This document shows, piece after piece, positions 1 to 64,000 of a stretch of 64,000 nucleotides of DNA. The notes below the pieces were generated by a model. The model made no database searches and was not told where the DNA came from. It saw only the letters and a list, made by a program, of their open reading frames with translations. The stretch lies in contig CAZTCH010000006.1 in assembly GCA_964612745.1 (NCBI GenBank), positions 5,477 to 69,476 of the forward strand. The letters run 5' to 3'. Position 1 is the first letter of the stretch. Every line of letters begins with the position of its first letter. Position numbers and translations under genes: made by a program. The DNA comes from an uncultured Candidatus Saccharibacteria bacterium. Lineage in GTDB: Bacteria > Patescibacteriota > Doudnabacteria > UBA920.

Positions 1-467
1 TTAATTAGAGATGCTATGTCCGCCAGTACTTCTTCTGCGTGCAGGGCGGGCTTTACGTTTTCGTATATCTTGGCAATTTTGCCAGTAGGGTCAATAAGGA
101 AGGAAGTGCGCAGCGTGCCCATGTACTTGCGTCCATACATGCTTTTTTCTGTCCACACACCGTAGCTCTCCACTACTTTTTTGTCTTCGTCTGCCAGTAG
201 CGTGAAGGGGAGTTCGTACTTGTTCGCGAACGTTTCATGCTTCTGGACTGAGTCCACCGAAATACCGAGTACAACTGCTTTTAGCTTTTTAAATTTTGGG
301 AAATTGTCTCGCAACGTGCAGGCTTCTGTGGTGCACCCTGGGGTATCATCTTTGGGGTAGAAGTATACCAGCACCCACTGGCCTACATAGTCTTTGAGTT
401 GGTGTACTGTCCCGTTCTGGTCGGCAAGTTTAATTCCTGGCGCTTTTTGTCCTATTTTTAAAGTCAT
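1..467 (-). CDS. bcp: Bcp-type peroxiredoxin (thiol peroxidase). Start codon at 467; the ORF runs off the window edge at base 1, so it is partial at the 3' end.
   Basis: Translating the reverse complement from 467 gives MTLKIGQKAPGIKLADQNGTVHQLKDYVGQWVLVYFYPKDDTPGCTTEACTLRDNF..., which contains the classic Bcp active-site motif FYPKDDTPGCTTEAC. A frame check shows there is no in-frame stop before position 1. Confidence 0.85.
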   Translation of the reverse strand, partial: MTLKIGQKAPGIKLADQNGTVHQLKDYVGQWVLVYFYPKDDTPGCTTEACTLRDNFPKFKKLKAVVLGISVDSVQKHETFANKYELPFTLLADEDKKVVESYGVWTEKSMYGRKYMGTLRTSFLIDPTGKIAKIYENVKPALHAEEVLADIASLI

Positions 468-1265
468 ACACTAGGGTTTTATATTAGGCTATTTTAACAC
501 ATATCCGTATCTTGGTGCCATACATGGCCGTGGGTGCATTATCCTTTGTGTAAGTAAACTAGGTTTGCGCAACTCTCTTGTTAATTTTATATGAAGGGAG
601 TAGAATGCGTAATGCACGCTAAATCGGCCTACTTATGGATGTTCCATTCTCAAAAAGTAGCGCATGTTTATAAATGCAGTTTCGTCAGAGGAGGACGAAT
701 GTTTACAACCTGGTTGGGTTATGCCTTGTTGGGCTTTATATCGGTGATTATGTGGCTTTTAATTAAAGGTCACGCTAATCACCTCCCCTTAGGTGAAACT
801 GGACACGCTGGTTGTCCAGATCGGAGAGTGAGAAAGTGTGTTGTAGTGCTTGGGGGATCGGCGGGGTTCACCTTCGGCTTACAGTATTTTTTGTTAGCCG
901 GACTTGCGAGCAATCACGGCCATGCTTTATTTCTCACTTATGGAAAACTCCAAGCCTTTCTGTCCGTGTTCAACACCGTGGTTTATTTTGTCCAGCTTAG
1001 AAAAACGGCTTTGTCTGTTGTGCCCCTGAAGGCTCACATGCAGGGCTGTGGTTTCACAACTGCTTGGAGTCCACTGTGGCCTGCATATTGGCTGGGGCAG
1101 GTGCCCGGTCTAAAATGGCTGCACTGGCTACGGGATGGACTTACTTTACTGGACTACTTATCGAGCTTTTTCCCACTTATGCTTATCAGTCTTTTTACCA
1201 AATGCTTGTTTGGTAAATGGACCATGCCAACTATCGCACATGTCGATGTTCGGTTTGACTGAAAA

Positions 1266-1324
1266 GAGCCGTCAGCCCTATCTTGCTGCTTGCAAGATAA
1301 TGCTGACGGCTCATTATTTTTTTT
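1266..1324 (+). terminator. Rho-independent terminator-like hairpin: an 11-bp perfect stem (GAGCCGTCAGC...GCTGACGGCTC) followed by a T-run.
   Basis: The inverted repeat and the downstream ATTATTTTTTTT are visible directly in the sequence. Confidence 0.6.
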
Positions 1325-1432
1325 ATGATTTTTTAAAAATCCTTACTTCCTAAATATAGTAGCGACCTGACTATGCTGCTTGTTCCAGAAAGGTAAAGAA
1401 TTTTACCCTGTCCATAATTGCTGTAGTTGTTA

Positions 1433-3067
1433 TTAGTGTCCTTTTATGTATAATAGCGCTTCTTCAGTTTTAGAAAACACTAGCCCAGCATCTTCAAGTT
1501 TTCGGAAGGACTTTACTTGTTCCAAGGCTTTTACTGTGAAAGCATTTACTCCTGAAATGGCAACTTTTCGGTTTTGCAGTTGTACAGTATCAATTATTTC
1601 TGCGAGTGCATCTACGCCGTCGCTGTCTATGAAATATAGTTCACGGAGACGGAGCACTACCCAGTTGTATCCATTGAGGCCTGTACGGAAACGGGAGAGG
1701 TGAGCTTGGCTGTTGATGTACGCGAGCTGTCCTTTTATTGAGTAAACTAATGCGTGTTCTGGGGATCCATTTTCAATACCATTCCAGTTTAGTTTTTCAC
1801 CCTGAATAAGCGAGGTGGATCCTTTTGCCTGATTATTTATGACCATTTCAAATTGACCACGGGAGAGCTTTTCCATGAACACTAAGAGTGAGGCGCCAAT
1901 GCCGACCAGGAGTCCCATGGTGGGGTCCTTATAGACAGAAGTCGCAGTAACAAGCATTGCCAAGGCAAAACCAACTTTGTCGTACTTAAAGTATCGAATG
2001 AAGTGTTCGGCTCCAACCATGCGTATGGAGGCGAACACCAAAATGGCCGCAATAACCGCCATAGGGAGGTAGGCAAACCAAGTAAATAGCACAAGCGAAA
2101 TAATTGCTACAGCTATAGCGTTTATACCAGCTGCCATTTTATGGGTGGCGCCAGCGCGTACGTTCAGTGCGGTGCGTACGAGCACCCCGGTCGCTGGTAA
2201 TCCGCCGGCTATGCCCGACGCGATATTGGCAAGACCAAGTCCGAACATTTCCTTGCGTTCGCTGTATAAGGTCTTGGTCATGCCATCTGCTATTTTTGCG
2301 GAGAGCATGGTCTCTAGTATTGCTACAAAAGCGACTGCAACAGCGGTGGATATAATAGACTGGTTAATAACAAAGTGAGGCAGGTCAAAGAGTGAGGCGC
2401 TGAGTCCTGGGTAGGTGCTACCAATAGTAGCTAAGCTCATGGGTACTACTTTGTGCGTGGCAAGATATCCCAACAGTATGCCTATTGGTGCGAGTACGAT
2501 AGCTCCTGGAATTTTTGGTAATAGCCTGAGTAAAATAAATAAGAGGGCGAGGCCAAGGGCGAATGTAAGAAACGTTGGGGCTGATACATGTCCAATATGT
2601 TTTAAAGATTCCCAGACATTTAGGATAAATTGTTCGTGTTTTGTGAGGCCTGTTAGTCCTAGCGCCGAATTGAGTTGGTTCAAAGCTATGATTATGGCAA
2701 CACTTAGCGTAAATCCGTGAATTGTGCTTCCCGGTACGAAAACAAGAAATCGTTCTAGTTTTAGAGCCCACGAAATGAGGATAAATATACCAGCAATGAG
2801 TGCTACTATGGCTAGTGTGTCGGCTCCATGCACTAGTGCGTAGGCTGCTAAGATACCTGAGAGTGCGCCTGCAGGGCCTACTACATTAAAATGGCTTCCC
2901 CCAAATAGTGCCGCTAGGAGGCCGGCCCAAACCGCGGTAATTATGCCACTCATGGGCGTGGCGCCTGATGCTATGGCAAGAGAGATGGAGAGGGGGACTG
3001 AGACGAGGGCCACGGTTACACCCGCTTTCCAGTTTTGACTAATTCTTTGAATCCATATTTTATTCAT
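1433..3067 (-). CDS. SulP-family anion (sulfate) permease with a C-terminal STAS domain.
   Basis: The polytopic N-terminal region carries the SulP signature GVTVALVSVPLSISLAIASGA...FGGS. The C-terminal approx. 120 aa look like a STAS domain. An alternative upstream ATG lies at 3139. Confidence 0.9.
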   Translation of the reverse strand: MNKIWIQRISQNWKAGVTVALVSVPLSISLAIASGATPMSGIITAVWAGLLAALFGGSHFNVVGPAGALSGILAAYALVHGADTLAIVALIAGIFILISWALKLERFLVFVPGSTIHGFTLSVAIIIALNQLNSALGLTGLTKHEQFILNVWESLKHIGHVSAPTFLTFALGLALLFILLRLLPKIPGAIVLAPIGILLGYLATHKVVPMSLATIGSTYPGLSASLFDLPHFVINQSIISTAVAVAFVAILETMLSAKIADGMTKTLYSERKEMFGLGLANIASGIAGGLPATGVLVRTALNVRAGATHKMAAGINAIAVAIISLVLFTWFAYLPMAVIAAILVFASIRMVGAEHFIRYFKYDKVGFALAMLVTATSVYKDPTMGLLVGIGASLLVFMEKLSRGQFEMVINNQAKGSTSLIQGEKLNWNGIENGSPEHALVYSIKGQLAYINSQAHLSRFRTGLNGYNWVVLRLRELYFIDSDGVDALAEIIDTVQLQNRKVAISGVNAFTVKALEQVKSFRKLEDAGLVFSKTEEALLYIKGH

Positions 3068-3264
3068 AATGATAGTGAGTATTTGTAGGATTACTTTTAC
3101 TGACCGATACAGGCCAGACTTCAAGGATACTCCTACCAAAAATTCTTTTCAAGTGGTATACTGTGAGTGTGATTTAAAGTTGTTATATGATTGAACGTTT
3201 TAGCAAAAAGTTTGAAGTTACTTTGAGCCGCTGGTTCTACAAAATAGCGAGCAGAATTGTGAAG

Positions 3265-3340
3265 TAGCTAATAGGAGCTAGCTGCTAGGAATTAGGTTGT
3301 CGTTCGACCCTGAGCTCACGGCCGAAGGGTAGGGAGTAGA
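3265..3340. repeat. Copy of a composite intergenic repeat (module ...AGGAATTAGGTTG...CCCTTCGGCCGTGAGCTCAGGGTCGAACGAC...). It is an inverted copy of 40752-40830.
   Basis: A near-identical reverse-complement match of about 50 nt with 40752-40830. Partial matches occur at 12490-12520 and 34835-34880. Confidence 0.55.
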
Positions 3341-3343
3341 AAT

Positions 3344-3378
3344 ACAAAAAAACCGCTGCGAATGCAGCGGTTTTTTTA
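3344..3378. terminator. Bidirectional rho-independent terminator (ACCGCTGCGAATGCAGCGGT with A-run and T-run flanks).
   Basis: A perfect 8-bp stem flanked by AAAAAAA and TTTTTTT, lying between convergent genes. Confidence 0.7.
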
Positions 3379-3422
3379 GTTTTTCTATTCTCTGATCTCT
3401 AGCCTCTAATCTCTTTGCGCCT

Positions 3423-4829
3423 CTACAGCTCAAAACTATCATTGTACTTTGGCACAGTTATGTGTGCAGTTGGCAGCTTCTCTTTGAGGAGTGGTGCAAA
3501 CGTCGTTGCTTGGTCTTCTTCAGTGTGCACCAGATATATCTGTTTGAGTGCATGCAGTGAAGTAATGTAGGAAAGCAACTGGTTTTGGTCGGCGTGGGCA
3601 GAGAATTCATTGAACTTTACTATATGGGCGTTTACCGAAAAGTATTGTCCAAAAATGCGCACAGGACTGACTCCTTCTATTATTTTCCGACCCAAAGTAC
3701 CTACCCCTTGGTATCCCGTGAACATAATAATTGCATTCGGGTCTTCTATGTTGTTTTTCAAGTGGTGCAGAACCCTTCCACCTTCGCACATACCAGATGC
3801 GGAAATTATCATGACGGGCCCTGGGAGGGAATTGAGCCGTTTTGAGTCTTCTATAGACTCGGTGTAGAGCAAGTTGCGAAATTCGAGTGGCTCTTCTCCG
3901 ACTTCAGAAAAGTCGCGCCAGCTTTCTGCATCGTATTCTTCGGTGTGCCTACCAAATACTCCAGTCATTTTGGTGGCAAGTGGGCTATCTATGTAAATAG
4001 GCAGTCGGGGGATACGGCGAGCATCGGTAAGCTGGTGGAGAATGTAGGTTAGCTCTTGTGTTCGACCGAGGGAAAATGCAGGTACAACAATTTTGCTCTT
4101 GTGCTCCACTGCTATTTTAACGACATGTTCCAGTTTGTCTTTTGCATCTTCTAGTGAACTGTGGGTGCGGTTGCCGTAGGTACACTCAGAAAGCAGAACG
4201 TCTACTGGTTCGCTAATTATTTCTGGGTCACGGAGTATGGGGGTGTTGGTGTGCCCAAGGTCACCGGTAAAGGCGACTGTTTTTGTAACCCCATCTTCGG
4301 TTATTTCGAGCAGGATAATACTGGAGCCAAGTATATGCCCAGCGTCATACAGTTTAAAACGCACGCGGTCAGACAACCGTGTCCATTCTTTGCTGTGCCA
4401 GAAATATGGTGTTGGGGCAAAGTGTTGAGCGACCGCTTCTGCGTCTTCTGTGGTATAGAGCGGTGCAATCGGGTCTTCCCCTAGGGGGAGGTGGTCATTA
4501 AAATAGTTGGCATCTTGTTCTTGAATCTTGGCGCTGTCTTGCAAGATATAGCTGGCGACTTCGCACGTTGCAGGAGTGGCATAGATATTGCCTCTAAAGC
4601 CTTGTTTAACTAAGACTGGCAGCATACCGCAGTGGTCTGCATGCCCGTGTGACAAAATAACCGCGTTCACATCTTGTGCTGCAAAAGCAAACTCTTTGTT
4701 GAGCGGTGCGACTTCTGCTCTTCTGCCTTGGTGGAGCCCACAATCAAGCAGTATTTTATATCCTTGGGTATCTATAAGATGTTTAGAACCGGTGACATTT
4801 TGCGCTGCACCGTAGAAGGTAATTTTCAT
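3423..4829 (-). CDS. MBL-fold metallo-hydrolase with a beta-CASP/RNA-metabolising domain (RNase J/CPSF-like).
   Basis: HGHADHCG metal-binding motif, an N-terminal MKITFYGAAQNVTGS, and a length typical of the beta-CASP RNase family. The start was chosen at the internal Met at 4829; the ORF itself extends to 4898. Confidence 0.8.
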   Translation of the reverse strand: MKITFYGAAQNVTGSKHLIDTQGYKILLDCGLHQGRRAEVAPLNKEFAFAAQDVNAVILSHGHADHCGMLPVLVKQGFRGNIYATPATCEVASYILQDSAKIQEQDANYFNDHLPLGEDPIAPLYTTEDAEAVAQHFAPTPYFWHSKEWTRLSDRVRFKLYDAGHILGSSIILLEITEDGVTKTVAFTGDLGHTNTPILRDPEIISEPVDVLLSECTYGNRTHSSLEDAKDKLEHVVKIAVEHKSKIVVPAFSLGRTQELTYILHQLTDARRIPRLPIYIDSPLATKMTGVFGRHTEEYDAESWRDFSEVGEEPLEFRNLLYTESIEDSKRLNSLPGPVMIISASGMCEGGRVLHHLKNNIEDPNAIIMFTGYQGVGTLGRKIIEGVSPVRIFGQYFSVNAHIVKFNEFSAHADQNQLLSYITSLHALKQIYLVHTEEDQATTFAPLLKEKLPTAHITVPKYNDSFEL

Positions 4830-4946
4830 AATCCACAAATCACTAATTTCACGAAAGCACGAACAGTCCGTACCTGTTAATAATACCATGGCAGCCAATA
4901 AAAAAAGAGCAGTCTATTGTTGCAATAGGTTGCTCTTTTTGGCGTA

Positions 4947-6302
4947 CTACAATGAGAATTTTTCGAAATAGATTTTGTTTTTGTCGATACCAATAGTAGG
5001 CAGGGACTTGAGTAAGCCGTTCATCATGACTGGCGGACCACAGAGGAATACTTCGCGGGTGGCTGCGTCAGGCACCAGTTGGGTAATGAGTTCGGGGGTG
5101 ATGAAGCCAGAGGAATAGGTTGTAGGTTGTAGGTTATAGGTATTAGGATCAGGAAGTACTTCTGCGTTGCTCAGGACATGGTGAATCTTAAATTTATACT
5201 TTACTGCTAACACTTCTAATTCTTTTCTTAAAGCGATGTCGGATTCGGTTTTGTTACCGTAGATAAGTTCTATGTCTTTTCCCGCTTTGCCTAAGTCTTC
5301 CAGTAGACCAACAAAAGGGGTAATACCAATACCACCAGCAAGGGCAAGGATTTTAGTACCTTGGGCGCGCTTGGCAGTAAAAATACCGTATGGCCCTTCT
5401 ACATATACTTTGGTGCCCACAGGAATTTGACTAATAGTTTTGGTAAAATCACCAATGCCTTTTATAGTTTGTCGGACAGTTCGTCCGTCGTAACTTTTCG
5501 AAATGGAGAAGGGGTGGGATTCGCGGAAAAATGGTTTGGCTAAAAACCGGACAAACAGGAATTGCCCTGCGGTAAAGTGAAATGCGTCTAACGATTTTCC
5601 GCCGATCTCTACGGAGTACACATCAGAGGTTTCTTCTGACACGCTCGTGACTTGGAATTGGTGTTTGTAATTTTTCCAGAGAGGGAGTGCGAATCGAAAC
5701 ACGCCAATAGTCAGAGCCACGGACGCATAGAGAGCAAACCAGTAGATGGTTGCAACAGGGGAATTGGTAAAGTCACCACCCAGTTCCAGCTGGTGCCCGA
5801 AAGATACTGCGACCGCAAGGTAGAGTGCAAGGTGTACGTAGTACCAGCGTTCAAAGTTCCAGCGCTTCCACACTTGTAATATGGAGTAGATAATAATGCC
5901 CAAGAACAACCAAAACCCGACCACTGCACCAAGCATGTCTTCGTATTGCAACATGGAGAGGTACTGCTTGAAAAATGGCAGTCCAGCATAGGTTGCATAT
6001 GCAGCAGTAATCAGTACGGGGTGGGCGACCAGTGGGAGGATAAAATATTTACCGAGTGTGTGGTGGACACGAGCCAGTTTATCCAGTCCAAAAGCTTGCT
6101 CAATCCACGGTGCGCGGCTCATGAGGAGGAGTTGCAGCAGTGTCATGGTGGTTAATAGTAACCCAGCCAGTCTTCCTGCTGCTAGGAGCTGCCCTGCTAT
6201 GTCTCCACTGCGTAAGTCTGTCCAAGACCCCGCATGCCACAAAACAGCAATAACCAAGAGGTGTCCGCCCAAAAGCGCGTATGATATATGTTTTTTATGC
6301 AT
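4947..6302 (-). CDS. Ferric-reductase/NOX-like membrane oxidoreductase (heme-binding transmembrane domain plus FAD- and NAD-binding domains).
   Basis: An N-terminal multi-TM region rich in His is followed by the HPFSISKS (HPFT-like FAD-binding) and GPYG motifs and a C-terminal NAD-binding-like segment. Confidence 0.8.
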   Translation of the reverse strand: MHKKHISYALLGGHLLVIAVLWHAGSWTDLRSGDIAGQLLAAGRLAGLLLTTMTLLQLLLMSRAPWIEQAFGLDKLARVHHTLGKYFILPLVAHPVLITAAYATYAGLPFFKQYLSMLQYEDMLGAVVGFWLFLGIIIYSILQVWKRWNFERWYYVHLALYLAVAVSFGHQLELGGDFTNSPVATIYWFALYASVALTIGVFRFALPLWKNYKHQFQVTSVSEETSDVYSVEIGGKSLDAFHFTAGQFLFVRFLAKPFFRESHPFSISKSYDGRTVRQTIKGIGDFTKTISQIPVGTKVYVEGPYGIFTAKRAQGTKILALAGGIGITPFVGLLEDLGKAGKDIELIYGNKTESDIALRKELEVLAVKYKFKIHHVLSNAEVLPDPNTYNLQPTTYSSGFITPELITQLVPDAATREVFLCGPPVMMNGLLKSLPTIGIDKNKIYFEKFSL

Positions 6303-6542
6303 GTAGGTAGTATAGCAAGGGGTATACCTATTAGAAAAACCTACTTTTTTGTACAATGCGGCTTCCCCGTTCACTAATTGAAAGTGCAATTTAAGCTACT
6401 GGTTGGTGCTTGTATCTGTCTCATATGCTAAGGAAAAAGTAGATGGGGTGTGCCGTGTTGTGTAAATGTATACTCTTTTACTAGTGCGCTGGTCCTTAGG
6501 GGTGTATACTAACTTTGTAAATTAATAACATGTGAACTGAAT

Positions 6543-6770
6543 ATGGATCGAAAAAATCTGTATGTAATTGGAGCAGCGTTAACGGTTATCGTATTGGTAG
6601 GTGCAATTGTATTTTTTGCTAACAGACCAAACCCAAATAGTTCGTCAGCAAGTTATGGGTATACCCAAGGGGGTGGCGATAGTACTGGCGGTTCTGGTGG
6701 TAGTGTGAAACCGTTTACGAAGCCTTTGCCGTGCTCATTTTGGCAGAAAGTTACTAGGCGTTGTAAGTAA
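6543..6770 (+). CDS. Small hypothetical protein with one TM helix and a Gly/Ser-rich tail.
   Basis: A 75-aa ORF with an N-terminal hydrophobic helix. It overlaps the 3' end of the next minus-strand gene, so confidence is low. Confidence 0.4.
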   Translation: MDRKNLYVIGAALTVIVLVGAIVFFANRPNPNSSSASYGYTQGGGDSTGGSGGSVKPFTKPLPCSFWQKVTRRCK

Positions 6771-8105
6771 AGCCTTGAAGTTCTGGGAAACATGAGCAGT
6801 CTCTAGTGGGGGGCGCCCAGTGTATGATTTGGTGTAAAGTAAGGTTGGGTTTTCGTTGTTAAACGTTAGAGAGTAAATGGGAGAGAAGTCGCCACGCCAG
6901 ACTTCCTCCCATTGTTTTTTTGTAAGCGTATCTTCAAAAAGACCAGGCGCAAGCAAACGGTTGTGGTATGTGAAGGCTAAGACCCAAGGGGCGTCTTCCG
7001 CAGATAAGGCTATAATGTTTGCATGTTCGTTCTGTTGCGAGACTGAGCGTATTTCTTGTGCTTCTTGCGTTGTGATGAGTGGGCTTAGTGTAATTGTCTG
7101 GTACAGGGCGGCAGAATAAAACAATAAAAATGCGATAAGCAGTAACACAAGCTGTTTTTTAGGCAAGCGATTTGAAATTGAGCTTACAATCTCTGCCGAA
7201 AGTAGAATGAGTGCAAAGTCTAAGAATATTGCAGTCCTTCTGTAAAACATGTTTTGCAGAAGTTGCCAAAATATAAGAGTAATAGAAGCCGAAATCAGTA
7301 CAAGTTGAGCATGAGAGTGTTTTTGCTTTGCTGCAATTAGTATGGGCACGCTCAGTGGCAAAAGGCCGTACACCACGATGAGGGGATATTGATTTAACAA
7401 GATTCCGTCAAAGACATACGTATTACTTACAGCGATACTTTCACTGATTACTTTTCCAACTATTGCAAGCGCAGCCCCACAAACAACGAACGCTGAGAAT
7501 AGAGATGGTTTAGTTGGGAAGACTTTTTTAAGTATCCACACCGCTGCTATATGCAAGAAGAATAGACAAGTTAAAAACAGCGTTGTTTTGTGAAAAACGC
7601 ATGCTAAAAAAAAGAGTGATAGTGATTGCCAGTATTTTTTTTGCTGGAATGTGAGAAAGCCTAACAAAAATAAAACTCCTCCAAATAGTTGCTTAAATAA
7701 AAATTCCGTATATAAAGCAAAAAGAGGAAGAGAAGAAGAGGCGATTAAAAGTGCCCATTTGCCAGAATATTTATTTGCTACTTCCGCATTTGCGTACAGA
7801 AGGTACAGCAAGAAGATAAAGCCGCCAACAAATATGCTTGTGAGTAACGGCTCCTTACCCCAGGAGCCTAGAAATGCAAGCAATGGGTTTGAATAACTTT
7901 GATATGCGCTTGTTAATTTGTGGAGCGCATCTGGGTAGCTGTGCGTATTGGCAGAAAATACATAAAAACCGTAGTCATATCCGTAATAGCCCAGCGGTGC
8001 CTTGATCCAAGGGAGTGCCATGCGTAAGGTTAACAAGCTTACGGCTATAAGAATGATTGTCGTGCTGCGATTGAGTTTCAGGCGGTCTCCAGTCATGGCA
8101 TGCAA
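6735..8105 (-). CDS. Polytopic membrane protein, possibly a PMT/ArnT-like glycosyltransferase, with a C-terminal soluble domain.
   Basis: At least 10 predicted TM helices followed by a soluble tail of about 120 aa. The functional family is not resolved. Confidence 0.65.
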   Translation of the reverse strand: MHAMTGDRLKLNRSTTIILIAVSLLTLRMALPWIKAPLGYYGYDYGFYVFSANTHSYPDALHKLTSAYQSYSNPLLAFLGSWGKEPLLTSIFVGGFIFLLYLLYANAEVANKYSGKWALLIASSSLPLFALYTEFLFKQLFGGVLFLLGFLTFQQKKYWQSLSLFFLACVFHKTTLFLTCLFFLHIAAVWILKKVFPTKPSLFSAFVVCGAALAIVGKVISESIAVSNTYVFDGILLNQYPLIVVYGLLPLSVPILIAAKQKHSHAQLVLISASITLIFWQLLQNMFYRRTAIFLDFALILLSAEIVSSISNRLPKKQLVLLLIAFLLFYSAALYQTITLSPLITTQEAQEIRSVSQQNEHANIIALSAEDAPWVLAFTYHNRLLAPGLFEDTLTKKQWEEVWRGDFSPIYSLTFNNENPTLLYTKSYTGRPPLETAHVSQNFKALLTTPSNFLPK

Positions 8106-8169
8106 AAAGGTGCTAGTGTTGGTTTGTATACGGGAAAAATGAAAAAAAGTTCTACTGTTTTAATCCGAC

Positions 8170-8568
8170 TCAGGTTCTTTTCAGCTCTAAGGCGCACGAG
8201 TTAATGCAAAATCGTTGGCCGGTCTCCGTGGGTCCATCTGGGAACACATGACCCAAGTGTGCACCGCATGTTTTGCACACCACTTCGGTGCGCTCCATAC
8301 CGTGCGACGTGTCTGGGATAAGGGTTATGTGTTCTTGGTTTGCGGGGCTCGTAAAACTGGGCCAACCGGTTCCCGAGTCAAACTTGGTTTCTGATGAAAA
8401 CAACGTTTGCCCACAGTTCGAACACGTGTACATGCCTTTTCTGTGTTCGTCCCAATATGCTCCAGTAAATGGTGCTTCGGTGCCTTTTTCTCTGGTGACG
8501 TGGTATGTATCGGGGTCGAGTTTTGCTTTCCATTCGTCGTTTGTTTTTGGCAGATCTGTTTGATTCAT
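8170..8568 (-). CDS. msrB: Peptide-methionine (R)-S-oxide reductase MsrB.
   Basis: The two CxxC pairs (CSNCGQ and CKTCGAHLGHVF) and the RFCINS motif are all present. Confidence 0.92.
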   Translation of the reverse strand: MNQTDLPKTNDEWKAKLDPDTYHVTREKGTEAPFTGAYWDEHRKGMYTCSNCGQTLFSSETKFDSGTGWPSFTSPANQEHITLIPDTSHGMERTEVVCKTCGAHLGHVFPDGPTETGQRFCINSCALELKRT

Positions 8569-8613
8569 GTGGTTTGTAATACTAATGTGTACTGTACACT
8601 GGGCGTAGCTGGT

Positions 8614-10257
8614 TTAGGTTCTTCTGAGGTGCTTTTCGTAGTACTGCATGTCGGCGTCAGTTTTTTTGTGGGGGTTAAAGATATTGAGCGGGTCAAAGAT
8701 ATGTTTGACTTGTCGGAAGAGCTCCATCATGTGTGGGCCGTACATAAGTTCGAGGTATGGACCGCGGACAATGCCGTCGTTGTGTTCTGCAGTAATAGAC
8801 CCTTTGTACTGCATGACGAGCCTGAACACTTCTTCTGACAAACGAGTGACCGCTTCTCGCTCCGAATCTTTTTGCAGGTCCATGAGTGGCATGATGTGGA
8901 AGTTCGCATCGCCTGCATGTCCGGCAATGGTGTAGACGAATGAAGGGTATCGCGAAAAGATTTCATTTAGTTTTGGTAAAAACTCTGGTAGTTGGTCAGG
9001 ATGCACAATGACGTCTTCTATGAAGCACGCAGTAATCCGGTTTTTAGTGTGTTGGCGAAGGAGGTTGTAACTTTCACGGCGAATAGTCCAGTATTTCTTT
9101 GCTTCTGTTTCAGTGCGGGTGACTCTACTTGCAACGCCATGTGTCTGCTGGAGTGCTTCGGTAACTTGTGTTGCTTTTTGCGTGGCTTCGGCGTCTGTTT
9201 CGCCAGAAAATTCTGCGAGCAGTACCAGTCGGGGAATGCCTCCGGTGTAAGACATCCATAGTTCTGGTAAGAACTGCCACAAAAGCTGTAACGATTTACC
9301 ACCCATTTTTTGCATGAGCTCTGGCAAGTAGGTCAGTGCCAGTTTGAGAGTGTGGTCGTCGAACAATTCAAAGCTCTCTGGGCGGAATTTTTTAATGAAC
9401 GTGACAATGTCACCCAGTTTTTCTAGTGTGGGCAAGAACACCACGACTGTTCGGTGGTGCGGCAAAATGGGGGTGAGCTGAAAAGTGATGTCGGTAATGA
9501 TCCCTAAAGTACCTTGCGAGCCCACCAGTAGTTTGGTAAGGTCGAACGTTTTCCCGTCCCAGATTTTCCACAAATAGTATCCCGCTGAATTTTTGGAAGT
9601 AGATGGTTCTGCGGCCGTAATCAGTTCGCTGTGGGTAGAAATCAGGTGCCAGAGTTGGCGGTAAAGCTGCCCTTCGAATGTTGGTTCTTTGACTTTGTTT
9701 GCGAGCTGGCTTTCGGTGAGTGGGCGAATGGTGTATTCTTTGCCATCGGCGAGTACTACCGTCAGTTCTTTTACCCAGTCCACGACTTGGCCGTACGAGA
9801 GAGATTTTTCTCCGCCCGCATTGTTCCCGACCATGCCCCCAATACCGCAAATTGCTTTCGAGGCAGGGTAGGCGGGCATGAGCAGGTTTTGCGCTACGGT
9901 TACTGGCTCAAAGTCTCGGTAGTAAGCCCCCGGTTGGACACGAATGGTTTGTTCGGGGGTGACTTCGCCAATGTGGTTGAGGTGTTTGGTAAAGTCGAGC
10001 AAAATGCTTTCGGTAATGCTGCCGCCAGTCATGTCTGTTCCACCTGCTCGGGGAGTGAGCGAGGTTGGTCTTCCTGCTTTTGTTTCGGCGGTGGCAAACT
10101 CTACGAGACGAGTAATATCGGCAGTCGAAGCTGGTTGAGCGACGAGTTCAGGGGTGGCTTCAAAAATACTTGCATCGCGGGAAAATGCTTTTTTTGTTTC
10201 TGCGTCTTGGAGTAATTCTCCAGAAAAGTTTGGTATCAAATTTTGTATGTCTTTCAT
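8614..10257 (-). CDS. FAD-linked oxidase (GlcD/D-lactate dehydrogenase family).
   Basis: An N-terminal PCMH-type FAD-binding region (GGGTDMTGG) and a C-terminal oxidase domain (HAGDANFH). Confidence 0.88.
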   Translation of the reverse strand: MKDIQNLIPNFSGELLQDAETKKAFSRDASIFEATPELVAQPASTADITRLVEFATAETKAGRPTSLTPRAGGTDMTGGSITESILLDFTKHLNHIGEVTPEQTIRVQPGAYYRDFEPVTVAQNLLMPAYPASKAICGIGGMVGNNAGGEKSLSYGQVVDWVKELTVVLADGKEYTIRPLTESQLANKVKEPTFEGQLYRQLWHLISTHSELITAAEPSTSKNSAGYYLWKIWDGKTFDLTKLLVGSQGTLGIITDITFQLTPILPHHRTVVVFLPTLEKLGDIVTFIKKFRPESFELFDDHTLKLALTYLPELMQKMGGKSLQLLWQFLPELWMSYTGGIPRLVLLAEFSGETDAEATQKATQVTEALQQTHGVASRVTRTETEAKKYWTIRRESYNLLRQHTKNRITACFIEDVIVHPDQLPEFLPKLNEIFSRYPSFVYTIAGHAGDANFHIMPLMDLQKDSEREAVTRLSEEVFRLVMQYKGSITAEHNDGIVRGPYLELMYGPHMMELFRQVKHIFDPLNIFNPHKKTDADMQYYEKHLRRT

Positions 10258-10373
10258 GTGTGTAGTATATCATTCGTGTCGCATTCACCCGAAACGAATG
10301 TGTGTGTAGCGCCTCTTGTGGTTTCTCTGGTTTCGGTAGTTTGGTATACTATGACTTGAAGTAACGTTGTTAT

Positions 10374-10874
10374 ATGCCAAAACAGAAAAAACAAGCTCCA
10401 GTAGTCATACAGCCAAAGCCATCACGGTATCGGTTGGTGGCAAAGCGTAGTAGTGCCGGACTCGGGTTGTATACACTTGATGCAATACCGAAGGGCAAGA
10501 AAATAATTCAGTACGGTGGGTACAAGATTACCAACGACGAAGCAGACCAAAAGGGCGGCAAGTATTTATTCGAAATTATAGAGAGTGAATTTACTATAGA
10601 CGGTACGCCACGGTGGAACTTGGCGCGGTATGCCAACCATTCGTGTAAGCCAAATGCAGAAGCAGTATGGTACGGGCACGATGTGTGGATTTGTTCCAAG
10701 CGAGGGATTAAGGCAGGAGAAGAGTTAACGTACAATTACGGGAAAACATATTTTAACGATATCATTGGTGGGGAAAAGCACTGCCAGTGTGTGGTGCACA
10801 AGCCACGCAAAGGCACACTCGGGGTGCTGACCGAAGCAGAGCAAGCAAAGTTTGCGCGTAAATTTGCCAAATAA
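10374..10874 (+). CDS. SET-domain protein (putative protein-lysine methyltransferase).
   Basis: NHSCKPNAEAV...GEELTYNYG followed by a Cys-containing post-SET motif CQCVVHK. Confidence 0.85.
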   Translation: MPKQKKQAPVVIQPKPSRYRLVAKRSSAGLGLYTLDAIPKGKKIIQYGGYKITNDEADQKGGKYLFEIIESEFTIDGTPRWNLARYANHSCKPNAEAVWYGHDVWICSKRGIKAGEELTYNYGKTYFNDIIGGEKHCQCVVHKPRKGTLGVLTEAEQAKFARKFAK

Positions 10875-10927
10875 TCGCAACTTCCGTACTATTTTAGATA
10901 TAAAGTAAGCAGTAAGACACAAGACAT

Positions 10928-11299
10928 ATGATGAAAGGTTTTCGAGATTTTATAATGCGAGGTAACGTAGTAGACCTTGCTGTTGGTGTAGTTATTGGTA
11001 GTGCATTTGGCACCGTAGTAGCGAGCTTGGTCAAAGACATTCTGACTCCACTGATTGGTGCAATTGCCAAAGTGCCAGATTTTTCTGGTTTAGCCTTTAC
11101 CATCAACGGTAGTCAGTTTATGTACGGTGTGTTCATTAACGCACTTATCGCATTTGTATTGGTCGCTGCTGCAATCTATTTCTTTGTGGTTGTTCCTATG
11201 AACAAGCTCATGGCACGAGTAAAGAAGGGTGAAGAAAAAGCAGAAGTTCCTGCAGACATCCAACTGCTCACCGAAATCCGCGACGCACTTCGCAAGTAG
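10928..11299 (+). CDS. mscL: Large-conductance mechanosensitive channel MscL.
   Basis: FRDFIMRGNVVDLAVGVVIGSAFGTVVASLVKDILTPLIG is the canonical MscL N-terminus. Confidence 0.9.
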   Translation: MMKGFRDFIMRGNVVDLAVGVVIGSAFGTVVASLVKDILTPLIGAIAKVPDFSGLAFTINGSQFMYGVFINALIAFVLVAAAIYFFVVVPMNKLMARVKKGEEKAEVPADIQLLTEIRDALRK

Positions 11300-11311
11300 T
11301 CTAGTATTTTA

Positions 11312-11344
11312 AAAACTCTACCGAAATTCGGTAGAGTTTTTTTA
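11312..11344. terminator. Bidirectional terminator hairpin (AAACTCTACCGAAATTCGGTAGAGTTT).
   Basis: An 11-bp stem plus a T-run between convergent mscL and rsgA. Confidence 0.7.
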
Positions 11345-12436
11345 TTGGGCGCGTTGCAAATTTTTCCCCCGTTTGTGCTGTACCGCTTTCCGTACGTCTT
11401 GGGCGCGCTTCTTTTCGCGCTTCTTTCTGGCAAGGCCGGTTTCATACGAATGCGTCGTGCTATGTTTCTCTAACTCTGTTTTTAGCTTCAGGAAGCTGGC
11501 GAGTCGCTCGGGGGCGAGTGTGCCGGTGGCTACTGCGTGTTGGAGTGCGCAACCGACGCTTTTCTGGTGATCACAGTTTTGGAATTTACACGTCAGGCTC
11601 AAATTTTCTAGATCATCAAACGCTGCGTTGAGTTCTGTAGTGTTGTCTGCCCAGAGTTGTAGTTCGCGCATCCCTGGGGTGTCTATGATGACGCCACCAG
11701 CAGCAAGGACAATCAGGTCTCGGGTGGTAGTCGTATGTCTGCCTTTTTGGTCACTACTGCGCACAGCTTGGGTTTTGATTTGGTTTTCCCCAATAAGTGC
11801 ATTAATCAAGCTGGATTTCCCAACCCCAGACGGGCCCAAAATGGCAGCGGTGCGCCCTGCGGAGAGCAGTGCTTGGATTGCGGCAATACCATCGCCAGTT
11901 ACGGTGCTGGCAGTTTTTACGTCGAGCTCCGGAAAGCGGGCAGTTGCAGCTGCAAGGAGTTCTGCTATCTGCTCTTTGGTACAGGTGTCACTTTTGGTAA
12001 AGATGAGTGTTGCAGGGAGGTGCGCAGATTCTGGTACTACTAAGAATCGTTCAATGCGGTTCGGGTCAAAGTCTCCTGCAGCACTTTCGGCAATAAACAC
12101 ATGGTCGACGTTCGTAGCAAGGATTTGTGCTTCGAGTCGTTTACCAGCGCGCTTGCGAGCGAGTTCGCTAAAGCGAGGGAGTACAGTAGTTATTTTAACT
12201 TTCTGTTCCCCTTGGAGTGCTTCCAGTGTGACCCAGTCTCCGGTCTTTGGCCTGTCGGCGCTATTGCTTCCTGCGATAAGCGTTTTGGGAGCAACGGCTT
12301 CATGGGGTCCTGACTCGGTGAGTACGGTGTAGCGTGTGCCAAACTCAGTCACAATACGACCAATACCAGCAGGGTCAATACTGCTGTCGGTTTGGGAAAG
12401 GTAGTGAGAAAGCCCAGCTTGTTCTAGAATGTTCAT
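11342..12436 (-). CDS. rsgA: Ribosome small-subunit-dependent GTPase A (circularly permuted GTPase).
   Basis: GPSGVGKSSLINAL P-loop, a C-terminal zinc-ribbon motif CKFQNCDHQ...GCAL, and a basic tail. Confidence 0.9.
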   Translation of the reverse strand: MNILEQAGLSHYLSQTDSSIDPAGIGRIVTEFGTRYTVLTESGPHEAVAPKTLIAGSNSADRPKTGDWVTLEALQGEQKVKITTVLPRFSELARKRAGKRLEAQILATNVDHVFIAESAAGDFDPNRIERFLVVPESAHLPATLIFTKSDTCTKEQIAELLAAATARFPELDVKTASTVTGDGIAAIQALLSAGRTAAILGPSGVGKSSLINALIGENQIKTQAVRSSDQKGRHTTTTRDLIVLAAGGVIIDTPGMRELQLWADNTTELNAAFDDLENLSLTCKFQNCDHQKSVGCALQHAVATGTLAPERLASFLKLKTELEKHSTTHSYETGLARKKREKKRAQDVRKAVQHKRGKNLQRAQ

Positions 12437-12479
12437 TATTGGTATAGTACCAGAAGAAAGTGGACAGTGTATAGGGAGT

Positions 12480-12765
12480 AGAGATAGTGAATAGTAAGTA
12501 GGAATTAGGTTGAAGGGGACTTCACGTCGTCACGTCTTACAGTCTTCACGTCGTCACGTCATAAAGTCGTAAAGTCTTAACGTTGAGAGGTAAATGCAGT
12601 ACTGAGGAAGAAGTAAAAATTAAAAATTATACTCTTTCTTAGCCCTTAGCGCTCTACATTCTCTCTACCCTCCCTCCTTCGCTAAAGCTTCGGCGGGCCC
12701 CGCTTTTCAAAGCTCCGCTCTAATTCTTCTAATTCTTCTATTTCTTCTAACTCTTCTATTATTCC
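12480..12765. repeat. Repeat-rich intergenic region. It contains tandem CTTCACGTCGTCACGTC units and hexamer tracts of the TTCTTCT/TTCTAAC type, and shares modules with 3265-3340 and 40560-40830.
   Basis: The tandem repeats are visible directly. Shared words include AGGAATTAGGTTG and TTCTAACTCTTCT. Confidence 0.55.
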
Positions 12766-13074
12766 ATGTTCAAACAAACCGTGTTACAAATTATTTCAGC
12801 CATTCCTGCGGGGAAGGTCATGTCCTACGGGCAGGTGGCAGCAGCAGCGGGGAGTCCACGTGCAGCTAGACAAGTGGGGAGTATTTTAATGCGAGCGGAT
12901 TTTGGTGTGGTGCCGTGGTGGCGGGTGCTCAATAACGCAGGGTTTATTTCGATTAAAGGGAACTTCGAAGCAACACCAACGAGGCAGAAAGAATTACTCC
13001 AAAGCGAAGGGGTCGTGGTGAGCTTGGATATGCAAGTAGATATGGCGCAGTATCGCTATATTCCTCGTAGCTAA
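12766..13074 (+). CDS. Alkyltransferase-like protein (MGMT DNA-binding-domain family lacking the acceptor Cys).
   Basis: An MGMT-type helix-turn-helix (SYGQVAAAAGSPRAARQVGS) is present. The active-site PCHRV is replaced by VPWWRVL, as in ATL proteins. Confidence 0.75.
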   Translation: MFKQTVLQIISAIPAGKVMSYGQVAAAAGSPRAARQVGSILMRADFGVVPWWRVLNNAGFISIKGNFEATPTRQKELLQSEGVVVSLDMQVDMAQYRYIPRS

Positions 13075-13414
13075 GCAGGAATACCGCCGTCACAGCTATT
13101 TACAGCCACTAGTTTTTGTGATATAATAACAACAAGTTACATTCTTGTGCGCCGTGTGCAAGTGCCATGTTTGGCGCTTTTTTATACACCGCGCTGCCGA
13201 CAAACGTTGTTTGTGGGAAATTGTTGCAGGACATACTTTAGGACTCCTAAGGTCTACAATCTTGGACGGTAGAAATTTTTTATTATTTATGTGCCGCTTT
13301 GTGGCATACATATATTTCTTGCCGTCATTCGCAGTGCTTACAGGCACCAGTATTTTGTTTGGTTTTTGTGAATGCGAATAGCTATTGGTGTAACCAAAGA
13401 AGGCAAGACTATAT

Positions 13415-14740
13415 ATGACAAAATCACAAGACGCTGCTCCAGAAGAGCAGGTAGATGGTGCAGAAGAAACATTTAACGATTTGGGGATTCACCCTTCGTT
13501 TTTAGCTATGTTGAATCGTGCTGGGTTTACGACTCCAACACCAATTCAGCAGCAATCAATCCCTATTAGCGTAAAAGGGGAAGACGTATTGGGTATCGCG
13601 CAAACTGGTACTGGTAAGACGTTGGCGTTTGGTATTCCAATGATCCAACGACTGGTGACCGAAGGTGGTACCGGTTTGGTAGTGTTACCAACCCGCGAAC
13701 TGGCAGTGCAGGTAGATAGCTCACTCATGCGCATTGGTAAAGAGTTGGGTTTGAAGACTGCGCTCTTAATTGGTGGTGAACCAATTAGCAAACAGTTGCG
13801 CGCGCTTCGTGCCAAGCCACATATTTTTATTGTGACCCCAGGACGCTTAATTGACCACATGGAGCAGAAGACACTACAGCTTTCCGAAGTGAAGGTGTTA
13901 GTGTTGGACGAAGCTGACCGCATGCTCGACATGGGTTTTGCTCCACAGCTCAAGCGCATTATGCAAGAAGTGCCAACAGAACGACAGACTTTGTTGTTCT
14001 CCGCTACTATGCCAGAAGACATTATCCAAATTGCAAAAAACTTTATGCATATTCCTGTGCGTGTAGAAGTCGCCCGTCCAGGGACTGCTGCAAGTACGAT
14101 TACGCAAGAAGTTGTGTTTGTGCACCGCTCCGAAAAGTTGGCTGCACTGCGCATGTTGTTAAAAGAAGAAATAGGTAAAATTTTAGTGTTTACCCGTACC
14201 AAATTTGGTGCAAAGAAAGTAGCAAAAGCAATTCGCGATTGGGGATTGAGTTCTGTAGAAATTCACTCCAACCGTAGCTTGAGCCAAAGACTTGCAGCGC
14301 TGCAAGGGTTCAAAATGGGCAAATTCAAAGTACTTGTTGCCACAGACATTGCTGCTCGCGGTATAGACGCTTCGGGGATTGCGCTGGTTATTAACTATGA
14401 CTTGCCAACCCAAGCAGAAGACTATGTACACCGTATTGGTCGTACTGGACGCGCAGGTAAATCTGGAAAAGCGATTGCACTTGCAACGCTCGAAGAAAAG
14501 CGTGACGTGCGCGATATCGAACGTTTGCTTGGGCAAATGTTACCTGTGCGCCGCATGGATAGCATTGAACGGTTACCAAAACTGACTCCAGAACAACAAG
14601 CAGAAGACGAACGTTCCGAACGCCTTGAACGCGCACCTCGTGGTGGCGGTCGCGGTGGGTTCGGTGGTCGCTCTGGTGGGGGACGTGGTGGTGCACCTCG
14701 TGGAGGCTTCGCTTCCCGTGGTCGTGGCCGTAGATTCTAG
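13415..14740 (+). CDS. DEAD-box ATP-dependent RNA helicase with a C-terminal RGG/Gly-Arg-rich tail.
   Basis: Motifs AQTGTGKT, PTRELA, DEAD (VLDEADRML), SAT, HRIGRTGRAG, plus a GGRGGFGGRSGGGRGG tail. Confidence 0.92.
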   Translation: MTKSQDAAPEEQVDGAEETFNDLGIHPSFLAMLNRAGFTTPTPIQQQSIPISVKGEDVLGIAQTGTGKTLAFGIPMIQRLVTEGGTGLVVLPTRELAVQVDSSLMRIGKELGLKTALLIGGEPISKQLRALRAKPHIFIVTPGRLIDHMEQKTLQLSEVKVLVLDEADRMLDMGFAPQLKRIMQEVPTERQTLLFSATMPEDIIQIAKNFMHIPVRVEVARPGTAASTITQEVVFVHRSEKLAALRMLLKEEIGKILVFTRTKFGAKKVAKAIRDWGLSSVEIHSNRSLSQRLAALQGFKMGKFKVLVATDIAARGIDASGIALVINYDLPTQAEDYVHRIGRTGRAGKSGKAIALATLEEKRDVRDIERLLGQMLPVRRMDSIERLPKLTPEQQAEDERSERLERAPRGGGRGGFGGRSGGGRGGAPRGGFASRGRGRRF

Positions 14741-15152
14741 TTTTTATACAAGCTTGGGGCACTGTCCCAAGCTTGTTTTCTTGCTCAGGGAAGCAGATAC
14801 TATATATGGAGGCTGTACTTTCTAAATCGACCCAAAACGCATATGTCCGAACTAGATGACGAAGCGGAAGCGGCTGCAGAACTAGCGAAACAAGCAGAGC
14901 AAACTGCTGCAGATGCTGCACAAGCAGCAGCAGACGAGCATAGGGCTAAAGCGACAGGCGAGGATACTGGTTCCACTAATAAGGACGAGTCGTATATCCC
15001 AATCATAAGTGATTTGCTACCTTAAAGTGTAGAAAGCACAACACCGCACGCTGAACAGCTTGCGGTGTTGCCTTTTTCTAGCCGAATTTGCTATAATAGG
15101 GAAGCAATAATTTGTCCTGATTTGGCCAGTATATTGCACTATGTGAACATAT

Positions 15153-15227
15153 TCGGGAGTAGCTCAGCGGTAGAGCGGCACGCTGTTAACGTGATGGTCC
15201 TGGGTTCGATCCCCAGCTCCCGAGCCA
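15153..15227 (+). tRNA. tRNA-Asn (anticodon GTT), with an encoded CCA end.
   Basis: Manual cloverleaf folding: acceptor TCGGGAG/CTCCCGA, D-arm GCTC/GAGC, anticodon loop CTGTTAA, T-arm CTGGG-TTCGATC-CCCAG, and a CCA 3' end. Confidence 0.85.
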
Positions 15228-15786
15228 AGTAAGACGACTAGTAGAAATGCTAGTCGTTTTGCTTTGAATGGTTGCGAGATTAAATACTAAATCAAAAGGT
15301 TTTTTGAGTGTAAAGCTCAGTTCTTTACCGTTCAAAGTAGGGTTCTGAAGTAGGTAGTTTAAGAATGCTCGTTTTCCTGCAACTTCAGAACTAGTGTCAA
15401 AGATTGCCTTTGCCCGTTTAGCCACTGAAAGTACTGTAGTTACTGTTGTTTTGTAATCATAATCGGCCCTACTATGTTCTGACATCTCAATTTCCAGCGT
15501 TTGGATCTGGTCGTGTAGCTTCTGATGTTTTATGTCATATTCATCCTTAGTAATTCCCATTCACCAGAATTGTCCAACCATTCTGTACATCTCTAGTAGC
15601 ACACGCAGAAATGGAATTAGTTATTTCAGGCTCATGAGTTGTAAATATAGTTGTATCGGGAACATACAATTGGACTACTTTTGTAATTGGTATTGGGAGC
15701 GTAATTGGTAGTGACTCATGCGCTTCATCCAATATCTGTTTTGCTTTATAAGCACACTTATTAATCCAGTCTTTTGTTGGGTACAT
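15186..15786 (-). pseudogene. Two overlapping out-of-frame ORFs (79 aa and 124 aa), possibly a disrupted recombinase remnant. The downstream ORF runs 42 nt into the tRNA-Asn 3' end.
   Basis: The ORFs overlap by 14 nt in different frames. The C-terminal ...KRAFLNYLLQNPTLNGKELSFTLKKPFDLVF resembles the C-terminal tail of large serine recombinases, but the resemblance is weak. Overlap with a tRNA 3' end is typical of integration sites. Confidence 0.3.
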
Positions 15787-15807
15787 GACAGTTCTTCGGC
15801 AAGTATT

Positions 15808-16149
15808 CTACTTGTTGATGGTATTCTTAATGGATAAAATGTATTGTTCAACTTTTTTTACCTGTGCTTCACTTAAGTCGTATTTTGCCCGTAAAACAAT
15901 CGCTACGTTCGAGTTATCTTTAATGTAGTCTTCTTTGGTGATGCCAGCTCTATTTAAAATCAGTTCTAAAGGTAAAGATAGGCCCTCAGCTATTTTCTGT
16001 AATGTTTTTATGGTAGGGGAGCCCTCTGTATAATCGCCAGCTTCAAGTCTGGAGATGTACCCACGTGTAAGACCAGCCTTTTGGGCCAAAACTTCTTGGG
16101 TTAAATCTTTTTCTTCGCGAAGAGATTTTATGACTTGATGTAGTTTCAT
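15808..16149 (-). CDS. XRE-family helix-turn-helix transcriptional regulator.
   Basis: LTQEVLAQKAGLTRGYISRLEAG is an HTH_XRE signature. The gene is divergent from the downstream plus-strand cluster. Confidence 0.8.
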   Translation of the reverse strand: MKLHQVIKSLREEKDLTQEVLAQKAGLTRGYISRLEAGDYTEGSPTIKTLQKIAEGLSLPLELILNRAGITKEDYIKDNSNVAIVLRAKYDLSEAQVKKVEQYILSIKNTINK

Positions 16150-16313
16150 AGTACAAATAATATATTGCGTTACTATAGTAAGGTTACCACAGTAACTATT
16201 TCTTTGCAAGTCATTAAGTGATGGGCTGCTATTCGTCTAATTTCTTGCTATAATTGGTGCTAATAAAATTAACTACAATTGTACGACTACCATTCCCGTA
16301 CAGGTTAAATTAT

Positions 16314-17045
16314 ATGATTACACTCATTGAACCATTTGGCTACCACATTTCTACCAACACCATAGGCGAAGCGTGGCATGAACTATTCTCCACTGTTTTG
16401 GAGCATGGGGCCGTTGAATTTGACGAAGGACGAGAAAGGTTGGCTCTACAAATGGTTAGGATTCATTCTAAGTCTCAAAACTTCCCGGACGCAATTATAC
16501 AAAAATTTGGTAACGAGAAGAATCTTCAGTCGATAATTGAGCTCACATTTGGCGATCGCACTATGTACGATGTAGACGTAGTGAAAAGCTTCACAGTAGG
16601 CGCTAAAAGCTATTTCGCACGTTTAGAAGAAGGTAGGATGGTGGAGTTTGTCGTAGACCGCTTAAGCATTATCCCAGAGAGCAAAAAAGCAGTTATCGTA
16701 TTTCCAACGTACGAAGACTATCGTGCAATACTTACGAACCACACCAATGACTACCTCCCTTGTATTGTTTCTATACAATACAGAATGCGGCCTAATAATG
16801 GCGGTTGGTTGCTGAATACAATATTCAACATGCGCTCGCTCGATGCCTACCAGAAAGCGCACGGTAATTTAGCTGCGATGGCCATCTTAACAAGTAATAT
16901 CGCAGAACAAATAAGCAAAAGGCTAGGGGTGGAAGTAGTACCTGGTACCATAGACGGTTTGATAGTGGACGCCCATATATATAACGAAACAGTAAGCGAG
17001 GCAAAAGATAAAGTACAATTAATCAAAAGTGAATTACATGATTAA
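16314..17045 (+). CDS. Divergent thymidylate-synthase-fold enzyme (ThyA/dUMP hydroxymethylase family).
   Basis: ...LPCIVSIQYR...MRSLDAYQKAHGN...DAHIY aligns to the ThyA segments PCH-FQF, RSxD, GxPxN and DTHLY. The catalytic Cys and the pyrimidine-binding Asn are retained. The rest of the protein is far from canonical ThyA. Confidence 0.8.
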   Translation: MITLIEPFGYHISTNTIGEAWHELFSTVLEHGAVEFDEGRERLALQMVRIHSKSQNFPDAIIQKFGNEKNLQSIIELTFGDRTMYDVDVVKSFTVGAKSYFARLEEGRMVEFVVDRLSIIPESKKAVIVFPTYEDYRAILTNHTNDYLPCIVSIQYRMRPNNGGWLLNTIFNMRSLDAYQKAHGNLAAMAILTSNIAEQISKRLGVEVVPGTIDGLIVDAHIYNETVSEAKDKVQLIKSELHD

Positions 17046-17892
17046 TCCTAAGAGTCGGGATGAGATTACTCGCAGCCTAGAGAAAAGAACCAAGGAAAAC
17101 TTAGACTCACTACAGATTATCGAAGATGCTCTATTAGTATTGAGAAGCTCCATCTTCCAGATGCCAGAACCAGGTACTCGCGTAGTTACTTCTCTTTCCG
17201 GAGGGGTGGATTCCGTAGCTTGTTGTGCTATATTGCTGGAAGCCTTTCAGTTAGAAGTGTTTCCATTTTTTATCAATCGGGGTCATCGCGCAAAGGATAG
17301 AGAAATGGAAAGTATTCAATTTTTCGCCGATTTATTTTCTAAAAGATATCCTAACTCTTTCCATGCGCCCGTTGTAATGAATGTGGATATTCCGCCAAAG
17401 TCTATCAAGCCACTTTTGGATGGGAATAAGAACCATGACGTAGGAATACCTATGAGGAATTCCATAATAAATGAATACGGTGTGCAGTATGCCTTTGCTT
17501 TGAGCAGTAAAGCATCCCCGGTAAGAAATGTCTTCTGTGCTTTAGTTGCGTCAGATGGGGACTTTATGTTCCACTCTACTCTAACGGCGTTGCGTTCACA
17601 GATGCTCCATACTTGTATAGATATGTCTGACTCCTCGTGGCAGGTCAGTTCTGTTGCTATCGAACGAGAAATCGGACATTACTTAGACAAGGCAGATTTA
17701 ATTCAAATAGCTGCTGGTATGGACATGCCACTTGAACGCTCTAGAACCTGCTATAGCGCTGACATACTTCACTGCGGCGCTTGTGAGGCATGTTATGACA
17801 GAAAGTCCGCATTCGAAAAAGCAGGGATTCAGGATAAAACAGAATACACTGATACACGTTCAGCCGCGTTAATTAAACCAAGCTATTTATAA
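17029..17892 (+). CDS. QueC-like PP-loop ATPase (7-cyano-7-deazaguanine synthase family).
   Basis: SGGVDS PP-loop, an IPMRN motif, and a C-terminal zinc-binding CYSADILHCGACEACYDR typical of QueC. Confidence 0.8.
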   Translation: MNYMINPKSRDEITRSLEKRTKENLDSLQIIEDALLVLRSSIFQMPEPGTRVVTSLSGGVDSVACCAILLEAFQLEVFPFFINRGHRAKDREMESIQFFADLFSKRYPNSFHAPVVMNVDIPPKSIKPLLDGNKNHDVGIPMRNSIINEYGVQYAFALSSKASPVRNVFCALVASDGDFMFHSTLTALRSQMLHTCIDMSDSSWQVSSVAIEREIGHYLDKADLIQIAAGMDMPLERSRTCYSADILHCGACEACYDRKSAFEKAGIQDKTEYTDTRSAALIKPSYL

Positions 17893-17907
17893 AAAAGACT
17901 AACTTGT

Positions 17908-18480
17908 ATGACTCGATCTATCACACTGGTAACAAAGAATCCTTTGAAAATAGAAGCCATGGAAAGAGCGCTCGTACCCTACAAGATTGCTCTGAACGTT
18001 GAAAATTTTTACGTTCCTGAAATACAGTCGGACACTTGTGAAGAGGTGGCTAAATTTAGCGCTCAGTATGCTGCAAATTATTCTGGAAAAGCAGTGGTAA
18101 AAGCAGACACTGGTTTTTATATTGATTCACTTGGCGGGTTGCCTGGAGTGTATACGAGCGAGTTTGAGAGAAAACTAAGCCCACAGAAACTCTTGAAGCT
18201 CATGCAAGACGAAACTACTAGGAGCGCCTCAGTTGTCTACGCTGTTGCATTCTGCCTACCTCAAGGTGAACCAGTGGTTTTTAGTAGCGGGTCAAGAGGA
18301 ATTATCGCTGAAGATGTTCAAGGCCAAGATGGAATGTTAATCGACTCAATATTTATTCCAGAAGGATTTACTAGAACCTTGGGTGAAATAAAATTGGAAA
18401 GCCAGGCTCAAGCAGATGCAGTGTGGGGAGACGCCGAAGAACAGTTTATAAAATGGTATATACAGACACAGCCAATCTAG
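17908..18480 (+). CDS. Ham1/ITPase-family non-canonical NTP pyrophosphatase.
   Basis: ITLVTKNPLKIEA (TGNxxK-like), KADTGFYIDSLGGLPGVYTSEF, and a C-terminal FIPEGF...GE segment match the Maf/Ham1 fold. Confidence 0.75.
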   Translation: MTRSITLVTKNPLKIEAMERALVPYKIALNVENFYVPEIQSDTCEEVAKFSAQYAANYSGKAVVKADTGFYIDSLGGLPGVYTSEFERKLSPQKLLKLMQDETTRSASVVYAVAFCLPQGEPVVFSSGSRGIIAEDVQGQDGMLIDSIFIPEGFTRTLGEIKLESQAQADAVWGDAEEQFIKWYIQTQPI

Positions 18481-18556
18481 TACCGCATCGGTATCGCCTT
18501 GTACTGACAATTATATTAAATTGAAAGGAGGGCAAGAGATACATCTCTATGCCCTC

Positions 18557-18928
18557 CTACTTCGGGAAGAAAAGTGCAATTTCTCTTTTCGCTTCCTCAA
18601 AGTTATCTGGTGAATGCATCACGTTGTGCGTAACGGATGCGCTATATTGTGTCCGCATAGCCTTTTTAACCGCCAACCCGGTGGCAACGGCGTTTGGACC
18701 TTGCCATACTTGAGCAATAATTGGTGCCGAAGTCTCGAAGGCTACATGCACCCAGAATTGCTCGTCATAGTACGGAAAATCTCGCCACCGAAGCATGAAG
18801 GCTTTGTCTAGCTGCATGCTTTTTTCGTATACAAGCGTTAGACCCGCTTGTCGCATGGCGGCCCCTATAACGGGTGTCAGCTCTAGGGTTATGGCATCGG
18901 GCTTAAGGAGCACAAGTGTTTGCTCCAT
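18557..18928 (-). CDS. ndk: Nucleoside diphosphate kinase.
   Basis: TLVLLKPDA and NVMHSPDNFEEAKREIALFF (catalytic His present), 123 aa. Confidence 0.88.
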   Translation of the reverse strand: MEQTLVLLKPDAITLELTPVIGAAMRQAGLTLVYEKSMQLDKAFMLRWRDFPYYDEQFWVHVAFETSAPIIAQVWQGPNAVATGLAVKKAMRTQYSASVTHNVMHSPDNFEEAKREIALFFPK

Positions 18929-19043
18929 CTTTTGCCTCCGTTTTTGTGTGGAAGTGAACTTTATATGCAGCCGTTACTGCATCTTGCCTGTGAGGGCAGA
19001 AAAGACTAATGGTCTGGCATATAAAGCCTGTAACTTATTTTAA

Positions 19044-19089
19044 GTTGCAGGAGCTATTGGTAAGTAATCTTCTAAACAGCTCCTGCAAC
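19044..19089. terminator. Long hairpin (12-bp stem GTTGCAGGAGCT/AGCTCCTGCAAC) downstream of ndk.
   Basis: The inverted repeat is visible. The loop is about 22 nt, so terminator function is uncertain. Confidence 0.45.
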
Positions 19090-19278
19090 TCAAAATATTT
19101 GCCATCTGTTGTTTATGTTGCCTGTTTCTGAGTTTTTGGTATTTTGACTACTATATCATAGAAACGACGAAAAACAAGGGTCGCATGAAAAATGCCGTAA
19201 AATGGCTCTAATTTGATTGTAAAATAGAAGAGTTCATCATATACTAAGACCAAGCTGTATTAGCTATATAAGTGACTT

Positions 19279-19866
19279 ATGACTATCGTTTTTGAAGGTC
19301 TTCCCGGGTCAGGCAAGACAACACTCGTAAATCATTTTGCGAGAATTTTTGAAGCCGAAGTAGTTCCGGAAATTATTGACTTGGGTGAATCTTGGAAGCG
19401 TGCGTGTGCCACGAATGACCAGAGCTTCTTTTGGCAAAATGATTTGCAAAAATCACTAATCGCTGCACAAGCCCCAAAACATGCTTTTCTAGATCGTGGA
19501 TACGTTACCACTCTCGCTTATAATTACTCAGGCTGGATTTTTAACCAGGAATCTGATTTTCCAAAATTACTTAATAACTATTTTACGGATATTGTTCCAA
19601 AAAATCTCCAACCAGACGCATATCTACTATTTTCAATGTCTACTAAGTTAAGCAATGAAAGAAAGAAGCGGGAAACCATTAAAGGCCACCCCATGCAGGA
19701 TGAGGATTTTCTTAAGAAGATACATTTTTTCTACCAATCTTTCCTATCAACATTTGAGCCGGATATACCTGTGTATCACGTAGACGCGAATGCTTCCCTT
19801 GAGACAGTCCAGGAAAATGTTAAGCACATTTTAACCAGAATCTTACAAGCGCATGGCAATAGCTAA
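19279..19866 (+). CDS. P-loop nucleoside/nucleotide kinase, thymidylate-kinase-like.
   Basis: A GLPGSGKTT P-loop and FLDRGYVTTLAYNYS, which resembles the Tmk DRYxxSxxAYQ motif. Confidence 0.7.
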   Translation: MTIVFEGLPGSGKTTLVNHFARIFEAEVVPEIIDLGESWKRACATNDQSFFWQNDLQKSLIAAQAPKHAFLDRGYVTTLAYNYSGWIFNQESDFPKLLNNYFTDIVPKNLQPDAYLLFSMSTKLSNERKKRETIKGHPMQDEDFLKKIHFFYQSFLSTFEPDIPVYHVDANASLETVQENVKHILTRILQAHGNS

Positions 19867-21190
19867 AAAAATGAAAACCGTTGCAGTGGTATACTTGTCT
19901 CACGATGGACTTGCGAGCCTGTACACAGGAGTCGGAACTTCTGGTCGAGATTTTTGTTTGGCATTTGAAACTATTCAGAAGAAATATAAAAAGAAAGGAT
20001 TGGCACTTACTCTATTCCCTGGAACAATTAGATACAAAAGCAGCTTTCACGGATATAGGGTAGACATTGAAAATGAGGTGTCCGCTATTTGTAAGCGCAG
20101 CGGCGGCAAAATGATTTGGATCGACAATGGTACGCACGGAACTGTTTCGTACGGAGGTCTGGCACAGTGGAAGAAGTGCTCTGCTAGTGCAGCAAAATAT
20201 ATACGAACCCTTTCAGAAAAGTATGACCATGTTATTGCGTTTGCCAATGACACCCCCTTCGCAGGGGTGGGCAGATTAGTTCAGTCACCAAATGTAAGCA
20301 CCGTCTGGGTACCCCATAGCACCGTTATGGTACATAAAGACTTTCGCCTTACCAAAAAAGATGGCAAGACTCAAGCATTTACGCAGAAGCGTTTTATGTG
20401 GGAGCGAGCAGCAATCCAGTGGGCCAATGAGAGCCGCAATAACTGGACTGGCTACACAAGTTTATTCATGAAGCGCCATCTTGTTTCAGCGTATCGAGCA
20501 GACCTATTAAAACTCATGGATACGCAAGTAGGTATATATTTCCCTAGACTTGCGAGTTATAGAACATCACAAACAGAAATAAAAAATAGGCTAACAAGCT
20601 TGGGAATCCCTACAAACAAAGAACTTATTACTACCTTTGCGAGGGCTGAAATGTACAAAGGAGTAGATCTAACACTGGCATTGGGTAAATACACCCATGA
20701 CAAGTATGGAACAACAACCGTGATATTAGTAATACCATACTCAAACAGAGACCCTTATATAAAAGAGATGCAGCAACTACGGGATCGAGTGGATAAAACT
20801 GCAATCCTGCTGTTCGGCCATGATTTCCTCACGCCTCACCTGCTGATGCAGTGGAAACACACCAAAATGGTAGCTGTGCTATCAAGGCAAGAGCCAGCCG
20901 GGCACGTCCCTAATGAATTCAGATACTACAGTAATCCAAACGCGCGACTACTAGTTTCTGACCGTGACGGCCTACCAGAAAGAGTTGCAGACGGTGCAGA
21001 CGGATTTATTACTAGCGTCAACAGCTTAGGGGACATTAAGAGGAAAGCTGACACTATTTTTGCTCTATCTTCTGTAAAATCAAAGTTAATTGCAAAACGT
21101 GGACGCCAGAGAGTCCTGCACGATTACTCCATAGTATCCAATATAGATCGGACACTTAAAAAGATTATGAGTTTATATAATTTAACCTAA
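19853..21190 (+). CDS. 445-aa protein, tentatively a GT-B-fold glycosyltransferase-like enzyme.
   Basis: The N-terminal VVYLSHDGLASLYTGVGTSG and the C-terminal ARLLVSDRDGLPERVADGADGFI resemble the GT4/GT-B donor-binding region. The match is weak. Confidence 0.5.
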   Translation: MAIAKKMKTVAVVYLSHDGLASLYTGVGTSGRDFCLAFETIQKKYKKKGLALTLFPGTIRYKSSFHGYRVDIENEVSAICKRSGGKMIWIDNGTHGTVSYGGLAQWKKCSASAAKYIRTLSEKYDHVIAFANDTPFAGVGRLVQSPNVSTVWVPHSTVMVHKDFRLTKKDGKTQAFTQKRFMWERAAIQWANESRNNWTGYTSLFMKRHLVSAYRADLLKLMDTQVGIYFPRLASYRTSQTEIKNRLTSLGIPTNKELITTFARAEMYKGVDLTLALGKYTHDKYGTTTVILVIPYSNRDPYIKEMQQLRDRVDKTAILLFGHDFLTPHLLMQWKHTKMVAVLSRQEPAGHVPNEFRYYSNPNARLLVSDRDGLPERVADGADGFITSVNSLGDIKRKADTIFALSSVKSKLIAKRGRQRVLHDYSIVSNIDRTLKKIMSLYNLT

Positions 21191-21196
21191 CAAACT

Positions 21197-21868
21197 ATGC
21201 CCATTATCGATTCCTTCACAAAAGAAATAGCCATTATAGAAACGCTCTTCGGAAAATCCTATGAAGATGCAGGTGGTGCCGGGTATCGGTACTATCATAG
21301 TATGAGAGTGGCGAAAACTTGCGAAAGTCTTGCTCAATACGAACAGGTAGAAAATCCAAGGCTCTTAGTATTGGCGGGGTTGTTCCATGACATTGGTAAA
21401 TCTGAGCGTATAGAACAAAATGGCTTCTTGGATGGCCGTCAGGAGGCCGACGTTCTGAAGGGAAATCACGAAGACTACACACTGGTGAAAGAACTGCTCC
21501 AGCGGTATTTAGTTGACCTTCAGCCTGATCAAGACTTAGACATTGTTGCTTCGTATATTGCCAAGAATGATACCAAGGAATCTAAGCTGCTTAAAGACGC
21601 AGATAACCTTGATGAAGTAGGCCTTGTAAACGTTTGGAAAATGTTTACATATGGAGGACTAAAGAAAATATCAATTAAAGATACGCTTGACTATTATTTT
21701 AAGGAAGATAAACCACGTTTACTTAAAAAAATTGATGCTCTCATGAATTTTGATATTTCAAAACAGATGGCGAGCGAGCGTGTGCAAAAAGTTGACGAGT
21801 TCTTGCGTAACTTGGACAAAGAATGTAAAGCAGAAGACATTTCCGTATTGAGGAATTCTTCTTTTTAG
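21197..21868 (+). CDS. HD-domain phosphohydrolase.
   Basis: H...HD metal-binding motifs (YHSMRVAKT and LFHDIGK). Confidence 0.8.
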   Translation: MPIIDSFTKEIAIIETLFGKSYEDAGGAGYRYYHSMRVAKTCESLAQYEQVENPRLLVLAGLFHDIGKSERIEQNGFLDGRQEADVLKGNHEDYTLVKELLQRYLVDLQPDQDLDIVASYIAKNDTKESKLLKDADNLDEVGLVNVWKMFTYGGLKKISIKDTLDYYFKEDKPRLLKKIDALMNFDISKQMASERVQKVDEFLRNLDKECKAEDISVLRNSSF

Positions 21869-21879
21869 TGTAACCACTT

Positions 21880-22653
21880 ATGCAGTATTCAAAGACAGTT
21901 ATCCCAATAGTCAGAGAGGTGCGAAAGTTACTTTTGCCATACTGGGGCACTGTAGACATTATTGCGCAAAAAGATGCATCGTCTCCTGTTAGTGTAGTAA
22001 CAAAGCTGGATTTTGCAGTAGAAAAACAGGTGGCGGAAAGACTTGCCCAAGTTTACCCTCATATCCCATTTATCGGTGAGGAGTACGGGGGAGATAGAGA
22101 AGCCTCAAGATTCTGGCTTATGGACCCCATAGACGGAACGAACCATTTTGTTCGAGGTTTACCATTTTGCACTTCCATGGTCGCCCTTGTTGAGGAAGGA
22201 CAAGTTATCTTTTCTGCTATTTATGATTTTGTAAATGATCACATGTACTGGGCAGAGCGAGGGTTCGGGGCATATTGCGAAACTGAACGCCTGAGTGTTA
22301 GCAAACGCCCTCTTTCTGAAGCCTACATTTGTTGGGAAAGTCGCATAGAGAATCCAGATAATTTAGCACTGTTTCTAAAATTATACGAGAAAGCTATTCT
22401 GCTCAAAACAGTTGCCTCCGGCTGGGAATACGCCATGATAGCCTCCGGTAAGCTTGATGCCCGCATTTGTTTCGACCCGTATAGTAAAGACTACGATTTT
22501 GCCGCTGGGTCACTTATGGTGTCTGAGGCGGGAGGGGTTGTGGCGAATATTGGGTCAAAGGAGTATGACCATAAAAATTTAAATTTTATTGCTGCAAATC
22601 CTATTATATATTCAGAGCTGACAGAAAAGGCTGACTCGTTGTTTCATAAATAA
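21880..22653 (+). CDS. Inositol-monophosphatase-family phosphatase (IMPase/CysQ-like).
   Basis: WLMDPIDGTNHF and WEYAMIASGKLDA motifs. Confidence 0.85.
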   Translation: MQYSKTVIPIVREVRKLLLPYWGTVDIIAQKDASSPVSVVTKLDFAVEKQVAERLAQVYPHIPFIGEEYGGDREASRFWLMDPIDGTNHFVRGLPFCTSMVALVEEGQVIFSAIYDFVNDHMYWAERGFGAYCETERLSVSKRPLSEAYICWESRIENPDNLALFLKLYEKAILLKTVASGWEYAMIASGKLDARICFDPYSKDYDFAAGSLMVSEAGGVVANIGSKEYDHKNLNFIAANPIIYSELTEKADSLFHK

Positions 22654-22750
22654 GATAAATTTACATAGCGATATTAAGAATTTGAGCCGATAAATTTAAT
22701 TCAAGGCTAATTTTCTTCCAATCTAGAGTTCTGAACTCGTCCACGATACG

Positions 22751-22796
22751 GAGCCAACAAAAAAGTAGTACTTCGGTACTACTTTTTTGTTGGCTC
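22751..22796. terminator. Strong hairpin (21-bp stem GAGCCAACAAAAAAGTAGTAC/GTACTACTTTTTTGTTGGCTC) after the IMPase gene.
   Basis: A perfect inverted repeat with a 4-nt loop. Confidence 0.7.
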
Positions 22797-22925
22797 TAGA
22801 AAGGGCTGGGGATCGAAGGGAGCGGTTCGCTACCAGCGAAATTTCATGCGAATGCTTGGAGTATGAAATAGTGGCGGGCCAGCGTTAGGTGTTTAAATAG
22901 AGGCGCCTGAAACCTTTTCTTTTTA
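22776..22925. repeat. Copy 1 of a tandemly duplicated intergenic element of about 110-130 bp (TTGGCTCTAGAA...GCGTTAGG...).
   Basis: About 85% identity to 23040-23150. Confidence 0.6.
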
Positions 22926-23039
22926 GCTTGAGCGGAGGAGGGCACCCAAGCAAAATAAATAGCACCACTCATGCGTGGTGCTATTTTATTTGATTAATAT
23001 TTCGTTTGAGGATTCAAATAAAGGTACCTGACACCTTTT

Positions 23040-23216
23040 TTCTTGGCTCTAGAAGGAGCTCAGGGATCGAAAAGAGCGTTCTGCTACCAGCAGAATTTCA
23101 TGCGAATACGTGGAGCATGAAATAGCGGCGGGGTCGCGTTAGGCGTTATTCGAAACGACCATGAGCCTGTCGAATGGGAGTTGAGAATAGCCGTGGGTGA
23201 CCGATCCTCAGCTCCC
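23040..23216. repeat. Copy 2 of the same intergenic element. It ends in a 16-nt near-copy of the tRNA-Asn 3' end.
   Basis: CGATCCTCAGCTCCC at 23202-23216 versus CGATCCCCAGCTCCC in the tRNA. The distal part (...TTCGAAACGACCATGAG...GAGAATAGCCGTGGG) recurs at 54715-54790. Confidence 0.6.
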
Positions 23217-23221
23217 ATAAT

Positions 23222-23557
23222 TTATTCTCCTAAAATATCTTTTAAGACATTGTCAAATCCGAAAAGTTTTGAACGGGCAATGGCAAATACTTCTTGTAGT
23301 TTATCTCCGTGAGTTATACTGAATCCTTCCTCGCCAATACGCATGAATTCACTATGGTCATCTCTATTAGGATAATAGTACAGCCAATGTGCTCCTTCTG
23401 AGTCTTTCAGAACAGACCAGAGGTATTTATCGTCGGGGTAAGTAAAGTAAAACTCTTCACTTCCGCTCGGGGCATCGTCTGATTTTCGTACTGATTGAAT
23501 TTTTTCTTGGTCTGAAACTATTTTTTCGACGAGTTGTTGAATTTTTAGATTATTCAT
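23222..23557 (-). CDS. Hypothetical protein (111 aa, acidic, soluble).
   Basis: An ORF with a 1-bp gap to the upstream ORF. No recognisable motif. Confidence 0.55.
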   Translation of the reverse strand: MNNLKIQQLVEKIVSDQEKIQSVRKSDDAPSGSEEFYFTYPDDKYLWSVLKDSEGAHWLYYYPNRDDHSEFMRIGEEGFSITHGDKLQEVFAIARSKLFGFDNVLKDILGE

Positions 23558-23558
23558 A

Positions 23559-24002
23559 TTACTTGCCTTTAGAATTATGGTTTTCTACCTCTAAGGTGGT
23601 TATGCTCTCCTTAATCTCGCTATATAAACTAATTTTGTCTGTTTCGTTAACCTGTTTACCTTCATCAATATCGGTCATCATGACGCGAACTCTTTTCATC
23701 ATATTGTCCCCGAAGTGTTTGCTTAAAGTGGGATTGCCTTTAATTTTTCCCAGGATATGAGCTAAAGCAGAACGAAATTTTTTTGATTTATCTTTATCGT
23801 CCTGACTGCTTTCATGTAGGGTTTCTATCCAATGTCTTAGGTCCGCCAAGGATGCTTGGAGAGAGTAACTTAGAAGAACTGCAAGTGCAGCCGATATTTT
23901 CTTACGTTGCGTAATGGCTACGATAATGGCTGCTACCCCCACCGTTATCTCTGTAATATTCGCTATAAATGAGATGCCTGCTTGAATAGTTTGGAAGGTC
24001 AT
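23559..24002 (-). CDS. Hypothetical membrane-anchored protein (147 aa, N-terminal TM helix).
   Basis: An ORF with a hydrophobic N-terminus, paired with 23222-23557. Confidence 0.55.
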   Translation of the reverse strand: MTFQTIQAGISFIANITEITVGVAAIIVAITQRKKISAALAVLLSYSLQASLADLRHWIETLHESSQDDKDKSKKFRSALAHILGKIKGNPTLSKHFGDNMMKRVRVMMTDIDEGKQVNETDKISLYSEIKESITTLEVENHNSKGK

Positions 24003-24329
24003 AATGGTCCACCCGGGCTGGATTGTTCAATCTAGCACCGTTAATCATGCAATACTTGTTATTTTACTCCCTAGTCTACTCATTTTAATCCTCCGTTGGT
24101 TTTCTGTCTATAAGTATGTTTTTGTGCATTAAAGGATTAATGGGAAGAAAGAGTTAGAAAAGGTCTTGGAGGATTATTTTAAACAGCACCCTTGGGGTAA
24201 GTAGATTTAAATAAGGGTGCCTGACACCTTTTCTTTCTATTTCATGTCTAGTTAAAATTGCCGAATTTAGCTTACGAGAAAATGAAAATGGTGGTAAAAT
24301 TATGATAAATCATCAGACCCTTTTTTGTT

Positions 24330-27300
24330 ATGACCCCTACGACAGCGCAATTTGATAGCAAAGTGCTCCGACGCTCCAAGAGCGAAAGCGACTTTAACTT
24401 GTATAGAGCTGCCTTAGAGTGGGGACTTATTGACCCTATTGTGATAGAAAGTTCGGAAGATTTAAAGTCGAAGTATAGGTGGGAAGATCGTGTAAGTCCA
24501 TACAAGCATCAGGTAACTAACCTGATTACTTTCTGTCGGAGGCTTCCTGTGAGTTTATTGGCAGATGATGTGGGCTTGGGTAAAACCATAAGTGCAGGGC
24601 TAATTGCAAGTGAACTTATTTCCCGAGGTCGTCTTACAAAGATATTAATAGTTTGTCCAAAAATCCTACGGGACCAGTGGCAAGAAGAGCTGCGTGTAAA
24701 ATTTGATATTCAATCCGTCATTGTCACAGGCCAAGAGTTAGTTAAAGTAAAGCCACCTGAAGAAGGTGGCGCAGTTATTACTACTTATAATACCGCCCGC
24801 TTGTATCTTGATAAGATAGAGAAGGTTGGGTACGAAATGTTAATCCTGGACGAAGCGCATAAGCTAAGGAATCTGTATGGGACTGACGCGGCACCAAAAG
24901 TCGCATTGAAATTTAAGAAAGCGTTAGCTGATAGATTATTTCAATATGTATTAATGTTAACCGCAACACCTATCCATAATAGGTTGTGGGATATTTATTC
25001 TTTGATAGATTTGTTGGCTGTCGCTCGAGGCCACGAAAACCCCTTTGGTCAGGAGGGGATATTTGCTCGTAAATATATAGAGGGAGATAAAATTCAGGCT
25101 CGCCGACTACGGCTAGAGGCTAAGGAGGAATTCCGAGACAATGTATACAGGTATATGTCTCGAATTAGACGCGGAGATACAGACTTAAGTTTTCCAGAAA
25201 GAGTTATTCAACTGCACCCAGTTGAACCATCAGCAGAAGAAGTAGAATTGCTGAATTTAATCCGAGAACCAATCAAGGAAGTTAATTTTCTTTCTCAAAT
25301 AACTATATTACAAACTTTTGTTAGCAGTCCTGAGGCTCTGTTGAGAGTCCTAGAAAATATGGCGCTAAACAAAACGTTGCCCAAATCCTTACAACTACAG
25401 GATGTCAAAGCAATTGTTTCAAGAATCAAAATTACAGCTAAGTTGAAAGGGCTGGGTATTTTGATAGAAAAACTTAGCCAAGAGAAACCGGAAGATTGGC
25501 GTGCAGTAATATTTACAACTCGAAGAGAAACTCAGACTACAATACAACACTTTCTTCAACAGAAGGGTATTTCTTGCGGTCTGATTAATGGTGACTCTGG
25601 ATCTAGAAACCAGGATACTATAGCGAATTTCACTGCTGATGTCCCCAAGATTCATGTAATAGTTTCTACAGAGGCAGGTTCTGAAGGTGTTAACTTACAA
25701 AAAGCCAACGTGCTGGTTAATTACGACTTACCGTGGAATCCCATGATCGTAGAGCAGCGTATTGGTCGCATTCAACGTCTTAGTTCTAAATTCGCTAAAG
25801 TATCAATCTTTAATATTATTTTAAAAGGTACTTTTGAAGAATACATTGTGGCAAGGTTGGTCGAAAAGTTGCAGATGGCTTCTAATGCAATAGGAGATAT
25901 TGAAGCATTATTGGAAGCATCTGGGATTGACGATGATGATAATGACTCCGATGGGTTTGCAGATAAAATAGGTAAATTAGTGCTAGCCTCATTGGCTGGT
26001 ATGGATGTCCAAGAGTCTACTTTACGAATAGAAAAAAGTATAGAAGACGCTAAGTTTAAGCTTGAACAAGAAAAACAGACTATAAATACTCTTTTGGGCA
26101 GTATGAATGGCGCCGAGGATATGGGCCCAAAGTGCCCTAAGCTACCTACCCAAGTTAGGTCTATTAATGTCCAATCTTTTGTGATGCAGGCACTTGAAAG
26201 CCTTGGAGTGCGTATAGAAGAGAAATCTGGTCAGCGTGTTGCTGTGTCGGAAAACCAACAAGAGGTAATTCGTTTCTCGGACGAAAAAGTCGATCCTGAT
26301 TTAATAAGTACTCTATACGCTCCTGGTACACCTGCATTTGAACGTTTAGTTTCTCGGGTTGCTGCCAGAGATTTACACTTAACTGAAGATGTAGATACAG
26401 ATATAATAAACTCCTTAAAGGAGATATCTTGTCAGTGGGCAGAAGGTTTCGAGGGAGAGATACAAGACTCCAGAATTACAGAAACTTGGCGGTGCTTTCA
26501 AGGCAGCGCGTTGGTGCGTGTCAGAGCAACAGTTGCATGCGATAGTTATGAAAGACTAATAGATATAGACTGTAGTCCGGAAGACCACTGTATGGAGACA
26601 GGGAAATATGGTCTAGACACGATTGGTGAAATAATCGACCAGCCCAGCAGTGTGGGTGTGGTAACCAAACACCTATATGAGAAGGCTCTTATGGATGAAG
26701 GTATATCAGAATTCAGTAGGTTCTATACAGAACGCCGTGCCCAAGAAATTAGCGCATCGGGTAGTGACGAAAGAAAACGAAAAAAAGTAGAAGATGACTT
26801 CACGCCTCGTCTAGATATAGTTCTCGTTGGGTTAAAAGGGACCGTTTATCGTAAGATAAAGACACTAGCTTCTTATAAATTAAGTGCTGACTTTGAATAC
26901 CAAAGTTCTCTCTTAATAACGCCTTACACAAATACGATAAATCAATCTCCGGATTTAGTGAGGTGCGATAAAACTGGCAGGATGGCACCACAAGACTGTA
27001 TTGCTAAATGTGAGATTAGTGGGTCTCGCGTATTGAGGCACCTCTTAGTGGCGTCTGAGTTAAGCGGTCGATTAGCTCTGCCAGAACATATCTTAATATG
27101 CAGTCTAAGTACTAAGCGTGTGCTAATTGACGAAGCCGACAAATCTTCAATTACAGGGAAGATGATAACAAAGAACTTACTCTATACATCAGCAGTAAGT
27201 GGTAAGACTGCGGAGCCAGAATTTTTTAGCAAGTGTGAATTTACTGACACGCATGCTTTGGAAGCTGAGTTGGAAATAAGTCAGGTTTCTGGAAAGAAGT

Positions 27301-28031
27301 TTAGAGTGGATGAGCAGCTACGCTCTCATATTTCTGGGAAGATTGGTCACAAACAAGAATTTATTTTTTGTGCAGAGACTAATGTGCCGCTTTTACCAAC
27401 TGAAGCCGAGACATGCGAGGTAACAGGTAAAGTAGTTGTGCCAGGTTTGCTAGAGAAGTGTGAGGTGACAGGGAAAATGGTATTGCCAGATTTGCTCGAA
27501 AAGAGTGCGCTGAGTAGTAAGAAGGCATTAAAGAAATATTTTGTCGCCAGTAACCTTTCTAATGCTAATATTTTGGAGCAGGAAGCAATTAGATCAGCTA
27601 TTGGTAATTTCTGCACACCTCAAGAGGCCAGGCTGTGCTCTTGGAGTGGCAAACTTTGTCATCCTGATGATTTGAGAATCTGCGACCTAACCGGACTAGA
27701 GATTGAGTTTGAGTACGCTACTAGTAACGGAGGTACTCGACTGGGCCCTCTCGTGCTTATGCTTGATGGTGTGTCGCGAAAGGGAGACTTCTCTGAGCAC
27801 TGGCGAGCTCTGGCAGATAATTTGACTAAAGCTTTGGGTGGTGGGCGAGCTAATATTGAGGCTGCAACGCTTTCGCCAAATAAACAAAATATTGCAGTGT
27901 GCGCTGAGGTGCGTACATGGGTTGGTCTGCAAACCCGTCATACTGGATTCGTGTTTTCTGTATCAGACAATAGTATTATAGGCAGAGTTGTTCAGGGGAA
28001 GAGGGTTACTGGTGGCTGGTCCATTCGTTGA
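24330..28031 (+). CDS. SNF2-family ATPase/helicase (1233 aa) with a large C-terminal repeat domain of unknown function.
   Basis: The N-terminal roughly 530 aa carry DVGLGKT (motif I), DEAHKLRN (II), TATP (III) and QRIGRIQR (VI). The C-terminus carries about 14 degenerate 15-residue repeats with a C-x-x-T/S-G-K motif, including an exact tandem 45-bp DNA repeat at 27412-27501. Confidence 0.9.
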   Translation: MTPTTAQFDSKVLRRSKSESDFNLYRAALEWGLIDPIVIESSEDLKSKYRWEDRVSPYKHQVTNLITFCRRLPVSLLADDVGLGKTISAGLIASELISRGRLTKILIVCPKILRDQWQEELRVKFDIQSVIVTGQELVKVKPPEEGGAVITTYNTARLYLDKIEKVGYEMLILDEAHKLRNLYGTDAAPKVALKFKKALADRLFQYVLMLTATPIHNRLWDIYSLIDLLAVARGHENPFGQEGIFARKYIEGDKIQARRLRLEAKEEFRDNVYRYMSRIRRGDTDLSFPERVIQLHPVEPSAEEVELLNLIREPIKEVNFLSQITILQTFVSSPEALLRVLENMALNKTLPKSLQLQDVKAIVSRIKITAKLKGLGILIEKLSQEKPEDWRAVIFTTRRETQTTIQHFLQQKGISCGLINGDSGSRNQDTIANFTADVPKIHVIVSTEAGSEGVNLQKANVLVNYDLPWNPMIVEQRIGRIQRLSSKFAKVSIFNIILKGTFEEYIVARLVEKLQMASNAIGDIEALLEASGIDDDDNDSDGFADKIGKLVLASLAGMDVQESTLRIEKSIEDAKFKLEQEKQTINTLLGSMNGAEDMGPKCPKLPTQVRSINVQSFVMQALESLGVRIEEKSGQRVAVSENQQEVIRFSDEKVDPDLISTLYAPGTPAFERLVSRVAARDLHLTEDVDTDIINSLKEISCQWAEGFEGEIQDSRITETWRCFQGSALVRVRATVACDSYERLIDIDCSPEDHCMETGKYGLDTIGEIIDQPSSVGVVTKHLYEKALMDEGISEFSRFYTERRAQEISASGSDERKRKKVEDDFTPRLDIVLVGLKGTVYRKIKTLASYKLSADFEYQSSLLITPYTNTINQSPDLVRCDKTGRMAPQDCIAKCEISGSRVLRHLLVASELSGRLALPEHILICSLSTKRVLIDEADKSSITGKMITKNLLYTSAVSGKTAEPEFFSKCEFTDTHALEAELEISQVSGKKFRVDEQLRSHISGKIGHKQEFIFCAETNVPLLPTEAETCEVTGKVVVPGLLEKCEVTGKMVLPDLLEKSALSSKKALKKYFVASNLSNANILEQEAIRSAIGNFCTPQEARLCSWSGKLCHPDDLRICDLTGLEIEFEYATSNGGTRLGPLVLMLDGVSRKGDFSEHWRALADNLTKALGGGRANIEAATLSPNKQNIAVCAEVRTWVGLQTRHTGFVFSVSDNSIIGRVVQGKRVTGGWSIR

Positions 28032-28119
28032 TTATTCTTGTTCTGCCAGATTAAGAAAAGGTACCATAAAGAAAAGGTGTCAGGTACCTTTTGTAGTTAC
28101 TTTTTGGTATTATGTCTGT

Positions 28120-28379
28120 ATGGATAAAAAAGTTTTGCGAGGGCTTGCGCTTAAAAAAGAGGAGAACGATAAGGTAGTAAAGCGCATTATTACTTTTTCC
28201 AGTCGGAAAGAGACGAAGAAATTGGTGTTATTGCCGCACAGGAGGTGCTCGATTTTTTTCTTGAGGAGGTTGGGGCTGTTATTTACAACCAAGGGGTGGA
28301 CGATGCGCAGTCTGCTTTGAAAGAGCAGCTAGAAGAACTAGAGTATGCGCTGGGAATGTTAAAAAAAGACACAAAGTAA
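28120..28379 (+). pseudogene. Small conserved-looking protein (tentatively DUF2164-like) interrupted by a -1 frameshift in a T5 homopolymer at 28194-28198.
   Basis: Frame 1 reads MDKKVLRGLALKKEENDKVVKRIITF. It then continues in another frame as QSERDEEIGVIAAQEVLDFFLEEVGAVIYNQGVDDAQ...KDTK*, which has no start codon of its own. One extra T would restore a single 86-aa ORF. Confidence 0.5.
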
Positions 28380-28394
28380 TTTTATTGAAAATAT

Positions 28395-28820
28395 ATGGCA
28401 AGCGTAAATCCTTGGATTAACTTTAACGGCAATGCGGAAGAAGCATTTACGTTTTACAAGTCAGTGTTTGGCGGAGAGTTCGGCAAAGTTGTACGGTTCA
28501 AAGATCTTGCCAGTGCAGAATTTCCTGTCCCAGAAAACGAGCAAGAAAAAATCATGCTTATTACCTTGCCAATTGGGCAGGGAAGCGAGCTCATGGCGAA
28601 CGACGTGCCAGCAGTTATGGGCAAAGTAAACGAGCGGGAAAACAGAAGCAAAATTTCCGTGCGCGCAGAAAGCAAAGAAGAAGCAGAAAAGTTGTTTGCT
28701 GGTTTGTCTGCTGGGGGAGAGGTAGAAGGTCCAATGGGCGACGGTCCGTGGGGTTCTTATGCTGGCATGTTCCGCGACAAGTACGGCATTGAGTGGATAA
28801 TCGAGTTTTACACAAAATAA
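28395..28820 (+). CDS. VOC-superfamily protein, PhnB-like.
   Basis: NPWINFNGNAEEAFTFYKSVFGGEF is a PhnB/3-demethylubiquinone-like N-terminus. Confidence 0.8.
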   Translation: MASVNPWINFNGNAEEAFTFYKSVFGGEFGKVVRFKDLASAEFPVPENEQEKIMLITLPIGQGSELMANDVPAVMGKVNERENRSKISVRAESKEEAEKLFAGLSAGGEVEGPMGDGPWGSYAGMFRDKYGIEWIIEFYTK

Positions 28821-28827
28821 CATATTT

Positions 28828-29214
28828 ATGAATAGTACCCAACATTCGCAAAGAATAAGTGTAGTGAAAGAGTTGTATATACCGTTTGTGGTTTTGATTG
28901 CTTTTTTTCTTGTGCAGGCACTTGGTATTATTGGCGAGGTCGGACTTACACTTGGGATTATAGGTGTGACGCTTTTCACGTTCGCCATGCGTTGCCACGT
29001 AGGGGAGGTAAAATTGTTGTTGATTGGTACAGCCTTGGGCGCGTTTTTAGAAATTGGTTTACGAGTGTTTGGTTTCCAACAAGTTTGGACTCGCGCGTCT
29101 TTGTTTGGCGTTCCGTATTGGTTACCACTCATATGGGGTTTAGGTTTTGTATTAATTACTCGGCTTGGTATATATATTAGAAAAATGCAAGACACAGTGG
29201 ATGTGCACGCATAA
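28828..29214 (+). CDS. Hypothetical integral membrane protein (128 aa).
   Basis: Three to four hydrophobic helices. The start overlaps the stop region of the upstream gene. Confidence 0.6.
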   Translation: MNSTQHSQRISVVKELYIPFVVLIAFFLVQALGIIGEVGLTLGIIGVTLFTFAMRCHVGEVKLLLIGTALGAFLEIGLRVFGFQQVWTRASLFGVPYWLPLIWGLGFVLITRLGIYIRKMQDTVDVHA

Positions 29215-29338
29215 GTCTGTAGTAAAAAGGCCACCTTCGCACTGCGCGAAGGTGACCTTTGTTTATTGAGTTTTTATTGTTTCTTTTGATAAAGCGCACG
29301 CAGTGTGTTACCGTAGTTGCAATAGGTAAACTTGCTCT

Positions 29339-30019
29339 ATGAACCAAAACTTTGTTGTTGTATTTTCCCACGGCATGGGTGTACGGAAAGATAATCTCGG
29401 CTTGTTCACAGACATAGCACAGCTGTTGTCGACCCACGGAGTTGAGAGTGTGCAGTTTGACTACAATGTAATAGATGACGAAAAAAACGAAGTCTTTGTA
29501 CCGCCATTTAGCCAGCAAGCAGAAAAACTGCAATCGGTTTTGGCAGAGACTGCACAGCGGTATCCTGCGAAAGATATTATCATAATTGCTCAGTCACAAG
29601 GGTGCGTCATTCCCACCTTGTGTACTTTGTCTTTCGTTCGACAAGTGATTGGCATTGCTCCATTTTTCCATACGAACATGGCGGAAGTTGTGAAGCGTTT
29701 TGAATCGAAGCCAGAAAACAAATTAGATTTCACGTCTGTGTCCCGAAGACATCGGACCGATGGTAGCACAACACTGTTCCCACCGGAATACTGGCAGGAG
29801 CGATTTAAAATGGACATTGTGCAGCGCTACAACAGTCTTGCGCAACAGGTGCAATTGAGTTTGATTTATGGGCACGACGATAAGATTATCGACTTTAACA
29901 ACTTGCGTGACATAAAGTACGCCAGAATTATTAACGCCGACGGTAACCACGATTTTTCGGCACAGTACCGAGCCGGTTTGCTAAAGATTGTTGCGCAAGA
30001 GTTACAGCTGCAGTCTTAG
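29339..30019 (+). CDS. Alpha/beta-hydrolase-fold protein.
   Basis: VVVFSHGMG, a nucleophile-elbow-like IIIAQSQGC, and a C-terminal His region. Confidence 0.7.
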   Translation: MNQNFVVVFSHGMGVRKDNLGLFTDIAQLLSTHGVESVQFDYNVIDDEKNEVFVPPFSQQAEKLQSVLAETAQRYPAKDIIIIAQSQGCVIPTLCTLSFVRQVIGIAPFFHTNMAEVVKRFESKPENKLDFTSVSRRHRTDGSTTLFPPEYWQERFKMDIVQRYNSLAQQVQLSLIYGHDDKIIDFNNLRDIKYARIINADGNHDFSAQYRAGLLKIVAQELQLQS

Positions 30020-30050
30020 TATGCTGGCGCATGACCCACCGCAGGAGACC

Positions 30051-30428
30051 ATGACCGTTATGTCTATATCTAGAAAAAAATTTGTGCTCCTGTTTTTACT
30101 CTCTGGGTTTGCCTTTATGGCAATTACTACTTCTTTGTTGGGAAGTACAGGACCGCGTGGGTTTCCGAAACAGCCGGACTCTGTGTTACGTACGGGGAGT
30201 GACTCACCAGTAGCGTGGAAGCGCGTGCTGGCTGCGGGGCTTTATCCGATTAAAGTTGTATTGCTCTGGCCGTTAGCATTGCCAAACAGTACTTTTTTAC
30301 AAGATGATCCACCACCACCGTTTGTGGGTGCGTACATTGCGGCGTATTGGAGTTTACTCGCACTCGGTTTACACGCTGTACTGAAAGTGATGGCCCGAAC
30401 GCGACGAGTGTCAGTTTCTAAGGTGTAA
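30051..30428 (+). CDS. Hypothetical membrane protein.
   Basis: An ORF with several TM helices. An alternative start lies at 29988. Confidence 0.5.
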   Translation: MTVMSISRKKFVLLFLLSGFAFMAITTSLLGSTGPRGFPKQPDSVLRTGSDSPVAWKRVLAAGLYPIKVVLLWPLALPNSTFLQDDPPPPFVGAYIAAYWSLLALGLHAVLKVMARTRRVSVSKV

Positions 30429-30670
30429 TAAAACAACCGCCGGTGGCGGTTGTTTTATTTATATTCCAGTTCTGCAAGGTCTATGTGTACGTTGTTCTTT
30501 TCTGCGATTTTAGCAATCCAGCTTACTATGACATCTTGGCGGTGTTTGAGCTCCAAGTAGCGCTCGTCGGAAAGGTGGTTAAGAAAAGGTATCTGGTATC
30601 TTTTCTTAATACCTTTTCTTAAATTCGTATACAAATTTGTAAAAATTGTCTGGCTGTTATTACTGCTATA

Positions 30671-30850
30671 ATGATTTATATGGAACCAGAAAATATAAAA
30701 AAACAGCAACAGAGACTGGAGCAAATATACAAGAATTATTTACAAGAACTTGAATCTTTATTGAATGAAAGAAAACATATAATTACGGATTTTGTGCATG
30801 CGTTAGATGCAAAAAAGATTCAAGCCATTAAAAAGGTGCTAGGTTTATGA
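30671..30850 (+). CDS. Small 59-aa ORF, predicted coiled-coil, translationally coupled (ATGA overlap) to the downstream kinase-like gene.
   Basis: MIYMEPENIKKQQQRLEQIYKNYLQELESLLNERKHIITDFVHALDAKKIQAIKKVLGL. Its stop overlaps the ATG at 30847. An extended -10 TGCTATAAT sits immediately upstream. The ORF is below the 60-aa cutoff of the ORF track. Confidence 0.4.
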   Translation: MIYMEPENIKKQQQRLEQIYKNYLQELESLLNERKHIITDFVHALDAKKIQAIKKVLGL

Positions 30851-31968
30851 GTATTCCAAATCAGGCCTATGAAAAACCAAACATGGAAGATATCGGGCCA
30901 GCCAATGAGCTTGCAGAGCAAGTAATAACTTCTCGACAAAGTTCCGAAAAAGGAGTTTCTAGAGAACAATTAAGACACCTTGCGAGTGAGGTGGCCCAAC
31001 ACGTCGAAGCCCAAGCAGCTCGAGTCGCGAGTGCTGATCTTGGCCTAGATACAGCTCTCGCAGATCCGCATGTGTCTCCTGAGCTTCTTGCAGAAACGAA
31101 GCTAGAAGCAAATGTTGAAAATCGCCTAACTCTAAATAGTGTTAGTTTGGAGGCGCTTGCAAAAGACACACTTTCGCAAGTTAGAGACGTAGAAACAGAA
31201 GTAGTCATGGCAGAGAAAGAGGAGCTAATGGCTAACGCGCCTGTGTTGGGTCCTGGAAAGTTTTTGGGTGGCCATGAAGGGAACGCACATCTGGTGGAGT
31301 TAGGGGGTTTTGGATATGCGGTACAAAAGACTTATGACATGGAGAGTAATCCTCTTGCAGAAGAAGTGCGAGAACGGCGGATTCATCAAGAAAGAGCAGT
31401 TTATGTTCTTGATAGAGCAATAAGGCTTGGAGTAGTCCCTGTAACTATAGAAAGAGTTATCAACGAAAGACTTGCAAGTATGCAAGAGTTTATAGAGGGT
31501 GCTCAAACAAGCAATAAGGTGAAACCTGAACAAGTACCAGTTTCGGAGATGCAAAAAATCGTACTGTTAGATTTAATAACAACAAACTGGGACCGTAGGA
31601 CGAATCCTGAAAACTTACTCGTCCGTCTTTCCGAAGATGGTTCAGGGCAAGATCAGGTGTTCGCTCCAGATAGTGGAGCTTCTGCTTTTAACCCCCGCAC
31701 TGCTTTTGCCTCGGAAATTCCACAAGAATTAACTGAGCAACCACTAGATGCAAACATTGTTAAATTATTGCACAACTTTAATAATAATCCGGGAAAGGTC
31801 ACGCAACTTCAAGCAGATCTAACCTCTTTGCTTGGAGAGAGAACTGCGACATTGTACATTTTACGGATTGACGGATTAAGCCGTTCAATAGATGCTAATG
31901 GGAAGGTGGATTCAGAAAAGCTACGGATGAATATGCAGAGCAACTTTGAAATATCGGAGTTAATGTGA
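30847..31968 (+). CDS. PI3/PI4-kinase-like protein (type II PI4K-like catalytic segment) with an acidic, low-complexity N-terminal region.
   Basis: LLDLITTNWDRRTNPENLLV followed by VFAPDSGASAFNP resembles the catalytic loop (DRxxxN) and the DxG activation segment of PI3/4-kinase-fold enzymes. Confidence 0.55.
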   Translation: MSIPNQAYEKPNMEDIGPANELAEQVITSRQSSEKGVSREQLRHLASEVAQHVEAQAARVASADLGLDTALADPHVSPELLAETKLEANVENRLTLNSVSLEALAKDTLSQVRDVETEVVMAEKEELMANAPVLGPGKFLGGHEGNAHLVELGGFGYAVQKTYDMESNPLAEEVRERRIHQERAVYVLDRAIRLGVVPVTIERVINERLASMQEFIEGAQTSNKVKPEQVPVSEMQKIVLLDLITTNWDRRTNPENLLVRLSEDGSGQDQVFAPDSGASAFNPRTAFASEIPQELTEQPLDANIVKLLHNFNNNPGKVTQLQADLTSLLGERTATLYILRIDGLSRSIDANGKVDSEKLRMNMQSNFEISELM

Positions 31969-32144
31969 GGTATGTTGAGTTAAGAAAAGGTACCAGGTAC
32001 CTTTTCTTAACACATACTCGCACTCGGTTTACACGCTGTACTCGGAGCGGTATTTCGCAAGTAGCGGCTATAGGGTTGTGCGTAGTGGCGTGTAGCTACA
32101 GTTCGCTCTTGAACAATACCCTGTTTTCAGGGCATACTACGTGC

Positions 32145-32597
32145 ATGAGAACTATATACAGAGACATTGTGGGTGGGTTCATTTTTTCGCGTGACGGCAA
32201 ACTGCTTTTAGGTAAAAATCGGAAAGGCGGGGTGTACGAAGGGTGCTACGTTGTCCCGAGTGGTGGAGTCGAGTCTGGAGAAATAAGTGAACAAACTCTC
32301 GCTCAAACTCTAAAAGAAGAAACAGGTATTGTAATCGATAACGCAAAAATCACCGCCATGGGCACCTCCACAGGGGAGCACCAAAAAACACTTGCAGATA
32401 CCGGAGAAGTGGTAAATGTTAAAATGACCTTTCACGATTTCCGCATTGACCTAGACCAAGACGCTGCAGCAGTCACGCTGACCACAGAAGATGACTGGCA
32501 CGAAGCAGAATGGTTCCTAGTTTCTGATCTCGACGAACTGAAGCTGAGTCAGCCTACCTGTAAGCGACTAATTGCTATGGGTTTGGTAAACTTGTAA
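32145..32597 (+). CDS. NUDIX hydrolase.
   Basis: Nudix box GGVESGEISEQTLAQTLKEETGI. The start was chosen at the Met downstream of the palindromic motif; the ORF itself extends to 31965. Confidence 0.8.
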   Translation: MRTIYRDIVGGFIFSRDGKLLLGKNRKGGVYEGCYVVPSGGVESGEISEQTLAQTLKEETGIVIDNAKITAMGTSTGEHQKTLADTGEVVNVKMTFHDFRIDLDQDAAAVTLTTEDDWHEAEWFLVSDLDELKLSQPTCKRLIAMGLVNL

Positions 32598-32637
32598 TAC
32601 ACGTCGCTCGGATACTATTTTATGTAACAGTGCTCTT

Positions 32638-32889
32638 ATGCCAAAAGATGTAGCAGAAAAAATGCCACACAGTACCCCGCAAGACCTTAAACAGGCGCTT
32701 GCAGCAATTCCAAAAGTGCAACAACTTTGGGAAGACATTTCGCCACTGGCCCGCAATGAGTGGGTGTGTTGGGTCACGTCTGGCAAGAAAGCAGAAACGC
32801 GTGGTATTCGCATTGCCAAAGCTATTTCTAAAATGAAAGGCGGCATGCGTCGCCCTTGCTGCTGGATGGGCTGCCCCCACCGTGCATAA
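32638..32889 (+). CDS. Small YdeI/OmpD-associated-family-like protein.
   Basis: An 83-aa protein with the conserved-looking ...WVCWVTSGKKAETRGIRIAKAI... segment. The family assignment is tentative. Confidence 0.55.
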   Translation: MPKDVAEKMPHSTPQDLKQALAAIPKVQQLWEDISPLARNEWVCWVTSGKKAETRGIRIAKAISKMKGGMRRPCCWMGCPHRA

Positions 32890-32950
32890 TCTCTTTTCAA
32901 AAAACACACTCAGTATTTTGTACTGGGTGTGTTTTTTTGTTGGCGTGAAA

Positions 32951-33313
32951 TTAGTTTGCTCGCACAGGCTGCCACAGTTCTATGGGGTTGCCTTCGGGGT
33001 CATAAACGCGAGCAAATGTGCCAATCTCCGGCATGCTGTTCCACTCTGCTTTTTGCTCGACGGCGACACCATTACTTTGCAAGTCTTGGATAAGCGCTGC
33101 AAGGTCGGTGACTCGCAGGTTTAGCATCCATTGTTTGTCTTGCGCAAAGTAGTCTGTAGTGTGCGCAAAAGGTTCAAAGACTGTGGGGCCGGCTTGCTGC
33201 TGCCATACCATGTCTTGAATGTCTATGCCAAGTGTTGTCGTGTACCACTCTTTGAGTGCTTTGGGGTCTGTTGCGCGGAAGAAAAATCCGCCAATGCCAG
33301 TAATGTTGTTCAT
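32951..33313 (-). CDS. VOC/glyoxalase-family protein.
   Basis: MNNITGIGGFFFRATDPKALKEWYTTTLGI...YDPEGNPIELWQP, typical of glyoxalase/bleomycin-resistance-fold proteins. The start was set at the internal Met. Confidence 0.75.
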   Translation of the reverse strand: MNNITGIGGFFFRATDPKALKEWYTTTLGIDIQDMVWQQQAGPTVFEPFAHTTDYFAQDKQWMLNLRVTDLAALIQDLQSNGVAVEQKAEWNSMPEIGTFARVYDPEGNPIELWQPVRAN

Positions 33314-33468
33314 GGGTTGTAGTATAACCCAAAAGGCAGACACATTCCACGCTCTTTTTGCAAAACCTTTAGGTTTGCGTGGTTTTCTGCTTGTCTGTAC
33401 ACTGTGTGTAGCGTTTACGGGCTTGTTTTGCAAGCCTACAACCAAACAACCAGCACAGAGGAGGAATC

Positions 33469-33795
33469 GTGGCAGAAACTATGCAGGCAGAAGTCCGCAC
33501 ATGGCAAAAGCGTAAGGCAGATGGTACCGTGGGGGAAACTGTGTATAAGGGTATTTTTATACCCGTAGGAGAGCATGGGATTCTTGTGCCCCAACTTTCC
33601 CATGGGTGGCGAGTGCTACAGGTTGACCCGGATACGTTTGTGTTCTCGTCAGACGTTCGGCCAGTAAAGGTGCTACTTGCAGATGTCATGCTGGCATTAC
33701 AAATGCTAGCCATAGACAAACTACTGCAATCCACATTAGGCCCGCGGTTTCAGGAGCTCATGGATCCATCGGAAAATGAGGAGGGGCTAGCATGA
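33469..33795 (+). CDS. Hypothetical protein (108 aa).
   Basis: An ORF with a 4-nt overlap with the next ORF. Confidence 0.5.
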   Translation: MAETMQAEVRTWQKRKADGTVGETVYKGIFIPVGEHGILVPQLSHGWRVLQVDPDTFVFSSDVRPVKVLLADVMLALQMLAIDKLLQSTLGPRFQELMDPSENEEGLA

Positions 33796-34016
33796 ATAAA
33801 GCTGAAGCAAAAGCACGAAGGCAGCGTCCCTCGTGCATGGAACTACAACAGTCGAATGCTAAAGCCGCACCGGCTTTATCTGCGACCGAGTCCGAGACAG
33901 AAACTGCTATGCCAATAAAAGATGCTTTTATGGCGCAGCTAAATCAGATTGGCGCTGGTGCAAGGCGCATACAAATAATCACGGGCGAAACTTTAAAAAG
34001 ACGTGTCAATACATAG
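33792..34016 (+). CDS. Hypothetical protein (74 aa).
   Basis: An ORF followed by a terminator hairpin. Confidence 0.45.
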   Translation: MNKAEAKARRQRPSCMELQQSNAKAAPALSATESETETAMPIKDAFMAQLNQIGAGARRIQIITGETLKRRVNT

Positions 34017-34039
34017 CGGCTCACGGGCCGCTACTTCAC

Positions 34040-34066
34040 GCGGGGGATATGTTCTCCCGCTTTTTC
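34040..34066 (+). terminator. Rho-independent terminator (GCGGGGGATATGTTCTCCCGC followed by TTTTT).
   Basis: Hairpin plus T-run. Confidence 0.65.
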
Positions 34067-34140
34067 TATGCTTGGGTATTTAGTTGCGAGTGTGTGCGTT
34101 TGCCGGTATGCTAGAGATAAGTAAATAGAGAGTATAGTTT

Positions 34141-34320
34141 ATGTCACATCATGGGAACAAAGGCGGGGGAGATGCCGTATATGGGTTAGGGCTTATTGGC
34201 GCTGCAGTGTATTTTATTGGGCAAGCAAATGGTTTTTGGATGGGTGTTCTGGGATTGCTAAAAGCTCTCGTGTGGCCAGCGTTTGTCGTGTACGAAGTTC
34301 TCAAATCTTTGTATTCGTAA
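34141..34320 (+). CDS. Small 59-aa membrane protein (Gly-rich, two hydrophobic helices).
   Basis: MSHHGNKGGGDAVYGLGLIGAAVYFIGQANGFWMGVLGLLKALVWPAFVVYEVLKSLYS. The ORF is below the track cutoff. Confidence 0.45.
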   Translation: MSHHGNKGGGDAVYGLGLIGAAVYFIGQANGFWMGVLGLLKALVWPAFVVYEVLKSLYS

Positions 34321-34338
34321 GCTTTATTTTAATTCTCT

Positions 34339-34734
34339 ATGGCACAAGCACAAAATAAGACACAAGAAACAAAGCAGGATCCATTCGAGTTTATAGACTC
34401 TCTGGCAGACGCAACCCAAAAAGCAGACAGTTTCGCATTGGTGAAGCTGTTTCAGAAGGGCACAAAAGCAAAGCCTAAAATGTGGGGGAGTGCGATAATT
34501 GGTTTTGGTTCAAAGAAGTTAGTGTATGCTTCTGGCCGAGAACTGGACTGGATGATTGCAGGGTTTTCCCCTCGAAAAGGTAAACTCGTCTTATACGGTT
34601 TGCCAGTTGCAAAAGAGGCTACGCTTCTTAAAAAGCTAGGTAAACACAAAGTTGGTGGTGGGTGTCTCTATATTACAAAACTGTCTGACGTGGATACTAC
34701 TGTTCTTACGCAACTCATCGCTAAAGCAACATAA
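34339..34734 (+). CDS. DUF1801-like (YdhG-like) protein.
   Basis: MWGSAIIGFG...YASGRELDWMIAGFSPRKGKLVLY matches my recollection of the DUF1801 family pattern. Confidence 0.65.
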   Translation: MAQAQNKTQETKQDPFEFIDSLADATQKADSFALVKLFQKGTKAKPKMWGSAIIGFGSKKLVYASGRELDWMIAGFSPRKGKLVLYGLPVAKEATLLKKLGKHKVGGGCLYITKLSDVDTTVLTQLIAKAT

Positions 34735-34779
34735 ACAGTGTTGGTAGCAATTAGTACTACATTCTAATTTTATTCACAT

Positions 34780-34880
34780 TTGTGAGTAAAATTAGAATTT
34801 TTTTAACGAATTAACGAATTACGAATTAACGTATTCGCTGTCCACCCTTCGAGGGTCTGAGGACCCCTCAGGGTCTCGAA
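34780..34880. repeat. Intergenic repeat: tandem ACGAATT/AACGAATT heptamer-like units plus the hairpin module CCCTTCGAGGGTCTGAGGACCCCTCAGGGTCTCGAACGAC.
   Basis: The same theme occurs at 40605-40660 and 40760-40790. Confidence 0.5.
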
Positions 34881-34922
34881 CGACTCTCCACTAACTTACT
34901 CTTTGCTATACTACAGAAACGT

Positions 34923-35753
34923 ATGAAGCAAAATTTGTTTAAAATCTCTGTCCGAAATTGTGTGCGTGGGCTGTTGCTCGTGCGTTACCCGCAGATTAGG
35001 ACTGCAGCCAGAGACATCGTTCGGAATTTTTGGAACGGGTATTACACGCAAGAGTTCGCGTCGGTAGCAGTGCTCTACGACGTTACGTTGCCAATAGATG
35101 CTCGGATTCCATTTCGACCGCGGATGGTTTGGGTGTATATGGGGTTTTTATTTCCGCTGTTAGCGGTCTGTGGGCATGCGTTTGCGAAACGGGGACGACA
35201 CGCACTGCCATATATAGAAAAGCTGTTGCGAGGATTCGGGTCACTCTACGCCGATGCAGGATATGTCTACGGGAAAGCACAGACTACGTTTGTGCGTACG
35301 GGCGGGGATCGGGTTGTGTCAGTGCTGCGCTTGATCGATAAAGAGCGTAATTCTGCACCAAGTCTGCATGTTGCCGTGGCGCTCTATACCTACAGCGCCG
35401 GACTCGCGTTGTTCCAAGCGCTTGAACTGACCGATGTGGCGCACGCGCGGGGAGTGTTGGAGCGTGTTGCGGTGCGGATTATTGAATCTACTTTGCTCAT
35501 TAAACAACATTGTGTGCAAGACGTGGGTACTGCATGGGCGTTGGTGGAGTTGCAGCAGGTGTCCGCTCCAGAAGATATGGCGCACATTGTACAAAGTTTG
35601 TTTCTGCAAAAAAGGCACGGAGTACCCGTGGGCGATGTACCCAAAGTACACGCAGAGATACTGCGCGTGCATAGATTGGTTCATGCTTCACCTGCGCGTT
35701 CACTCGAAAGTATTGTTTCGTATATTTTGACGTTACCTCGCAAGAATATGTAG
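34923..35753 (+). CDS. Hypothetical protein (276 aa), possibly membrane-associated, with weak PAP2-like hints.
   Basis: No convincing motif. NSAPSLHVAVA resembles the PAP2 SGH motif only loosely. Confidence 0.55.
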   Translation: MKQNLFKISVRNCVRGLLLVRYPQIRTAARDIVRNFWNGYYTQEFASVAVLYDVTLPIDARIPFRPRMVWVYMGFLFPLLAVCGHAFAKRGRHALPYIEKLLRGFGSLYADAGYVYGKAQTTFVRTGGDRVVSVLRLIDKERNSAPSLHVAVALYTYSAGLALFQALELTDVAHARGVLERVAVRIIESTLLIKQHCVQDVGTAWALVELQQVSAPEDMAHIVQSLFLQKRHGVPVGDVPKVHAEILRVHRLVHASPARSLESIVSYILTLPRKNM

Positions 35754-35847
35754 TAGAAAATAAGTGCGGAGAGTAAATTTCCTTTCATAAAATAGTTCAG
35801 AACAGCTTTTCTGTCTGTGTAAACACCAGAGGACTTGATTACCCAGA

Positions 35848-36420
35848 TAAACCCCCAGCTTTAGCTGGGGTGTGCATTTAAAAGCGTAGCTCTTGTCATA
35901 TACTAAAATCACCCACCTTTGGGTAGAAAGGGGGTGATTTTCGCAATGGTCCAAAGTCGTAAATTGTACCAACTTGAACATTGCACGTACCGATGTTTTT
36001 ACCACGTGGTGTAGACGCCGCGCCACCGCAGGCCCCGGTACTGCAAGACAAGTATATCAAAGCAGAGCTAAAAAGGATATTTAGAGCAATCTGCAAGTGG
36101 AAAGGGTGGGAAATATCTGCGTGGCACATTGGAGATGAACATATCCATCTGTACATTGGTATTCCACCAAAGTTTTCCATCAGTTACAGTCTTGCAGTTC
36201 TGAAAGGTAAGTCTTCTGCATGGATTAAGAAAAAGACGAAACAGTTTCCCGCTGGTCCTTTGTGGGCAAGGGGATACTTTGTGTCTACAGTTGGTATTGA
36301 TGAGGTAATCGTAAAACGATATGTCCAAAATCAACAGCACTATCAAGTAGAACCGCATAAGCTGTTTTAGTCTGCGTAGCAGGTACAGACAAAAGCCACC
36401 AGCATACGCTGGTGGCTAGT
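35848..36420. mobile_element. IS200/IS605-family element (tnpA only) with subterminal hairpins.
   Basis: A Y1/HuH transposase ORF flanked by hairpins (ACCCCCAGCTTTAGCTGGGGTG at the left, GCCACCAGCATACGCTGGTGGC at the right). Confidence 0.6.
35945..36370 (+). pseudogene. tnpA: IS200-family transposase TnpA, frameshifted near codon 17.
   Basis: The N-terminal MVQSRKLYQLEHCTYRCFYHVV* lies in one frame. The HuH motif HIHLYIGIPPKFSISYSLAVLKGKSSAWI...RGYFVSTVGIDE lies in another frame. Confidence 0.7.
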
Positions 36421-36479
36421 TTACTTTTTATGCAGCTGGTCGTCGCCCATATCCGTGGCTTGTGTGGTATAGTTAGCCA

Positions 36480-36815
36480 ATGAATACTCGAAAAAAGTTT
36501 GGCTTGCTGAGTGGTCTTGTGGTTGGTATTTTCGTTTTTTCGGTGCTCACCGTACAGGTGTACGCGAGATGGTCCAAGCAGTACACGTTTGGTCGTGTGA
36601 CAAAGACGCATGACTCTGAGTTGGTACTGGAAATACCAACAGTCGGGTATGTACCTGTTCGTATTTCAGAGCGGACAGCTATGCGCCGTGGTGGGGCAGA
36701 GGTTCCACTCGCTGAACTCATGCACGAGACTGTAATGGTAGCAGGGGTTACAGGAGTAGATGGGGTACTAGAAGCAAAAGTGGTGCGCGTGGTGAAGCCA
36801 AAGGCGCTACGATAA
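36480..36815 (+). CDS. Hypothetical protein with a signal peptide or TM anchor (111 aa).
   Basis: An ORF with an N-terminal hydrophobic helix. Confidence 0.55.
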   Translation: MNTRKKFGLLSGLVVGIFVFSVLTVQVYARWSKQYTFGRVTKTHDSELVLEIPTVGYVPVRISERTAMRRGGAEVPLAELMHETVMVAGVTGVDGVLEAKVVRVVKPKALR

Positions 36816-37390
36816 TGAAGCACTTTCTCATTCGCTATGCTCCCCGTACGGTATTTGTACTGTTTTTACTTGGGTTTGCTTCACTGTTTTATTTTTCTTC
36901 TCCCGACAGTATTATTGCGTACTTAGGAGTCGAAAATGCATATGTCGTTATTTTTATTCTGGCGGTAATTGGTGGGTTGTCTACCTTTAGTGGAGTGCCG
37001 TACCATCTGGTACTGGTGACTTTGGCTACTGGTGGTGCAAGCCCCGTTTGGCTTGGGCTCTGTGCGGCGGTGGGGGTAATGCTGGGTGATGCGACATCGT
37101 ATTTCATTGGGTATTCGGGCAGAGAAATAATCCCAGTGAAAATTCAAAAGTGGTTGAACTCATTTTATGCGTACGGTGCTCGGTATCCGAGATTGATGCC
37201 GCTCGCATTTTTTGTGTACGGGTCAGTGTCGCCATTTTCGAATGATTTTATTGTGATATCTGCAGGGCTTGCTAAGTATCCCTTTTGGAAGGTAATGCTC
37301 CCTCTTGCGCTCGGAAATGTCGTATTTAATATTGGGCTTGCGTACTTCGCAGGCTCGGTCTATGGTGTGCTCCAAGGTTGGATTTTGTAA
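36815..37390 (+). CDS. DedA/TVP38-family membrane protein.
   Basis: The VTT-domain motif MLGDATSYFIGYSGRE. Confidence 0.85.
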   Translation: MKHFLIRYAPRTVFVLFLLGFASLFYFSSPDSIIAYLGVENAYVVIFILAVIGGLSTFSGVPYHLVLVTLATGGASPVWLGLCAAVGVMLGDATSYFIGYSGREIIPVKIQKWLNSFYAYGARYPRLMPLAFFVYGSVSPFSNDFIVISAGLAKYPFWKVMLPLALGNVVFNIGLAYFAGSVYGVLQGWIL

Positions 37391-37438
37391 GCCGGTGTAG
37401 TATAGTGGACAGGAGGGATGTTCTGTTTGTAACAACGA

Positions 37439-37822
37439 GTGAGAATGCCAAAGAAAAATAATGTTATTGCTGCCTATATAGAACAGTTTCCGCTGCCCAT
37501 ACAAAGCAAGTTACAAGAAATGTACGAGCTCATTGCGCGAGTTGCACCCCAGACAGAAGAAAAGCTGGCGTACGGCATGCCAACGTTTACCCTACAGGGG
37601 AAAAACCTTGTACACTTTGCAGCTGCGAAAAAGCATGTAGGTTTTTATCCTGCGCCTTCGGGGATTCGTGCGTTTGAGTCCGAGCTGGCCGCTTATGTTA
37701 CCTCGAAAGGTGCGGTGCAGTTTCCGTACACGGCAAAGCTTCCTCGGACATTGCTTGCAAAGATTGTTCGATTTCGGATTGCAGAAGAGCAGGCACGCGC
37801 AAAGCAGATTTCAAAAAAATAG
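37439..37822 (+). CDS. DUF1801 (YdhG-like) domain protein.
   Basis: IAAYIEQFPLPIQSKL...LAYGMPTFTLQGKNLVHFAAAKKHVGFY. Confidence 0.7.
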   Translation: MRMPKKNNVIAAYIEQFPLPIQSKLQEMYELIARVAPQTEEKLAYGMPTFTLQGKNLVHFAAAKKHVGFYPAPSGIRAFESELAAYVTSKGAVQFPYTAKLPRTLLAKIVRFRIAEEQARAKQISKK

Positions 37823-37834
37823 TAAGCAGACACT

Positions 37835-38122
37835 ATGAAACAATGTATTATAGATGTGCGTGAACCAGCAGAGTTTGCGCTTGACCATGTAGCAGGAGCA
37901 CTCAATATTCCATCGAGTAGTTTACTCGTTGGAGCGCCAGAGCTGTCGACTGTGCCGAAGGATGCTGAGCTGGTAGTGTACTGTAAAACTGGTACTCGTT
38001 CTGCTTTGGCTATTGCGTTGTTTCGTGCGCTCGGGTACGAAAACGTTGTGAATGGCATAAACAAAGAGCAAGTACGGGCGCGGTTGGCTTCTGGTGAAAA
38101 AACGGGAAATACGGTAGACTAG
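37835..38122 (+). CDS. Single-domain rhodanese-like sulfurtransferase.
   Basis: IDVREPAEF...VVYCKTGTRSA, including the active-site Cys loop. Confidence 0.85.
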   Translation: MKQCIIDVREPAEFALDHVAGALNIPSSSLLVGAPELSTVPKDAELVVYCKTGTRSALAIALFRALGYENVVNGINKEQVRARLASGEKTGNTVD

Positions 38123-38146
38123 GAGCACAAGTAAGTCTTTTACAAT

Positions 38147-38482
38147 ATGGAAGCAGAACAAAGCGTACAAAAGGAAGTGCTGAGGCCGGGGACAGGAGAA
38201 GTAGCGAAAGCGGGTGATACCGTATTTGTGCATTACACAGGAAAACTAGAAGATGGGAGCGTATTTGACTCGAGCGTGACTCGGGGTGCACCATTTTCCT
38301 TCGTGCTTGGCTCGGGCATGGTCATTCAGGGTTGGGACATGGGCGTTGCAGGTATGCAGGTTGGTGAAAAAGTATTGCTCACTATTCCGCCAGAGCTCGG
38401 ATATGGCCCTATGGGTTACCCGCCGGTCATTCCACCAAGCGCCACGTTGGTATTCGAAATAGAACTGCTCCGCATTGGGTAG
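38147..38482 (+). CDS. FKBP-type peptidyl-prolyl cis-trans isomerase.
   Basis: [16 protein letters not shown]...[16 protein letters not shown]...[10 protein letters not shown]. Confidence 0.9.
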
Positions 38483-38529
38483 CATGGTTCGTATGTATAC
38501 AAAAACACTTTCATGCGTGAAAGTGTTTT

Positions 38530-39243
38530 TTATCTCGCCAGTTTGTACCACCGCGCGAGTGTGTGGGGTGAGGTGCCTAACATGTACAGGGTTTGGAGTA
38601 GCATCCACAGCGCGAGGGTTTTGAGGAATGCCTGCTCGAACCGTCTGCTCGCTGTGTACGCAATATCATGTAGACGCACTCGCGTGCCGTAGTGCTTGAG
38701 TCGTTGGTAAAATTCGAGGTCTTCGAACAAAGGGGTTTCAGTAAAGCCATGCATGGCGTGAAATGTATCAGCTCGCACAAAAAAAGCTGAGTCACCGTAG
38801 GCAATGCCGAGGTAATGGAGGAGTGCGTATAGGTGTGTTACTATGCGCGCAGCCACCGATGTACCCAAAAAGCGTAACCGAAAGTTGCCGCCACACATGT
38901 CATTTATTTTGCATGCTTCAACAATGCTCTCATATGCGTGTGGGGGAAGAATAGTGTCGGCGTGTAGAAATAAAAAAACATCACCACTTGCTCGTGCTGC
39001 GCCAAGATTGAGTTGTACGCCTCTGCTGCGCGGACCGTGCAGTACTATGCAGCCTGCCTGTTTTGCCATGGCGACAGTAGTGTCTGTGCTTCCTGCGTCT
39101 ACTACGATAATCTCGCATGGAGTGTGCAGTGCTTGGAGTGAGGCAAGCGTTTGGGGGAGTACTGTGGCTTCCTGCAGTGTGGGAATAATCACCGAGAGTT
39201 TAACCTTGGCTTTTGAGCTGGGCATAGACTTGGATGAGCACAT
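38530..39243 (-). CDS. Family-2 glycosyltransferase.
   Basis: LSVIIPTLQEA...IIVVDAGSTDTT...LFLHADTIL (GT-A DxD region). Confidence 0.85.
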   Translation of the reverse strand: MCSSKSMPSSKAKVKLSVIIPTLQEATVLPQTLASLQALHTPCEIIVVDAGSTDTTVAMAKQAGCIVLHGPRSRGVQLNLGAARASGDVFLFLHADTILPPHAYESIVEACKINDMCGGNFRLRFLGTSVAARIVTHLYALLHYLGIAYGDSAFFVRADTFHAMHGFTETPLFEDLEFYQRLKHYGTRVRLHDIAYTASRRFEQAFLKTLALWMLLQTLYMLGTSPHTLARWYKLAR

Positions 39244-39604
39244 CTAAAAACTTTTCGCTGGTTGGAGATCCTGGGGTGGTGCTTGCGAATGCGTGCAATG
39301 CGGAACTAAACTCTGTGAGTAATGGTTCTGTCTGTATAGAGGTGAAGTCCATTGGCGTTTGGGCTGGGTTTTGGCTGGCGAGTGATGTGACCAGTGAGTT
39401 CCACAAGAGTCCAGAGCCTGCAAGAGTGCCAAATGCTTCTGTAATTGTGTGTGCTGCATTGACCCAAATTGGGCTGGGGTTATTTTGTGCGAGAGCTTCT
39501 GCGGCAGTCTGGCACAGAATGGCTTCTGCTTTGGCTTTGGCGTAGAGTTCTAGTCTTTCTGCTTGGGTGTGAGGCGAAGCGGGTGTGGTTATGTGTGTAT
39601 TCAT
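39200..39604 (-). CDS. Hypothetical protein (134 aa).
   Basis: ORF only. It overlaps the GT2 start by about 40 nt. Confidence 0.4.
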   Translation of the reverse strand: MNTHITTPASPHTQAERLELYAKAKAEAILCQTAAEALAQNNPSPIWVNAAHTITEAFGTLAGSGLLWNSLVTSLASQNPAQTPMDFTSIQTEPLLTEFSSALHAFASTTPGSPTSEKFLDVLIQVYAQLKSQG

Positions 39605-39658
39605 AGAGCGGTGGTACTACATAAAAACCCCTGCGACATTGCAGGGGTGTGGAAAGAG

Positions 39659-40486
39659 TTATTCTCCAAGTATTACTACAATGTCTGTACTCGGCAGGCT
39701 TTCGTCTTTGGGTAAGCTGCCAACAACTTCACCACCGAGTAGTTGGGCAAGGGTTTCGGCGAGCGGAGCAGCTTCGGGGTGCAGTGAGAAAACAATTGTT
39801 TTGGAATATTCTTGGTTTGCTGCGTTGCCTATGCCTTCTACGCGGAATGATTTATTTTTGGTGATGATGTCAGAAGTTTTTTTGGCAAGCCCAGCTACTG
39901 CGGTGCCGTTGCGGATTTCTACACTTGCGGTGACCGCTTCTGTTTCGGTTGGGGTAGGGGCTGTGGCAGTAAGAGAAATAGAGCTGTTGGTAGTAGTTAA
40001 TTCTGCTGAGTTAACCAGTAGTTCTCTGGTAGGACTATAGAGAAATACTTTGTTCGCAGCACTGTAGACCAGTAGCTTGTCGCCCTCGAGTGCGCCCAAA
40101 AAGAACGCGTCTTTCACTGCGAGCGCTGCAGGGTTGGTTATGGTTTCTATGGTAGGGGTTCCGGAAGGGAGGGCTGCCGTTTTGGCCACTGCTTCAATGA
40201 GCAGCTCCTCTGTGGTCTTTTCAATAACAGTATTAGTAGCGGTTGGTGTATTTTCCAGAGGGTTCTTCTGCATGCCCCAGAAGTAATAAGCCCCACCACC
40301 CAAGGCTATGAGCAAGAGCAAGGTAATAAAAATCTTACCTGTTGGTTTGCTGCCGCCCTTGTATCGTGCCGGCATGTCTGACAAAATACCACCTTCGCTT
40401 CTGAGACTGTCCATGTCGTCAGTCTTTCGCGCAGAGACGGTAGTACGCCGTTTTGGCAGTTTAGTTGTTTGTTCGTTTTGTTCCAT
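39659..40486 (-). CDS. Membrane-anchored protein with a LytR_C-like C-terminal domain.
   Basis: An N-terminal TM helix and a C-terminal ...EIRNGTAVAGLA...DIVVILGE characteristic of the LytR/CpsA/Psr C-terminal domain. Confidence 0.65.
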   Translation of the reverse strand: MEQNEQTTKLPKRRTTVSARKTDDMDSLRSEGGILSDMPARYKGGSKPTGKIFITLLLLIALGGGAYYFWGMQKNPLENTPTATNTVIEKTTEELLIEAVAKTAALPSGTPTIETITNPAALAVKDAFFLGALEGDKLLVYSAANKVFLYSPTRELLVNSAELTTTNSSISLTATAPTPTETEAVTASVEIRNGTAVAGLAKKTSDIITKNKSFRVEGIGNAANQEYSKTIVFSLHPEAAPLAETLAQLLGGEVVGSLPKDESLPSTDIVVILGE

Positions 40487-40559
40487 AAGATATAGTAAAT
40501 AGTTGCTTCTATATTATTGCACACTGAGTAAAAACTGCAATCATTTTTTCTATTTTTGC

Positions 40560-40980
40560 GCAGTTTTAAAAAGATAAGCTTATTTAAGATAAATATTTAT
40601 ATTGCAAATTACGCATTACGAATTGCGAATTACGAATTACGCATTACGAATTACGAATTACGCATTTGTATTGCTAATTCTTCTTATTCTTCTAACTCTT
40701 CTCTCTCTTCTATCTCTTCTGCTTCTTCTTCTTCTGATTTTTGATTTGTTTTGCTACTCCCTACCCTTCGGCCGTGAGCTCAGGGTCGAACGACACCCTA
40801 ACTCCTAGCTCCTACAACCTAATTCCTAACCCGCTACAATACAGACACACAATGGCCATACAAACATACGAGCATATAAACATCTAAACAATAAGGCGCT
40901 TTGTTGCTTATATGTTTAAATGATTAAATGTTTACATGTTTAGATGTTTTCATGTTTAAATGCTTACATGCTTTACTGAT
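40560..40980. repeat. Large repeat-rich intergenic region with four parts: tandem ACGAATT/ACGCATT heptamers (40605-40665), TTCTTCT-type hexamer tracts (40678-40745), the conserved hairpin module (40752-40830, an inverted copy of 3265-3340), and tandem 11-mers ATGTTTAAATG (40905-40975).
   Basis: All four parts are visible directly in the sequence. Confidence 0.6.
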
Positions 40981-41090
40981 TCCTAATTCCTTCTTACTAC
41001 CCTCTACCCTCTACTCTCCCCGCACTGTGCGGGGTCCCGATGCTGCATCGGGGCTACCCTCTTCTCTCCCCATTTGCTACTATAGTAGTA

Positions 41091-41381
41091 ATGAAACGAC
41101 TTATACAATTGCTCGAGGATACAGATTTAGCAGGCTTGGCGTCTCGCAGTCACCTGCGATTAGGAAAGGAAATGGCAGATGCAGGGGCGATAGAGCAGGT
41201 GCAGTCTGGCCCATTTATTGCCCAAGCGGTGGTAGCTTTCCGTAACGCTCAGAACCGGACAGTTCGGTTCGATGCAACGCCGAAAGGATTACGCTTTAAG
41301 TGCAGTTGTTCTGCGAGGAAAAATAATTTTTGCAGTCATTTAGTTGCAGTAGCTTTGGTTTTGCGTACACGCGCAGAGTAA
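41091..41381 (+). CDS. SWIM zinc-finger protein.
   Basis: FKCSCSARKNNFCSHLVAV is a CxCx(n)CxH SWIM motif. Confidence 0.7.
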   Translation: MKRLIQLLEDTDLAGLASRSHLRLGKEMADAGAIEQVQSGPFIAQAVVAFRNAQNRTVRFDATPKGLRFKCSCSARKNNFCSHLVAVALVLRTRAE

Positions 41382-41397
41382 AGTACTGCAGAGTGAG

Positions 41398-42138
41398 GTG
41401 TGTATGAACACGCAAAAAAGTGAGCAGGTACGTACAGTGACCGGTGTGGTGCAACAACTGGTCTATAGTAGGATTTTGCTGCGGTTAACTTCTGGCCAAA
41501 TTGTAGATGTTGATACTGCCCAAGCAGTCTTGTATCGCAAAAATGGTTTACCCATGGTGTTTACCGATATTGCAGTGGGTAACCGAGTGCAAGTCGGTGG
41601 GCAAGTCTGGTCAGATGGCAGTATGACTGCGCACAAGGTGCGAAACTTGAGTCTGTATCCACATGCAGGTACATTTGCTGGAAAAGTAGTTGCGGTGGAT
41701 GTGGCTGGTCGGATGTGCACGATACGTAGTGCGCTCTATGGAGAACAGCGTATTTTGTTCACCGCAGATACCGCACTAACGGTAAAAGGGCGTGAATCTG
41801 TGTTGGGAGTGGTAGAAGTAGGGATGAGCGCTGTGGTGCGAGGCGTGTGGGAACAAACCCGTGCGCAGGTAATCGCTCGAAGCGTACGAATTACGTATCG
41901 ACTGTTGAACATCGACATTACTGGCGAAGTCGTCAGTCAGGTGGAATCTGACTGTACGGTTGTGGTTGGTACGGCGATATATGCGGTGCACACTGCTGGG
42001 ACAGTGTTTCGGGGGTTGGCCGAAGGGGTAACCGCGGCACAATTAGTAGGGCGAATGGTGCGGGTGGTGGGCAAGCATATTGCAGAGTCATTGTCTGTCA
42101 CTGCGGTGCGGGTGACTGTGTTGTCCGCGCGTCTATAA
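41398..42138 (+). CDS. Hypothetical protein built from about three repeated beta-rich modules (tentatively DUF5666-like).
   Basis: An internal periodicity: VTGVVQQL..., FAGKVVAVDV... and ITGEVVSQVE.... Confidence 0.55.
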   Translation: MCMNTQKSEQVRTVTGVVQQLVYSRILLRLTSGQIVDVDTAQAVLYRKNGLPMVFTDIAVGNRVQVGGQVWSDGSMTAHKVRNLSLYPHAGTFAGKVVAVDVAGRMCTIRSALYGEQRILFTADTALTVKGRESVLGVVEVGMSAVVRGVWEQTRAQVIARSVRITYRLLNIDITGEVVSQVESDCTVVVGTAIYAVHTAGTVFRGLAEGVTAAQLVGRMVRVVGKHIAESLSVTAVRVTVLSARL

Positions 42139-42177
42139 CAACCCAAGCATGGTACACTTATAGAAGAGAGTTGTGGC

Positions 42178-43980
42178 ATGAAAAAACAAAACAAACTACA
42201 ATATTCTGCTGGGTTTAGCTTAATCGAGATTTTAGTCAGCGTCACTATTTTTACCATCTTAACCGTTGGTGTTTTTGGTGCAGTTTCTGTGTTGCAGAAA
42301 AGTGTGAAGGCGGCTCGAGAAAAAACAATTTTGTCTAGTTTGGTTTCTTCTGATTTAGAGATTGTGAGAAACCTACCGTATGTAGAAGTGGGGACGGTAC
42401 AAGGAAACCCGAGTGGGGCGTTGCCAGACGCAGCAAACCCTCGCACGGCAACTGTAGAGGGTAGAACGTTTTCAATATATTACGAAGTAACCTATCGGGA
42501 TGACCCTGCTGATGGAACCTTGCTTGCGGGCACCGACGCGAGCGCTGCTGATTACAAGCAGGTCAAAATGTTCATTCGCAATGAGCAAACGAGTCAAGTG
42601 ACGACTATTTTAACTACTGTTGCTCCAAAAGGATTAGAGGGTACTCAAAGCGCTGGAGCATTATCTATTCGCGTGCTTAATGCACAAGGTCAGGCGGTTT
42701 CGGGGGCTCGGGTGCAGATAACCAATTCGGTTTTGAATCCAACAATTTCTTTGGATAGAACGACGGATAGCACGGGAAATTGGATTGAGGTGGGGCTGCC
42801 AGCGAGCGTGAATGGGTATCATGTAGTAGTGAGTAAGAATGGGTACTCTACTGACGAAACTTACCCTGTTACTCTGCAAAGGCCGAATCCCCTAAAACCA
42901 GATGCTACCGTGCTGGTCGGGCAAGTAACGCAAATTACTTTTGGAATAGATTTACTAGCGAACTTAACTATTCGCACGTTGGATCAAAAGTGCCAAAATT
43001 TGAACGCAATCAACGTTAACGTTTCTGGCGCGAAACTTTTAAGCACTAATCGAGGTGATTTTAAGTTTAATCAAGACCTTACTTCTGTCGCTGGCCAGAT
43101 TATTCTGACTGACATTGAATGGGATACATATACTCCGGTATTGTTGACTGGTCAAAGTGTTATGGTCTATGGTACATCTCCAATTCAACAAATTGATGTA
43201 CTCCCGGGGACATCGCAAACTTTCACAATAATTTTGGGGACTGAAAGCGCGCACAGTTTATTGGTTATTGTAAAAGATGCGGCAACCGGAGCGGCGTTAG
43301 AAGGAGCGCAGGTGCATTTGCAAAAAGGGGGTAGTACTCCGCAGGATTACTACGGAATTACAGGCGGTAGCGTGCTCGTCCAGTCAGATTGGACCGGTGG
43401 TGCGGGACAAATAGATTTTACGGATAGCACACAATATTTTACTGATAATGGTTCGGTGGACTCAGTGAGCAACCCAACTGGGTTAAAGCTTCGGAAAACT
43501 GCTGGTGACTACGCATTGTCTGGGTGGGTGGAGTCTTCCACGTTTGATACGGGGAGTGATGAAACGGACTTTACCACCATAACGTTTGCACCGGCTTCTC
43601 AAGACCCTTCAACAACACTGCAGTTTCAACTTGCAGCCAATAACGACAACGCAACATGGGACTATGTTGGGCCAGATGGAACAAGTGCGACCTACTACAC
43701 TATTTCTGGGAGTAACATCAGTAGTGTGCTAGATGGGAATCGGTACGCACGGTATAAGGTATTTCTCAACACAACAGATACCAAGCAAACCCCCGTGCTC
43801 ACTTCGGTGAGTCTGAACTATGTTTCTGGCTGCTTTAGCCCGGGGCAAAGCGTTTTCACTTCCCTCACACAGGGGAATAACTATTCACTGGAAGTGACGC
43901 TGGTTGGGTACCAAACGTATACTGCTTCGAGTATGGATATAAATGGTAACCAAACTTTAGAAGTATTGCTCAGTCAATAA
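42178..43980 (+). CDS. Large protein (600 aa) with a prepilin-type N-terminal cleavage/methylation domain (type IV pilin/pseudopilin-like).
   Basis: N-terminal ...KLQYSAGFSLIEILVSVTIFTIL (class III signal followed by a hydrophobic helix). A CarboxypepD_reg-like beta segment lies in the middle. Confidence 0.8.
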   Translation: MKKQNKLQYSAGFSLIEILVSVTIFTILTVGVFGAVSVLQKSVKAAREKTILSSLVSSDLEIVRNLPYVEVGTVQGNPSGALPDAANPRTATVEGRTFSIYYEVTYRDDPADGTLLAGTDASAADYKQVKMFIRNEQTSQVTTILTTVAPKGLEGTQSAGALSIRVLNAQGQAVSGARVQITNSVLNPTISLDRTTDSTGNWIEVGLPASVNGYHVVVSKNGYSTDETYPVTLQRPNPLKPDATVLVGQVTQITFGIDLLANLTIRTLDQKCQNLNAINVNVSGAKLLSTNRGDFKFNQDLTSVAGQIILTDIEWDTYTPVLLTGQSVMVYGTSPIQQIDVLPGTSQTFTIILGTESAHSLLVIVKDAATGAALEGAQVHLQKGGSTPQDYYGITGGSVLVQSDWTGGAGQIDFTDSTQYFTDNGSVDSVSNPTGLKLRKTAGDYALSGWVESSTFDTGSDETDFTTITFAPASQDPSTTLQFQLAANNDNATWDYVGPDGTSATYYTISGSNISSVLDGNRYARYKVFLNTTDTKQTPVLTSVSLNYVSGCFSPGQSVFTSLTQGNNYSLEVTLVGYQTYTASSMDINGNQTLEVLLSQ

Positions 43981-43992
43981 AGAGCTACGCAG

Positions 43993-45444
43993 ATGACTAT
44001 ACAAACATCAAAATCACACAGTGCTGCATTTACGTTAATCGAACTAATAGTTTCGGTGTCAATTTTTAGTGTGATTATGTTCGGCATTATGGCGCTCTTG
44101 AGTAATACCTTTACGCTGAATAGGCAACAGTCAGGCTTGCTGGATGATCAAGACCAAGCGCGTAAGCTTAGTTTTGCTTTGATGAATGAATTGCGCAATG
44201 CAACAACTGCAAACACAGGGGCGTATCCGCTAGAAACGGTATCTGCCCAAACGCTCACCTTTTATGCAAACATAGATGGGGGCACAGATATAGAACGGGT
44301 ACGCTACTATTTCCAAAACGGTGCGTTGTACAAAGGAGTGAAAAAGCCAACAGGGAATCCACTGAGTTATACTGCAGCGACAGAAACGAGTACTCGAGTG
44401 CAAGGGAGTATTTCTGGGAACCCAACTATTTTTACGTATTATGATGACTCATATAATGGCGTGACAGGGGCAGCACTGGCGCAACCAGTCAGTGTGGTAG
44501 CGGTGCGATTTGTAAAAGTAGATTTACCAATTCTAAAACGAGCAGGGGTAACCAACACCAACACGTACACCGTAACGGCCCAAGCAGCTGTGCGGAGTCT
44601 GAAAACAAATTTGGGCGATATTCCTGCTCCAACACCCACGCCACCGACGGTGACGTTACAAGCAAACGGTTCGAATGGGCCGGTGGCGGTGGCGTACAAT
44701 GCTGCTGCGTCTTTGGTTTGGACCAGTACAGATACTTCGAGTTGTACGGCGAGCGGCTCGTGGTTGGGTAATGTTGGTGTGAGCGGTACGCAATCTACCG
44801 GTGCTCTGACTATGGGTCAGACGTATACACTAGGATGTACCGGTCCTGGAGGAACTGCCACAGACTCCGTGCAAGTAACGGTAAACCCACCTCCAGCTCC
44901 AACGATGGACCTGTTGGCAAACGGTTCTGCAGGGCCAATTACGTTGGCGTATAACTCAACAGTGACCCTGACATGGTCGAGCACTACAACGACGAGTTGT
45001 ACTGCTACTGGTGGGTGGAGTGGGAGTAAGACCGTGAGTGGTTCGTGGACTTCTGCATCTCTGACCGCGACACAAACATACACTTTACAGTGTACGGGTC
45101 CGGGGGGTGACACGACTGATTCTGTAGTGGTCAATGTGAGCGCTCCACCACCAGTGCAACCGAGCTGTGTGTCTGCAGCGCCACAGTCGACTAACGCCAA
45201 TGGTAACGGAACATTTTACGTGTATGCGTACGGAGTGCAAGATACAACGAGTTTGACGTTCTTTGTGTACAAGGGTGCCAGTCAGTTGCTTATTTCAGGA
45301 GTAGACCAAGGTGGTGGGACATGGCGTGGCTCAGTTAATTTATCACTTATCCCGAGTAAGGGTTGGTATACCGTAGAGACGCTCGTTACGAATAACTCAT
45401 TTAGCGATGTGCTGTGTGCAAGTACACAGTTTAGGAGAAGATAA
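43993..45444 (+). CDS. Prepilin-type N-terminal domain protein (483 aa) with a tandemly duplicated Ig-like domain of about 85 aa.
   Basis: N-terminal SAAFTLIELIVSVSIF. Two near-identical Thr/Ser-rich modules (...ANGSNGPVAVAYNAAASLVWTSTDTSSCTASG... and ...ANGSAGPITLAYNSTVTLTWSSTTTTSCTATG...) are encoded by a DNA tandem repeat at about 44640-45150. Confidence 0.8.
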   Translation: MTIQTSKSHSAAFTLIELIVSVSIFSVIMFGIMALLSNTFTLNRQQSGLLDDQDQARKLSFALMNELRNATTANTGAYPLETVSAQTLTFYANIDGGTDIERVRYYFQNGALYKGVKKPTGNPLSYTAATETSTRVQGSISGNPTIFTYYDDSYNGVTGAALAQPVSVVAVRFVKVDLPILKRAGVTNTNTYTVTAQAAVRSLKTNLGDIPAPTPTPPTVTLQANGSNGPVAVAYNAAASLVWTSTDTSSCTASGSWLGNVGVSGTQSTGALTMGQTYTLGCTGPGGTATDSVQVTVNPPPAPTMDLLANGSAGPITLAYNSTVTLTWSSTTTTSCTATGGWSGSKTVSGSWTSASLTATQTYTLQCTGPGGDTTDSVVVNVSAPPPVQPSCVSAAPQSTNANGNGTFYVYAYGVQDTTSLTFFVYKGASQLLISGVDQGGGTWRGSVNLSLIPSKGWYTVETLVTNNSFSDVLCASTQFRRR

Positions 45445-45451
45445 GAACGCT

Positions 45452-46954
45452 ATGCAATTATATTCTTGGTTTGTCGCTTACCACTATTGGATCGTGTCCC
45501 AATTCAGAACTACTCTGCGGGAAAAGAGCACGTTGCGTGAACGCTCTCGCATTCGGAGCTCTGAAGGGTCTGTTTTGGTCATGGTGACGCTTTTAATTTT
45601 TGTTATATCTTTAGTATTGCTGGCTATCTTAGGGACAGCGACTATGCAGTTACGGCTTGTCCGGAAAACGCAAGACAAAGAATTGGCGTTTCATATTGCA
45701 GAAGCGGGTGCGAATTATTACCAATGGCATTTGGCGCATTTTCCTACTGACTACGCAGATGGAACCGGACAAACGGGGTGTAACCCATGTGGGCCGTATG
45801 TGCATGATTACACTGACTTTGACACGGGGCAGGTGGTTGGCCAGTTTAGCTTAACAATTACACCACCACCAAATGGTACAACTGTGGTAACTATTGCTTC
45901 GACAGGGAGTACCAGTGCAAACCCTTCTGTAGAACGGCGGGTGACCGTAAAGTACGGAGTACCGAGTCTTGCACGGTATGCGTTTTTAACGAATTCAGAT
46001 GTGTGGATTGGGGATTCCGAATCGGTGAGTGGTGAAATGAGTTCGAATGGTGGAATACGATTCGATGGCACGGCGAATGCGCCAATTCAGTCTGCCAAAA
46101 CAACGTACACCTGTCCGAGTTGGTCTGGGAGCCCGTGCCCTGCGACAAAAGCGGGAATTTGGGGGTCAGCATCAACGGCGACGCAAGGGTACTGGCAATA
46201 TCCCGTGCCAAATGTTGATTTTTCTAGCATGACTGCTGACTTGGCGTCCATGAAAACGGCGGCGCAGAGTGCTGGTTTGTACCTGTCACCTTCAAACGCG
46301 CTTGGGTATTCTTTGGTATTTAATGCAAATGGGACTATCAGTGTGTACAAAGTAACGAGCTTTCGTAGTATGACGGGAATATTGGCATCGGATGTGAATG
46401 GTACTGCAGTAACCCCTACGATTGATTACCAAAACCGGACGCTCCAATTTACCCAAGCAATTCCTACCAACGGTGTTATTTTTGTAGAAGATCATGTGTG
46501 GGTCGAAGGTACGGTCAATGGACGCGCCCAAGTGACTGCGGCAAAATTGCCGTATAATCCGACAACTGCTCCGAATATTTATATTCCGAATAACATCTTG
46601 TACACGGCAAAAGATGGGGCGCATGTGCTTGGGCTCATTGCGCAGAAGAATATTGTCGCAACGTACTATGTTCCCACAACGCTCGAAGTAAATGCTGCGC
46701 TTATTGCGCAAAATGGTAGTGTGCAACGGTATCAGTTTGGCGGGGGTAGTTCCAATGTGCGGACAAGCATTACGGTCTATGGTTCTTTAGCCACATTTGG
46801 CCCGTGGACGTGGAGCTATGTTTCGGGTAGTACTGTAGTCTCTGGGTTTACGAACACGTATACTAACTATGATGCGAATTTATTGTACGGTCCACCTCCC
46901 AGTTTTCCATTGACGAGTGATGGATATGTGCAAATGAGTTGGCAAGCAGATTAA
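45452..46954 (+). CDS. PilX-like minor pilin/pilus-assembly protein (large secreted beta-rich protein).
   Basis: A hydrophobic helix VMVTLLIFVISLVLLAILGTATMQLRL resembles the PilX N-terminal domain. The start is uncertain (45407, 45452 or 45578). Confidence 0.6.
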   Translation: MQLYSWFVAYHYWIVSQFRTTLREKSTLRERSRIRSSEGSVLVMVTLLIFVISLVLLAILGTATMQLRLVRKTQDKELAFHIAEAGANYYQWHLAHFPTDYADGTGQTGCNPCGPYVHDYTDFDTGQVVGQFSLTITPPPNGTTVVTIASTGSTSANPSVERRVTVKYGVPSLARYAFLTNSDVWIGDSESVSGEMSSNGGIRFDGTANAPIQSAKTTYTCPSWSGSPCPATKAGIWGSASTATQGYWQYPVPNVDFSSMTADLASMKTAAQSAGLYLSPSNALGYSLVFNANGTISVYKVTSFRSMTGILASDVNGTAVTPTIDYQNRTLQFTQAIPTNGVIFVEDHVWVEGTVNGRAQVTAAKLPYNPTTAPNIYIPNNILYTAKDGAHVLGLIAQKNIVATYYVPTTLEVNAALIAQNGSVQRYQFGGGSSNVRTSITVYGSLATFGPWTWSYVSGSTVVSGFTNTYTNYDANLLYGPPPSFPLTSDGYVQMSWQAD

Positions 46955-46964
46955 CTTTCTTTTT

Positions 46965-47330
46965 ATGAAAATACTTGTATGGCTTTGCGTGTGTGTGGTG
47001 AGTGTTTTGATGGCAGCCGACGTGCACGCTGCACGTGGGGTGGTGCCGAGCATTGCTCCCTTATTTCCGACTCCAGAAAATACGAAGCCAAACTTGGGGA
47101 GGAATATAAATTTTGAAGGGGAGTCAGTGTTTTCAGAACCCACCGCAGCAGAGTTGGCGGAAGGGGAAGCACCTGAAAGTGCAGCGACAAATGCGAAAGC
47201 TGACGGTATTGCTGGAGCGACTGCGCAACAGACGCAGACGTATTGGTGGTGGTTGTTAGGTATCCTTGTAGGTGTGGGGATAATTGGAGCTGGTGGGTAT
47301 TGGTGGTTTGGTATGCGCAAACCAGTATGA
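46965..47330 (+). CDS. Small secreted protein with a signal peptide and a C-terminal TM anchor with a basic tail.
   Basis: MKILVWLCVCVVSVLMAADVHA signal peptide and a C-terminal WWWLLGILVGVGIIGAGGYWWFGMRKPV anchor. Confidence 0.6.
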   Translation: MKILVWLCVCVVSVLMAADVHAARGVVPSIAPLFPTPENTKPNLGRNINFEGESVFSEPTAAELAEGEAPESAATNAKADGIAGATAQQTQTYWWWLLGILVGVGIIGAGGYWWFGMRKPV

Positions 47331-48607
47331 TAATACAAAATTTTTCACAATTAGCGAGTACGGCATTGCGAAAAAAGGCACTGCTTATTGCAGAGGCGGG
47401 GTTAGAAGCAATTGCCACAACACCGCGGGTGCGCGCTGCAGTACGATATAACAAACAGCGTGACGAATTGGTTGTGGAGGGGCACATCTACAAACTCAAA
47501 TCGGTGCGCCGGTTGGTTGTGGTTGGATTTGGGAAAGCTGCGTATGAAGCAGTAACCACGTTGTATAGTATTTTAGGCGACCGGATTTCCGAAGGGTTAG
47601 TAGTAGATCTGAAAGGTGATAGTGTGGGAACTCTGACCACAACTGTTGGGTCGCATCCGTACCCAAGTGCAACCAATGTGACTGCTACGAAACATATTTT
47701 AGAAGTGGTTACTGGAATGACCGCAGAAGATATGGTGTTGTGTGTGGTGAGTGGTGGGGGGAGCAGTTTGTTGTGTTATCCGTACAAGCAGACGTGTGAG
47801 TTGCAGTCGAGCATAGTGCAGGCCCTCATGCATTCGGGGGCAACAATTCAAGAGCTCAATACCGTTCGCAAGCACATGAGTTTGGTAAAGGGTGGGCAAC
47901 TTGCCGCAGCCGCGTACCCCGCAACAGTAGTAAATTTGGTTTTTTCTGATGTCCCAGGGGATGATCCTGCGCTGGTGGCGAGTGGTCCAACATTGTACGA
48001 TCCTTCTACTATTGCTGAAGCAGAAGCCGTATTGCAAAAGTATGCAATTTTAGATAAATGTGGACTTTCCAAATGTGATTTGCACGAAACGCCAAAAGAA
48101 GAAAAATATTTTGCCTCTGTGCATACGCACGTGTTAGTCTCTGGCAAGCTTGCGTTACGGGCTATGGCGGAGAAGGCGGCGAACTTAGGATTTGTAACCA
48201 AAATTTCTTCTGCAGCATATGCAGGAATTGCAAAAGACTTGGCTGTGGAATTTGCCGGTATGCCCAAAAAACGTGAGTGTGTGTTGGCGGCGGGGGAAAG
48301 TACCGTGGTAGTAAAACATGCAGGGAAAGGTGGGCGTAATTTAGAGATGGCGTTAGCGGCACTACCTATACTGGGCCAAGACCAAGTGTTCTTAGCGTTA
48401 GATACTGATGGGTACGACAACACGCCTTTTGCAGGAGCGATAGTAGATGCCCACACAAGAGACGCGGCACAGCGGGTAGGAATGTCACCTGTGGTCGCTC
48501 TGGAGCAGAACGGCAGTTACCAGTTTTTTGAAGCGGTTGGCGACTATATTGCGACGGGGTTAACGGGGGCAAACGTAGCGGATTTCGTGATAAGCATACG
48601 GGATTGA
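47327..48607 (+). CDS. Glycerate kinase, MOFRL family.
   Basis: VVVGFGKAA, VVSGGGSSLL and GKGGRNLE motifs. The ATG overlaps the upstream stop (ATGA). Confidence 0.85.
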   Translation: MIIQNFSQLASTALRKKALLIAEAGLEAIATTPRVRAAVRYNKQRDELVVEGHIYKLKSVRRLVVVGFGKAAYEAVTTLYSILGDRISEGLVVDLKGDSVGTLTTTVGSHPYPSATNVTATKHILEVVTGMTAEDMVLCVVSGGGSSLLCYPYKQTCELQSSIVQALMHSGATIQELNTVRKHMSLVKGGQLAAAAYPATVVNLVFSDVPGDDPALVASGPTLYDPSTIAEAEAVLQKYAILDKCGLSKCDLHETPKEEKYFASVHTHVLVSGKLALRAMAEKAANLGFVTKISSAAYAGIAKDLAVEFAGMPKKRECVLAAGESTVVVKHAGKGGRNLEMALAALPILGQDQVFLALDTDGYDNTPFAGAIVDAHTRDAAQRVGMSPVVALEQNGSYQFFEAVGDYIATGLTGANVADFVISIRD

Positions 48608-48628
48608 GTCATGGTACAATAGTACAGT

Positions 48629-49624
48629 ATGAAAATATGTTTTTGTGAGTCAGACGCTTGGACCGAAAGTCGAGTCCGAGCAACCGTGGGTGACCACGTT
48701 CTTGTTTTTAGCGAGTCGGTCGCAGAAAACGCAGATATTCCTACCGACACCGAAGTGTTATCCGTCTTTGTAAATTCGCGCGTAACCGGTGCGGTCATGG
48801 ATCGGTTGCCAAATTTAAAACTTATTGTGACGCGAAGCACCGGTTACGACCATATAGATAACCAAGCTGCTATTGCACGAGGGATTGTAGTGTGTAATGT
48901 TCCCAGCTATGGCGAACGAACAGTTGCCGAGTACACATTCGCATTACTCCTTGCTGTATCCAGACGGCTCTATCCAGCACTACTTCGAGTGCATACAGAG
49001 AGTTCCTTCCACACTGAAGGACTCACTGGATTCGATTTGGCTGGAAAAACGCTTGGTGTAATTGGGACAGGGAGAATAGGTTGTCATGTGATTGAAATGG
49101 CAAAAGGGTTTGCTATGCACGTGGTTGCCTACGATCCATTTCCTCGCGAAGGGTTGGAAGAGCAGATGGGTATGCGCTACGTATCTCTCGAAGAGCTCTT
49201 GAAAACTTCAGACGTCATAACTTTGCACGCGCCGTATATGGCTAGCACGCACCATTTATTGCACAGTGGGAATATGCCCCACATAAAACGTGGTGCGGTA
49301 CTTATTAACACGGCCCGCGGTTCACTCGTCGAAACAACGGCTCTTGTCGCAGCGCTCGATTCCGGACTGCTTGCGGGGGCGGGGCTGGATGTGTTAGAAG
49401 AAGAGCAATTTTTGGGGGCGGAGAGCGCACTCCTTTCAGGAAAATCTGAAACTGCAAAAATGGAAACAGTGTTGGCGGATCATCAGCTGTTACACTATCC
49501 GAATGTGTTGGTTAGTCCACACAATGCTTTCAATACCATAGAAGCACGCGAACGTATTTTGGATACAACAGTACAAAATATTCACGCATTTGTTTCTGGT
49601 GCGGTGCAACATATTGTGCGGTAA
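48629..49624 (+). CDS. D-isomer-specific 2-hydroxyacid dehydrogenase (hydroxypyruvate reductase/D-lactate dehydrogenase family).
   Basis: NAD-binding GVIGTGRIGCHV and a catalytic region with LHAPYMASTHHL...ARG...H. Confidence 0.9.
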   Translation: MKICFCESDAWTESRVRATVGDHVLVFSESVAENADIPTDTEVLSVFVNSRVTGAVMDRLPNLKLIVTRSTGYDHIDNQAAIARGIVVCNVPSYGERTVAEYTFALLLAVSRRLYPALLRVHTESSFHTEGLTGFDLAGKTLGVIGTGRIGCHVIEMAKGFAMHVVAYDPFPREGLEEQMGMRYVSLEELLKTSDVITLHAPYMASTHHLLHSGNMPHIKRGAVLINTARGSLVETTALVAALDSGLLAGAGLDVLEEEQFLGAESALLSGKSETAKMETVLADHQLLHYPNVLVSPHNAFNTIEARERILDTTVQNIHAFVSGAVQHIVR

Positions 49625-49711
49625 AACAGATGTGGATATCTCACAAGAGAGTAGTGTATGTGGTATACTAAATATACAAATGTAAATGTGTAACTGAAAT
49701 AAAACAGACAT

Positions 49712-50278
49712 ATGGATCAACAAAATTTTTCTCACCCAATAACGAGTCATCCTCAAGCTCCAAAGGCTTCTAAATTGCCTTGGGTGATTTTGGCAGTTAT
49801 CGTAGTAGCTCTTGCAGTATTTGCTATAGTCTTTAGAGACAAGCTCATGTCGGGTGACGACAAGATGCAAGGCGAAGCAAAAGCCAGTGGGTACCAAGCA
49901 GTATTTTTGACCAACGGCCAAGTATACTTTGGGAAATTGTCCGAAGGGCGCAAGGGTCAATACATGCTCCGCGATATTTTCTACTTACAAGTACAGAACC
50001 CATCTATCCAAGGTTCTCAAGAGCAGTCACAACAGCAAGAGCCAAAATTGTCTCTTATAAAACTTGGTGAAGAGCTGCACGGTCCAGTAGACGAAATGGT
50101 GTTGAACAAAGACCACGTACTCTTCTACGAAGACATGAAGACAGACGCAAAAGTAGTACAAAAGATGTTAGAGTATAAAGCAAACCCAACAGCTGCAAAC
50201 CAACAAGGTGCACAGCAGCAGGGCACGCAGCAAGCTCCAGCAGCTACTCCAGTTCCAAGCGCTACTCCAGCGAACTAG
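49712..50278 (+). CDS. Hypothetical membrane-anchored protein with a Gln-rich C-terminus.
   Basis: An ORF with a single TM helix (WVILAVIVVALAVFAIVF). Confidence 0.55.
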   Translation: MDQQNFSHPITSHPQAPKASKLPWVILAVIVVALAVFAIVFRDKLMSGDDKMQGEAKASGYQAVFLTNGQVYFGKLSEGRKGQYMLRDIFYLQVQNPSIQGSQEQSQQQEPKLSLIKLGEELHGPVDEMVLNKDHVLFYEDMKTDAKVVQKMLEYKANPTAANQQGAQQQGTQQAPAATPVPSATPAN

Positions 50279-50330
50279 CTTTCTAGCTTTCTAGCTTTCT
50301 AGCTTTCTAGCTTTCTAGCTTTCTAGAGAA
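50277..50330. repeat. Tandem octamer repeat: about 6.5 copies of AGCTTTCT.
   Basis: Visible directly. The repeat begins at the stop codon of the upstream ORF. Confidence 0.85.
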
Positions 50331-50340
50331 AAACATACGA

Positions 50341-50360
50341 GCCGCCGCAAGGCGGCTTTT
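50341..50360 (+). terminator. Rho-independent terminator (GCCGCCGCAAGGCGGC followed by TTTT).
   Basis: A GC-rich hairpin plus a T-run. Confidence 0.7.
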
Positions 50361-50388
50361 ATGTAGGTAAATGGCATATGTATAAAAA

Positions 50389-50417
50389 CAAAAAACTCCC
50401 GTTAGGGAGTTTTTTTA
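50389..50417. terminator. Bidirectional terminator (AAAAAACTCCCGTTAGGGAGTTTTTTT).
   Basis: A hairpin flanked by A-runs and T-runs. It lies downstream of the rplT stop on the minus strand. Confidence 0.7.
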
Positions 50418-50474
50418 AACTAAGCACCCGCCTCTTCGGCGGGTCACCGAGGAGGTGACTAAGTACTGACTCAG

Positions 50475-50822
50475 TTATTTTGCCAAAGCTTTTGCGAAAG
50501 CATCAAAGCTTTCTGGGGCTTGTACTGCAAGTTCGGAAAGCATTTTGCGGTTAATCAAAATATTTTCCTTTTTCAAGATGCTTGCAAACTTGCTCCAAGT
50601 GGTACCGTTTTCGCGAAGAGCAGCGTTAGCTCGTTGGAGCCACAATGCACGTTGGTCACGCTTGCGGTTGCGACGGTCGCGGTATGCATAGGTGTCAGCA
50701 TGCAGCAACGCTTCACGGGCAAGGGCAAAGTTGGTAGAGCGACGGTTGTCGAAACCTTTTGCGCGCTTGAGTAGGTTCTTTCTTCGTTTGTTGGCGGCGA
50801 CGCCTCGTTTGATACGTGTCAT
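50475..50822 (-). CDS. rplT: 50S ribosomal protein L20.
   Basis: MTRIKRGVAANKRRKNLLKRAKGF... Confidence 0.95.
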   Translation of the reverse strand: MTRIKRGVAANKRRKNLLKRAKGFDNRRSTNFALAREALLHADTYAYRDRRNRKRDQRALWLQRANAALRENGTTWSKFASILKKENILINRKMLSELAVQAPESFDAFAKALAK

Positions 50823-50901
50823 AAAAGTAGCTTCTAGCTACTAGGTATTAGGGGCTAGGCTAGGAAATTTCCTAGCAGCTAGCAGCTGTGACCTAGAAGC
50901 T

Positions 50902-51096
50902 CTATTTATAAGGGATTAAACTCTTGAGCTTGTTGTTGGACTCAGACAGAACTTGGTCACGGCGTTTGTTCTTGGTAACCTTGCCAGTTTCGCGAGAGTT
51001 GTAGTGATCTTGCCCCATAGTGCGGTGCATGATTTTTCCGTTTGGAGTTAAGCGAATCCGTTTGGATGCACCTTTGTGAGTTTTAACTTTAGGCAT
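50902..51096 (-). CDS. rpmI: 50S ribosomal protein L35.
   Basis: MPKVKTHKGASKRIRLTPNGKIMHR... Confidence 0.95.
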   Translation of the reverse strand: MPKVKTHKGASKRIRLTPNGKIMHRTMGQDHYNSRETGKVTKNKRRDQVLSESNNKLKSLIPYK

Positions 51097-51205
51097 AAAA
51101 GTAATTGTTCAAAATTATATGTGATTGTTCAGAATTGTCCAGAATTGAAAATCGCCTGAGAATAGTATTGTTCAATTTTGAACAATCTTGGCCAATTATG
51201 GTCAA

Positions 51206-51835
51206 TTATTTGTTTGGAGCAAGAGTCATGGACATAGTGTTACCCATGCGACGCAAGGGGACTTCTATCCGGTGTGGAGTAGTGAGCTTGCCTTGGAAGT
51301 TGCGCATTTGCTTTTCTGGTAAATCCAAGAAAGCTTGTTCTCTTCCACGCATACGCAGCTCTACTTTTACCAGATCACCATCTTGTAAAAATTCATCTGC
51401 TTGCTTTGCTTTTGTTGCTACATCATGGTCAGAAATTCGGACAGATAAGCGAACAGTTTTGACTTCTACTTTCTTAGCTTTCTTCTTTTGCAGTTGTTCC
51501 GCTTTTTGCTGTTGATAGCGGTACTTGGCAAAGTCTATGACTTTTGCCACTGGCGGTTTTGCGTTAGGGGAGACCTCTACTAAGTCGAGGCCGTGCTCCG
51601 CTGCCAGTTTTAAGGCGTCAGAAAGTGTATATAAGCCAATTTGCTCGCCGTCTTCGTTTACTAAGCGAAGCTCTCGAGCTTGAATTTGATGATTTATCCT
51701 GGTTTTTTCCAATGTTTTTGTACTTAAAGTTTCAAAAACTTCGTGGTAATTATACGGTTTTCCTCTGAATCTGTCAAAAAACCTGAAGACCCTCGAATCC
51801 CGCCCTGTTATGGCTCTTTTTCGCCTATTTCCCAT
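51206..51835 (-). CDS. infC: Translation initiation factor IF-3. The start is uncertain; non-AUG starts are common for infC.
   Basis: INHQIQARELRLVNEDGEQIGLYTLSDALKLAAEHGLDLVEVSPNAKPPVAKVIDFAKYRY... The upstream ORF extension to 51940 contains a palindromic repeat and is unlikely to be coding. Confidence 0.85.
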   Translation of the reverse strand: MGNRRKRAITGRDSRVFRFFDRFRGKPYNYHEVFETLSTKTLEKTRINHQIQARELRLVNEDGEQIGLYTLSDALKLAAEHGLDLVEVSPNAKPPVAKVIDFAKYRYQQQKAEQLQKKKAKKVEVKTVRLSVRISDHDVATKAKQADEFLQDGDLVKVELRMRGREQAFLDLPEKQMRNFQGKLTTPHRIEVPLRRMGNTMSMTLAPNK

Positions 51836-51841
51836 ATAAAC

Positions 51842-51889
51842 CGTTACGAAGGTGACCATGGTAACCGTTACAAGGGTCATCTTCGTAAC
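51842..51889. repeat. Palindromic repeat ACGAAGGTGACCATGGTAACCGTTACAAGGGTCATCTTCGT. This is copy 1; the stem is imperfect.
   Basis: Near-identical to 53085-53135. Confidence 0.6.
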
Positions 51890-52164
51890 CAAGTGCGAGA
51901 AGCTATTGCTTTTTTCACTAGTTTTTGGTATAGTATGCATCGTTGCCCATGTGGCAGTACTTTTATATTTTCTAGGGGGATTTAGTAAAGAGAGAGTTTA
52001 GAGTTAGTGCTTGCGTTGTAGAACACAGGAACCTACTACAAAAATTTTGGTAGCAGATTCCTGTGTTCATATGACAAGAGCTTCATCGCGAAGCAACGTG
52101 AATACGGGGTTAGACCGACAATTGGGCATTTTGCCCCCAGTTGAGGACGTGGAGGCCTCACAAA

Positions 52165-53010
52165 ATGAAGTTTCTCAATTTTTCCCTTCGTATTATGTTT
52201 TTGGCCGCGGTCGTTTTGGCAAGCGCTAACGCGCAAACGTTAATCGTTGTGCATGCATCAGGTCAAAAACAAAAGAGCCTTTCGCCAGGCTGTATCGCTA
52301 CAATTTACGATTCCAGTGTGAATGGCGATACTCCTTACATTGCCAGTCAGCTTCCCTTGAAGACTGAGGCTAACGGAATTCGCGTGCTCGTAAATAAAGA
52401 GCCCTCTGCGCTTTTTTATGTCGGGACCAAGGAAAACGGACAAGTTAACCTTTTGGTCCCAACTCGGCCTGAGTGGGCGGATACCTTGGCGCAAATTGAG
52501 TTGCAAAAAATGATCAACGGTCAGTGGCAAACGACAAATTGGAACTATTTTTCTTTGGCTAAATCTGATCTTGGTCTGTTTACAGCTAATGGGGCTGGAG
52601 GCGGCGTTCCATCTGGGGTGTTCTTAAATATCACTCAAAGCAACGATTCCGCGTATTATCCAATGGTTGGCTTTTCATCCAATGGTTCACCGATCCCGAC
52701 TGTGCATGAGTTGTATCCCTCAGGGTTTACCCGTCAGTATGCTGTGCTGTATCTGACCGGAGGTATGTATTTCACAAATCGTGCTTCTGACGTTGCTGTC
52801 AAGATTGGTGGGCGGTCAGACGTTGCCGAGGTTGTGTATATTGGTCCATCGCAGTTCATCGGCGTCCAGCAGGCTAACATCGAATTAAAATCTGGAGCCT
52901 TGGTAAACAACGGCCTTGCACGCGGGCAAGATCTGGTTTTGGAATTTGCGGGATTTGGTGTGTTACGTTTCCGAAATTCTGCCAACGTCTCCGAACCTGT
53001 TCAAAATTAA
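52165..53010 (+). CDS. Secreted hypothetical protein (signal peptide). Its C-terminus recalls the TIGR03437-type domain (...GGRSDVAEVVYIGPSQFIGVQQANIEL).
   Basis: Signal peptide MKFLNFSLRIMFLAAVVLASANA. The family assignment is tentative. Confidence 0.55.
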   Translation: MKFLNFSLRIMFLAAVVLASANAQTLIVVHASGQKQKSLSPGCIATIYDSSVNGDTPYIASQLPLKTEANGIRVLVNKEPSALFYVGTKENGQVNLLVPTRPEWADTLAQIELQKMINGQWQTTNWNYFSLAKSDLGLFTANGAGGGVPSGVFLNITQSNDSAYYPMVGFSSNGSPIPTVHELYPSGFTRQYAVLYLTGGMYFTNRASDVAVKIGGRSDVAEVVYIGPSQFIGVQQANIELKSGALVNNGLARGQDLVLEFAGFGVLRFRNSANVSEPVQN

Positions 53011-53084
53011 TTACTTTAAACTCTCTTAACCCAAAAAGGCGGTGCGCATTCGTGCTCACCGTCTTTTTGCTTTTTATACCCATG

Positions 53085-53135
53085 CTGTTACGAAGGTGAC
53101 CATGGTAACCGTTGCAATGGTCACCTTCGTGCTAC
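53085..53135. repeat. Palindromic repeat, copy 2 (ACGAAGGTGACC...GGTCACCTTCGT, a perfect 12-bp stem).
   Basis: A direct repeat of 51842-51889. It abuts the IS30 end. Confidence 0.6.
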
Positions 53136-54190
53136 ATTCAACATTCTAGTGCAACACTCCATTAAATATCTGATGGGGTGTTTTCCATCCTAGACGTTTC
53201 CGTGGTCTGTTGTTGAGCTTCTTCTGGATAGCTCTGATGGTATTTACGTGTACTGTAGCAAAGTCTGTTCCTTTGGGTAAGTAGTGACGGATTAAACCAT
53301 TAGTATTTTCATTTGTCCCTCGTTCCCAAGAGTGGTAGGGGTTGGCGAAGTAGACAGCCATACCAGTACTGTCTTCAATATCTTTGTGTCCTGCATTTTC
53401 TTTGCCATTGTCCACAGTCAGTGTATGTCGTTTTGTTCTCGGTATCTGTCCAAGTTGCTTTGTTACTGCGTGTGTTGTTTCTTGTTTACTAACTCGTTTG
53501 AGCTTGCTTACCAATACATATCCACTCTTTCGCTCCACTAAGGTATTGAGTCCTGCCAAACTCTTCTTTGAAACCATTGAATCTCCCTCCCAATCACCGA
53601 ATCTACTCCTGCTTTCTACCACAGAAGGCCTTTCTGATATCCGTTTAATCCCGTGTAATTGCCCCCATTCGCTTGGGTAGGGGGCAATCTTTCTTCTCCG
53701 GTATCGGTGTTTTCGTTTGAGATACATTCGAAGGTCGATACCGTGGCAGTCTCCATATCCTCCGCGGTAATATTGTGCGTAGATGAACTGGTAGATTGCT
53801 TCAGGGCTAATGGAGCATCCGAGGTGTTGAGTAGGGAGTGTTCCTGATATCTGCTCAGGGGAGTAATCAGCTTTTAACTTCTCTACCACATATCTGACAA
53901 TGCGAGGATCTTTCAGTCGTGCTCGTGTTCCTCTTTCTGTGATGGTTTTTGTAGCCCTTTCTTGAGCAAGTCTTGGGGTGTATTTCCAAACCAGCGCTGG
54001 GTAGTTCCGTGTAAGTTCTCGGCTAATACTGGAAGGACTCCGTCCGAGCCCAGCAGCTATGCTCCTGATTGATTTCTTCTCCCAGAGACCTGCTTGTATC
54101 TGTTCTCGCTCTGTAATGCTTAATTGTGCGTATTTCTTCATGGGGTAAGTGTACCTGAGGAGTGTTGCACTTACTTGTTGAACTTAGGCG
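53128..54190. mobile_element. IS30-family insertion sequence with terminal inverted repeats of about 25 bp.
   Basis: The terminal repeats are TTCAACATTCTAGTGCAACACTCC at 53128 and the reverse complement of TTCAACAAGTAAGTGCAACACTCC at about 54165-54190. Together they bracket the transposase gene. Confidence 0.75.
53146..54141 (-). CDS. IS30-family transposase.
   Basis: An N-terminal HTH and a DDE domain with GDWEGDSM, TLTVDNGKENAGH and YFANPYHSWERGTNENTNGLIR. Confidence 0.9.
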   Translation of the reverse strand: MKKYAQLSITEREQIQAGLWEKKSIRSIAAGLGRSPSSISRELTRNYPALVWKYTPRLAQERATKTITERGTRARLKDPRIVRYVVEKLKADYSPEQISGTLPTQHLGCSISPEAIYQFIYAQYYRGGYGDCHGIDLRMYLKRKHRYRRRKIAPYPSEWGQLHGIKRISERPSVVESRSRFGDWEGDSMVSKKSLAGLNTLVERKSGYVLVSKLKRVSKQETTHAVTKQLGQIPRTKRHTLTVDNGKENAGHKDIEDSTGMAVYFANPYHSWERGTNENTNGLIRHYLPKGTDFATVHVNTIRAIQKKLNNRPRKRLGWKTPHQIFNGVLH

Positions 54191-54974
54191 TAACCAGTTT
54201 GACAGGGGAGAGATTTTACAGCATAATAAATATATGGGGATGACGGATTTCGACAGTTCTTTCAGATGTACGTAATATGCAAGACGAGCACGCCTATTGG
54301 TCTCGATAATCCCGTGGGCATCCAACAAATGCAGCAAAAACTGCTTGGTCTAAAGTAGAAGCCGCGTTCAACGCAGCTACTTTGGTACCAGTGTATGCCT
54401 AAACTTTAGGTGTATGCCTAGCACTTGTGACTTCCCGCCACAAGGTTCGCTAGTTCATTAGGGAATATATATTCAGTGGTTGGTTTACCTGCTGAATACG
54501 AACTTTGTAAGCCGACTGTTGTGGCTTGTCGTCAGCTACGATACGCAACAGAACTATTAGCTGACTAATCTTGTGAATAATTGCTACGTCAACAAGTCCT
54601 GGACGGGGGTTTAACTCCCCCCATCTCCACCAAAAAATAATGCGCCTTTAGGCGCTTTTATTTTTTGGTATAGCGGGGAGTTAAAAATAGCTTGCAAGTT
54701 GCCTTGAATGGCAAGTTGCAAGCGTCTGGGCCCGCCGAAGCGTCATTCGAACCGACCATAGGGAGGCGAGAATAGCGTGAGGTGGGGAACTCCCCCCGTC
54801 TCCATTTTTAATGTAACTATGAAGTTTTGGGAAGGTTTTGATATTTTTGCGACCCAGACAAACTTTTTCATAGTGGGTGAGTAACGCGTAAGCCTTGACT
54901 TATCAAGGCTTTTAATGCATAATAAATATCCAGAATAAGCTGGATAGTATTTTTACAACCGCAGGAGGAATAAC

Positions 54975-55481
54975 GTGGAACCGATTGCCAAGCAAATCGC
55001 CGATCGTCGGCTTGAAATTGCTCAGGCTGATGCGCTCTTAATGCAGGCAGTGTTTCTGATTTTTGCCCTGTGTATTGTCAGTTACATTGTTGCAGTTGCA
55101 ACCAACAAACCTGAGCTACATAAGCTCACACTGGTACTTGTTGTAGCCTTACCGTTCTTCGTGGCACGACAAGAGTACATGATCCATCGCCCCGCGGCGT
55201 GGATCAAAACAGTGCAACACATAACCTCGCCGCCGGATGTTTCGACGGCTAACCAAGGTAGTAGTGTCAAGAACTGGGAAGAGAGGAAAGACTCGCTTCT
55301 CAGTACCAAGACACTGTTACCGCTACTCGATATTCTCGCCGGACTTGCGGCTTTGTACGTTCTGTTCTGTTCAAGTACCGTGCTGTGGGCAACGGATCGA
55401 ACATTCGTCGTCTGGTCAATCGTTGGTCTCGTTGTCAGTATTCTCACCTGCATTGCGGGTGCGAAGCTGTCTGGCAAATAA
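54975..55481 (+). CDS. Hypothetical membrane protein (168 aa), in a locally GC-richer segment.
   Basis: An ORF with four TM helices. Confidence 0.55.
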   Translation: MEPIAKQIADRRLEIAQADALLMQAVFLIFALCIVSYIVAVATNKPELHKLTLVLVVALPFFVARQEYMIHRPAAWIKTVQHITSPPDVSTANQGSSVKNWEERKDSLLSTKTLLPLLDILAGLAALYVLFCSSTVLWATDRTFVVWSIVGLVVSILTCIAGAKLSGK

Positions 55482-55498
55482 CATCAGGAGTGTAAACC

Positions 55499-55819
55499 AT
55501 GAATAATACCGTCCCGATTGAGTTTCAGTTTCTCTTGGCTGGCCTGGTCTTAAGCACGGTCGCCATGTTCTGCGCCGGAAAACCCCGCAAACGTCCGGGG
55601 GTTGCAAAGGCCCGTTTCGGTCTTGCTTGCGCAACACTTGGAGCAATGTTCTGTCTGCCCGTCATGAAGGCCCTCTACGACGGTTATCAAACGGGTGATC
55701 AACAGAAACAATTTGCTGCGATTTGGCTGGGTACCCGTGTTGGGTTGATTGTCGTCCTGACGAGCGTTATTGCGACTTGGATCTTGTGGAAGTTCGCATT
55801 CCCACCTAAGCAGGAATAA
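55499..55819 (+). CDS. Hypothetical membrane protein (106 aa).
   Basis: An ORF with three TM helices, 18 nt downstream of the previous gene. Confidence 0.55.
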   Translation: MNNTVPIEFQFLLAGLVLSTVAMFCAGKPRKRPGVAKARFGLACATLGAMFCLPVMKALYDGYQTGDQQKQFAAIWLGTRVGLIVVLTSVIATWILWKFAFPPKQE

Positions 55820-56068
55820 GCCAGTCAGTCCCACGCAGTAAATCCCTCACAGCCGTCTTTCTTTCGATCGACGGCTTTCTTTATTGCATAAGTTCTATCT
55901 GCGTATACACTTGTTTACTTACTTGTGCCAGTAAGGTTTGCCAGGCACCCCGACTTTTTCCACCAAAAAAATAATGCGCCCTTAGGCGCTTTTATTTTTA
56001 TAGATGGCTAATTCGCACGAATAAGCCTCGGTCGAGATTGTTTGGGTTTGTGGGTATATACTATATTC

Positions 56069-56599
56069 ATGAATGACCAGTCACAAAAACCAGTGCAGTG
56101 TACGTTGGCTTTTCCATTTCGTGAAGGAAAGATACTGTTGGGCATGGGCACACGTGGGGTTAACAAAAATCGGTGGAATGGTTTTGGGGGAAAGATGGAT
56201 GCGGAAGATGTGAGTCTTACAGACTGTGCAGTACGTGAGTTGGGAGAAGAAGTTGGGCTTACTGCAGACGAGAAAGATTTGCGGTATCATGGCTCCGTCA
56301 CTTTCCACTGGGGCATAGACGTCCCTGGGTTGGGCGTGCAATCTGCAAAGTCAGTGCAGGTGCACATGTTCACGCTGGAGCAGTGGCAGGGTGATCCTGT
56401 TGAAACAGAATCCACTACAACACCAACATGGTTTCCAACTACTGGGTTGCCCTATGCGGACATGGCTCCAGACAATCCGCATTGGTTACCGCTGTTGCTT
56501 GAACGGAAATATTTTGTTGGTGATATTTGGTATTCGACTAGTGGTGGAATAGATAAAGTATTGGTCAGAGAACTCAGCACTCCGCCAGTTTTGGCATAA
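56069..56599 (+). CDS. NUDIX hydrolase (MutT-like).
   Basis: Nudix box GGKMDAEDVSLTDCAVRELGEEVGL. Confidence 0.8.
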   Translation: MNDQSQKPVQCTLAFPFREGKILLGMGTRGVNKNRWNGFGGKMDAEDVSLTDCAVRELGEEVGLTADEKDLRYHGSVTFHWGIDVPGLGVQSAKSVQVHMFTLEQWQGDPVETESTTTPTWFPTTGLPYADMAPDNPHWLPLLLERKYFVGDIWYSTSGGIDKVLVRELSTPPVLA

Positions 56600-56728
56600 T
56601 TTTATTTGTTTTTGTATTACAACGGCTAATTCGTGCGAATAAGCCGTTGTAATTTTTTTTGGTTGGGGGAGCCGTGTGCTTGGGAAAAAGAAATACTGAC
56701 TGTTGGTGAGGGCAACAGTCAGTATGTG

Positions 56729-56992
56729 TTATGCGTGTGCTACAGCGCGCCTTAAGAGCTTTCTCGCTTCGGCTACACCTGCCTTGGTCAAACCATACTT
56801 TGGGTGCAGTGGTTTGGTATCTTTCGGTGGAGCACATGGAATGATTAGCTGTTTTGTGCAAAGTTCTTCAAGCCAAGGCCGGGTAATGTATTTTGCAATT
56901 TGCCCATCTGAAGCATCCACTATTTCGAATGCTCTAAGAGAGGTTCTGCTTTTGTAGAGCACAAGTAGTGCTGCGTTGGACGTGGCTAGCAT
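56729..56992 (-). CDS. Hypothetical protein (87 aa).
   Basis: ORF only. An alternative overlapping ORF at 56574-56861 looks less protein-like. Confidence 0.35.
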   Translation of the reverse strand: MLATSNAALLVLYKSRTSLRAFEIVDASDGQIAKYITRPWLEELCTKQLIIPCAPPKDTKPLHPKYGLTKAGVAEARKLLRRAVAHA

Positions 56993-57061
56993 GGCAGTTT
57001 CCTCCTTTTTGAAAGTGCCTTTTTGAGTGCGTTTGGGTATGAAAAAACCAGCAGTGCTGGT

Positions 57062-57604
57062 TTAGTTTTTGGAATATTTAGGAAATATATTTTCCGCTTG
57101 GTTTGGAATAGCTTTTTGGAAAGTGCCAAAGATTCTATCCATTCCCATAAATACAATGCCATAGTTTGCACGAGCAAAATGGTGTACGTCGTGGTATGTA
57201 ACGAGTCGCCCAAACCATTTGTACTGTTGTAGTTTGCTATGCGGTATGTGGAATTGCATATGCATTAAACTTACCACATATTTTGCGTAGAGAATAGCGC
57301 CGACTGCAACACTTGTCCCCGCTGCCCAACTAATGGTATTGCTCGCCATGAGCAAAAGCAAAATAGTCAGGATAACTGCGCCAATCACGTGCCAGAGTGG
57401 GTCCGCAGCGCTTTTGTACGTCGTGCCGGGGAGTGGGCGCAGGTTTGCGGCGGGGTAGTCTTGCAAGTGGTGCTGCACATGTGGTTTGCGCAGCTTGCTC
57501 CCAAAGATGCCATGGTGGAACACCAACCGGTGCACCCAGTAGCCTATGAATTCTACAAATGGAATGGCTAACAAAAACCAAAGGACAATGCGCAGTAGCT
57601 GCAT
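57062..57604 (-). CDS. Fatty-acid-hydroxylase-superfamily membrane protein (sterol desaturase/carotene hydroxylase-like His boxes).
   Basis: His boxes HRLVFHH, HVQHH and HDVHH, within TM helices. Confidence 0.75.
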   Translation of the reverse strand: MQLLRIVLWFLLAIPFVEFIGYWVHRLVFHHGIFGSKLRKPHVQHHLQDYPAANLRPLPGTTYKSAADPLWHVIGAVILTILLLLMASNTISWAAGTSVAVGAILYAKYVVSLMHMQFHIPHSKLQQYKWFGRLVTYHDVHHFARANYGIVFMGMDRIFGTFQKAIPNQAENIFPKYSKN

Positions 57605-57672
57605 AAGTAGGCGAGGAGTAATAAATCTTTACTTAATAGTAACGTTAGTGGTACACTTGTGCAAGAAGTGGC

Positions 57673-58188
57673 ATGCGCCATTTTTTGTTCGTTATTATGC
57701 TGTTTTTGCGTTTTAGTGTGGGAGGCACAAAAACTCAGAGTATGTATACAATTAAACGAAAAAACGACAATAGGAATTTTATTGTTAGCGCACGTTTACA
57801 CACAGGTGAAGCTGTAGATGCATTTAGTTATGATGACATGGTGGGACTTGTCAGGGGTGTTTTCAGTGGTACCGATTTGAGCCCTACAACGGTCGCATAT
57901 GCTTTGTCTCTATCAGACTTCGAGCTTTTTAGAGATGGCACTAAAGTGGAGTGTGGTGCTCTTAGCGCAGACTCCGGTGTGCTTGATAGCTGGGCGCCAA
58001 ACAATTTTGTTAGCCTTGTTAATTTTTCGCCAGCTCTTAAGGCTGTTCTTACTCATCAAAAGTTTCGAACTCTTATCGACTTCAGAGGTGTTAGTCGAAT
58101 AGAGTTGATGCAGAATTATGGACTAAATCAAGATCAGTGTGATGAACTTGAAATTCGATTGGCTTTATATCGAATGCAGCTAAAGTAG
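57673..58188 (+). CDS. Hypothetical protein (171 aa).
   Basis: ORF only, with an alternative start at 57739. The C-terminal segment is a possible helix-hairpin-helix-like region. Confidence 0.45.
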   Translation: MRHFLFVIMLFLRFSVGGTKTQSMYTIKRKNDNRNFIVSARLHTGEAVDAFSYDDMVGLVRGVFSGTDLSPTTVAYALSLSDFELFRDGTKVECGALSADSGVLDSWAPNNFVSLVNFSPALKAVLTHQKFRTLIDFRGVSRIELMQNYGLNQDQCDELEIRLALYRMQLK

Positions 58189-58397
58189 GGCTGAAAAAAA
58201 GCGCAAAGGAGGAAAACATATCGATTAGCGCAAGCACAGAAGGCAGCCAGCAAGGGAAACTGGCTGCCTTTTTCATTTGCCTATTTTTGTAGTTTTGGGT
58301 ATGCTGTGACTAACTTTAACGGGGGAATACATATGCGCACTGGCGCCTTTTTGTTTCTCTATAGAATTTAGAAGCATCAAAAAAGTGGAGGTTTTCG

Positions 58398-58892
58398 ATG
58401 CAATTATTGTTTGCTCTTTTAACCCTTTTGGGTTACTGTCTCGTGGCTTTTTTCCTGTTTGTGCTTACTCTAATTCAGTCATTGTTTTGGCAGATTAAAG
58501 TTGCTGCAGCATGCTTTCTTTCAATTGTTGGCGTGATGACGCTTGTGCGCGAGAACATTCTTCTGGATGTTCTTTGCCCCTTGCGTCCCAAAACGGTTGA
58601 AGATGTTGCTTGTGAGTACGCACGAAAATCAAATAACTTCGAGTGGCGAGTGTCGCATCTTTTGGTGTGGCGCAAGCTTGAGCAACTAAGAGCTCGCGGT
58701 TTGGTAGAGTCCGAGTATAGCCTTGTTCTTATCCGAGTTGGCAATTCATTTGTTTGTTTTGCTGCTCAAACATATAGACTCAAAGCTGCACCATCACATA
58801 AAGGCGCTCCAGAGAGCGCTACCGACTCAGTGAGTTTACTTTCCCAGCCCCAGACAGCGATGTCTCGGGGCTTTTTCTATGCACGTTTATAG
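58398..58892 (+). CDS. Hypothetical protein with an N-terminal TM region and a possible BlaI/CopY-like winged-helix segment.
   Basis: ...EDVACEYARKSNNFEWRVSHLLVWRKLEQLRARGLVESE resembles penicillinase-repressor-type winged HTH. The match is weak. Confidence 0.45.
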   Translation: MQLLFALLTLLGYCLVAFFLFVLTLIQSLFWQIKVAAACFLSIVGVMTLVRENILLDVLCPLRPKTVEDVACEYARKSNNFEWRVSHLLVWRKLEQLRARGLVESEYSLVLIRVGNSFVCFAAQTYRLKAAPSHKGAPESATDSVSLLSQPQTAMSRGFFYARL

Positions 58893-59504
58893 CGCCTCAA
58901 AAAAGTCTTGTGCAAAAGTAATAGACGGAAGACCTTCGGGGAACGCCTCTTTAGCCCCTAGTATGAGCGATACAAGTTCTGAGCTTGTAAAGCCAGAAAA
59001 ATCCAGCTCTGCTGCAAGTTTTGTTAGCTCTGTGCGTGTTCGCTCTTCTGTTTCGCTTGCTGCTAAAAAATCTGTGGCGATATCTGTGCGTTGCTCCGGA
59101 CGGTACTTTGCAATGGGCGTCTCCAGGTCTTCTAATCGTATTCGGTTGTCTGCTTTTGGTGTCAGCTCAAGGCGAATGGTTTTGATGATGTGAAAGAGTT
59201 GTTCGTTTAGTTTTTGTATATCTGCTTGTATTTCAGGACGGTCAAATTTTGTTTTAGAAATAATGGGCGCGGTTCTCATCCGCTTTAAATACCTTGTGTC
59301 TGCTGGCAAGGTAGCGTTGCCGGTAAGGTTTTGTCGAATTTTTTCAAAACTAGTTATTAATTCATCTGCATGTTTATAGCCGCAGTAGTTTTTGAGCAGT
59401 TCTTGTAGTTGGTAGGCGAGCGGCTCTTCTTCTCTGTGTTCGGGACTTTGCGCCAGTGCTTTTTGGATTTCTTGTGGTAGGTGCTCGCTTGTGGTTTCTG
59501 ACAT
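58887..59504 (-). CDS. Hypothetical acidic protein (205 aa).
   Basis: ORF only. Confidence 0.5.
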   Translation of the reverse strand: MSETTSEHLPQEIQKALAQSPEHREEEPLAYQLQELLKNYCGYKHADELITSFEKIRQNLTGNATLPADTRYLKRMRTAPIISKTKFDRPEIQADIQKLNEQLFHIIKTIRLELTPKADNRIRLEDLETPIAKYRPEQRTDIATDFLAASETEERTRTELTKLAAELDFSGFTSSELVSLILGAKEAFPEGLPSITFAQDFFEAL

Positions 59505-59698
59505 TGCTTTTGGTGCTTATTGTATATTTTAGTGTACCACACCCTTTTTCCTAATTTGGCGTGGGTGCGGTGATATGTATACATCTCTTAACTATGCCCA
59601 AATGGCTAATTCGTGCGAATAAGCCTATAGAGAGTGGGGGGGTGAAATAAAACGGGGAAAAGAGTGTACTATATAGTAAGGACAGGTAAGAGGAACTT

Positions 59699-60265
59699 AT
59701 GGAAGCACTTTCAGACGAAGAAATAGCACTGCGGGTACAGCACAACGACGTGGAGGCGTTTGGGCAGCTTTTGCTTCGCTATGAAACAAAAATGTTGCGC
59801 TATGCTAGCAAGTTCTTGATTAACGGAGAAGACGCGGCGGATATAGTCCAGACTGTGTTTTTGAAGGCATATACGAACATTCAGAGCTTTGATGCAGGGC
59901 GTAAGTTTTCTTCGTGGTTGTACCGAATTGCCCACAATGAATTTGTGAATGTCGTAGCGAAACGAAGTCGGCAGCCTTTTAGCTTCCTGAGTTTAGACGA
60001 AGTGTTACCGCATCCATTTGCCAGCGAAAAGACAGATGCAGAAGTAGATAGGCGAGAGCTTACAGAAAGCATGGAAGCAGTCTTGTCCAAGCTCGATGCA
60101 AAGTATCGTGAAGTGCTCATTTTATACTATTACCAAGAACTGAGTTACACAGAAATTGCAGATATTTTACACATTCCTGTATCTACCGTTGGGGTTCGGT
60201 TGACCCGAGCCAAGAAAGCGATTACCAAATTATATTTAGCAGAATCACATGCCCGAACAAGTTAA
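59699..60265 (+). CDS. ECF-type RNA polymerase sigma-70 factor.
   Basis: Region 2 (DIVQTVFLKAYTNIQSFDAGRKFSSWLYRIAHNEFVN) and region 4 (LSYTEIADILHIPVSTVGVRLTRAKKAI). Confidence 0.9.
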   Translation: MEALSDEEIALRVQHNDVEAFGQLLLRYETKMLRYASKFLINGEDAADIVQTVFLKAYTNIQSFDAGRKFSSWLYRIAHNEFVNVVAKRSRQPFSFLSLDEVLPHPFASEKTDAEVDRRELTESMEAVLSKLDAKYREVLILYYYQELSYTEIADILHIPVSTVGVRLTRAKKAITKLYLAESHARTS

Positions 60266-60986
60266 CAACACAATTACCAATTCTGTGATGGAGCAAATTA
60301 CAGAAAAAAAGATTCCGCAAACCACGCGGGGGTATTTTCTGTTGCGCAAGGTTGTTGCTATTGTCGGGCTTTCCGTAAGTTTGCTGGTGCTGGTTTTTTG
60401 TATCAGCTTGGTAGTGTTTCGCTTAAAAGTTTCGGGGGCATGGTTTTTGTTTATTGATGGTAGAGAAAGGTTTTTGATTGGTCTGGGCATGGTGCCGTGG
60501 TTGCTTGTGGTGAGTATTGTTTTAGTAGCATTGTGTGCAGAACTAATCTTGCGCCGGTTTGGGTTTGGGTATCGTCGTCCAGTGTTGTACACTGGCGCAG
60601 CACTGCTTGTTGTTGTAATGGGAGTTGGATATGTGGTGACACAAACTCCATTACACAGGTCAATGTATAACAAGGTGAATGGACCGGTACCTGCTCCATG
60701 GTTTGGGACACTCTACCCTAAAGCGCACATGATTGCGCCAAAGTATGTATTTTTAGGCTTGGTGCACGACTTAGATGCGGATGGTTTCTTTTTGAGAACT
60801 CGAGGAGCAGCTGATGTGCGGGTGGTTGTTACTGCAGACACACAGTTGCCAGTGGAGCGGCCTGTAGGAGAAGAAGATTTTGTGCTCGTTGTTGGGAGCC
60901 AGGAAAACACGGTTGTGGTAGCCCGTGGTATTCGTTTTGTACCAGACGAGTTACGTGGAGCAGGTAGGCTATTGCAGCGTCGGTAA
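60249..60986 (+). CDS. Putative membrane-bound anti-sigma factor. It overlaps the ECF sigma gene by 17 nt.
   Basis: Its position immediately downstream of an ECF sigma, with a cytoplasmic N-terminus, TM helices and an extracytoplasmic C-terminus. Confidence 0.55.
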   Translation: MPEQVNNTITNSVMEQITEKKIPQTTRGYFLLRKVVAIVGLSVSLLVLVFCISLVVFRLKVSGAWFLFIDGRERFLIGLGMVPWLLVVSIVLVALCAELILRRFGFGYRRPVLYTGAALLVVVMGVGYVVTQTPLHRSMYNKVNGPVPAPWFGTLYPKAHMIAPKYVFLGLVHDLDADGFFLRTRGAADVRVVVTADTQLPVERPVGEEDFVLVVGSQENTVVVARGIRFVPDELRGAGRLLQRR

Positions 60987-61045
60987 TTGTGTGAAATAAA
61001 AGAAATGGACCGAGTAGCGGAAAAGCTACTCGGTCCATTTGAAGT

Positions 61046-61642
61046 TTAGGCTTGGCGTTTGCCCATTGGTGTGAATGTTCGCACAAAGTGCTTATGTCGG
61101 TTTCGCGTGGAAAGTGAATACCCCCACGTCGCGATTTTGAAAATTGGCCTGCAAATGCACCAGCGCCAGATGGTGGCAGTGCATTGATACAAGAATTTTT
61201 CTTGCCAACTTACAGCGGGTACATTTTGTACTGCAGTGGAGGTTACTCGAATACACTGAGCGAGTTCGGGGAATTCATACTGCAGTACACGCTTGTACAG
61301 CCAGAGCTGGTGCGCTTCTACTTCTGGGTTGTAGCACACGAGTACGAGCTGGTGTTCACCATGTTTGTTGGCGAACCATGCAAACGTTGCGCGCGCGTCG
61401 GTCAGTGCATCATGAGAAGGCGTTTTGAGTTTTTCTACTACTAACCCACTAGATATAGCAAAAGCGTACATGGCGTCGCCTAAGGTTGTGTCACCATTGC
61501 GCGCTTGTTCGTTATGAACGAGTACTACGTCGGCTGAGGTAACGAGATTGTGTGTTGCCTGAACACAGGCTTTACTGAAAGCGCTGAGTTCTGGGGTGAT
61601 TGCTGAGGCAAACCCTTCGGCAATGATTATGTGTATTTGCAT
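61046..61642 (-). CDS. Hypothetical protein (198 aa; possibly DUF218/YdcF-like).
   Basis: ORF. The family guess is weak. Confidence 0.45.
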   Translation of the reverse strand: MQIHIIIAEGFASAITPELSAFSKACVQATHNLVTSADVVLVHNEQARNGDTTLGDAMYAFAISSGLVVEKLKTPSHDALTDARATFAWFANKHGEHQLVLVCYNPEVEAHQLWLYKRVLQYEFPELAQCIRVTSTAVQNVPAVSWQEKFLYQCTATIWRWCICRPIFKIATWGYSLSTRNRHKHFVRTFTPMGKRQA

Positions 61643-61887
61643 ACTAGCTATATGAGTGGTGACGTCTATGTCTCGTTACCACACAATACATTCTTTGCTT
61701 TTCACAGTCAATTATACGCTATGCTTAAAAACACCGTTTCTTTTGTCCTTAGATTAAGCGAGAAAATACATGTATCACTGTGAAATAATGCGTAGATACC
61801 TGTTGTAGTAGTTAGTGCTAGCAACAAGACCGCTGGGGCTGAATAGTCTGAGCGGCACATACGTAATTAATAGAACAAGAAATATCT

Positions 61888-62400
61888 ATGAAATTAAACA
61901 AAAAATTAGCTTACGGTGGTGCAACTGCGGCTCTCGCAGTTGCGCTCCTTGCGGGTGGTGGAGCGGTGGCTGTACAGGCTGCAGCCAATACAACAGCTAC
62001 TGGTCCTTCTACACTCATTACGAAACTCGCTCAAAAGTTTGGCCTGAAAGAGGCAGATGTGAAAGCGGTGTTCGATGAAGAGCATGCTGTGCATATGCAA
62101 GAGATGCAATCGAAAGCGCAAGCTCGGCTCAGCCAACTGGTAACAGATGGTAAAATTACCGAAGCACAAAAGCAACTCATCGTAACTAAAATGTCCGAAC
62201 TTGCGGCGGCTCGAGCCCAAGAGATGGGCACACTCAAAGATAAAACTATGGCAGAGCGCAAAGCACTCATGGATCAAAAACGGACCGAGCTTGAAGCATG
62301 GGCGAAAGCAAATGGGATAGATGTGCAATACCTTATGCCATTTGGCGAAGGTCGTGGACATGGTGGGCTCGGCATGGGAATGATGCGTGGCGGTAAGTAG
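61888..62400 (+). CDS. Periplasmic Spy/CpxP/ZraP-like protein (signal peptide, LTxxQ-type motifs, Gly/Met-rich tail).
   Basis: A signal peptide, ITEAQKQ and GRGHGGLGMGMMRGGK. Confidence 0.55.
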   Translation: MKLNKKLAYGGATAALAVALLAGGGAVAVQAAANTTATGPSTLITKLAQKFGLKEADVKAVFDEEHAVHMQEMQSKAQARLSQLVTDGKITEAQKQLIVTKMSELAAARAQEMGTLKDKTMAERKALMDQKRTELEAWAKANGIDVQYLMPFGEGRGHGGLGMGMMRGGK

Positions 62401-62453
62401 TGCTTTTACAGCACCAGTATTCACACTGAGTATATACAAAACACTTTTGCGTT

Positions 62454-62870
62454 ATGAGAGCAGAAGTGTTTTTGTTTGTGTGGTACACTGAAAGTACAAG
62501 AGTAATACATATACGCATGCGTTTTGCTTTTTTTGCTACGTGTTTGCTGGTGGGAGTATTTTTTGCCACCTCTAATTCCGTGATGAGTCTTGGCGCGCGT
62601 CTTGCAGAACAAGTGTTCCGCCCTGCGTATTTTTGTATAGAAAAGAACTGGGGCGAGCCGAATTGTATTTCTCGGGAAAGTGCGTTTCATTTGGGGCAGG
62701 GGAATGTATACGAACGCATATATGGCGTCGCTGGGCACAAGTTGCCTGTATTGGTCTATGCTGGTTTACAAATCTTTGGTGTCGCCTTGGTGGTATATGG
62801 GAGCCTTGGCATGGTAAATATTTTTCTTGAGTGGCGTCGGGGTAGGAAAAATCTTTATTGGTACTTATAA
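62454..62870 (+). CDS. Hypothetical membrane protein (138 aa).
   Basis: An ORF with TM helices. Confidence 0.45.
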   Translation: MRAEVFLFVWYTESTRVIHIRMRFAFFATCLLVGVFFATSNSVMSLGARLAEQVFRPAYFCIEKNWGEPNCISRESAFHLGQGNVYERIYGVAGHKLPVLVYAGLQIFGVALVVYGSLGMVNIFLEWRRGRKNLYWYL

Positions 62871-62880
62871 CAGTGTGATT

Positions 62881-63843
62881 ATGAAATCTTGGCGTTTGCA
62901 ACTCGGTCTATTTTTGCTTGTCTGTGCCATTTTTGTTGTGGCAATTCCGCTGTACTATTACCGCGCTCGTGGCGCAGCTACAGCGCTCCAGGAGCAGGGT
63001 GTAGATGACGGCGCGATACGACGTGCTGTTCCAGCTGTACAGCTCACTACAACTGGTTTGGACGCATCGCTCGTGAGACAGGTGCGTAGCCCAAAATTTG
63101 TGAGTGTTGGGCAGGGGAGCAGTGGTCTTGACCACGCTGGTAGTGGGATTGTAGTGCGGCAGGGTACGTTGGTAAGGTTTTATCCATACCAAATAATGCG
63201 CTTACACGAAGTAGTGGAAGACACTGTGGGTGCTACTGCCTTAGCGGTTACCTTTTGTGAGTTGTGCAACGTGGGGGCGGTATACGAAAGGACGATAGAA
63301 GGACAACAACTCCATTTCCGTGTTTCAAACAAGCTAGATGGCTACGATTTGCTGTTGGAAGATGAGCAAACAGGTACAGTGTGGTCGCAAGTGACTGGTC
63401 AAGCGTTGCAGGGGCGTTTGGCGGGGGCGCAACTTCGTGCGAAAGAACATGAAGTAATTTCTCTGGCAGACTTTGCCACGCGGTATCCATACGGTCAGGT
63501 AATGCAACCGCCGGTAGGTTTGAACTACGAAGTGCTTTCGTATGGGGACGCAGCGGCATTGCCCAATGCAGAACAATATATAGCAACGAATAGATTAGTA
63601 CACCCCAAAACAACAGTGTTGGGTGTGGTACTGGCTGGCGTGCCCTATGCAGTTGTTTTAGAAAATGAGGTCAAAAAGCCATTTGTCGTACGGCTAGGTG
63701 GTGTCCGTGCTACGGTATTTACGGGAGCCGATGGCACGATAGGGGTGCGAAATCAGTCCGGTGTAGATTTGCCATTCACACAAACGTATTGGTTTTTATG
63801 GGAGCTGCATTTTCCCCAGACGGAAATTGCGATTGGCGTATAA
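62881..63843 (+). CDS. Secreted or membrane-anchored hypothetical protein (tentatively DUF3179-like).
   Basis: An N-terminal signal anchor and a conserved-looking FCELCNVGAVYER. The family assignment is tentative. Confidence 0.5.
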   Translation: MKSWRLQLGLFLLVCAIFVVAIPLYYYRARGAATALQEQGVDDGAIRRAVPAVQLTTTGLDASLVRQVRSPKFVSVGQGSSGLDHAGSGIVVRQGTLVRFYPYQIMRLHEVVEDTVGATALAVTFCELCNVGAVYERTIEGQQLHFRVSNKLDGYDLLLEDEQTGTVWSQVTGQALQGRLAGAQLRAKEHEVISLADFATRYPYGQVMQPPVGLNYEVLSYGDAAALPNAEQYIATNRLVHPKTTVLGVVLAGVPYAVVLENEVKKPFVVRLGGVRATVFTGADGTIGVRNQSGVDLPFTQTYWFLWELHFPQTEIAIGV

Positions 63844-63847
63844 AAAA

Positions 63848-63866
63848 CTCCTGAGTGAATCAGGAG
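63848..63866. terminator. Bidirectional terminator hairpin (CTCCTGAGTGAATCAGGAG) between convergent genes.
   Basis: A 7-bp stem with A-runs and T-runs on either side. Confidence 0.6.
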
Positions 63867-63875
63867 TGAAAAATC

Positions 63876-64000
63876 TTATTTCTTTTTTGCTACTTTTTTT
63901 ACAGTAGCTTTTTTTGTAACGGTCTTCTTTGGAGTAACTTTCTTTACCACTTTTTTTACCATTGGGGCAACTTTTTTGGTGGCCTTTTCTACTTCTCCAG
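63876..64000 (-). CDS. Partial (5'-truncated by the window edge) ORF encoding a lysine-rich C-terminal tail (...KATKKVAPMVKKVVKKVTPKKTVTKKATVKKVAKKK*), resembling histone-H1-like or HU-extension DNA-binding tails.
   Basis: Reverse-complement translation. The stop lies at 63876-63878. Confidence 0.45.
   Translation of the reverse strand, partial: GEVEKATKKVAPMVKKVVKKVTPKKTVTKKATVKKVAKKK

What the first reader, a model, noticed from the sequence alone, without database searches (positions are those of the whole stretch)
15153..23216. 8-kb island at tRNA-Asn carrying a complete nucleotide-modification toolkit (ThyA-fold, QueC-like, Ham1, Ndk, Tmk-like, GT-B-like, HD, IMPase-like)
Immediately 3' of tRNA-Asn(GTT) lies a pair of out-of-frame ORFs that runs 42 nt into the tRNA. 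This looks like a recombinase remnant. An XRE regulator follows, and then a co-oriented cluster transcribed divergently from it. The cluster contains:
- a highly divergent ThyA-fold enzyme, with the catalytic Cys and the pyrimidine-binding Asn retained but the rest unlike canonical ThyA;
- a QueC-like PP-loop ATPase;
- a Ham1/ITPase;
- a thymidylate-kinase-like P-loop kinase;
- a 445-aa GT-B-like protein;
- an HD phosphohydrolase;
- an IMPase-family phosphatase;
- ndk, on the opposite strand.

This gene set matches a base-modified nucleotide route: base-modified dNMP, then dNDP, then dNTP, with clean-up of competing canonical nucleotides and a glycosyl decoration. T-even and SPO1-like phages use this logic for hmC and hmU DNA. 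The segment ends with a 15/16-nt copy of the tRNA 3' end (23202-23216), which looks like an attR site.

Alternative: a divergent but housekeeping dTTP synthesis and salvage module.
Basis: partly seen in the sequence, partly recalled or inferred. Interest (0 to 1): 0.85.

Follow-up and report, generated by a model that had tools for sequence, protein, structure and literature searches.

The report
Mobile gene cluster for an unusual nucleotide
Next to a tRNA gene sits a dispensable, horizontally spread set of eight enzymes that looks built to make and activate a non-standard pyrimidine nucleotide, and its core enzyme pair recurs in many ultra-small bacteria and archaea but I found no description of it.

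Summary
The attR-like repeat is 14/15, not 15/16, and is weak evidence.

The cluster is accessory. A 98%-identical strain has an OLD-family nuclease at the same tRNA-Asn locus, followed by the last 124 nt of the GT gene, then HD and IMPase.

The ThyA-like protein belongs to a compact, uncharacterised family (about 50% identity across Patescibacteria, DPANN archaea and a few others). It keeps the catalytic Cys and the dUMP-type Asn. It fails every thymidylate-synthase equivalog cut-off. In 73 of 86 loci a QueC-like PP-loop ATPase lies nearby, usually overlapping it. An NTP pyrophosphatase (divergent Ham1, NUDIX or CYTH) and P-loop kinases are common neighbours.

The Tmk-like/GT/HD/Ndk part recurs as one rare cluster in Nanoarchaeota, Omnitrophota and Saccharibacteria, once beside a serine recombinase and terminase. 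The GT model resembles small-molecule GT4 enzymes (LmbT, MshA), not phage DNA glucosyltransferases. No close homologue was found in phage collections.

Best reading (0.4): a mobile route to a C5-modified, possibly re-aminated and glycosylated pyrimidine nucleotide. Whether it ends up in DNA is unproven. A housekeeping role is disfavoured.

The parts
15153..15227 (+). tRNA-Asn(GTT), left boundary / integration target
   Evidence: ARAGORN and Rfam RF00005, 65 bits. The same tRNA starts the variant locus L097 in a close relative.
15186..15560 (-). 3' remnant of a large serine recombinase gene (124-aa ORF that reads 42 nt into the tRNA)
   Evidence: Residues 3-95 are 30% identical to residues 394-485 of a 499-aa recombinase family protein on NZ_LR134433 (tblastn E 8e-8, pairwise 6e-12). 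No Pfam hit.
15547..15786 (-). 79-aa ORF of unknown origin between the recombinase remnant and XRE
   Evidence: No Pfam, NCBIfam or PHROG hit. No match to the recombinase.
15808..16149 (-). XRE-family HTH regulator, divergent from the cluster
   Evidence: PF01381 HTH_3 3.7e-15. Called as a 113-aa gene on the Logan contig L001.
16314..17045 (+). ThyA-like enzyme (243 aa), member of a distinct compact family
   Evidence: PF00303 1.8e-7. TIGR03283 scores 48 bits against a cut-off of 175. AF2 pLDDT 95.6. Nearest structures are MilA and flavin-dependent dCMP hydroxylases at about 17% identity. Invariant C150, R174-S175, D177, N185, H221 and Y223.
17038..17892 (+). QueC-like PP-loop ATPase (284 aa, subtype B); its start overlaps the ThyA-like stop
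   Evidence: PF06508 2.3e-16. TIGR00364 scores 39.5 bits against a cut-off of 150. The SGGxDS motif and four Zn-type Cys are conserved. A QueC-like gene lies within 7 kb of the ThyA-like gene in 73 of 86 loci, usually directly downstream.
17908..18480 (+). Divergent Ham1-family NTP pyrophosphatase (190 aa)
   Evidence: PF01725 1.7e-28. It lacks the ITPase SHR and GFGYDP motifs. A conserved Trp replaces SHR, as in the other core-module Ham1 proteins.
18557..18928 (-). Short nucleoside-diphosphate kinase (123 aa)
   Evidence: PF00334 8.7e-20. NF001908 scores 74 bits against a cut-off of 155. It holds the same position and orientation in the extended clusters of relatives.
19036..19097 (.). 23-nt inverted repeat in the ndk / Tmk-like intergenic region (possible operator or bidirectional terminator)
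   Evidence: the repeat finder I2, 91% complementary, 16-nt spacer.
19279..19866 (+). Tmk/dNK-like P-loop nucleotide kinase (195 aa)
   Evidence: TIGR00041 4.3e-12 (below cut-off). PHROG 761 thymidylate kinase 4.5e-18. PADLOC VakA 8.9e-9. It always lies directly upstream of the GT in relatives.
19853..21190 (+). GT-B (GT4-like) glycosyltransferase (445 aa), a rare family
   Evidence: Only 8 protein clusters found among 5.8e9. AF2 pLDDT 84.7. Best PDB match is LmbT (E 7e-27, TM 0.80-0.87), then MshA, BshA and sucrose-phosphate synthase. No close viral structure.
21197..21868 (+). HD-domain phosphohydrolase (223 aa)
   Evidence: PF01966 1.2e-11. Follows the GT, directly or after one PLP-enzyme gene, in the extended clusters examined.
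21880..22653 (+). IMPase-family phosphatase (257 aa). Specific to this lineage and not part of the conserved cluster.
   Evidence: PF00459 2.6e-47. Absent from relatives' clusters, where a HAD phosphatase occurs instead. The HD-IMPase pair is kept in the 98%-identical strain.
22751..22796 (.). Perfect 21-bp hairpin: bidirectional terminator-like end of the operon
   Evidence: the repeat finder I3, 100% complementary, 4-nt loop, T/A runs on both sides.
23202..23216 (+). 14/15 copy of the tRNA-Asn 3' part (possible attR)
   Evidence: 0.05 expected per window; 5 of 2954 random windows score as high. Weak evidence.

Best explanation
The segment is a decayed integrative element at tRNA-Asn. Its cargo is a self-contained 'push-pull' route to a non-canonical pyrimidine (deoxy)nucleotide.

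**Proposed flow (all chemistry is inferred)**
1. The divergent Ham1 pyrophosphatase converts a pyrimidine (d)NTP, most simply dUTP, to the monophosphate.
2. The ThyA-like enzyme attacks C6 with Cys150 and installs a one-carbon unit at C5 of the uracil mononucleotide. The Asn185 signature points to uracil. The invariant Asp146-Tyr147 pair aligns with E. coli A142-L143, so methyl versus hydroxymethyl stays open.
3. The translationally coupled QueC-like PP-loop ATPase adenylates an oxygen of that product and replaces it with nitrogen. This would be either C4 amination, giving a 5-substituted cytosine nucleotide, or amidation of a carboxylate.
4. The Tmk-like kinase and Ndk raise the product to the triphosphate.
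5. The GT4 glycosyltransferase, with the HD and IMPase phosphohydrolases, glycosylates a hydroxyl- or thiol-bearing intermediate and trims phosphates or removes competing nucleotides.
6. The likeliest destination is nucleic acid of the cell or of the element that brought the genes.

**Shown:** gene content, operon coupling, cross-phylum conservation, accessory and mobile status, and non-membership of the housekeeping enzyme families.

**Inferred:** every substrate, every product and the final destination.
For: - Domain content and tight spacing. The QueC-like start overlaps the ThyA-like stop. The Tmk-like and GT genes overlap by 14 nt. GT/HD and HD/IMPase are 6 and 11 nt apart.
- A QueC-like gene lies near the ThyA-like gene in 61 of 82 and 73 of 86 loci. 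QueC-Ham1 fusions occur in DPANN and an MTase-Ham1 fusion in L075.
- Three unrelated NTP (pyro)phosphatase families (Ham1, NUDIX, CYTH) appear next to the pair in different loci. P-loop NMP kinases, canonical Tmk, an NDK-like gene and a dCTP-deaminase-like gene also recur.
- The full set Ndk, QueC-like, Tmk-like, GT, HD, Ham1 and ThyA-like is conserved in Nanoarchaeota, Omnitrophota, Saccharibacteria and unbinned metagenome contigs.
- The ThyA-like protein keeps the Cys, the phosphate-binding residues and the dUMP-type Asn. It lacks the D169N hydroxylase signature (rules from PMC13326640). It fails all ThyA equivalog cut-offs.
- The Ham1 lacks the ITPase base-recognition motifs.
- The cluster is accessory and mobile. 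There is a recombinase remnant and an XRE regulator. A 98%-identical strain carries an OLD nuclease and only a GT 3' stub at the same tRNA. The relative's contig L096 breaks inside the tRNA. L083 and L101 place the cluster between tRNA-Gln and a serine recombinase plus terminase.
- Combining an NTP pyrophosphatase, a ThyA homologue, a dNMP kinase and a GT is the documented logic of phage pre-replicative base replacement (PMC13326640; bioRxiv 10.1101/2023.12.21.572611).
Against: - No substrate or product is known, and no DNA-level component was found (no dedicated polymerase, glycosylase inhibitor or modification-dependent nuclease).
- The nearest structures to the GT all act on small molecules, not DNA. 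No close viral GT exists.
- The ThyA-like family and the GT were not found in IMG/VR or INPHARED phages.
- Two phosphatases (HD, IMPase) in the same operon as two kinases fit a dephosphorylated nucleoside end product equally well.
- QueC descends from an enzyme that binds a purine-like base. It may therefore act in parallel with the ThyA-like enzyme rather than on its product.
- Most core-module loci sit among ordinary chromosomal genes, with no mobile-element marks.
Confidence: 0.4

Rival explanations
1. A biosynthetic cluster for a small-molecule modified nucleoside or free pyrimidine base (an antimetabolite or nucleoside-antibiotic-like compound), working like mildiomycin MilA/MilB/MilC or bacimethrin BcmA/BcmB/BcmC. 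The ThyA-like enzyme modifies a pyrimidine NMP. The QueC-like enzyme aminates or amidates it. A GT4 enzyme glycosylates it. The kinases and phosphatases provide cryptic phosphorylation and dephosphorylation.
For: - MilA gives the highest query-normalised TM-scores for the ThyA-like model (TMq 0.72-0.73).
- The GT is closest to LmbT, MshA, BshA and sucrose-phosphate synthase. All have small-molecule acceptors, and several are followed by a phosphatase step.
- In relatives the ThyA-like gene is flanked by a nucleoside 2-deoxyribosyltransferase/DNPH1-like protein (12 loci) or a SLOG/LOG-like protein (6 loci). Both are N-glycosidase-type families, like MilB and BcmB.
- A SAM methyltransferase, a PLP enzyme, a HAD phosphatase and a deacetylase sit in the extended clusters.
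- The alphaproteobacterial SLOG/ThyA-like pairs lie next to adenylation and PCP-thioesterase genes.
Against: - The window itself has no N-glycosidase, methyltransferase or PLP enzyme.
- To my knowledge Ndk plus an NMP kinase plus an NTP pyrophosphatase is not typical of nucleoside-antibiotic clusters. It points to an NTP-level product.
- The core pair is kept in roughly 0.7-Mb Saccharibacteria genomes, where secondary metabolism is unexpected.
- Asn185 indicates uracil, whereas MilA and BcmA act on cytosine.
Confidence: 0.25
2. An accessory pyrimidine/deoxynucleotide salvage, interconversion and pool-sanitation module for nucleotide-scavenging symbionts. This is essentially a divergent dTTP route: dCTP/dUTP to dUMP (DCD, Ham1/NUDIX/CYTH), then dTMP (ThyA-like), dTDP (Tmk-like) and dTTP (Ndk). 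The QueC-like enzymes would re-aminate deaminated nucleotides (U to C, I to A, or X to G).
For: - Every step of the canonical dTTP route has a representative among the neighbouring families: DCD in L092, interchangeable NTP pyrophosphatases, canonical Tmk directly upstream of the ThyA-like gene in three loci, Ndk, and YfbR-like HD and NUDIX in L003.
- The ThyA-like enzyme has dUMP-type Asn, Asp at the D169 position and a bulky residue (Tyr) at the L143 position (rule).
- The family is concentrated in Patescibacteria and DPANN, which reportedly lack known nucleotide biosynthesis pathways (PMC12455944).
- Three QueC-like subtypes, often two per locus, would fit several substrates.
- Nucleoside 2-deoxyribosyltransferase is a classical salvage enzyme.
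Against: - The cluster is dispensable in a 98%-identical strain and sits on a decayed integrative element under an XRE regulator.
- Only 76 relatives were confirmed among 185,579 species-representative genomes, and the family is compact (19 representatives at E<=1e-30). That is a patchy distribution, not a core function.
- Groundwater Patescibacteria are reported to already encode dTMP synthesis (PMC12455944).
- The GT, and the PLP enzyme, methyltransferase and deacetylase in relatives, have no role in salvage.
- The Ham1 is not ITPase-like.
- Nucleotide re-amination by a QueC-type enzyme is itself unprecedented.
Confidence: 0.25
3. An anti-phage (or anti-host) system that makes a toxic or chain-terminating nucleotide analogue, or depletes a dNTP, on induction. 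It would be comparable in logic to viperin-plus-kinase systems.
For: - The same tRNA-Asn hotspot carries an OLD-family nuclease in a close relative.
- An XRE regulator sits here and a LexA-like repressor sits in L086.
- The Tmk-like kinase matches the PADLOC model VakA (8.9e-9).
- An SNF2 helicase with DrmD/BrxH/DpdE-like similarity follows the island.
Against: - No PADLOC system model matches the ThyA-like protein, GT, Ham1, Ndk or IMPase.
- Most core-module loci are not in defence-island contexts.
- No sensor or effector component is recognisable.
Confidence: 0.08

Closest known systems
Phage pre-replicative pyrimidine replacement pathways (T4 glucosyl-hmC: gp56 dCTPase, gp42 dCMP hydroxymethylase, gp1 dNMP kinase, host Ndk, alpha/beta-GT; SPO1 hmU; RB69/DLP3 arabinosyl-5hoC, PMC13326640)
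   Same: - The cast is the same: NTP pyrophosphatase, ThyA-fold enzyme acting on a pyrimidine mononucleotide, dedicated NMP kinase, Ndk and a GT-B glycosyltransferase.
- The genes sit on a mobile element.
   Different: - The host is cellular (Patescibacteria/DPANN-type contexts), and no close homologue was found in phage collections.
- The ThyA-like enzyme has the uracil-type Asn and neither the D/E143 nor the D169N signature.
- An obligatory QueC-like PP-loop partner has no counterpart in those pathways.
- The pyrophosphatase is Ham1-family, not Dut/MazG-type.
- The GT is GT4/LmbT-like, not T4 AGT/BGT-like.
Mildiomycin MilA/MilB/MilC and bacimethrin BcmA/BcmB/BcmC pathways
   Same: - A ThyA-fold enzyme on a pyrimidine NMP (MilA gives the highest TM-scores).
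- N-glycosidase-type neighbours in relatives.
- A GT and a SAM methyltransferase in the extended clusters.
   Different: - Signature is uracil, not cytosine.
- The window has no N-glycosidase or methyltransferase.
- Ndk, an NMP kinase, Ham1 and a QueC-like enzyme are present.
- Sequence identity to MilA is only about 17%.
QueC (7-cyano-7-deazaguanine synthase) and QueC-like enzymes of defence systems (Cap9 of type IV CBASS, QatC)
   Same: - PP-loop SGGxDS motif and C-terminal four-Cys Zn motif.
- Best PDB sequence hits are Cap9 (9nto) and B. subtilis QueC (3bl5).
   Different: - TIGR00364 scores 39.5 bits against a cut-off of 150. QatC matches only 33 residues.
- No queD, queE or folE and no TGT partner was seen in the annotated part of the window.
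- The gene is coupled to a ThyA-like gene instead.
- There are at least three subtypes.
Methanogen-type thymidylate synthase (TIGR03283)
   Same: - It is the best NCBIfam hit (7.7e-13) and aligns over nearly the full length.
- It is also a short ThyA form lacking the long N-terminal folate-binding elements.
- The best phage hit is a 'putative methanogen-type thymidylate synthase' at 28% identity.
   Different: - Score is 48 bits against a cut-off of 175.
- In the profile search of 1.84e9 representatives, 19 score E<=1e-30; weaker matches of about 205-215 aa follow.
- The gene neighbourhood is different.
Z-genome pathway (PurZ, HD-domain DatZ, MazZ)
   Same: Same logic: an NTP pyrophosphatase supplies the monophosphate substrate, an HD phosphohydrolase removes a competing canonical nucleotide, and a modifying enzyme makes the new dNMP (from my own knowledge of that system).
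   Different: It concerns a purine, not a pyrimidine, uses unrelated enzyme families for the key step, and is viral.

Membership tests
Canonical thymidylate synthase ThyA (EC 2.1.1.45) | Catalytic Cys in the P-C motif, the R166/S167/D169 trio, N177, H207/Y209 and the R126'/R127' phosphate clamp | tested here: met
   C150, R174-S175-x-D177, N185, H221/Y223 and PESKK (for PDSRR) are invariant in 20 homologues.
Canonical thymidylate synthase ThyA (EC 2.1.1.45) | Score above the curated equivalog cut-offs, with the N-terminal folate-binding elements (E58, W80/W83) alignable | tested here: not met
   NF002495 scores 32.7 bits against 327 and TIGR03283 48.4 against 174.55. The Pfam match covers only profile positions 112-223. 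hhalign aligns only residues 103-231. No hit in PDB by sequence profile. Canonical ThyA structures give TMq 0.51-0.62.
dCMP/CMP hydroxymethylase (T4 gp42, MilA) | Asp at the N177 position (cytosine specificity) and an acidic residue at the L143 position | tested here: not met
   Asn185 is invariant. Tyr147 occupies the L143 position, although an invariant Asp146 precedes it (rule from PMC13326640).
Flavin-dependent 5-hydroxy-dCMP synthase (RB69 gp48 type) | The D169N substitution | tested here: not met
   Asp177 is invariant at that position (rule). The fold is nevertheless among the closest (9iqc, 9iqu).
QueC, 7-cyano-7-deazaguanine synthase | PP-loop SGGxDS motif and four-Cys zinc site | tested here: met
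   S57-G-G-x-D61-S62 and C241/C249/C252/C255 are conserved in 84-100% of 57 sequences.
QueC, 7-cyano-7-deazaguanine synthase | Equivalog-level score and a queuosine/archaeosine gene context (queD, queE, folE) | tested here: not met
   TIGR00364 scores 39.5 bits against 150.3. None of the window proteins I annotated is QueD, QueE or FolE. This was not an exhaustive scan of the window.
ITPase / RdgB / Ham1 (XTP/dITP diphosphatase) | Ham1 fold with the phosphate-binding T-x-N-x-x-K and D-x-G motifs | tested here: met
   PF01725 1.7e-28. TKNPLK and ADTGF are present.
ITPase / RdgB / Ham1 (XTP/dITP diphosphatase) | Base-recognition motifs GFGYDP and SHR, and an equivalog score | tested here: not met
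The best NCBIfam score is 119 bits against a cut-off of 203.
Phage-type DNA base-replacement / hypermodification system | Modified base present in DNA | not testable with these tools
   Needs LC-MS of digested DNA or raw nanopore signal.
Phage-type DNA base-replacement / hypermodification system | Encoded by a virus, or homologous to the viral enzymes | tested here: not met
   No relative of the ThyA-like protein in IMG/VR. INPHARED hits reach at most 28% identity. The GT has no phage hit. The best viral structure has TM 0.68 and is a generic GT1. Only adjacency to a serine recombinase and a weakly matching terminase in L083/L101 hints at a prophage.
DNA glucosyltransferase (T4 alpha/beta-GT type) | Structural similarity to DNA-acting GT-B enzymes | tested here: not met
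   The top 50 PDB matches are LmbT, MshA, BshA, sucrose-phosphate synthase, GlgM, TreT, VldE and similar enzymes. No T4 AGT or BGT appears.
tRNA-linked genomic island / integrative element | tRNA target, integrase, flanking direct repeats, and presence/absence among close relatives | tested here: met
   The tRNA is confirmed. Only a remnant of the integrase is left. The direct repeat is 14/15 and weak. Strain polymorphism at the same tRNA is shown by L097/L098 at 98% identity in the shared part.

The most novel reading that the evidence does not exclude
Ultra-small bacteria and archaea (Patescibacteria, DPANN) use the ThyA-like/QueC-like pair to make a pyrimidine deoxynucleotide unknown in cells. 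One example would be a 5-substituted cytosine made from dUMP by C5 transfer followed by PP-loop-catalysed C4 amination. In the extended cluster it would also be glycosylated. The product would then be incorporated into their own genomic DNA. This would be the first non-viral pre-replicative base replacement and a new nucleotide-level U-to-C (or carboxylate-to-amide) reaction for the QueC family.
Probability: 0.15. Interest if true: 0.9.

Novelty: new variant of a known kind. Interest (0 to 1): 0.72.

Why it matters
ThyA-fold enzymes are the entry point to every known pre-replicative pyrimidine modification, and new chemistry in this fold is still being found (5-hydroxy-dCMP synthases; PMC13326640). 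This window exposes a compact family that I found undescribed in the papers searched. It is hard-wired to a QueC-like PP-loop ATPase, a divergent Ham1 and nucleotide kinases.

The family is spread by horizontal transfer across Patescibacteria and DPANN, including human oral Saccharibacteria. If the product enters DNA, this would be a cellular counterpart of phage base replacement. It would affect restriction, sequencing and host-symbiont nucleotide traffic.

If the product is a small molecule, this would be a nucleoside-type metabolite pathway in organisms thought to have almost no secondary metabolism. If it is salvage, the module would define a new enzymatic route for balancing nucleotide pools in obligate scavengers.

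All three readings can be tested with a handful of recombinant enzymes.

Tried and rejected
- **Rfam.** Whole window at gathering thresholds, and 22600-24400 at E<=1. Only the tRNA and tmRNA were found. Nothing matched the two ~110-nt tandem repeats.
- **PADLOC.** No system-level match for the cluster.
- **IMG/VR pattern scan** with the ThyA-like alignment. No relative found.
- **INPHARED tblastn.** The ThyA-like protein gave only 25-28% identity hits to methanogen-type and Gordonia-phage thyA. The GT gave none.
- **PDB by sequence profile** for the ThyA-like family. No hit.
- **124-aa ORF against the L083 serine recombinase.** Not significant. The recombinase link came from a Legionella plasmid protein instead.
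- **Canonical ThyA (tblastn) and the ThyX RHR-x7-S motif** in the window and all held loci. Nothing real was found. Only about 20 kb per genome is held, so this says nothing about whole genomes.
- **tRNA-Gln-derived direct repeat in L083.** None within the 21 kb held.
- **Paralogues of the island genes elsewhere in the window.** None.
- **Literature searches** combining QueC-like, thymidylate synthase, Ham1, SLOG, Saccharibacteria, Patescibacteria and DPANN. No description of this module was found.
- **Idea rejected: the Ham1 is an ordinary ITPase feeding IMP or XMP to the QueC-like enzyme.** The core-module Ham1 proteins lack the purine-recognition motifs.
- **Idea rejected: the ThyA-like enzyme is a 5-hydroxylase.** It has no D169N substitution.
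- **One NCBIfam call failed** on a bad coordinate.

Full report
**1. What is in the sequence**

ARAGORN and Rfam place tRNA-Asn(GTT) at 15153-15227. On the minus strand, a 124-aa ORF (15186-15560) reads 42 nt into the tRNA. A 79-aa ORF in another frame (15547-15786) abuts it. Neither has a Pfam, NCBIfam or PHROG match.

Residues 3-95 of the 124-aa ORF are 30% identical to residues 394-485 of a 499-aa 'recombinase family protein' on a Legionella plasmid (tblastn E 8e-8; pairwise 6e-12). It is the 3' end of a large serine recombinase gene.

An XRE regulator (15808-16149, HTH_3 3.7e-15) is divergent from the cargo. The cargo genes are listed below.

| Gene | Coordinates | Strand |
|---|---|---|
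| ThyA-like | 16314-17045 | + |
| QueC-like | 17038-17892 | + (start overlaps the ThyA-like stop) |
| Ham1 | 17908-18480 | + |
| ndk | 18557-18928 | - |
| Tmk/dNK-like kinase | 19279-19866 | + |
| 445-aa GT | 19853-21190 | + |
| HD | 21197-21868 | + |
| IMPase | 21880-22653 | + |

A perfect 21-bp hairpin (22751-22796) ends the operon.

The proposed attR (23202-23216) is 14/15, not 15/16. About 0.05 such matches are expected per window. In a resampling test, 5 of 2954 random 110-nt windows reach its alignment score. It is weak on its own.

Island G+C is 0.416 against 0.461 upstream. The following 9 kb is just as low at 0.418.

**2. The cluster is accessory and the locus is a hotspot**

Contigs from close relatives settle this point. 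L096 is 93% identical over the upstream genes and stops 13 nt into the tRNA.

L097 and L098 come from aquatic metagenomes. L097 is laid out as follows:
- tRNA-Asn, 94% identical to the window;
- a copy of the ~110-nt repeat that in the window lies at 23035-23147;
- an OLD-family nuclease (AAA_15/AAA_21 plus OLD TOPRIM);
- at 98% identity, the last 124 nt of the GT gene, then HD, IMPase and the terminator.

A nearly identical strain thus lacks the recombinase remnant, XRE, the ThyA-like and QueC-like genes, Ham1, ndk, the Tmk-like kinase and most of the GT at this locus. It carries a defence-type nuclease instead. The GT stub shows that the full cluster is the older state there.

**3. The genes form a unit, in two tiers**

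*Family size.* The ThyA-like protein has more than 500 homologue clusters at 45-59% identity. They collapse to very few representatives at 50% clustering. Only 19 hits reach E<=1e-30 among 1.84 billion representatives. The family is compact and well conserved.

*Distribution.* A scan of one genome per species found 76 loci:
- mostly Patescibacteria, including human oral Saccharibacteria and Nanosynbacter, plus Woese-, Nealson-, Berkel-, Ames- and Uhrbacteria;
- DPANN archaea (Nanoarchaeota, Woesearchaeota);
- a few Omnitrophota, Desulfobacteraceae, Holophagaceae and Alphaproteobacteria.

*Tier 1, the core module.* Searching six-frame ORFs of these loci with the window's proteins gave the following.
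- A QueC-like gene lies nearby in 61 of 82 loci, and in 73 of 86 after more loci were added. It is usually immediately downstream and overlapping. The sets are not dereplicated.
- Parvarchaeota-type archaea encode a QueC-Ham1 fusion. L075 encodes an MTase-Ham1 fusion.
- Three unrelated NTP (pyro)phosphatase families appear next to the pair in different loci: Ham1, NUDIX and CYTH.
- Other recurrent neighbours are two families of AAA_17 P-loop kinases, canonical Tmk (directly upstream in three loci) and an NDK-like gene in oral Saccharibacteria.
- A nucleoside 2-deoxyribosyltransferase/DNPH1-like protein occurs in 12 loci.
- A SLOG (LDcluster4) protein overlaps the ThyA-like gene in the non-CPR bacteria, which lack the QueC-like gene.
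- L092 strings together an NDT-like gene, Ham1, QueC-like, a PLP aminotransferase, a short ThyA-like gene, a kinase, a dCTP-deaminase-like gene, a second QueC-like gene and a second Ham1.

*Tier 2, the extended cluster.* The GT family is rare: 8 clusters among 5.8 billion proteins, and 3 further metagenome loci. It always sits in one arrangement:

[HAD] [SAM-MTase, minus] Ndk(minus) QueC-like, Tmk-like, GT, [PLP enzyme], HD, Ham1, ThyA-like, [NDT-like, minus] [deacetylase]

This arrangement occurs in Nanoarchaeota, Omnitrophota, Saccharibacteria and unbinned contigs. In L083 and L101 the cluster lies between tRNA-Gln and a large serine recombinase followed by a terminase-like gene and ParB/N6_N4 methyltransferases. 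In L086 a LexA-like repressor is nearby.

*The window is a rearranged hybrid.* It combines a core-type ThyA-like / QueC-like (subtype B) / Ham1 (Trp-type) block with ndk and the Tmk-like / GT / HD block, plus a lineage-specific IMPase. It lacks the methyltransferase, PLP enzyme, NDT-like and HAD genes seen elsewhere.

**4. What the individual proteins say**

*ThyA-like protein.*
- The AF2 model has pLDDT 95.6.
- The best PDB matches are flavin-dependent dCMP hydroxylases (9iqc, 9iqu) and CMP hydroxymethylase MilA (TMq 0.72-0.73). Canonical ThyA gives TMq 0.51-0.62. All are at about 17% identity.
- hhalign with E. coli ThyA aligns only the C-terminal half. The equivalences are C150=C146, R174/S175/D177=R166/S167/D169, N185=N177, H221/Y223=H207/Y209, KK=R126/R127 and D146-Y147=A142-L143.
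- Published diagnostic positions (PMC13326640) then imply two things. Asn185 indicates a uracil mononucleotide substrate. Asp177 means it is not the D169N hydroxylase type.
- The L143 rule is ambiguous here. The residue at that position is a bulky Tyr, but it is preceded by an invariant Asp.
- The N-terminal folate-binding elements cannot be aligned. All thymidylate-synthase equivalog scores are far below cut-off.
- It is therefore a ThyA-superfamily enzyme, not a demonstrated thymidylate synthase.

*QueC-like protein.*
- The PP-loop and four-Cys motif are conserved, with at least three subtypes.
- The score is far below the QueC cut-off.
- The nearest solved relatives by sequence are Cap9 and QueC.

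*Ham1.* The fold and phosphate motifs are kept. The ITPase base-recognition motifs (GFGYDP, SHR) are replaced, with a conserved Trp, in all core-module copies. A different nucleotide specificity is likely.

*GT.*
- The AF2 model has pLDDT 84.7.
- The best match by far is LmbT, the GDP-octose:ergothioneine S-glycosyltransferase of lincomycin biosynthesis (E 7e-27, TM 0.80-0.87).
- MshA, BshA, sucrose-phosphate synthase, GlgM and TreT follow at TM of about 0.65.
- No DNA glucosyltransferase appears. The best viral model reaches TM 0.68 and is a generic GT1.

**5. How it most likely works**

The recurrent combination is an enzyme that degrades an NTP to the NMP, a C5-modifying ThyA-fold enzyme, an ATP-pyrophosphatase-type amidating enzyme, and kinases that take an NMP back to the NTP. 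This is a push-pull design: one nucleotide is pulled down and a modified one is pushed up. Phages use the same logic for hmC, hmU, 5hoC and related bases.

I therefore favour (0.4) a dedicated route to a non-canonical pyrimidine nucleotide. The ThyA-like enzyme would act on dUMP or UMP. The QueC-like enzyme would convert an oxo or carboxyl group of the product to an amino or amide group. Chemical precedents for this, from my own knowledge, are GMP synthetase, TilS, ThiI, QueC and LarE. The GT would add a sugar.

None of the chemistry is shown.

*Small-molecule rival (0.25).* It draws on the LmbT/MshA-like GT, the two phosphatases, and the MilB/BcmB-like N-glycosidases, methyltransferase and PLP enzyme found in relatives.

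*Salvage and pool-balancing rival (0.25).* Every step of the canonical dCTP to dUTP to dUMP to dTMP to dTDP to dTTP route has a representative among the neighbours, and the family is concentrated in nucleotide-scavenging symbionts. It leaves the GT unexplained. It also fits poorly with the mobile, dispensable, XRE-controlled setting.

*Defence reading (0.08).* It rests mainly on the hotspot context.

**6. Comparison with what is known, and novelty**

The system works like phage base-replacement and hypermodification pathways and like the Mil/Bcm nucleoside routes. It is not a member of either.
- The ThyA-like enzyme fails the canonical ThyA, dCMP-hydroxymethylase and 5-hydroxylase signatures.
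- The QueC-like enzyme fails the QueC cut-off and context.
- The Ham1 fails the ITPase motifs.
- The GT is not DNA-GT-like.
- No close viral homologues were found.

Six full-text searches found no description of a ThyA-like/QueC-like module. That is an absence in a partial library, not proof of novelty. I class the finding as a new variant of a known kind: a ThyA-homologue-based nucleotide-modification cluster with a new obligatory PP-loop partner, in cellular ultra-small prokaryotes.

**7. Limits**

- The organism is not identified. Its affinity to Patescibacteria is inferred only from the relatives of the cluster genes and the general gene content.
- Whole genomes could not be screened for canonical thyA, thyX, dut or tmk.
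- The loci sets are not dereplicated. L002 and L007 are the same contig, and the oral Saccharibacteria loci are near-duplicates.

Noticed in passing
window 22782-22925 and 23035-23147 (also L097 154-264): Two tandem copies of a ~110-145-nt element (82% identical over 85 nt) lie between the operon terminator and the attR-like site. They have a predicted long hairpin and a few one-sided or compensatory changes. A third copy sits directly after tRNA-Asn in the relative L097. There is no Rfam match. It may be a small RNA or a recombination-associated repeat.
   Followed up: partly
window 22892-22925, 23013-23046, 24206-24239: Three copies of a 34-nt terminator-like hairpin motif (AAAGGTRCCTGACACCTTTTYTT). 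The third lies just upstream of the SNF2 helicase gene.
   Followed up: no
window 24330-28031: A 1233-aa SNF2-family helicase lies just beyond the island. Its helicase part resembles DrmD, BrxH and DpdE of defence systems (E about 1e-54). The C-terminal ~700 residues have no Pfam domain. The low-G+C stretch (0.418) continues from the island to about 32 kb, so the foreign or variable region may be larger than the finding's coordinates.
   Followed up: partly
L097 354-2228 (relative of the window organism): An OLD-family nuclease (AAA_15/AAA_21 plus OLD-like TOPRIM, called as two ORFs) occupies the tRNA-Asn hotspot in place of most of the cluster.
   Followed up: partly
window 31979-32008 versus L097 2315-2344: A 30-nt stretch at the start of the NUDIX gene (31965-32597) is 100% identical, in inverted orientation, to the sequence at the OLD/GT-stub junction in L097. 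This hints at a rearrangement or a short mobile motif.
   Followed up: no
L004-L006, L018 (Parvarchaeota/Nanoarchaeota) and L075: Natural gene fusions: QueC-like-Ham1 (485 aa) directly after the ThyA-like gene, and unknown-domain-SAM methyltransferase-Ham1 (572 aa) in L075.
   Followed up: partly
L092 118-8316: A co-directional ten-gene nucleotide operon: unknown 428-aa protein, NDT-like, Ham1, QueC-like (subtype A), PLP aminotransferase, a short 207-aa ThyA-like protein of another subfamily, AAA kinase, dCTP-deaminase-like, QueC-like (subtype B) and Ham1.
   Followed up: partly
L087 7436-8741, L089 7436-8741 (Alphaproteobacteria MAGs): Overlapping SLOG (LDcluster4)/ThyA-like gene pairs with no QueC-like gene, next to an adenylation enzyme, a PCP-thioesterase protein and sulfotransferases. 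This looks like a different use of the same ThyA-like family.
   Followed up: no
L058-L074 (oral Saccharibacteria): A tRNA-guanine transglycosylase (Tgt) gene is divergent from, and about 280 nt upstream of, the ThyA-like/QueC-like/NUDIX/NDK-like operon. This is seen in this lineage only, and its relevance to the QueC-like gene is unknown.
   Followed up: no
window 54236-54632: tmRNA with the unusual tag peptide AAKTAWSKVEAAFNAATLVPVYA.
   Followed up: no
window 10374-10874: A bacterial SET-domain protein (PF00856, 1.8e-20) upstream of mscL.
   Followed up: no

Follow-up and report, generated by a model that had tools for sequence, protein, structure and literature searches.

A palindromic repeat at the edges of variable gene blocks is a probable REP-like element with a RAYT-like Y1 (HUH) transposase as its cognate enzyme

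The repeat described here, with the core AAAAGG-N3-C-W-G-N3-CCTTTT, probably (at roughly three chances in four) represents a family of REP-like elements paired with a cognate RAYT-like Y1 (HUH) tyrosine transposase. Its members are short non-autonomous palindromic repeats that form a hairpin on one DNA strand. Six copies lie at 22.9–32.0 kb of the window, that is, the whole 64-kb stretch of DNA that was analysed, where they cluster in a low-GC accessory stretch and mark the boundaries of gene blocks that some relatives have and others lack. Because these blocks differ between close relatives, we regard the motif as a known kind of selfish repeat rather than a private terminator or operator or a site of integron recombination. 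The six copies are orphans: a hidden Markov model (HMM) built from 71 homologues found no cognate transposase gene within the 64 kb, and its sole match was an unrelated, decayed IS200-like gene (35981–36370).

An earlier note had placed the motif at six positions and confined it to a 9-kb stretch. All six positions carry the motif, and a search of the whole 64 kb allowing up to 4 mismatches brought no additional copy, which leaves 6 copies in 9 kb and 0 in the remaining 55 kb of this window. The pattern AAAAGGTRYCWGRYACCTTTT with up to 2 mismatches matched 5 times in the window (0.00 in 100 dinucleotide shuffles), and the half-site pattern matched 10 times against 2.4 expected. The copies are as follows:

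22894–22921, no strand assigned: REP-like copy a1 (TAAATAGAGGCGCCTGAAACCTTTTCTT), degenerate; core 22898–22918 with 4 mismatches
23015–23042, no strand assigned: REP-like copy a2 (AAATAAAGGTACCTGACACCTTTTTTC); core 23019–23039 with 1 mismatch
24208–24235, no strand assigned: REP-like copy a3 (AAATAAGGGTGCCTGACACCTTTTCTT); core 24212–24232 with 2 mismatches
28051–28065, no strand assigned: isolated left-arm half-site TTAAGAAAAGGTACC, the last bases of the SNF2-side segment
28067–28096, plus strand: REP-like copy a4 (TAAAGAAAAGGTGTCAGGTACCTTTTGTAG); core 28072–28092, exact match
30579–30622, plus strand: REP-like copy p1 (TTAAGAAAAGGTATCTGGTATCTTTTCTTAA) with a duplicated right-arm half-site (TACCTTTTCTTAA); core 30584–30604 with 1 mismatch
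31979–32011, no strand assigned: REP-like copy p2, perfect palindrome GTTAAGAAAAGGTACC-A-GGTACCTTTTCTTAAC; core 31985–32005, exact

The hairpins of a1–a3 are weak only, that of a1, immediately 3′ of copy 1 of a 112-nt duplicated element, very much so (−0.8 kcal/mol). Copy a2, ~180 nt downstream of two minus-strand genes, is 100% complementary to 28072–28091 along 20 nt, and a3 is located in the divergent region separating this gene pair from the SNF2 gene. Copy a4, 37 nt past the SNF2 stop codon, forms a hairpin that is G·T/G·U-compatible on the plus strand, and its right arm pairs with the half-site at 28051–28065 at −7.5 kcal/mol. The palindrome reported at 31980–32010 (p2) is indeed perfect, with 15-nt arms around a 1-nt centre (19-nt arms at 95%); it folds at −14 kcal/mol as DNA (z = −7.7) and at −20 kcal/mol as an RNA hairpin, and lies 12 nt past the stop codon of the kinase-like open reading frame (ORF). 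The palindrome reported at 30588–30636 needed a slight shift: p1 runs from 30579 to 30609 and is followed by the additional half-site at 30610–22. Its two departures from symmetry are both G·T-compatible on the plus strand, and its plus-strand RNA folds at −21 kcal/mol. p1 precedes the promoter and start of a 59-aa ORF by ~50 nt, and a Logan contig of the same organism (L121) starts within it, at 30598.

The sites bear the signature of a folded strand. Inner-arm variants covary (TGCC/GGCA, TGTC/GACA, TACC/GGTA, TAGC/GCTA, and AGCC/GGCT), and the A4GG/CCT4 foot shows conservation across phyla. G·T compatibility falls on the strand with A at the centre in 59 asymmetric sites and on the opposite strand in about 3; this rule is violated by p1 and is ambiguous for a3.

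The link to the transposase comes from five independent genomes in which inverted copies of the motif enclose a RAYT-like Y1/HUH transposase gene on either side, that is, in the REPtron arrangement. In two of these loci, found by the motif, a Y1_Tnp/REP_Tyr_transpos-like gene lies between sites 7084 and 7901 (L056) and between sites 756/866 and 1531 (L066); in another two (L012 and L025), such a gene adjoins the sites. The other three genomes were picked by protein homology alone: the short-clade homologues P0009, P0018, and P0040, about 51–58% identical to the L066 query, all carry 3–5 motif copies on both sides (3/3 looked up). The nearest upstream and downstream sites are inverted in 5/5 cases. 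Therefore, we interpret the motif as a REP-like element with a cognate transposase clade. The enzymes match Pfam Y1_Tnp, and the REP_Tyr_transpos model is their sole NCBIfam hit, with scores of 55–73 bits, under the NCBIfam RayT cutoff of 80. The L066-type enzyme has the NHVH and YIHLNP signatures of subclass 2.1, and near relatives carry Bac_DnaA_C. Because the one DnaA_C-bearing member looked up (P0085) has no motif flanks, we assign the motif to the short clade (~210 aa).

In a scan of reference genomes, the motif occurred at at least 120 loci in at least ten phyla. The matches listed include Planctomycetota, Bdellovibrionota, Acidobacteriota, Actinomycetes, Elusimicrobia, Omnitrophota, Chloroflexota, Atribacterota, Firmicutes, and Proteobacteria, and the CPR groups Adlerbacteria, Paceibacteria, and Saccharibacteria; among them, host G+C ranges from 31% to 73% with identical 21-mers across that range, a single MAG accounts for at least 11 loci, and at least 8 sites have a contig end ≤60 nt away. 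Sites elsewhere are often multi-copy, often paired, and mostly extragenic; ORFs spanning a site have a median of 101 codons versus 355 at random positions. Full sites with an adjoining half-site duplication, as in the window, also occur in other phyla (L040, L049, L012, L053, and L103). A scan of 2.9 million viral contigs gave zero matches, and a lineage-specific metagenome scan gave 2 contigs only, both unrelated.

The earlier note divided the region into four units: two small minus-strand genes, the SNF2 gene, a five-gene block (28120–30428), and a small ORF plus a PI-kinase-like gene. The units exist as described, with two qualifications: compared with a relative, the DUF2164-like gene at the head of the five-gene block has a 1-nt deletion that shifts its frame, and the last unit belongs to a 1,660-bp insertion that has a 28-nt direct repeat at its ends. 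The window also contains an XRE-family gene at 15808–16209. The insertion is laid out as follows:

30355–30382, plus strand: exact 28-nt direct repeat, left copy, within the 3′-terminal part of the membrane ORF 30021–30428
30383–32014, plus strand: insertion, missing in the relative L137 and found in the relative L138
32015–32042, plus strand: 28-nt direct repeat, right copy; the ancestral membrane-protein C-terminus (..LGAVFRK*) continues from it in frame

Its left part provides the membrane ORF with a substitute C-terminus and contains a terminator hairpin (~30430–30455), a minus-strand ORF tail, and p1; its right part contains the 59-aa ORF (30671–30850), the kinase-like gene (30847–31968), p2, and CACA. 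The right end lies 4 nt beyond the perfect p2, and the left end lies within a gene, 196 nt from the nearest REP. In L138, the right direct repeat is just 12 nt long. The 28-nt repeat has no relation to the REP sequence, is not dif-like, and is not explained by a Y1 enzyme, because Y1 transposition yields no target duplication.

The two relatives, L137 and L138 (about 90% and 95% identical), differ from the window by whole genes exactly in the repeat region, as expected if cassette content varies. L137 homology begins at 28066, the base after the half-site, so that synteny breaks exactly at the left edge of a4, which L137 retains at the orthologous place; the foreign side of the break terminates in a REP half-site. 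L137 has a different single gene (NUDIX) between two REP-type sites (439–462 and 964–984). No REP borders two further gene indels, that of a 128-aa ORF (28817–29217) and that of a hydrolase in L138. We saw no sign of recent transposition: a4, p1, and p2 are orthologous in the relatives, and the six window copies are passed on vertically among relatives 90–95% identical.

By analogy with IS200/IS605 TnpA and E. coli TnpA-REP, the enzyme would bind the hairpin on single-stranded DNA and would cut and rejoin close to the hairpin foot, which could seed new copies into intergenic DNA. The copies may persist here for three reasons: (i) the accessory stretch may tolerate insertion; (ii) hairpin repeats may be hot spots of illegitimate or site-directed joining; and (iii) some copies may also act as transcript-end hairpins.

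An active role of the REPs, in which inverted pairs or recombination at REP centres move whole genes and the REPs are junctions of a cassette-exchange array, appears unlikely. The L137 synteny break, the bracketed NUDIX gene, and the insertion end just beyond p2 all fit it. From the half-sites 28051–65 and 30610–22 together, one P-type REP could be reassembled, the nested L-[L-R]-R order of sites in L040 points to insertion into the centres of REPs, and the transposase gene is itself “cargo” flanked by inverted REPs. However, the left insertion end is intragenic, the 28-nt repeat is alien to HUH chemistry, the two further indels lack REPs, and SNF2 homologues elsewhere have no flanking REPs. 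The kinase-like gene is an ORFan seen solely in the present context and thus offers no second context showing its mobility. We also doubt that the primary function of the motif is that of a bidirectional intrinsic terminator or mRNA-end stabiliser, recurring through selection for transcript ends. Its layout of A-tract, stem, and T-tract, the stable RNA hairpins of p1 and p2, the positions of a4 and p2 behind genes that have no other terminator nearby, and those of a2 and a1 downstream of the minus-strand pair suit this role, and REPs elsewhere are mostly downstream of genes (PMC3733652). By contrast, a3 and p1 occupy promoter regions upstream of genes, the T-run of the P-type copies lies within the stem with no U-tract following, the A-type stems are weak, and other genes of the region have ordinary G+C-rich terminators (22751–96, 29232–54, and ~30430–55). 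Identical 21-mers at 31% to 73% G+C, the multi-copy state, and the flanking of a transposase would all be unexpected, and the range of phyla contradicts the lineage-specific terminator proposed earlier. Terminator activity may be a secondary role of the copies at 28068 and 31980.

The other two earlier proposals fare worse. The copies do not define integron-type cassettes, and we consider it very improbable that they are attC-like or other site-specific recombination sites in an integron-like array, or att sites used by a tyrosine or serine recombinase, even though they are intergenic palindromes, the P-type sequence GTTAAGA...TCTTAAC resembles the attC R′/R′′ boxes, cassette content differs among relatives, and the insertion, with its substitute gene end and 28-nt repeat, resembles integrase-borne elements. 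The ORFs tested included neither an integron integrase nor any tyrosine recombinase; the perfect palindromes of 31–33 nt have no attC architecture (no extrahelical bases or variable central part), and the boxes are missing from the A-type copies. The units carry promoters of their own, are mixed in orientation, and include minus-strand genes and a five-gene block, the direct repeat is neither REP-related nor dif-like, and the cross-phylum partner is a Y1 transposase rather than an integrase. The attC idea captures the principle, in that a DNA-cutting enzyme would recognise the site in the form of a single-stranded hairpin, but names the wrong family. An operator of a dedicated transcription factor would account for the dyad symmetry of the 15+15 site, the placement of the copies at 24209 and 30579 in promoter regions, and an XRE-family gene in the window, but is extremely improbable: among the 120 loci listed, no regulator gene or other protein family recurs near the motif, the only recurrent neighbour being the Y1/HUH transposase; 4 of the 6 copies lie at gene ends; and the G·T versus A·C strand asymmetry and inner-stem covariation suit a folded single strand better than duplex recognition.

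Compared with known systems, the REP-like family shares with integron attC sites the use of folded single strands as recombination substrates between genes of variable content, but there is no IntI, the size and architecture are wrong, and the units are not promoterless unidirectional cassettes. With the subterminal hairpins of IS200/IS605 it shares a Y1 enzyme, imperfect hairpins on one strand, tolerance of G·T mismatches, and no need for terminal inverted repeats (TIRs); however, IS200/IS605 left-end and right-end hairpins are in direct orientation in a discrete IS, whereas the window copies are solo palindromes, and the hairpins of the IS200-like pseudogene in the window (CCAGC-N4-GCTGG) are unrelated to the motif. 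The closest enzymes are those called TIRYT in TIRtrons (Di Nocera 2013, PMC3733652), TnpAY1 subclass 2.1 (Quentin 2018, PMC6006769), or Group 1 RAYTs (Bertels 2017, PMC5581495), which correspond to one another. These RAYT-like genes (NHVH, Y[IV]HLNP) are the most widely distributed group and tend to be transferred horizontally; the sequences beside them are TIRs or repeats of modest number, about 12 per replicon, of which some are self-complementary and occur as dimers (PMC5581495, PMC3733652, PMC6006769). Quentin et al. (PMC6006769) report no REP-like structure for subclass 2.1, and the A4GG-N3-CWG-N3-CCT4 palindrome is not described in the available text of the three papers (PMC3733652, PMC6006769, PMC5581495). 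The L066-type enzyme shares NHVH and YIHLNP with this group, and the TIR motif reported there, GGGGWSAS, agrees with GGTGTCAG here at 7/8 positions. Unlike the REP/REPIN and RAYT (TnpA-REP) systems of E. coli, Pseudomonas, and Stenotrophomonas, the motif is missing the classical 5′ GT[AG]G tag (GTAG), has a core (A4GG...CCT4) common to many phyla where classical REPs are lineage-specific, appears to have low to moderate copy numbers, and is clustered in the window without a transposase. Like them, it consists of hairpin-forming palindromes of about 20–35 nt that are extragenic, multi-copy, and often in inverted pairs, with the gene of a Y1/HUH-family transposase between inverted copies, as in a REPtron.

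Reading through the sequence, together with repeat and pattern searches, revealed six sites at 22.7–32.3 kb of the window that share one REP-like palindrome, AAAAGG-N3-CWG-N3-CCTTTT, in which we designate AAAAGG/CCTTTT the foot. Four copies are asymmetric (A-type, a1 to a4) and two are symmetric (P-type, p1 and p2); an extra half-site abuts the full site at a4 and at p1:

22894-22921, a1, asymmetric form AAATARRGGYRCCTGAMACCTTTTYTT
23015-23042, a2, asymmetric form AAATARRGGYRCCTGAMACCTTTTYTT
24208-24235, a3, asymmetric form AAATARRGGYRCCTGAMACCTTTTYTT
28051-28065, extra half-site, left arm, abutting a4
28067-28096, a4, asymmetric form AAATARRGGYRCCTGAMACCTTTTYTT in the opposite orientation
30579-30609, p1, symmetric form TTAAGAAAAGGTAYC-W-GRTAYCTTTTCTTAA
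30610-30622, extra half-site, right arm, abutting p1
31980-32010, p2, symmetric form TTAAGAAAAGGTAYC-W-GRTAYCTTTTCTTAA

A search with the degenerate core AAAAGGTRYCWGRYACCTTTT gave 5 matches at up to 2 mismatches versus 0.00 in 100 shuffles, and at up to 4 mismatches the six known sites remained the sole matches across 64 kb. Thus, the recurring sites of the earlier note are real and its description of them holds overall, except that the start of the central palindrome was placed about 9 nt off. In the 64 kb of genome visible, all six copies lie within 9 kb, and the other 55 kb is free of copies. The sites are 27–33 nt long around a 1-nt centre, and the palindrome is perfect in p2; the GTTAAGA/TCTTAAC ends are present in the P-type copies only. 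The G+C content is 0.38–0.44 over approximately 15–32 kb versus 0.45–0.50, and the low-G+C stretch begins at a tRNA-Asn gene. A search of Rfam over the sites returned nothing at gathering score or at E ≤ 1.

A scan of 185,579 reference genomes with the exact degenerate core returned at least 120 motif loci, for which the chance expectation at 37 bits of information is, by our estimate, a handful. The motif, which had been proposed to be lineage-specific, therefore occurs in at least 10 phyla. Among the matches listed, its hosts include Planctomycetota, Bdellovibrionota, Acidobacteriota, Actinomycetes, Elusimicrobia, Omnitrophota, Anaerolineales, Atribacterota, Syntrophomonadaceae, several Proteobacteria, and the CPR groups Adlerbacteria, Paceibacteria, Parcubacteria and Saccharibacteria, with G+C contents of 31% to 73% and at least 3–11 loci per assembly in other genomes. 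Many loci carry two to six copies, 30–90 nt apart and mostly as inverted pairs. At the sites, the median length of the longest spanning ORF is 101 codons versus 355 at random positions (loci of up to 52% G+C), which indicates that the sites are mostly extragenic. Contig ends are no more than 60 nt away from at least 8 sites, in keeping with the tendency of repeats to break assemblies; the motif accounts for contig breaks in metagenome-assembled genomes (MAGs) and flags accessory, recombination-prone DNA. No match was found in 2.9 million viral contigs, and a phage origin of the motif was rejected on this basis. A JGI metagenome scan with the lineage-specific TTAAGAAAAGGTAYCWGRTAYC returned two contigs, both unrelated, and was uninformative on lineage distribution; a 73% nucleotide match to an Adlerbacteria contig, together with gene content, points tentatively to a Patescibacteria/CPR origin.

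Two composite arrangements were observed. In the Pirellulales MAG Zod_Metabat.1299, an approximately 90-nt element composed of two inverted motif copies around GTGCGAAGCACCCGAAGGGCCGTTCCGGC, a REPIN-like doublet, occurs on at least 11 contigs, in both orientations and often at contig ends (loci L003, L008, L011, L017, L028, L064, L067, L070, L076, L098 and L106). At 7255-7330 of locus L040, the arms are duplicated beside a full site in the order [left arm][left arm-right arm][right arm]; arm duplication beside full sites is also present in L049, L012, L053 and L103 and, in the same way, at window positions 28051-28096 and 30579-30622. The duplicated arms have the appearance of one copy inserted at the centre of a second.

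When ORFs located up to 2.5 kb from the sites were compared all against all, the sole neighbour shared among the loci listed was a small HUH-motif protein family. Its members match Pfam Y1_Tnp, and their single NCBIfam match, under its cutoff, is the model for the REP-associated tyrosine transposase (RAYT, a Y1/HUH enzyme). The genes concerned are as follows:

L056 (Pirellulaceae), transposase gene between sites 7084 and 7901
L066 (Elusimicrobia), transposase gene between sites 756/866 and 1531
L012, transposase gene fragment beside three sites
L025, distant Y1-like ORF 150 nt from a site

Independently, homologues of the L066 protein were collected (3,577 matches) and the DNA around four of them, chosen regardless of the motif, was fetched. 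All three members of a short clade of approximately 210 aa (P0009, P0018 and P0040) are flanked on both sides by 3–5 motif copies, some of which have other inner stems (GGTAGC/GCTACC, GGAGCC/GGCTCC) on the same AAAAGG...CCTTTT foot. Around the gene of P0085, the one longer member with a DnaA_C-like tail, no motif copies were found. A REPtron arrangement, that is, a transposase gene between inverted repeat copies, is thus present in five other genomes (L056, L066, L122, L125 and L128) from at least two phyla. Three of these were picked by protein homology only, and the proximal upstream and downstream sites are inverted in all five.

The sites are short imperfect palindromes able to form a single-stranded stem-loop. 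In a survey of 211 sites, collected with a looser pattern and scored at the inner four positions, (i) all four positions are Watson-Crick pairs in 122 sites; (ii) a further class of 59 combines Watson-Crick pairs with G.T pairs on the centre-A strand; (iii) approximately 3 are G.T-compatible on the non-centre-A strand only; and (iv) several compensatory arm pairs show covariation of the inner stem. The strand rule is not absolute, as p1 is G.T-compatible on the centre-T strand and a3 is ambiguous. Judged from these sequence patterns, the arm covariation and the G.T strand bias fit selection on a folded single strand, the form in which Y1/HUH enzymes read their substrates, as established for IS608 TnpA and E. 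coli TnpA-REP (PMC6006769, PMC3479197). Of the predicted DNA folds, that of p2 is the most stable (-14 kcal/mol), followed by those of the composites at p1 (-10) and a4 (-7.5); those of a1 to a3 are weak.

The best-supported interpretation treats the window sites as orphan members of a REP-like family served by a short RAYT-like Y1 transposase. This enzyme would act on the motif hairpin by cutting and rejoining it, and the clustering of the copies may reflect insertion tolerated in accessory DNA together with proneness to recombination. No cognate transposase gene was found in the window: tblastn, phmmer and an HMM of 71 short-clade proteins, run against all six frames, returned nothing at the REP cluster; an ORF tail beside p1 (minus strand, 30455-30575), which resembled a RAYT remnant by eye, was rejected at an HMM E value of 45. 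No tnpA gene lies between or beside the REP copies, an arrangement distinct from an IS200/IS605 element. The 71-protein HMM did recover a Y1_Tnp gene of the short IS200 type (Pfam E = 6e-23) at 35981-36370 (plus strand), 4 kb from the cluster. It appears decayed: an in-frame TAG follows ..YHVV and the frame shifts near 36010-36040. Its own CCAGC-N4-GCTGG hairpins (35853-35870 and 36394-36417) are unrelated to the motif.

The copies are orthologously conserved in relatives and are positioned at edges of variable genes. The contig L137, reached via the closest homologue of the membrane ORF 30021-30428, is approximately 90% identical, and a second relative, L138, is 95% identical. Positions 1730-2893 of L137 correspond to window 29218-30382 and positions 2866-3118 to 32015-32267; therefore, L137 lacks the 1,660 bp that separate two copies of an exact 28-nt direct repeat (30355-30382 and 32015-32042). 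P0241, which is encoded on L137 and is the membrane ORF's closest homologue, terminates in ..LGAVSRK, which matches the frame after the second repeat copy and not the current tail of the window protein. Together, the gap and this tail indicate that the 1,660-bp unit is an insertion into the 3' end of the membrane-protein gene:

30383-32014, insertion, containing in order a substitute C-terminus, its own terminator, a convergent ORF tail, REP p1, a 59-aa ORF, a kinase-like ORFan (sole relative, a 99% twin), REP p2 and CACA

The insertion is present in L138, where the right repeat is shortened to 12 nt and the hydrolase gene is absent; a 128-aa ORF (28817-29217) is also absent from L137. Leftward homology to L137 stops exactly at 28066, the edge of REP a4, and in place of the SNF2 gene L137 has a NUDIX gene with a4 on one side and a collapsed P-type site, TTAAGAAAAGGTACCTTTTCTTAA, on the other. 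Cassette content thus varies between relatives by whole genes, and REPs are located at some of the variable-gene junctions, not at all. The 28-nt repeat is too long for a target duplication and is not a product of HUH transposition; it looks more like the result of site-specific integration or of a one-off illegitimate event. Its assignment to a dif/pdif (Xer) site was rejected, as the arms lack dyad symmetry. The DUF2164-like gene at 28120-28382 carries a frameshift owing to a T-run that is shorter by 1 nt (TTTTT versus TTTTTT in L137, whose 95-aa gene is intact); either it is a pseudogene or the homopolymer was missequenced.

This gene-level variation at the repeat edges bore out one part of the interpretation in the earlier note; the family to which it assigned the repeats was wrong. 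An integron-like cassette array would have IntI with attI and Pc near it, and Pfam scans of 36 window ORFs, which comprised all of 15–33 kb and further ORFs of up to 364 aa elsewhere, detected neither a tyrosine nor a serine recombinase. The attC sites have the architecture R''-L''...L'-R' with a variable centre, extrahelical bases, a length of 57–141 nt and a GTTRRRY box, in contrast to the 27–33 nt and 1-nt centre of the motif sites. Integron cassettes are promoterless single ORFs in one orientation, whereas the window units include a minus-strand pair and a five-gene block; the ATG at 30680 is preceded at 8 nt by a TATAAT box. Every integron feature examined, from IntI to attC architecture and cassette form, thus speaks against the array, and at this locus the integron-like reading gives way to a more ordinary one. 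A bidirectional terminator, also proposed earlier, would accord with the four of six copies that lie 3' of gene ends; the other two lie upstream of genes. By sequence and folds the stems are A/U-rich and the P-type U-run lies inside the stem, unlike the canonical G+C-rich stem followed by a U-tract. A secondary transcript-end role may still apply to a4 and p2. Two further identities were rejected: a Sigma-54 promoter (TGGCAC/TGGTAC in the motif), as the GG-to-GC spacing is 9, not 11, and invertase hix/gix-type sites, whose AAAACC..GGTTTT likeness is superficial only.

A bolder possibility, which we consider improbable, is that the REP hairpins are working joints of a gene-shuffling system rather than being carried along passively. 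A trans-acting Y1 transposase, or the replication machinery, would then move or swap whole genes by way of inverted REP pairs or of breaks at REP centres. Four observations are compatible with such shuffling: scars in the form of half-sites, loss of synteny exactly at a REP edge, an insertion that ends 4 nt past a perfect REP and, in a relative, a different single gene with REPs on either side. If true, it would represent hairpin-based cassette exchange in small CPR-type genomes, analogous to integrons and evolutionarily unrelated to them.

Several neighbouring features were recorded. The gene at 24330-28031 encodes a 1,233-aa SNF2 helicase that is 55–65% identical over its full length to homologues in Elusimicrobia, Patescibacteria, Blackburnbacteria and Nitrospirota. 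Elsewhere, these homologues are followed by a 350–510-aa PD-(D/E)XK / DUF2779-type partner, which is missing in the window. PADLOC gave generic matches only (BrxH, DrmD, DpdE, ZorD). In the homologue set of seven loci and five proteins (L134-L136 and L139-L142), a REP occurs in one locus (L134), 5 kb away, and the idea that REPs travel with SNF2 as one cassette was rejected; in L140, the SNF2 pair lies among terminase, ParB-methyltransferase and dUTPase genes, a prophage-like context. A 112-nt element occurs twice (22782-22893 and 23035-23147), 253 nt apart and 82% identical; each copy begins at the T-run of a hairpin, and a REP follows one copy and precedes the other. Two of its internal stems vary compensatorily (TTCGCT/AGCGAA versus TTCTGCT/AGCAGAA), and neither an Rfam match nor a copy in any fetched locus was found; candidate identities are a small RNA and a 3'-UTR element belonging to the minus-strand gene pair. 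Within 15153-22653, the tRNA-Asn gene is overlapped by a 124-aa ORF (15186-15560), which has no family match and was read as a truncated recombinase tail. After these lies a low-GC block with genes for an XRE regulator, thymidylate-synthase-like, QueC-like, Ham1/ITPase and NDK proteins, a dNMP kinase, a glycosyltransferase, an HD hydrolase and an IMPase-family protein; the block resembles a module for nucleotide or DNA-base modification that came from a phage or an island. An IS30-like transposase gene (53146-54141, HTH_38 and rve) lies directly beside the tmRNA gene (54236-54632).

Among known systems, the motif extends REP-like repeats to Patescibacteria-like small genomes, for which no report of REP/RAYT systems was found in the literature searched. 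The 5' GT[AG]G (or CGTC) tag at the foot is absent from the window copies and from 156 aligned sites, where AAAAGG/CCTTTT is the conserved foot; the motif is therefore filed as atypical or TIR-like and not as a canonical REP. The L066-type enzyme carries NHVH and YIHLNP, the signatures of TnpAY1 subclass 2.1 (Group 1 of Bertels et al.); in the main survey, Quentin et al. found no REPs for this subclass (PMC6006769). Di Nocera et al. described flanking TIRs ("TIRtrons"), some of them self-complementary, with the motif GGGGWSAS (PMC3733652), and Bertels et al. described flanking 16-mers that are moderately repeated, with signs of horizontal transfer (PMC5581495). The palindrome fits this published picture of group-1 RAYTs and sharpens it: a 21-nt searchable core, AAAAGG-N3-CWG-N3-CCTTTT, is tied to one RAYT-like clade across at least 10 phyla, and the motif (AAAAGGTGTCAGGTACCTTTT) provides a defined substrate for group-1 RAYT biochemistry.

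Follow-up and report, generated by a model that had tools for sequence, protein, structure and literature searches.

The gene under study lies at positions 24330–28031 on the plus strand of the window, by which we mean the whole 64-kb stretch of Patescibacteria DNA that was analysed. According to the ORF list and translation, it is a complete gene for a protein of 1233 aa, in which a SNF2 ATPase is joined to a family-specific C-terminal region; both the open reading frame and the assignment of the N-terminal half to the SNF2 ATPases agree with the original prediction, which had been made from the DNA alone. An identical 1233-aa protein is also encoded on one NCBI contig (70,584 nt) and one Logan contig. 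The motor core (24552–25781, plus strand) consists of a SNF2-rel_dom domain (aa 75–314, 1.5e-25, 90.4 bits against a Pfam gathering score of 24.9) and a Helicase_C domain (aa 380–484, 2.1e-19, 70.2 bits against 23.5), with all catalytic motifs intact (GLGKT82, DEAH174, TATP211 and QRIGR476). With both Pfam domains above their gathering scores and motifs I, II, III and VI kept, the protein belongs to the SNF2/Swi2 ATPase superfamily. A PDB profile search matched SNF2 cores only (1z63 and RapA). When NCBIfam and PADLOC models are ranked against the motor core, DrmD comes first (198 bits), followed by BrxHI, DpdE, HmaA and ZorD, and because all of these top models are defence SNF2s, we count the ranking in favour of a defence role. 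Judging from its sequence, the protein is an active-looking SNF2 dsDNA translocase that appears to represent a distinct, undescribed subfamily with a DrmD-like core.

Beyond the motor, aa ~540–1233 match no family in Pfam, NCBIfam or PADLOC, and no fold match for this tail of ~690 aa was found among PDB structures. The claim that the C-terminal half carries no recognisable nuclease or methylase was therefore borne out, as no catalogued domain or defence-system model matches it, including in the PADLOC search that had been suggested as a check. AlphaFold2 predicts the tail fold confidently (pLDDT 86.8), in the order helical linker, alpha+beta region, array of 15-residue units and basic cap. The linker (aa 542–612; 25953–26165, plus strand) is modelled at lower confidence as two long helices (fragment residues 3–14 and 19–48; block pLDDT 56–85). 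The pre-array alpha+beta region (aa 613–878; 26166–26963, plus strand) has no known fold match and holds the best-conserved motifs of the family (RVRATVAxDSYERL, EFxRFYxERR and KxEDxFTPR). The C-terminal cap (aa 1133–1233; 27726–28028, plus strand) is modelled as two helices plus a 4-stranded antiparallel sheet, and is basic by composition (pI 10.8).

Between these last two regions lie 17 tandem 15-residue units in register (aa 879–1132; 26964–27725, plus strand), one of them a residue short, with the consensus [C/S]-x-[LIV]-[S/T]-G-[K/R]-x-x-L-P-[D/E]-[E/L]-L-x-x. There are 53 identical residues at lag 15, compared with 15.6 ± 3.8 in 2000 shuffles (maximum 29), and identity is also raised at lags 30, 45 and 60. 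The 15-residue period described in the original prediction is real, and its count of about 14 units is to be replaced by 17. Structure prediction, also proposed there, models each unit as a strand-turn-strand with a short 3-10 turn (block pLDDT 83–93). Conserved Cys3His sets are found at the two array ends only (C879, C890, C894 and H904; C1095, C1103, H1111 and C1118), in columns that are invariant in the family alignment, and are putative zinc-binding sites. With its motif C-x-x-[S/T]-G-[K/R], the unit looks like the CxxCG knuckle of zinc-ribbon and zinc-knuckle arrays (FYVE, RIM, LIM, metallothionein-like) minus the second Cys, and we propose that the hairpin units may be derived from zinc knuckles. 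The array differs from a zinc-ribbon array in that most units have at most one Cys and so cannot each bind metal. TM-scores with zinc-ribbon arrays and with the 15-residue adenovirus fibre-shaft repeat are low (0.1–0.25), a resemblance from which no membership is claimed. True CxxC clusters are present next to the array in one divergent relative (P0255). The array's neutral to acidic pI (5.4–6.6) does not favour a DNA-tracking role for it.

An exact tandem 45-bp repeat had been reported at 27412–27501, and taken to imply recent expansion or contraction of the array. Only 33 of 45 nucleotides are identical at those coordinates, rising to 35 of 45 when the pair is placed in codon register (27414–27503). 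TRF reports 78% matches, and no other pair of units exceeds 53% DNA identity. Forty orthologues with 44–53% identity align over the whole tail (100% coverage, mean column identity 64%), and the array in their consensus likewise consists of 17 in-register units. The low DNA identity, together with the retention of 17 units in register in orthologues across phyla, speaks against recent contraction and rules out recent expansion.

The gene is flanked by two arms of a motif (24213–24236 and 28068–28091) that are 92% complementary, the motif being a hairpin palindrome in itself. Further copies are found at 22906, 23020, 30585 and 31986 (9 strand matches, with 0.01 expected), so that the hairpin occurs at five or six intergenic sites from 22.9 to 32 kb. 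G.U pairs match the strand of the gene preceding each copy, and each copy is followed by a T-run. The upstream hairpin (24213–24231, plus strand), AAGGGTGCCTGACACCTTT followed by TCTTTC, lies 99 nt before the start codon and is terminator-like on the plus strand, folding at -9.4 kcal/mol there and at -5.6 on the minus strand. The gene's own terminator (28055–28092, plus strand) is a 10-bp stem, AAAAGGTACC/GGTACCTTTT, around the shared motif, followed by TTTT (-14 kcal/mol, z -2.9). Another copy (23020–23038, minus strand) lies downstream of the minus-strand ORFs at 23222–24002, and two longer copies lie on the plus strand at 30578–30612 (-21 kcal/mol, z -6.2) and 31979–32013 (a 33-nt perfect palindrome, -20 kcal/mol, z -6.3). 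The flanking motif is thus a dispersed terminator-type hairpin: palindromes do bracket the gene as first described, but their recurrence between other genes and their strand-specific behaviour rule them out as cassette or recombination ends. No recombination sites specific to an integron or other cassette were found at the gene's two ends, and no integrase among the annotated neighbours.

The low-GC stretch at 16–32 kb, which includes the gene, is real. A search for insertion of an island at tRNA-Asn revealed no tRNA-derived direct repeat of 18 nt or more in 15–34 kb, and no integrase was seen. The gene had also been placed beside a nucleotide-modification island; a functional link with these neighbouring nucleotide-metabolism genes is not supported, since none of them recurs beside homologues in ~95 loci.

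The family to which the protein belongs comprises ~850 representative clusters at 50% identity, and was found in 140 of 185,579 species genomes, a patchy distribution that spans many phyla. Matches include Patescibacteria, Nitrospirota, Acidobacteriota, Bradyrhizobium, Ignavibacteria, Planctomycetes and Elusimicrobia. This is not the distribution of a clade-wide housekeeping gene, the outcome that the original prediction named as contradicting it. Presence in <0.1% of species genomes, combined with interphylum identity of 44–55%, indicates that the family is not vertically inherited, and is best explained by an accessory gene spread by horizontal transfer. In at least 8 of 80 copies the gene is frameshifted or truncated. 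Arrays contain between 17 and about 71 units, a roughly fourfold variation between subfamilies. Searches of IMG/VR viral contigs, INPHARED phages and PLSDB plasmids returned no relative, the closest plasmid SNF2 cores being small YqhH-type proteins in non-defence contexts. The large family, its Cas4-like/exonuclease partner and the DISARM-like operons of its long-array relatives were not reported in the original prediction.

A gene for a Cas4-like plus 3'-5' exonuclease protein (TM0106/DUF2779) adjoins the family gene in 26 of 80 loci. Among the 62 loci with full flanks, 19 have this partner, and the family genes of the other 43 are solo and full-length. The partner may lie on either side of the SNF2 gene, often with overlapping stop and start, and its proteins exceed the curated cutoffs of TIGR03491 (TM0106; 250 bits against 97) or DUF2779 (PF11074); one SNF2-tail protein (L052) is fused to it. 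The partner architecture has been described as a Cas4-like PD-(D/E)XK domain plus a clade-F 3'-5' exonuclease (PMC3985635, PMC13621843), and we found no literature report that pairs TM0106/DUF2779 with a SNF2 protein or describes the repeat. The two closest relatives of the window protein (L009, 54%; L010, 51%) both have a DUF2779 partner. HMMs of both partner subfamilies and tblastn detected no partner nuclease in the 64 kb of the window, where the gene, with a terminator of its own, is not part of a two-gene module of SNF2-tail and TM0106/DUF2779. That neither a partner nuclease nor a methylase or DISARM gene occurs in the window, and that ~69% of full-flank loci are also solo, are observations that count against a defence role.

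Long-array relatives lie beside DrmA, DrmB (MZB) and DrmC (PLD) in L089, L090/L091 and L106, three independent loci of ~8 with usable flanks. Their DrmD-like position beside DrmA, MZB/DUF1998 and PLD fits the published operon definition of class 1 DISARM, where drmD precedes drmA/drmB/drmC with an N6-adenine methylase (bioRxiv 10.1101/2021.12.28.474362). The DISARM gene set (drmA, drmB, drmC and N6-adenine methylase) is found in these loci only and not in the window. L089 also has an MmeI-type methylase and a second SNF2 gene, and GmrSD is present in L089 and L101. When DrmA/B/C, methylase, RES and GmrSD of L089/L090 were compared by BLAST with the six-frame translated window and with the ORFs of the 80 short-array loci, the window gave no match, and drmA/B/C are missing from the window and from all 80 loci. 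Other neighbours of family members include Wadjet with an integrase, serine recombinases, PIN, Type ISP and a terminase/ParB-methylase prophage-like element. Immediate neighbours of the 80 loci match 131 different Pfam families and are often housekeeping genes (e.g. ribosomal or chaperone operons), with none conserved besides the nuclease. This heterogeneity, and the non-defence settings of the plasmid YqhH-type cores, also count against a defence role, as do the small number of loci with DISARM adjacency (three of ~8) and the second SNF2 gene of L089.

Among known systems, class 1 DISARM DrmD shares the SNF2 core, being the top NCBIfam model and, with BrxHI, the top PADLOC model, but its equivalog cutoffs are not reached (198.3 bits against 610 and 182.7 against 950 for NF038317/NF038318); the motor alone aligns, and nothing in the DrmD models corresponds to the 690-aa tail. 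HmaA and ZorD each join a SNF2 helicase to a PD-(D/E)XK or Mrr-like nuclease in one protein, and the family likewise couples a SNF2 motor with PD-(D/E)XK, although as a separate Cas4-like plus RNase-H-like exonuclease protein (except in L052). Their models align to the motor only, ZorD scores far below its equivalog cutoff, and no ZorABC or HmaBC genes accompany the gene. HmaA by itself protects against T4 (PMC11232893). DpdE scores 167.8 bits against an equivalog cutoff of 500; no TGT-like (dpdA) gene was found among the annotated window neighbours, the sole Dpd-like one being a QueC-like gene at 17029–17892. The BrxHI match is confined to the motor, and the annotated window neighbours include no BREX-type domains (PglX, PglZ, BrxC). 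For type III R-M Res, the ResIII Pfam match (35.8 bits) is restricted to the generic N-lobe (aa 79–215); the neighbours include no methylase, and the tail contains no nuclease domain. RapA/HepA, SsoRad54-like and YqhH-type proteins are the best solved-structure or plasmid relatives of the motor (~33% identity); they carry other accessory domains, none with a repeat tail, and RapA/HepA (PRK04914) scores 127.6 bits against a cutoff of 576. That the DrmD, DpdE, RapA and ZorD equivalog scores all fall far under cutoff is a further observation against a defence role.

Taken together, we consider it somewhat probable that the window copy is an orphan from a SNF2 subfamily that is DrmD-like, associated with defence and equipped with an unannotated tail. 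The anti-phage role first proposed is in keeping with this, defence being the best-supported reading. Domain content, the repeat, the distribution of the family and its gene neighbourhoods are observed directly, while the part played in defence, the role of the array and zinc binding at its ends are inferred. The motor would load onto invading or otherwise aberrant DNA and then translocate, while the tail may act as a rigid stalk of tunable length that positions the basic cap or recruits a partner, and that gates the motor; a partner nuclease, or DISARM, would then degrade the DNA. That the family works with DNA-degrading effectors is suggested by the roughly one third of short-array members that adjoin the Cas4-like/exonuclease protein, by the one fusion with it, and by the long-array members found next to DISARM DrmA/DrmB/DrmC and an N6-adenine methylase. 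The solo copy in the window might act with an unlinked effector, or block by translocation alone. More tentatively, SNF2-tail and TM0106/DUF2779 could form an undescribed two-gene, sometimes fused, anti-mobile-element system, in which the stalk, with its 17 to ~71 units, would serve as a ruler or sensor of tunable length. Some DISARM loci would have recruited this SNF2 module as their DrmD-type component, and the window would contain its minimal, solo version, in a Patescibacteria cell with a reduced genome. We regard this scenario as possible but doubtful. Use of the adjacent nucleotide-modification genes for self-marking is a more remote possibility.

The same motor and nuclease could instead serve the host as a DNA-repair, recombination or transcription factor, in which a Rad54/RapA-like motor would remodel DNA ends or stalled complexes, the ends being resected by the Cas4-like/exonuclease partner, with no part in immunity. 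The best PDB relatives of the core (SsoRad54-like 1z63 and RapA) and the nearest plasmid-borne cores (YqhH-type) are consistent with this, as is the pairing itself, since helicases with RecB/Cas4-like nucleases are classical repair machines (PMC5704561). The Bradyrhizobium gene is near Ku and LigD, and a Nomurabacteria gene adjoins the hrcA-grpE-dnaK operon. We nevertheless think a host function unlikely, given the sparse, non-vertical distribution (<0.1% of species genomes, 44–55% interphylum identity), the frequent pseudogenes, the association of the family with recombinases, a prophage-like element and DISARM/GmrSD/Wadjet, and the low RapA equivalog score (128 against 576).

Quite unlikely, in our estimate, is that the gene is mobile-element cargo serving the element itself, through replication or packaging help, superinfection exclusion or anti-restriction. 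Four Patescibacteria loci have the SNF2 and nuclease pair between large serine recombinases, adjoining TerL (phrog_38, 2e-64), TerS and a ParB-N6 methylase; tyrosine integrases and transposases lie near other loci, and SNF2-methylase dyads documented in phages and conjugative elements (PMC5512222) offer a precedent. Against this, the searched viral, phage and plasmid collections gave no relative, and most loci have no element genes, including the window, whose flanks are ordinary Patescibacteria chromosome. Moreover, defence genes are common prophage cargo, so that a prophage context does not separate the two readings. That the window copy is a functionless remnant, orphaned by loss of its nuclease partner, is suggested by the partnered closest relatives and the commonness of degraded copies, but is very unlikely, as the 3.7-kb ORF is uninterrupted and retains all catalytic motifs and family-invariant residues in a small-genome lineage, and the 43 full-length solo genes argue that solo forms are maintained.

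DISARM, BREX, Zorya, Dpd and Hma all have SNF2 motors among their core components. What such a motor senses is decided by its accessory domains, of which, to our knowledge, little is understood. The family described here offers a large tail with a confidently predicted fold that has no PDB match, together with a predicted repeat rod that differs fourfold in length from one subfamily to another, and it provides a first functional context for the widespread, uncharacterised TM0106/DUF2779 nucleases. It may also represent a defence gene in Patescibacteria, whose small genomes hold few known systems.

The SNF2-tail protein (1233 aa) is encoded on the plus strand at 24330-28031. Its N-terminal half carries the predicted SNF2 ATPase, with the Pfam domains SNF2-rel_dom (aa 75-314) and Helicase_C (aa 380-484) and all catalytic motifs intact. 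The view that the C-terminal half has no recognisable nuclease or methylase motif also held: past aa ~540 there is no credible Pfam match, the NCBIfam and PADLOC matches (DrmD, BrxHI, DpdE, HmaA, ZorD and RapA) are restricted to the motor, with each NCBIfam score far under its curated cutoff, and the tail (the C-terminal ~690 aa) had no PADLOC match when searched by itself. We lean towards reading the gene as a stand-alone representative of a defence-associated, DrmD-like SNF2 subfamily whose tail is new.

The tail contains seventeen 15-residue units in register (aa 879-1132), one of them 1 residue short, with the consensus [C/S]-x-[LIV]-[S/T]-G-[K/R]-x-x-L-P-[D/E]-[E/L]-L-x-x. With 53 identical residues at lag 15, compared to 15.6 +/- 3.8 in shuffles, the repeat of the original prediction is real, but its count of about 14 units was too low. 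The 45-bp tandem DNA repeat described as exact is not: 33/45 positions are identical as originally placed and 35/45 in codon register (78% by TRF), and the remaining unit pairs share <=53% DNA identity. AlphaFold2 modelling of the 692-residue tail with a 40-sequence alignment (pLDDT 86.8, pTM 0.50) predicts a helical linker, alpha+beta subdomains with long hairpins, the array, and a helix-plus-sheet cap (aa 1133-1233), the array forming regular strand-turn-strand-3-10 units (block pLDDT 83-93). Fold and sequence comparisons gave nothing convincing: Foldseek found no PDB match under E=0.04, BFVD matches were uncharacterised viral proteins of low TM-score, some LIM-like or metallothionein-like, and the PDB profile search matched SNF2 cores alone. 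In the array units position 6 conserves K/R and positions 11-12 conserve D/E. With a pI of 5.4-6.6 the array is neutral to acidic, and the cap (pI 10.8) is basic; this charge pattern would suit a rigid stalk more than a surface that tracks along DNA. Invariant Cys/His residues lie at both array ends (C879/C890/C894/H904 and C1095/C1103/H1111/C1118), where the divergent relative P0255 has true CxxC clusters. The units may thus derive from zinc knuckles, with putative metal sites retained at most at the array caps.

Searching with the tail only retrieved 225 proteins, and full-length relatives (about 1170-1211 aa) share the SNF2 head and 44-55% identity across 100% of the tail. Among 40 aligned relatives mean column identity is 64%, and their consensus array likewise keeps 17 units in register. 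Profile searching of 1.84 billion representatives yielded 850 proteins at E<=1e-3, of which 381 reach E<=1e-30. Many are 1350-2100 aa long, with up to 12 matched stretches and an expanded array; in P0138 (2098 aa) the strict motif [CS]xx[ST]G occurs 53 times, 38 at exact 15-residue spacing, equivalent to ~71 units. Array length is therefore constant in the short-array class, to which the window gene belongs, and has a roughly fourfold range family-wide. Across 185,579 genomes (one per species), relatives of 42-54% identity occupy 140 loci with a scattered distribution, including Patescibacteria, Nitrospirota, Acidobacteriota, Bradyrhizobium/Rhodopseudomonas/Bosea, Ignavibacteria, Planctomycetes, Elusimicrobia, Verrucomicrobia and several proteobacterial classes.

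The defence signal is clearest among long-array relatives. The gene orders of L089 (MmeI-type methylase, RES, SNF2-array, GmrSD, DrmA-like, MZB/DUF1998, PLD), L090/L091 (DrmA-like, MZB, PLD, SNF2-array) and L106 (SNF2-array, DrmA with 54% identity to that of L089, PLD-containing protein) match the published layout of class 1 DISARM. DrmA/B/C were found neither in 80 short-array loci nor in the window.

Clustering of ORFs flanking relatives at 80 loci revealed a sole recurrent partner, a ~500-aa protein directly adjoining the SNF2-tail gene. Two types of partner occur, a TM0106-family RecB-like nuclease (TIGR03491, 250 bits versus a cutoff of 97; PDDEXK_1 and RNase_H_2) and a DUF2779 protein, and in each a Cas4-like nuclease is joined by a 3'-5' exonuclease domain (PMC3985635, PMC13621843). 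The partner is adjacent in 26/80 loci (19/62 with full flanks), lying upstream in 13 cases, downstream in 12 and on the opposite strand in 3. At L052 a TM0106-family nuclease forms the N-terminus of the SNF2-tail protein in a single 1758-aa ORF (6803-12079), which is a Rosetta-stone link joining the two genes; at L049 TM0106 is fused to an adjoining SF1 helicase. Remaining immediate neighbours are heterogeneous and include serine recombinases (5), DUF2130 (4), PIN (3), RmuC (2) and Type ISP (1). Individual contexts include Wadjet with an integrase, IS elements with Ku and LigD, and a ribosomal operon. That the window protein is a helper in repair or transcription seems unlikely.

In four Patescibacteria loci (L010, L012, L019 and L029) the SNF2-tail and nuclease pair accompanies TerL, TerS, a ParB-N6 methylase and two large serine recombinases, a conserved block resembling a prophage-like element in bacteria of the candidate phyla radiation. 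No relatives of the SNF2-tail protein turned up in IMG/VR, INPHARED or PLSDB. The window gene lies in a lower-GC stretch (~16000-32000; 0.395-0.434 versus 0.46-0.49 in the flanks) starting about 1 kb past tRNA-Asn (15153-15227), in which neither an integrase nor an att repeat was found. We consider it quite improbable that the gene is mobile-element cargo working for the element itself. The stretch also encodes ThyA-like, QueC-like, Ham1, dNMP-kinase-like, GT1, HD, IMPase, glyoxalase, alpha/beta-hydrolase and NUDIX proteins, and the nucleotide-metabolism genes upstream of the SNF2-tail gene do not recur beside homologues. The genes in the flanks are typical chromosomal ones (type IV pilins, metabolic enzymes, tmRNA), and the window's RsgA has its best named relative in Candidatus Doudnabacteria (57% identity), which assigns the host to the Patescibacteria. 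The tmRNA gene (54236-54632) has an unusual predicted tag, ending ...LVPVYA. The glyoxalase-family protein just 3' of the SNF2-tail gene (28395-28820) is 73% identical to one in another Patescibacteria genome (L086, 18654-19127) encoded 6.6 kb downstream of the SNF2 homologue there, and a glyoxalase gene adjoins the SNF2-tail copy of L005; this recurrence may be coincidence or residual synteny.

The palindromic motif said to bracket the gene is present at both flanks (24213-24236 and 28068-28091), but it does not mark cassette ends. Further copies occur at 22906, 23020, 30585 and 31986, the G.U pairs of each agree with the strand of the preceding gene, T-runs follow, the copy 3' of the SNF2-tail gene belongs to a -14 kcal/mol terminator, and the two longest reach folding energies of -20 to -21 kcal/mol (z about -6). 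The copies are shared intrinsic-terminator hairpins. One also adjoins each unit of a non-coding ~110-nt direct repeat (22782-22893 and 23035-23147; 82-88% identical, no Rfam match) between the IMPase-like gene and minus-strand ORFs. An exact 28-nt direct repeat, TACTCGCACTCGGTTTACACGCTGTACT (30355-30382 and 32015-32042), encloses an unannotated 373-aa ORF (30847-31968) and two near-identical 33-35-nt palindromic hairpins, and looks like a duplicated junction or insertion scar.

At least eight family copies are frameshifted, fragmented or truncated. Those at L007/L026 (9683-12298), L001 (9682-13366) and L006 (13413-13616) include one cut at aa 366 adjoining an integrase/excisionase and a Wadjet (JetABCD) locus, one with a frameshift near aa 100 (Bradyrhizobium sp. 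STM 3562) and one with a frameshift near aa 1170. The partner nuclease is absent from the 64-kb window and present in the closest relatives, L009 and L010; that the window gene, its motor motifs intact, is a decaying orphan is nonetheless very doubtful.

Both the class of motor and the logic of pairing a helicase with a nuclease are already known; Pfam, NCBIfam, PADLOC and the searchable literature yielded no match for the tail, for the variable 15-residue array within it or for the TM0106/DUF2779 pairing. Judging from architecture and neighbourhoods, members of the subfamily would act by loading of the motor as a first step, with the stalk serving as a spacer or sensor, after which the Cas4-like/exonuclease partner or DISARM would take over.
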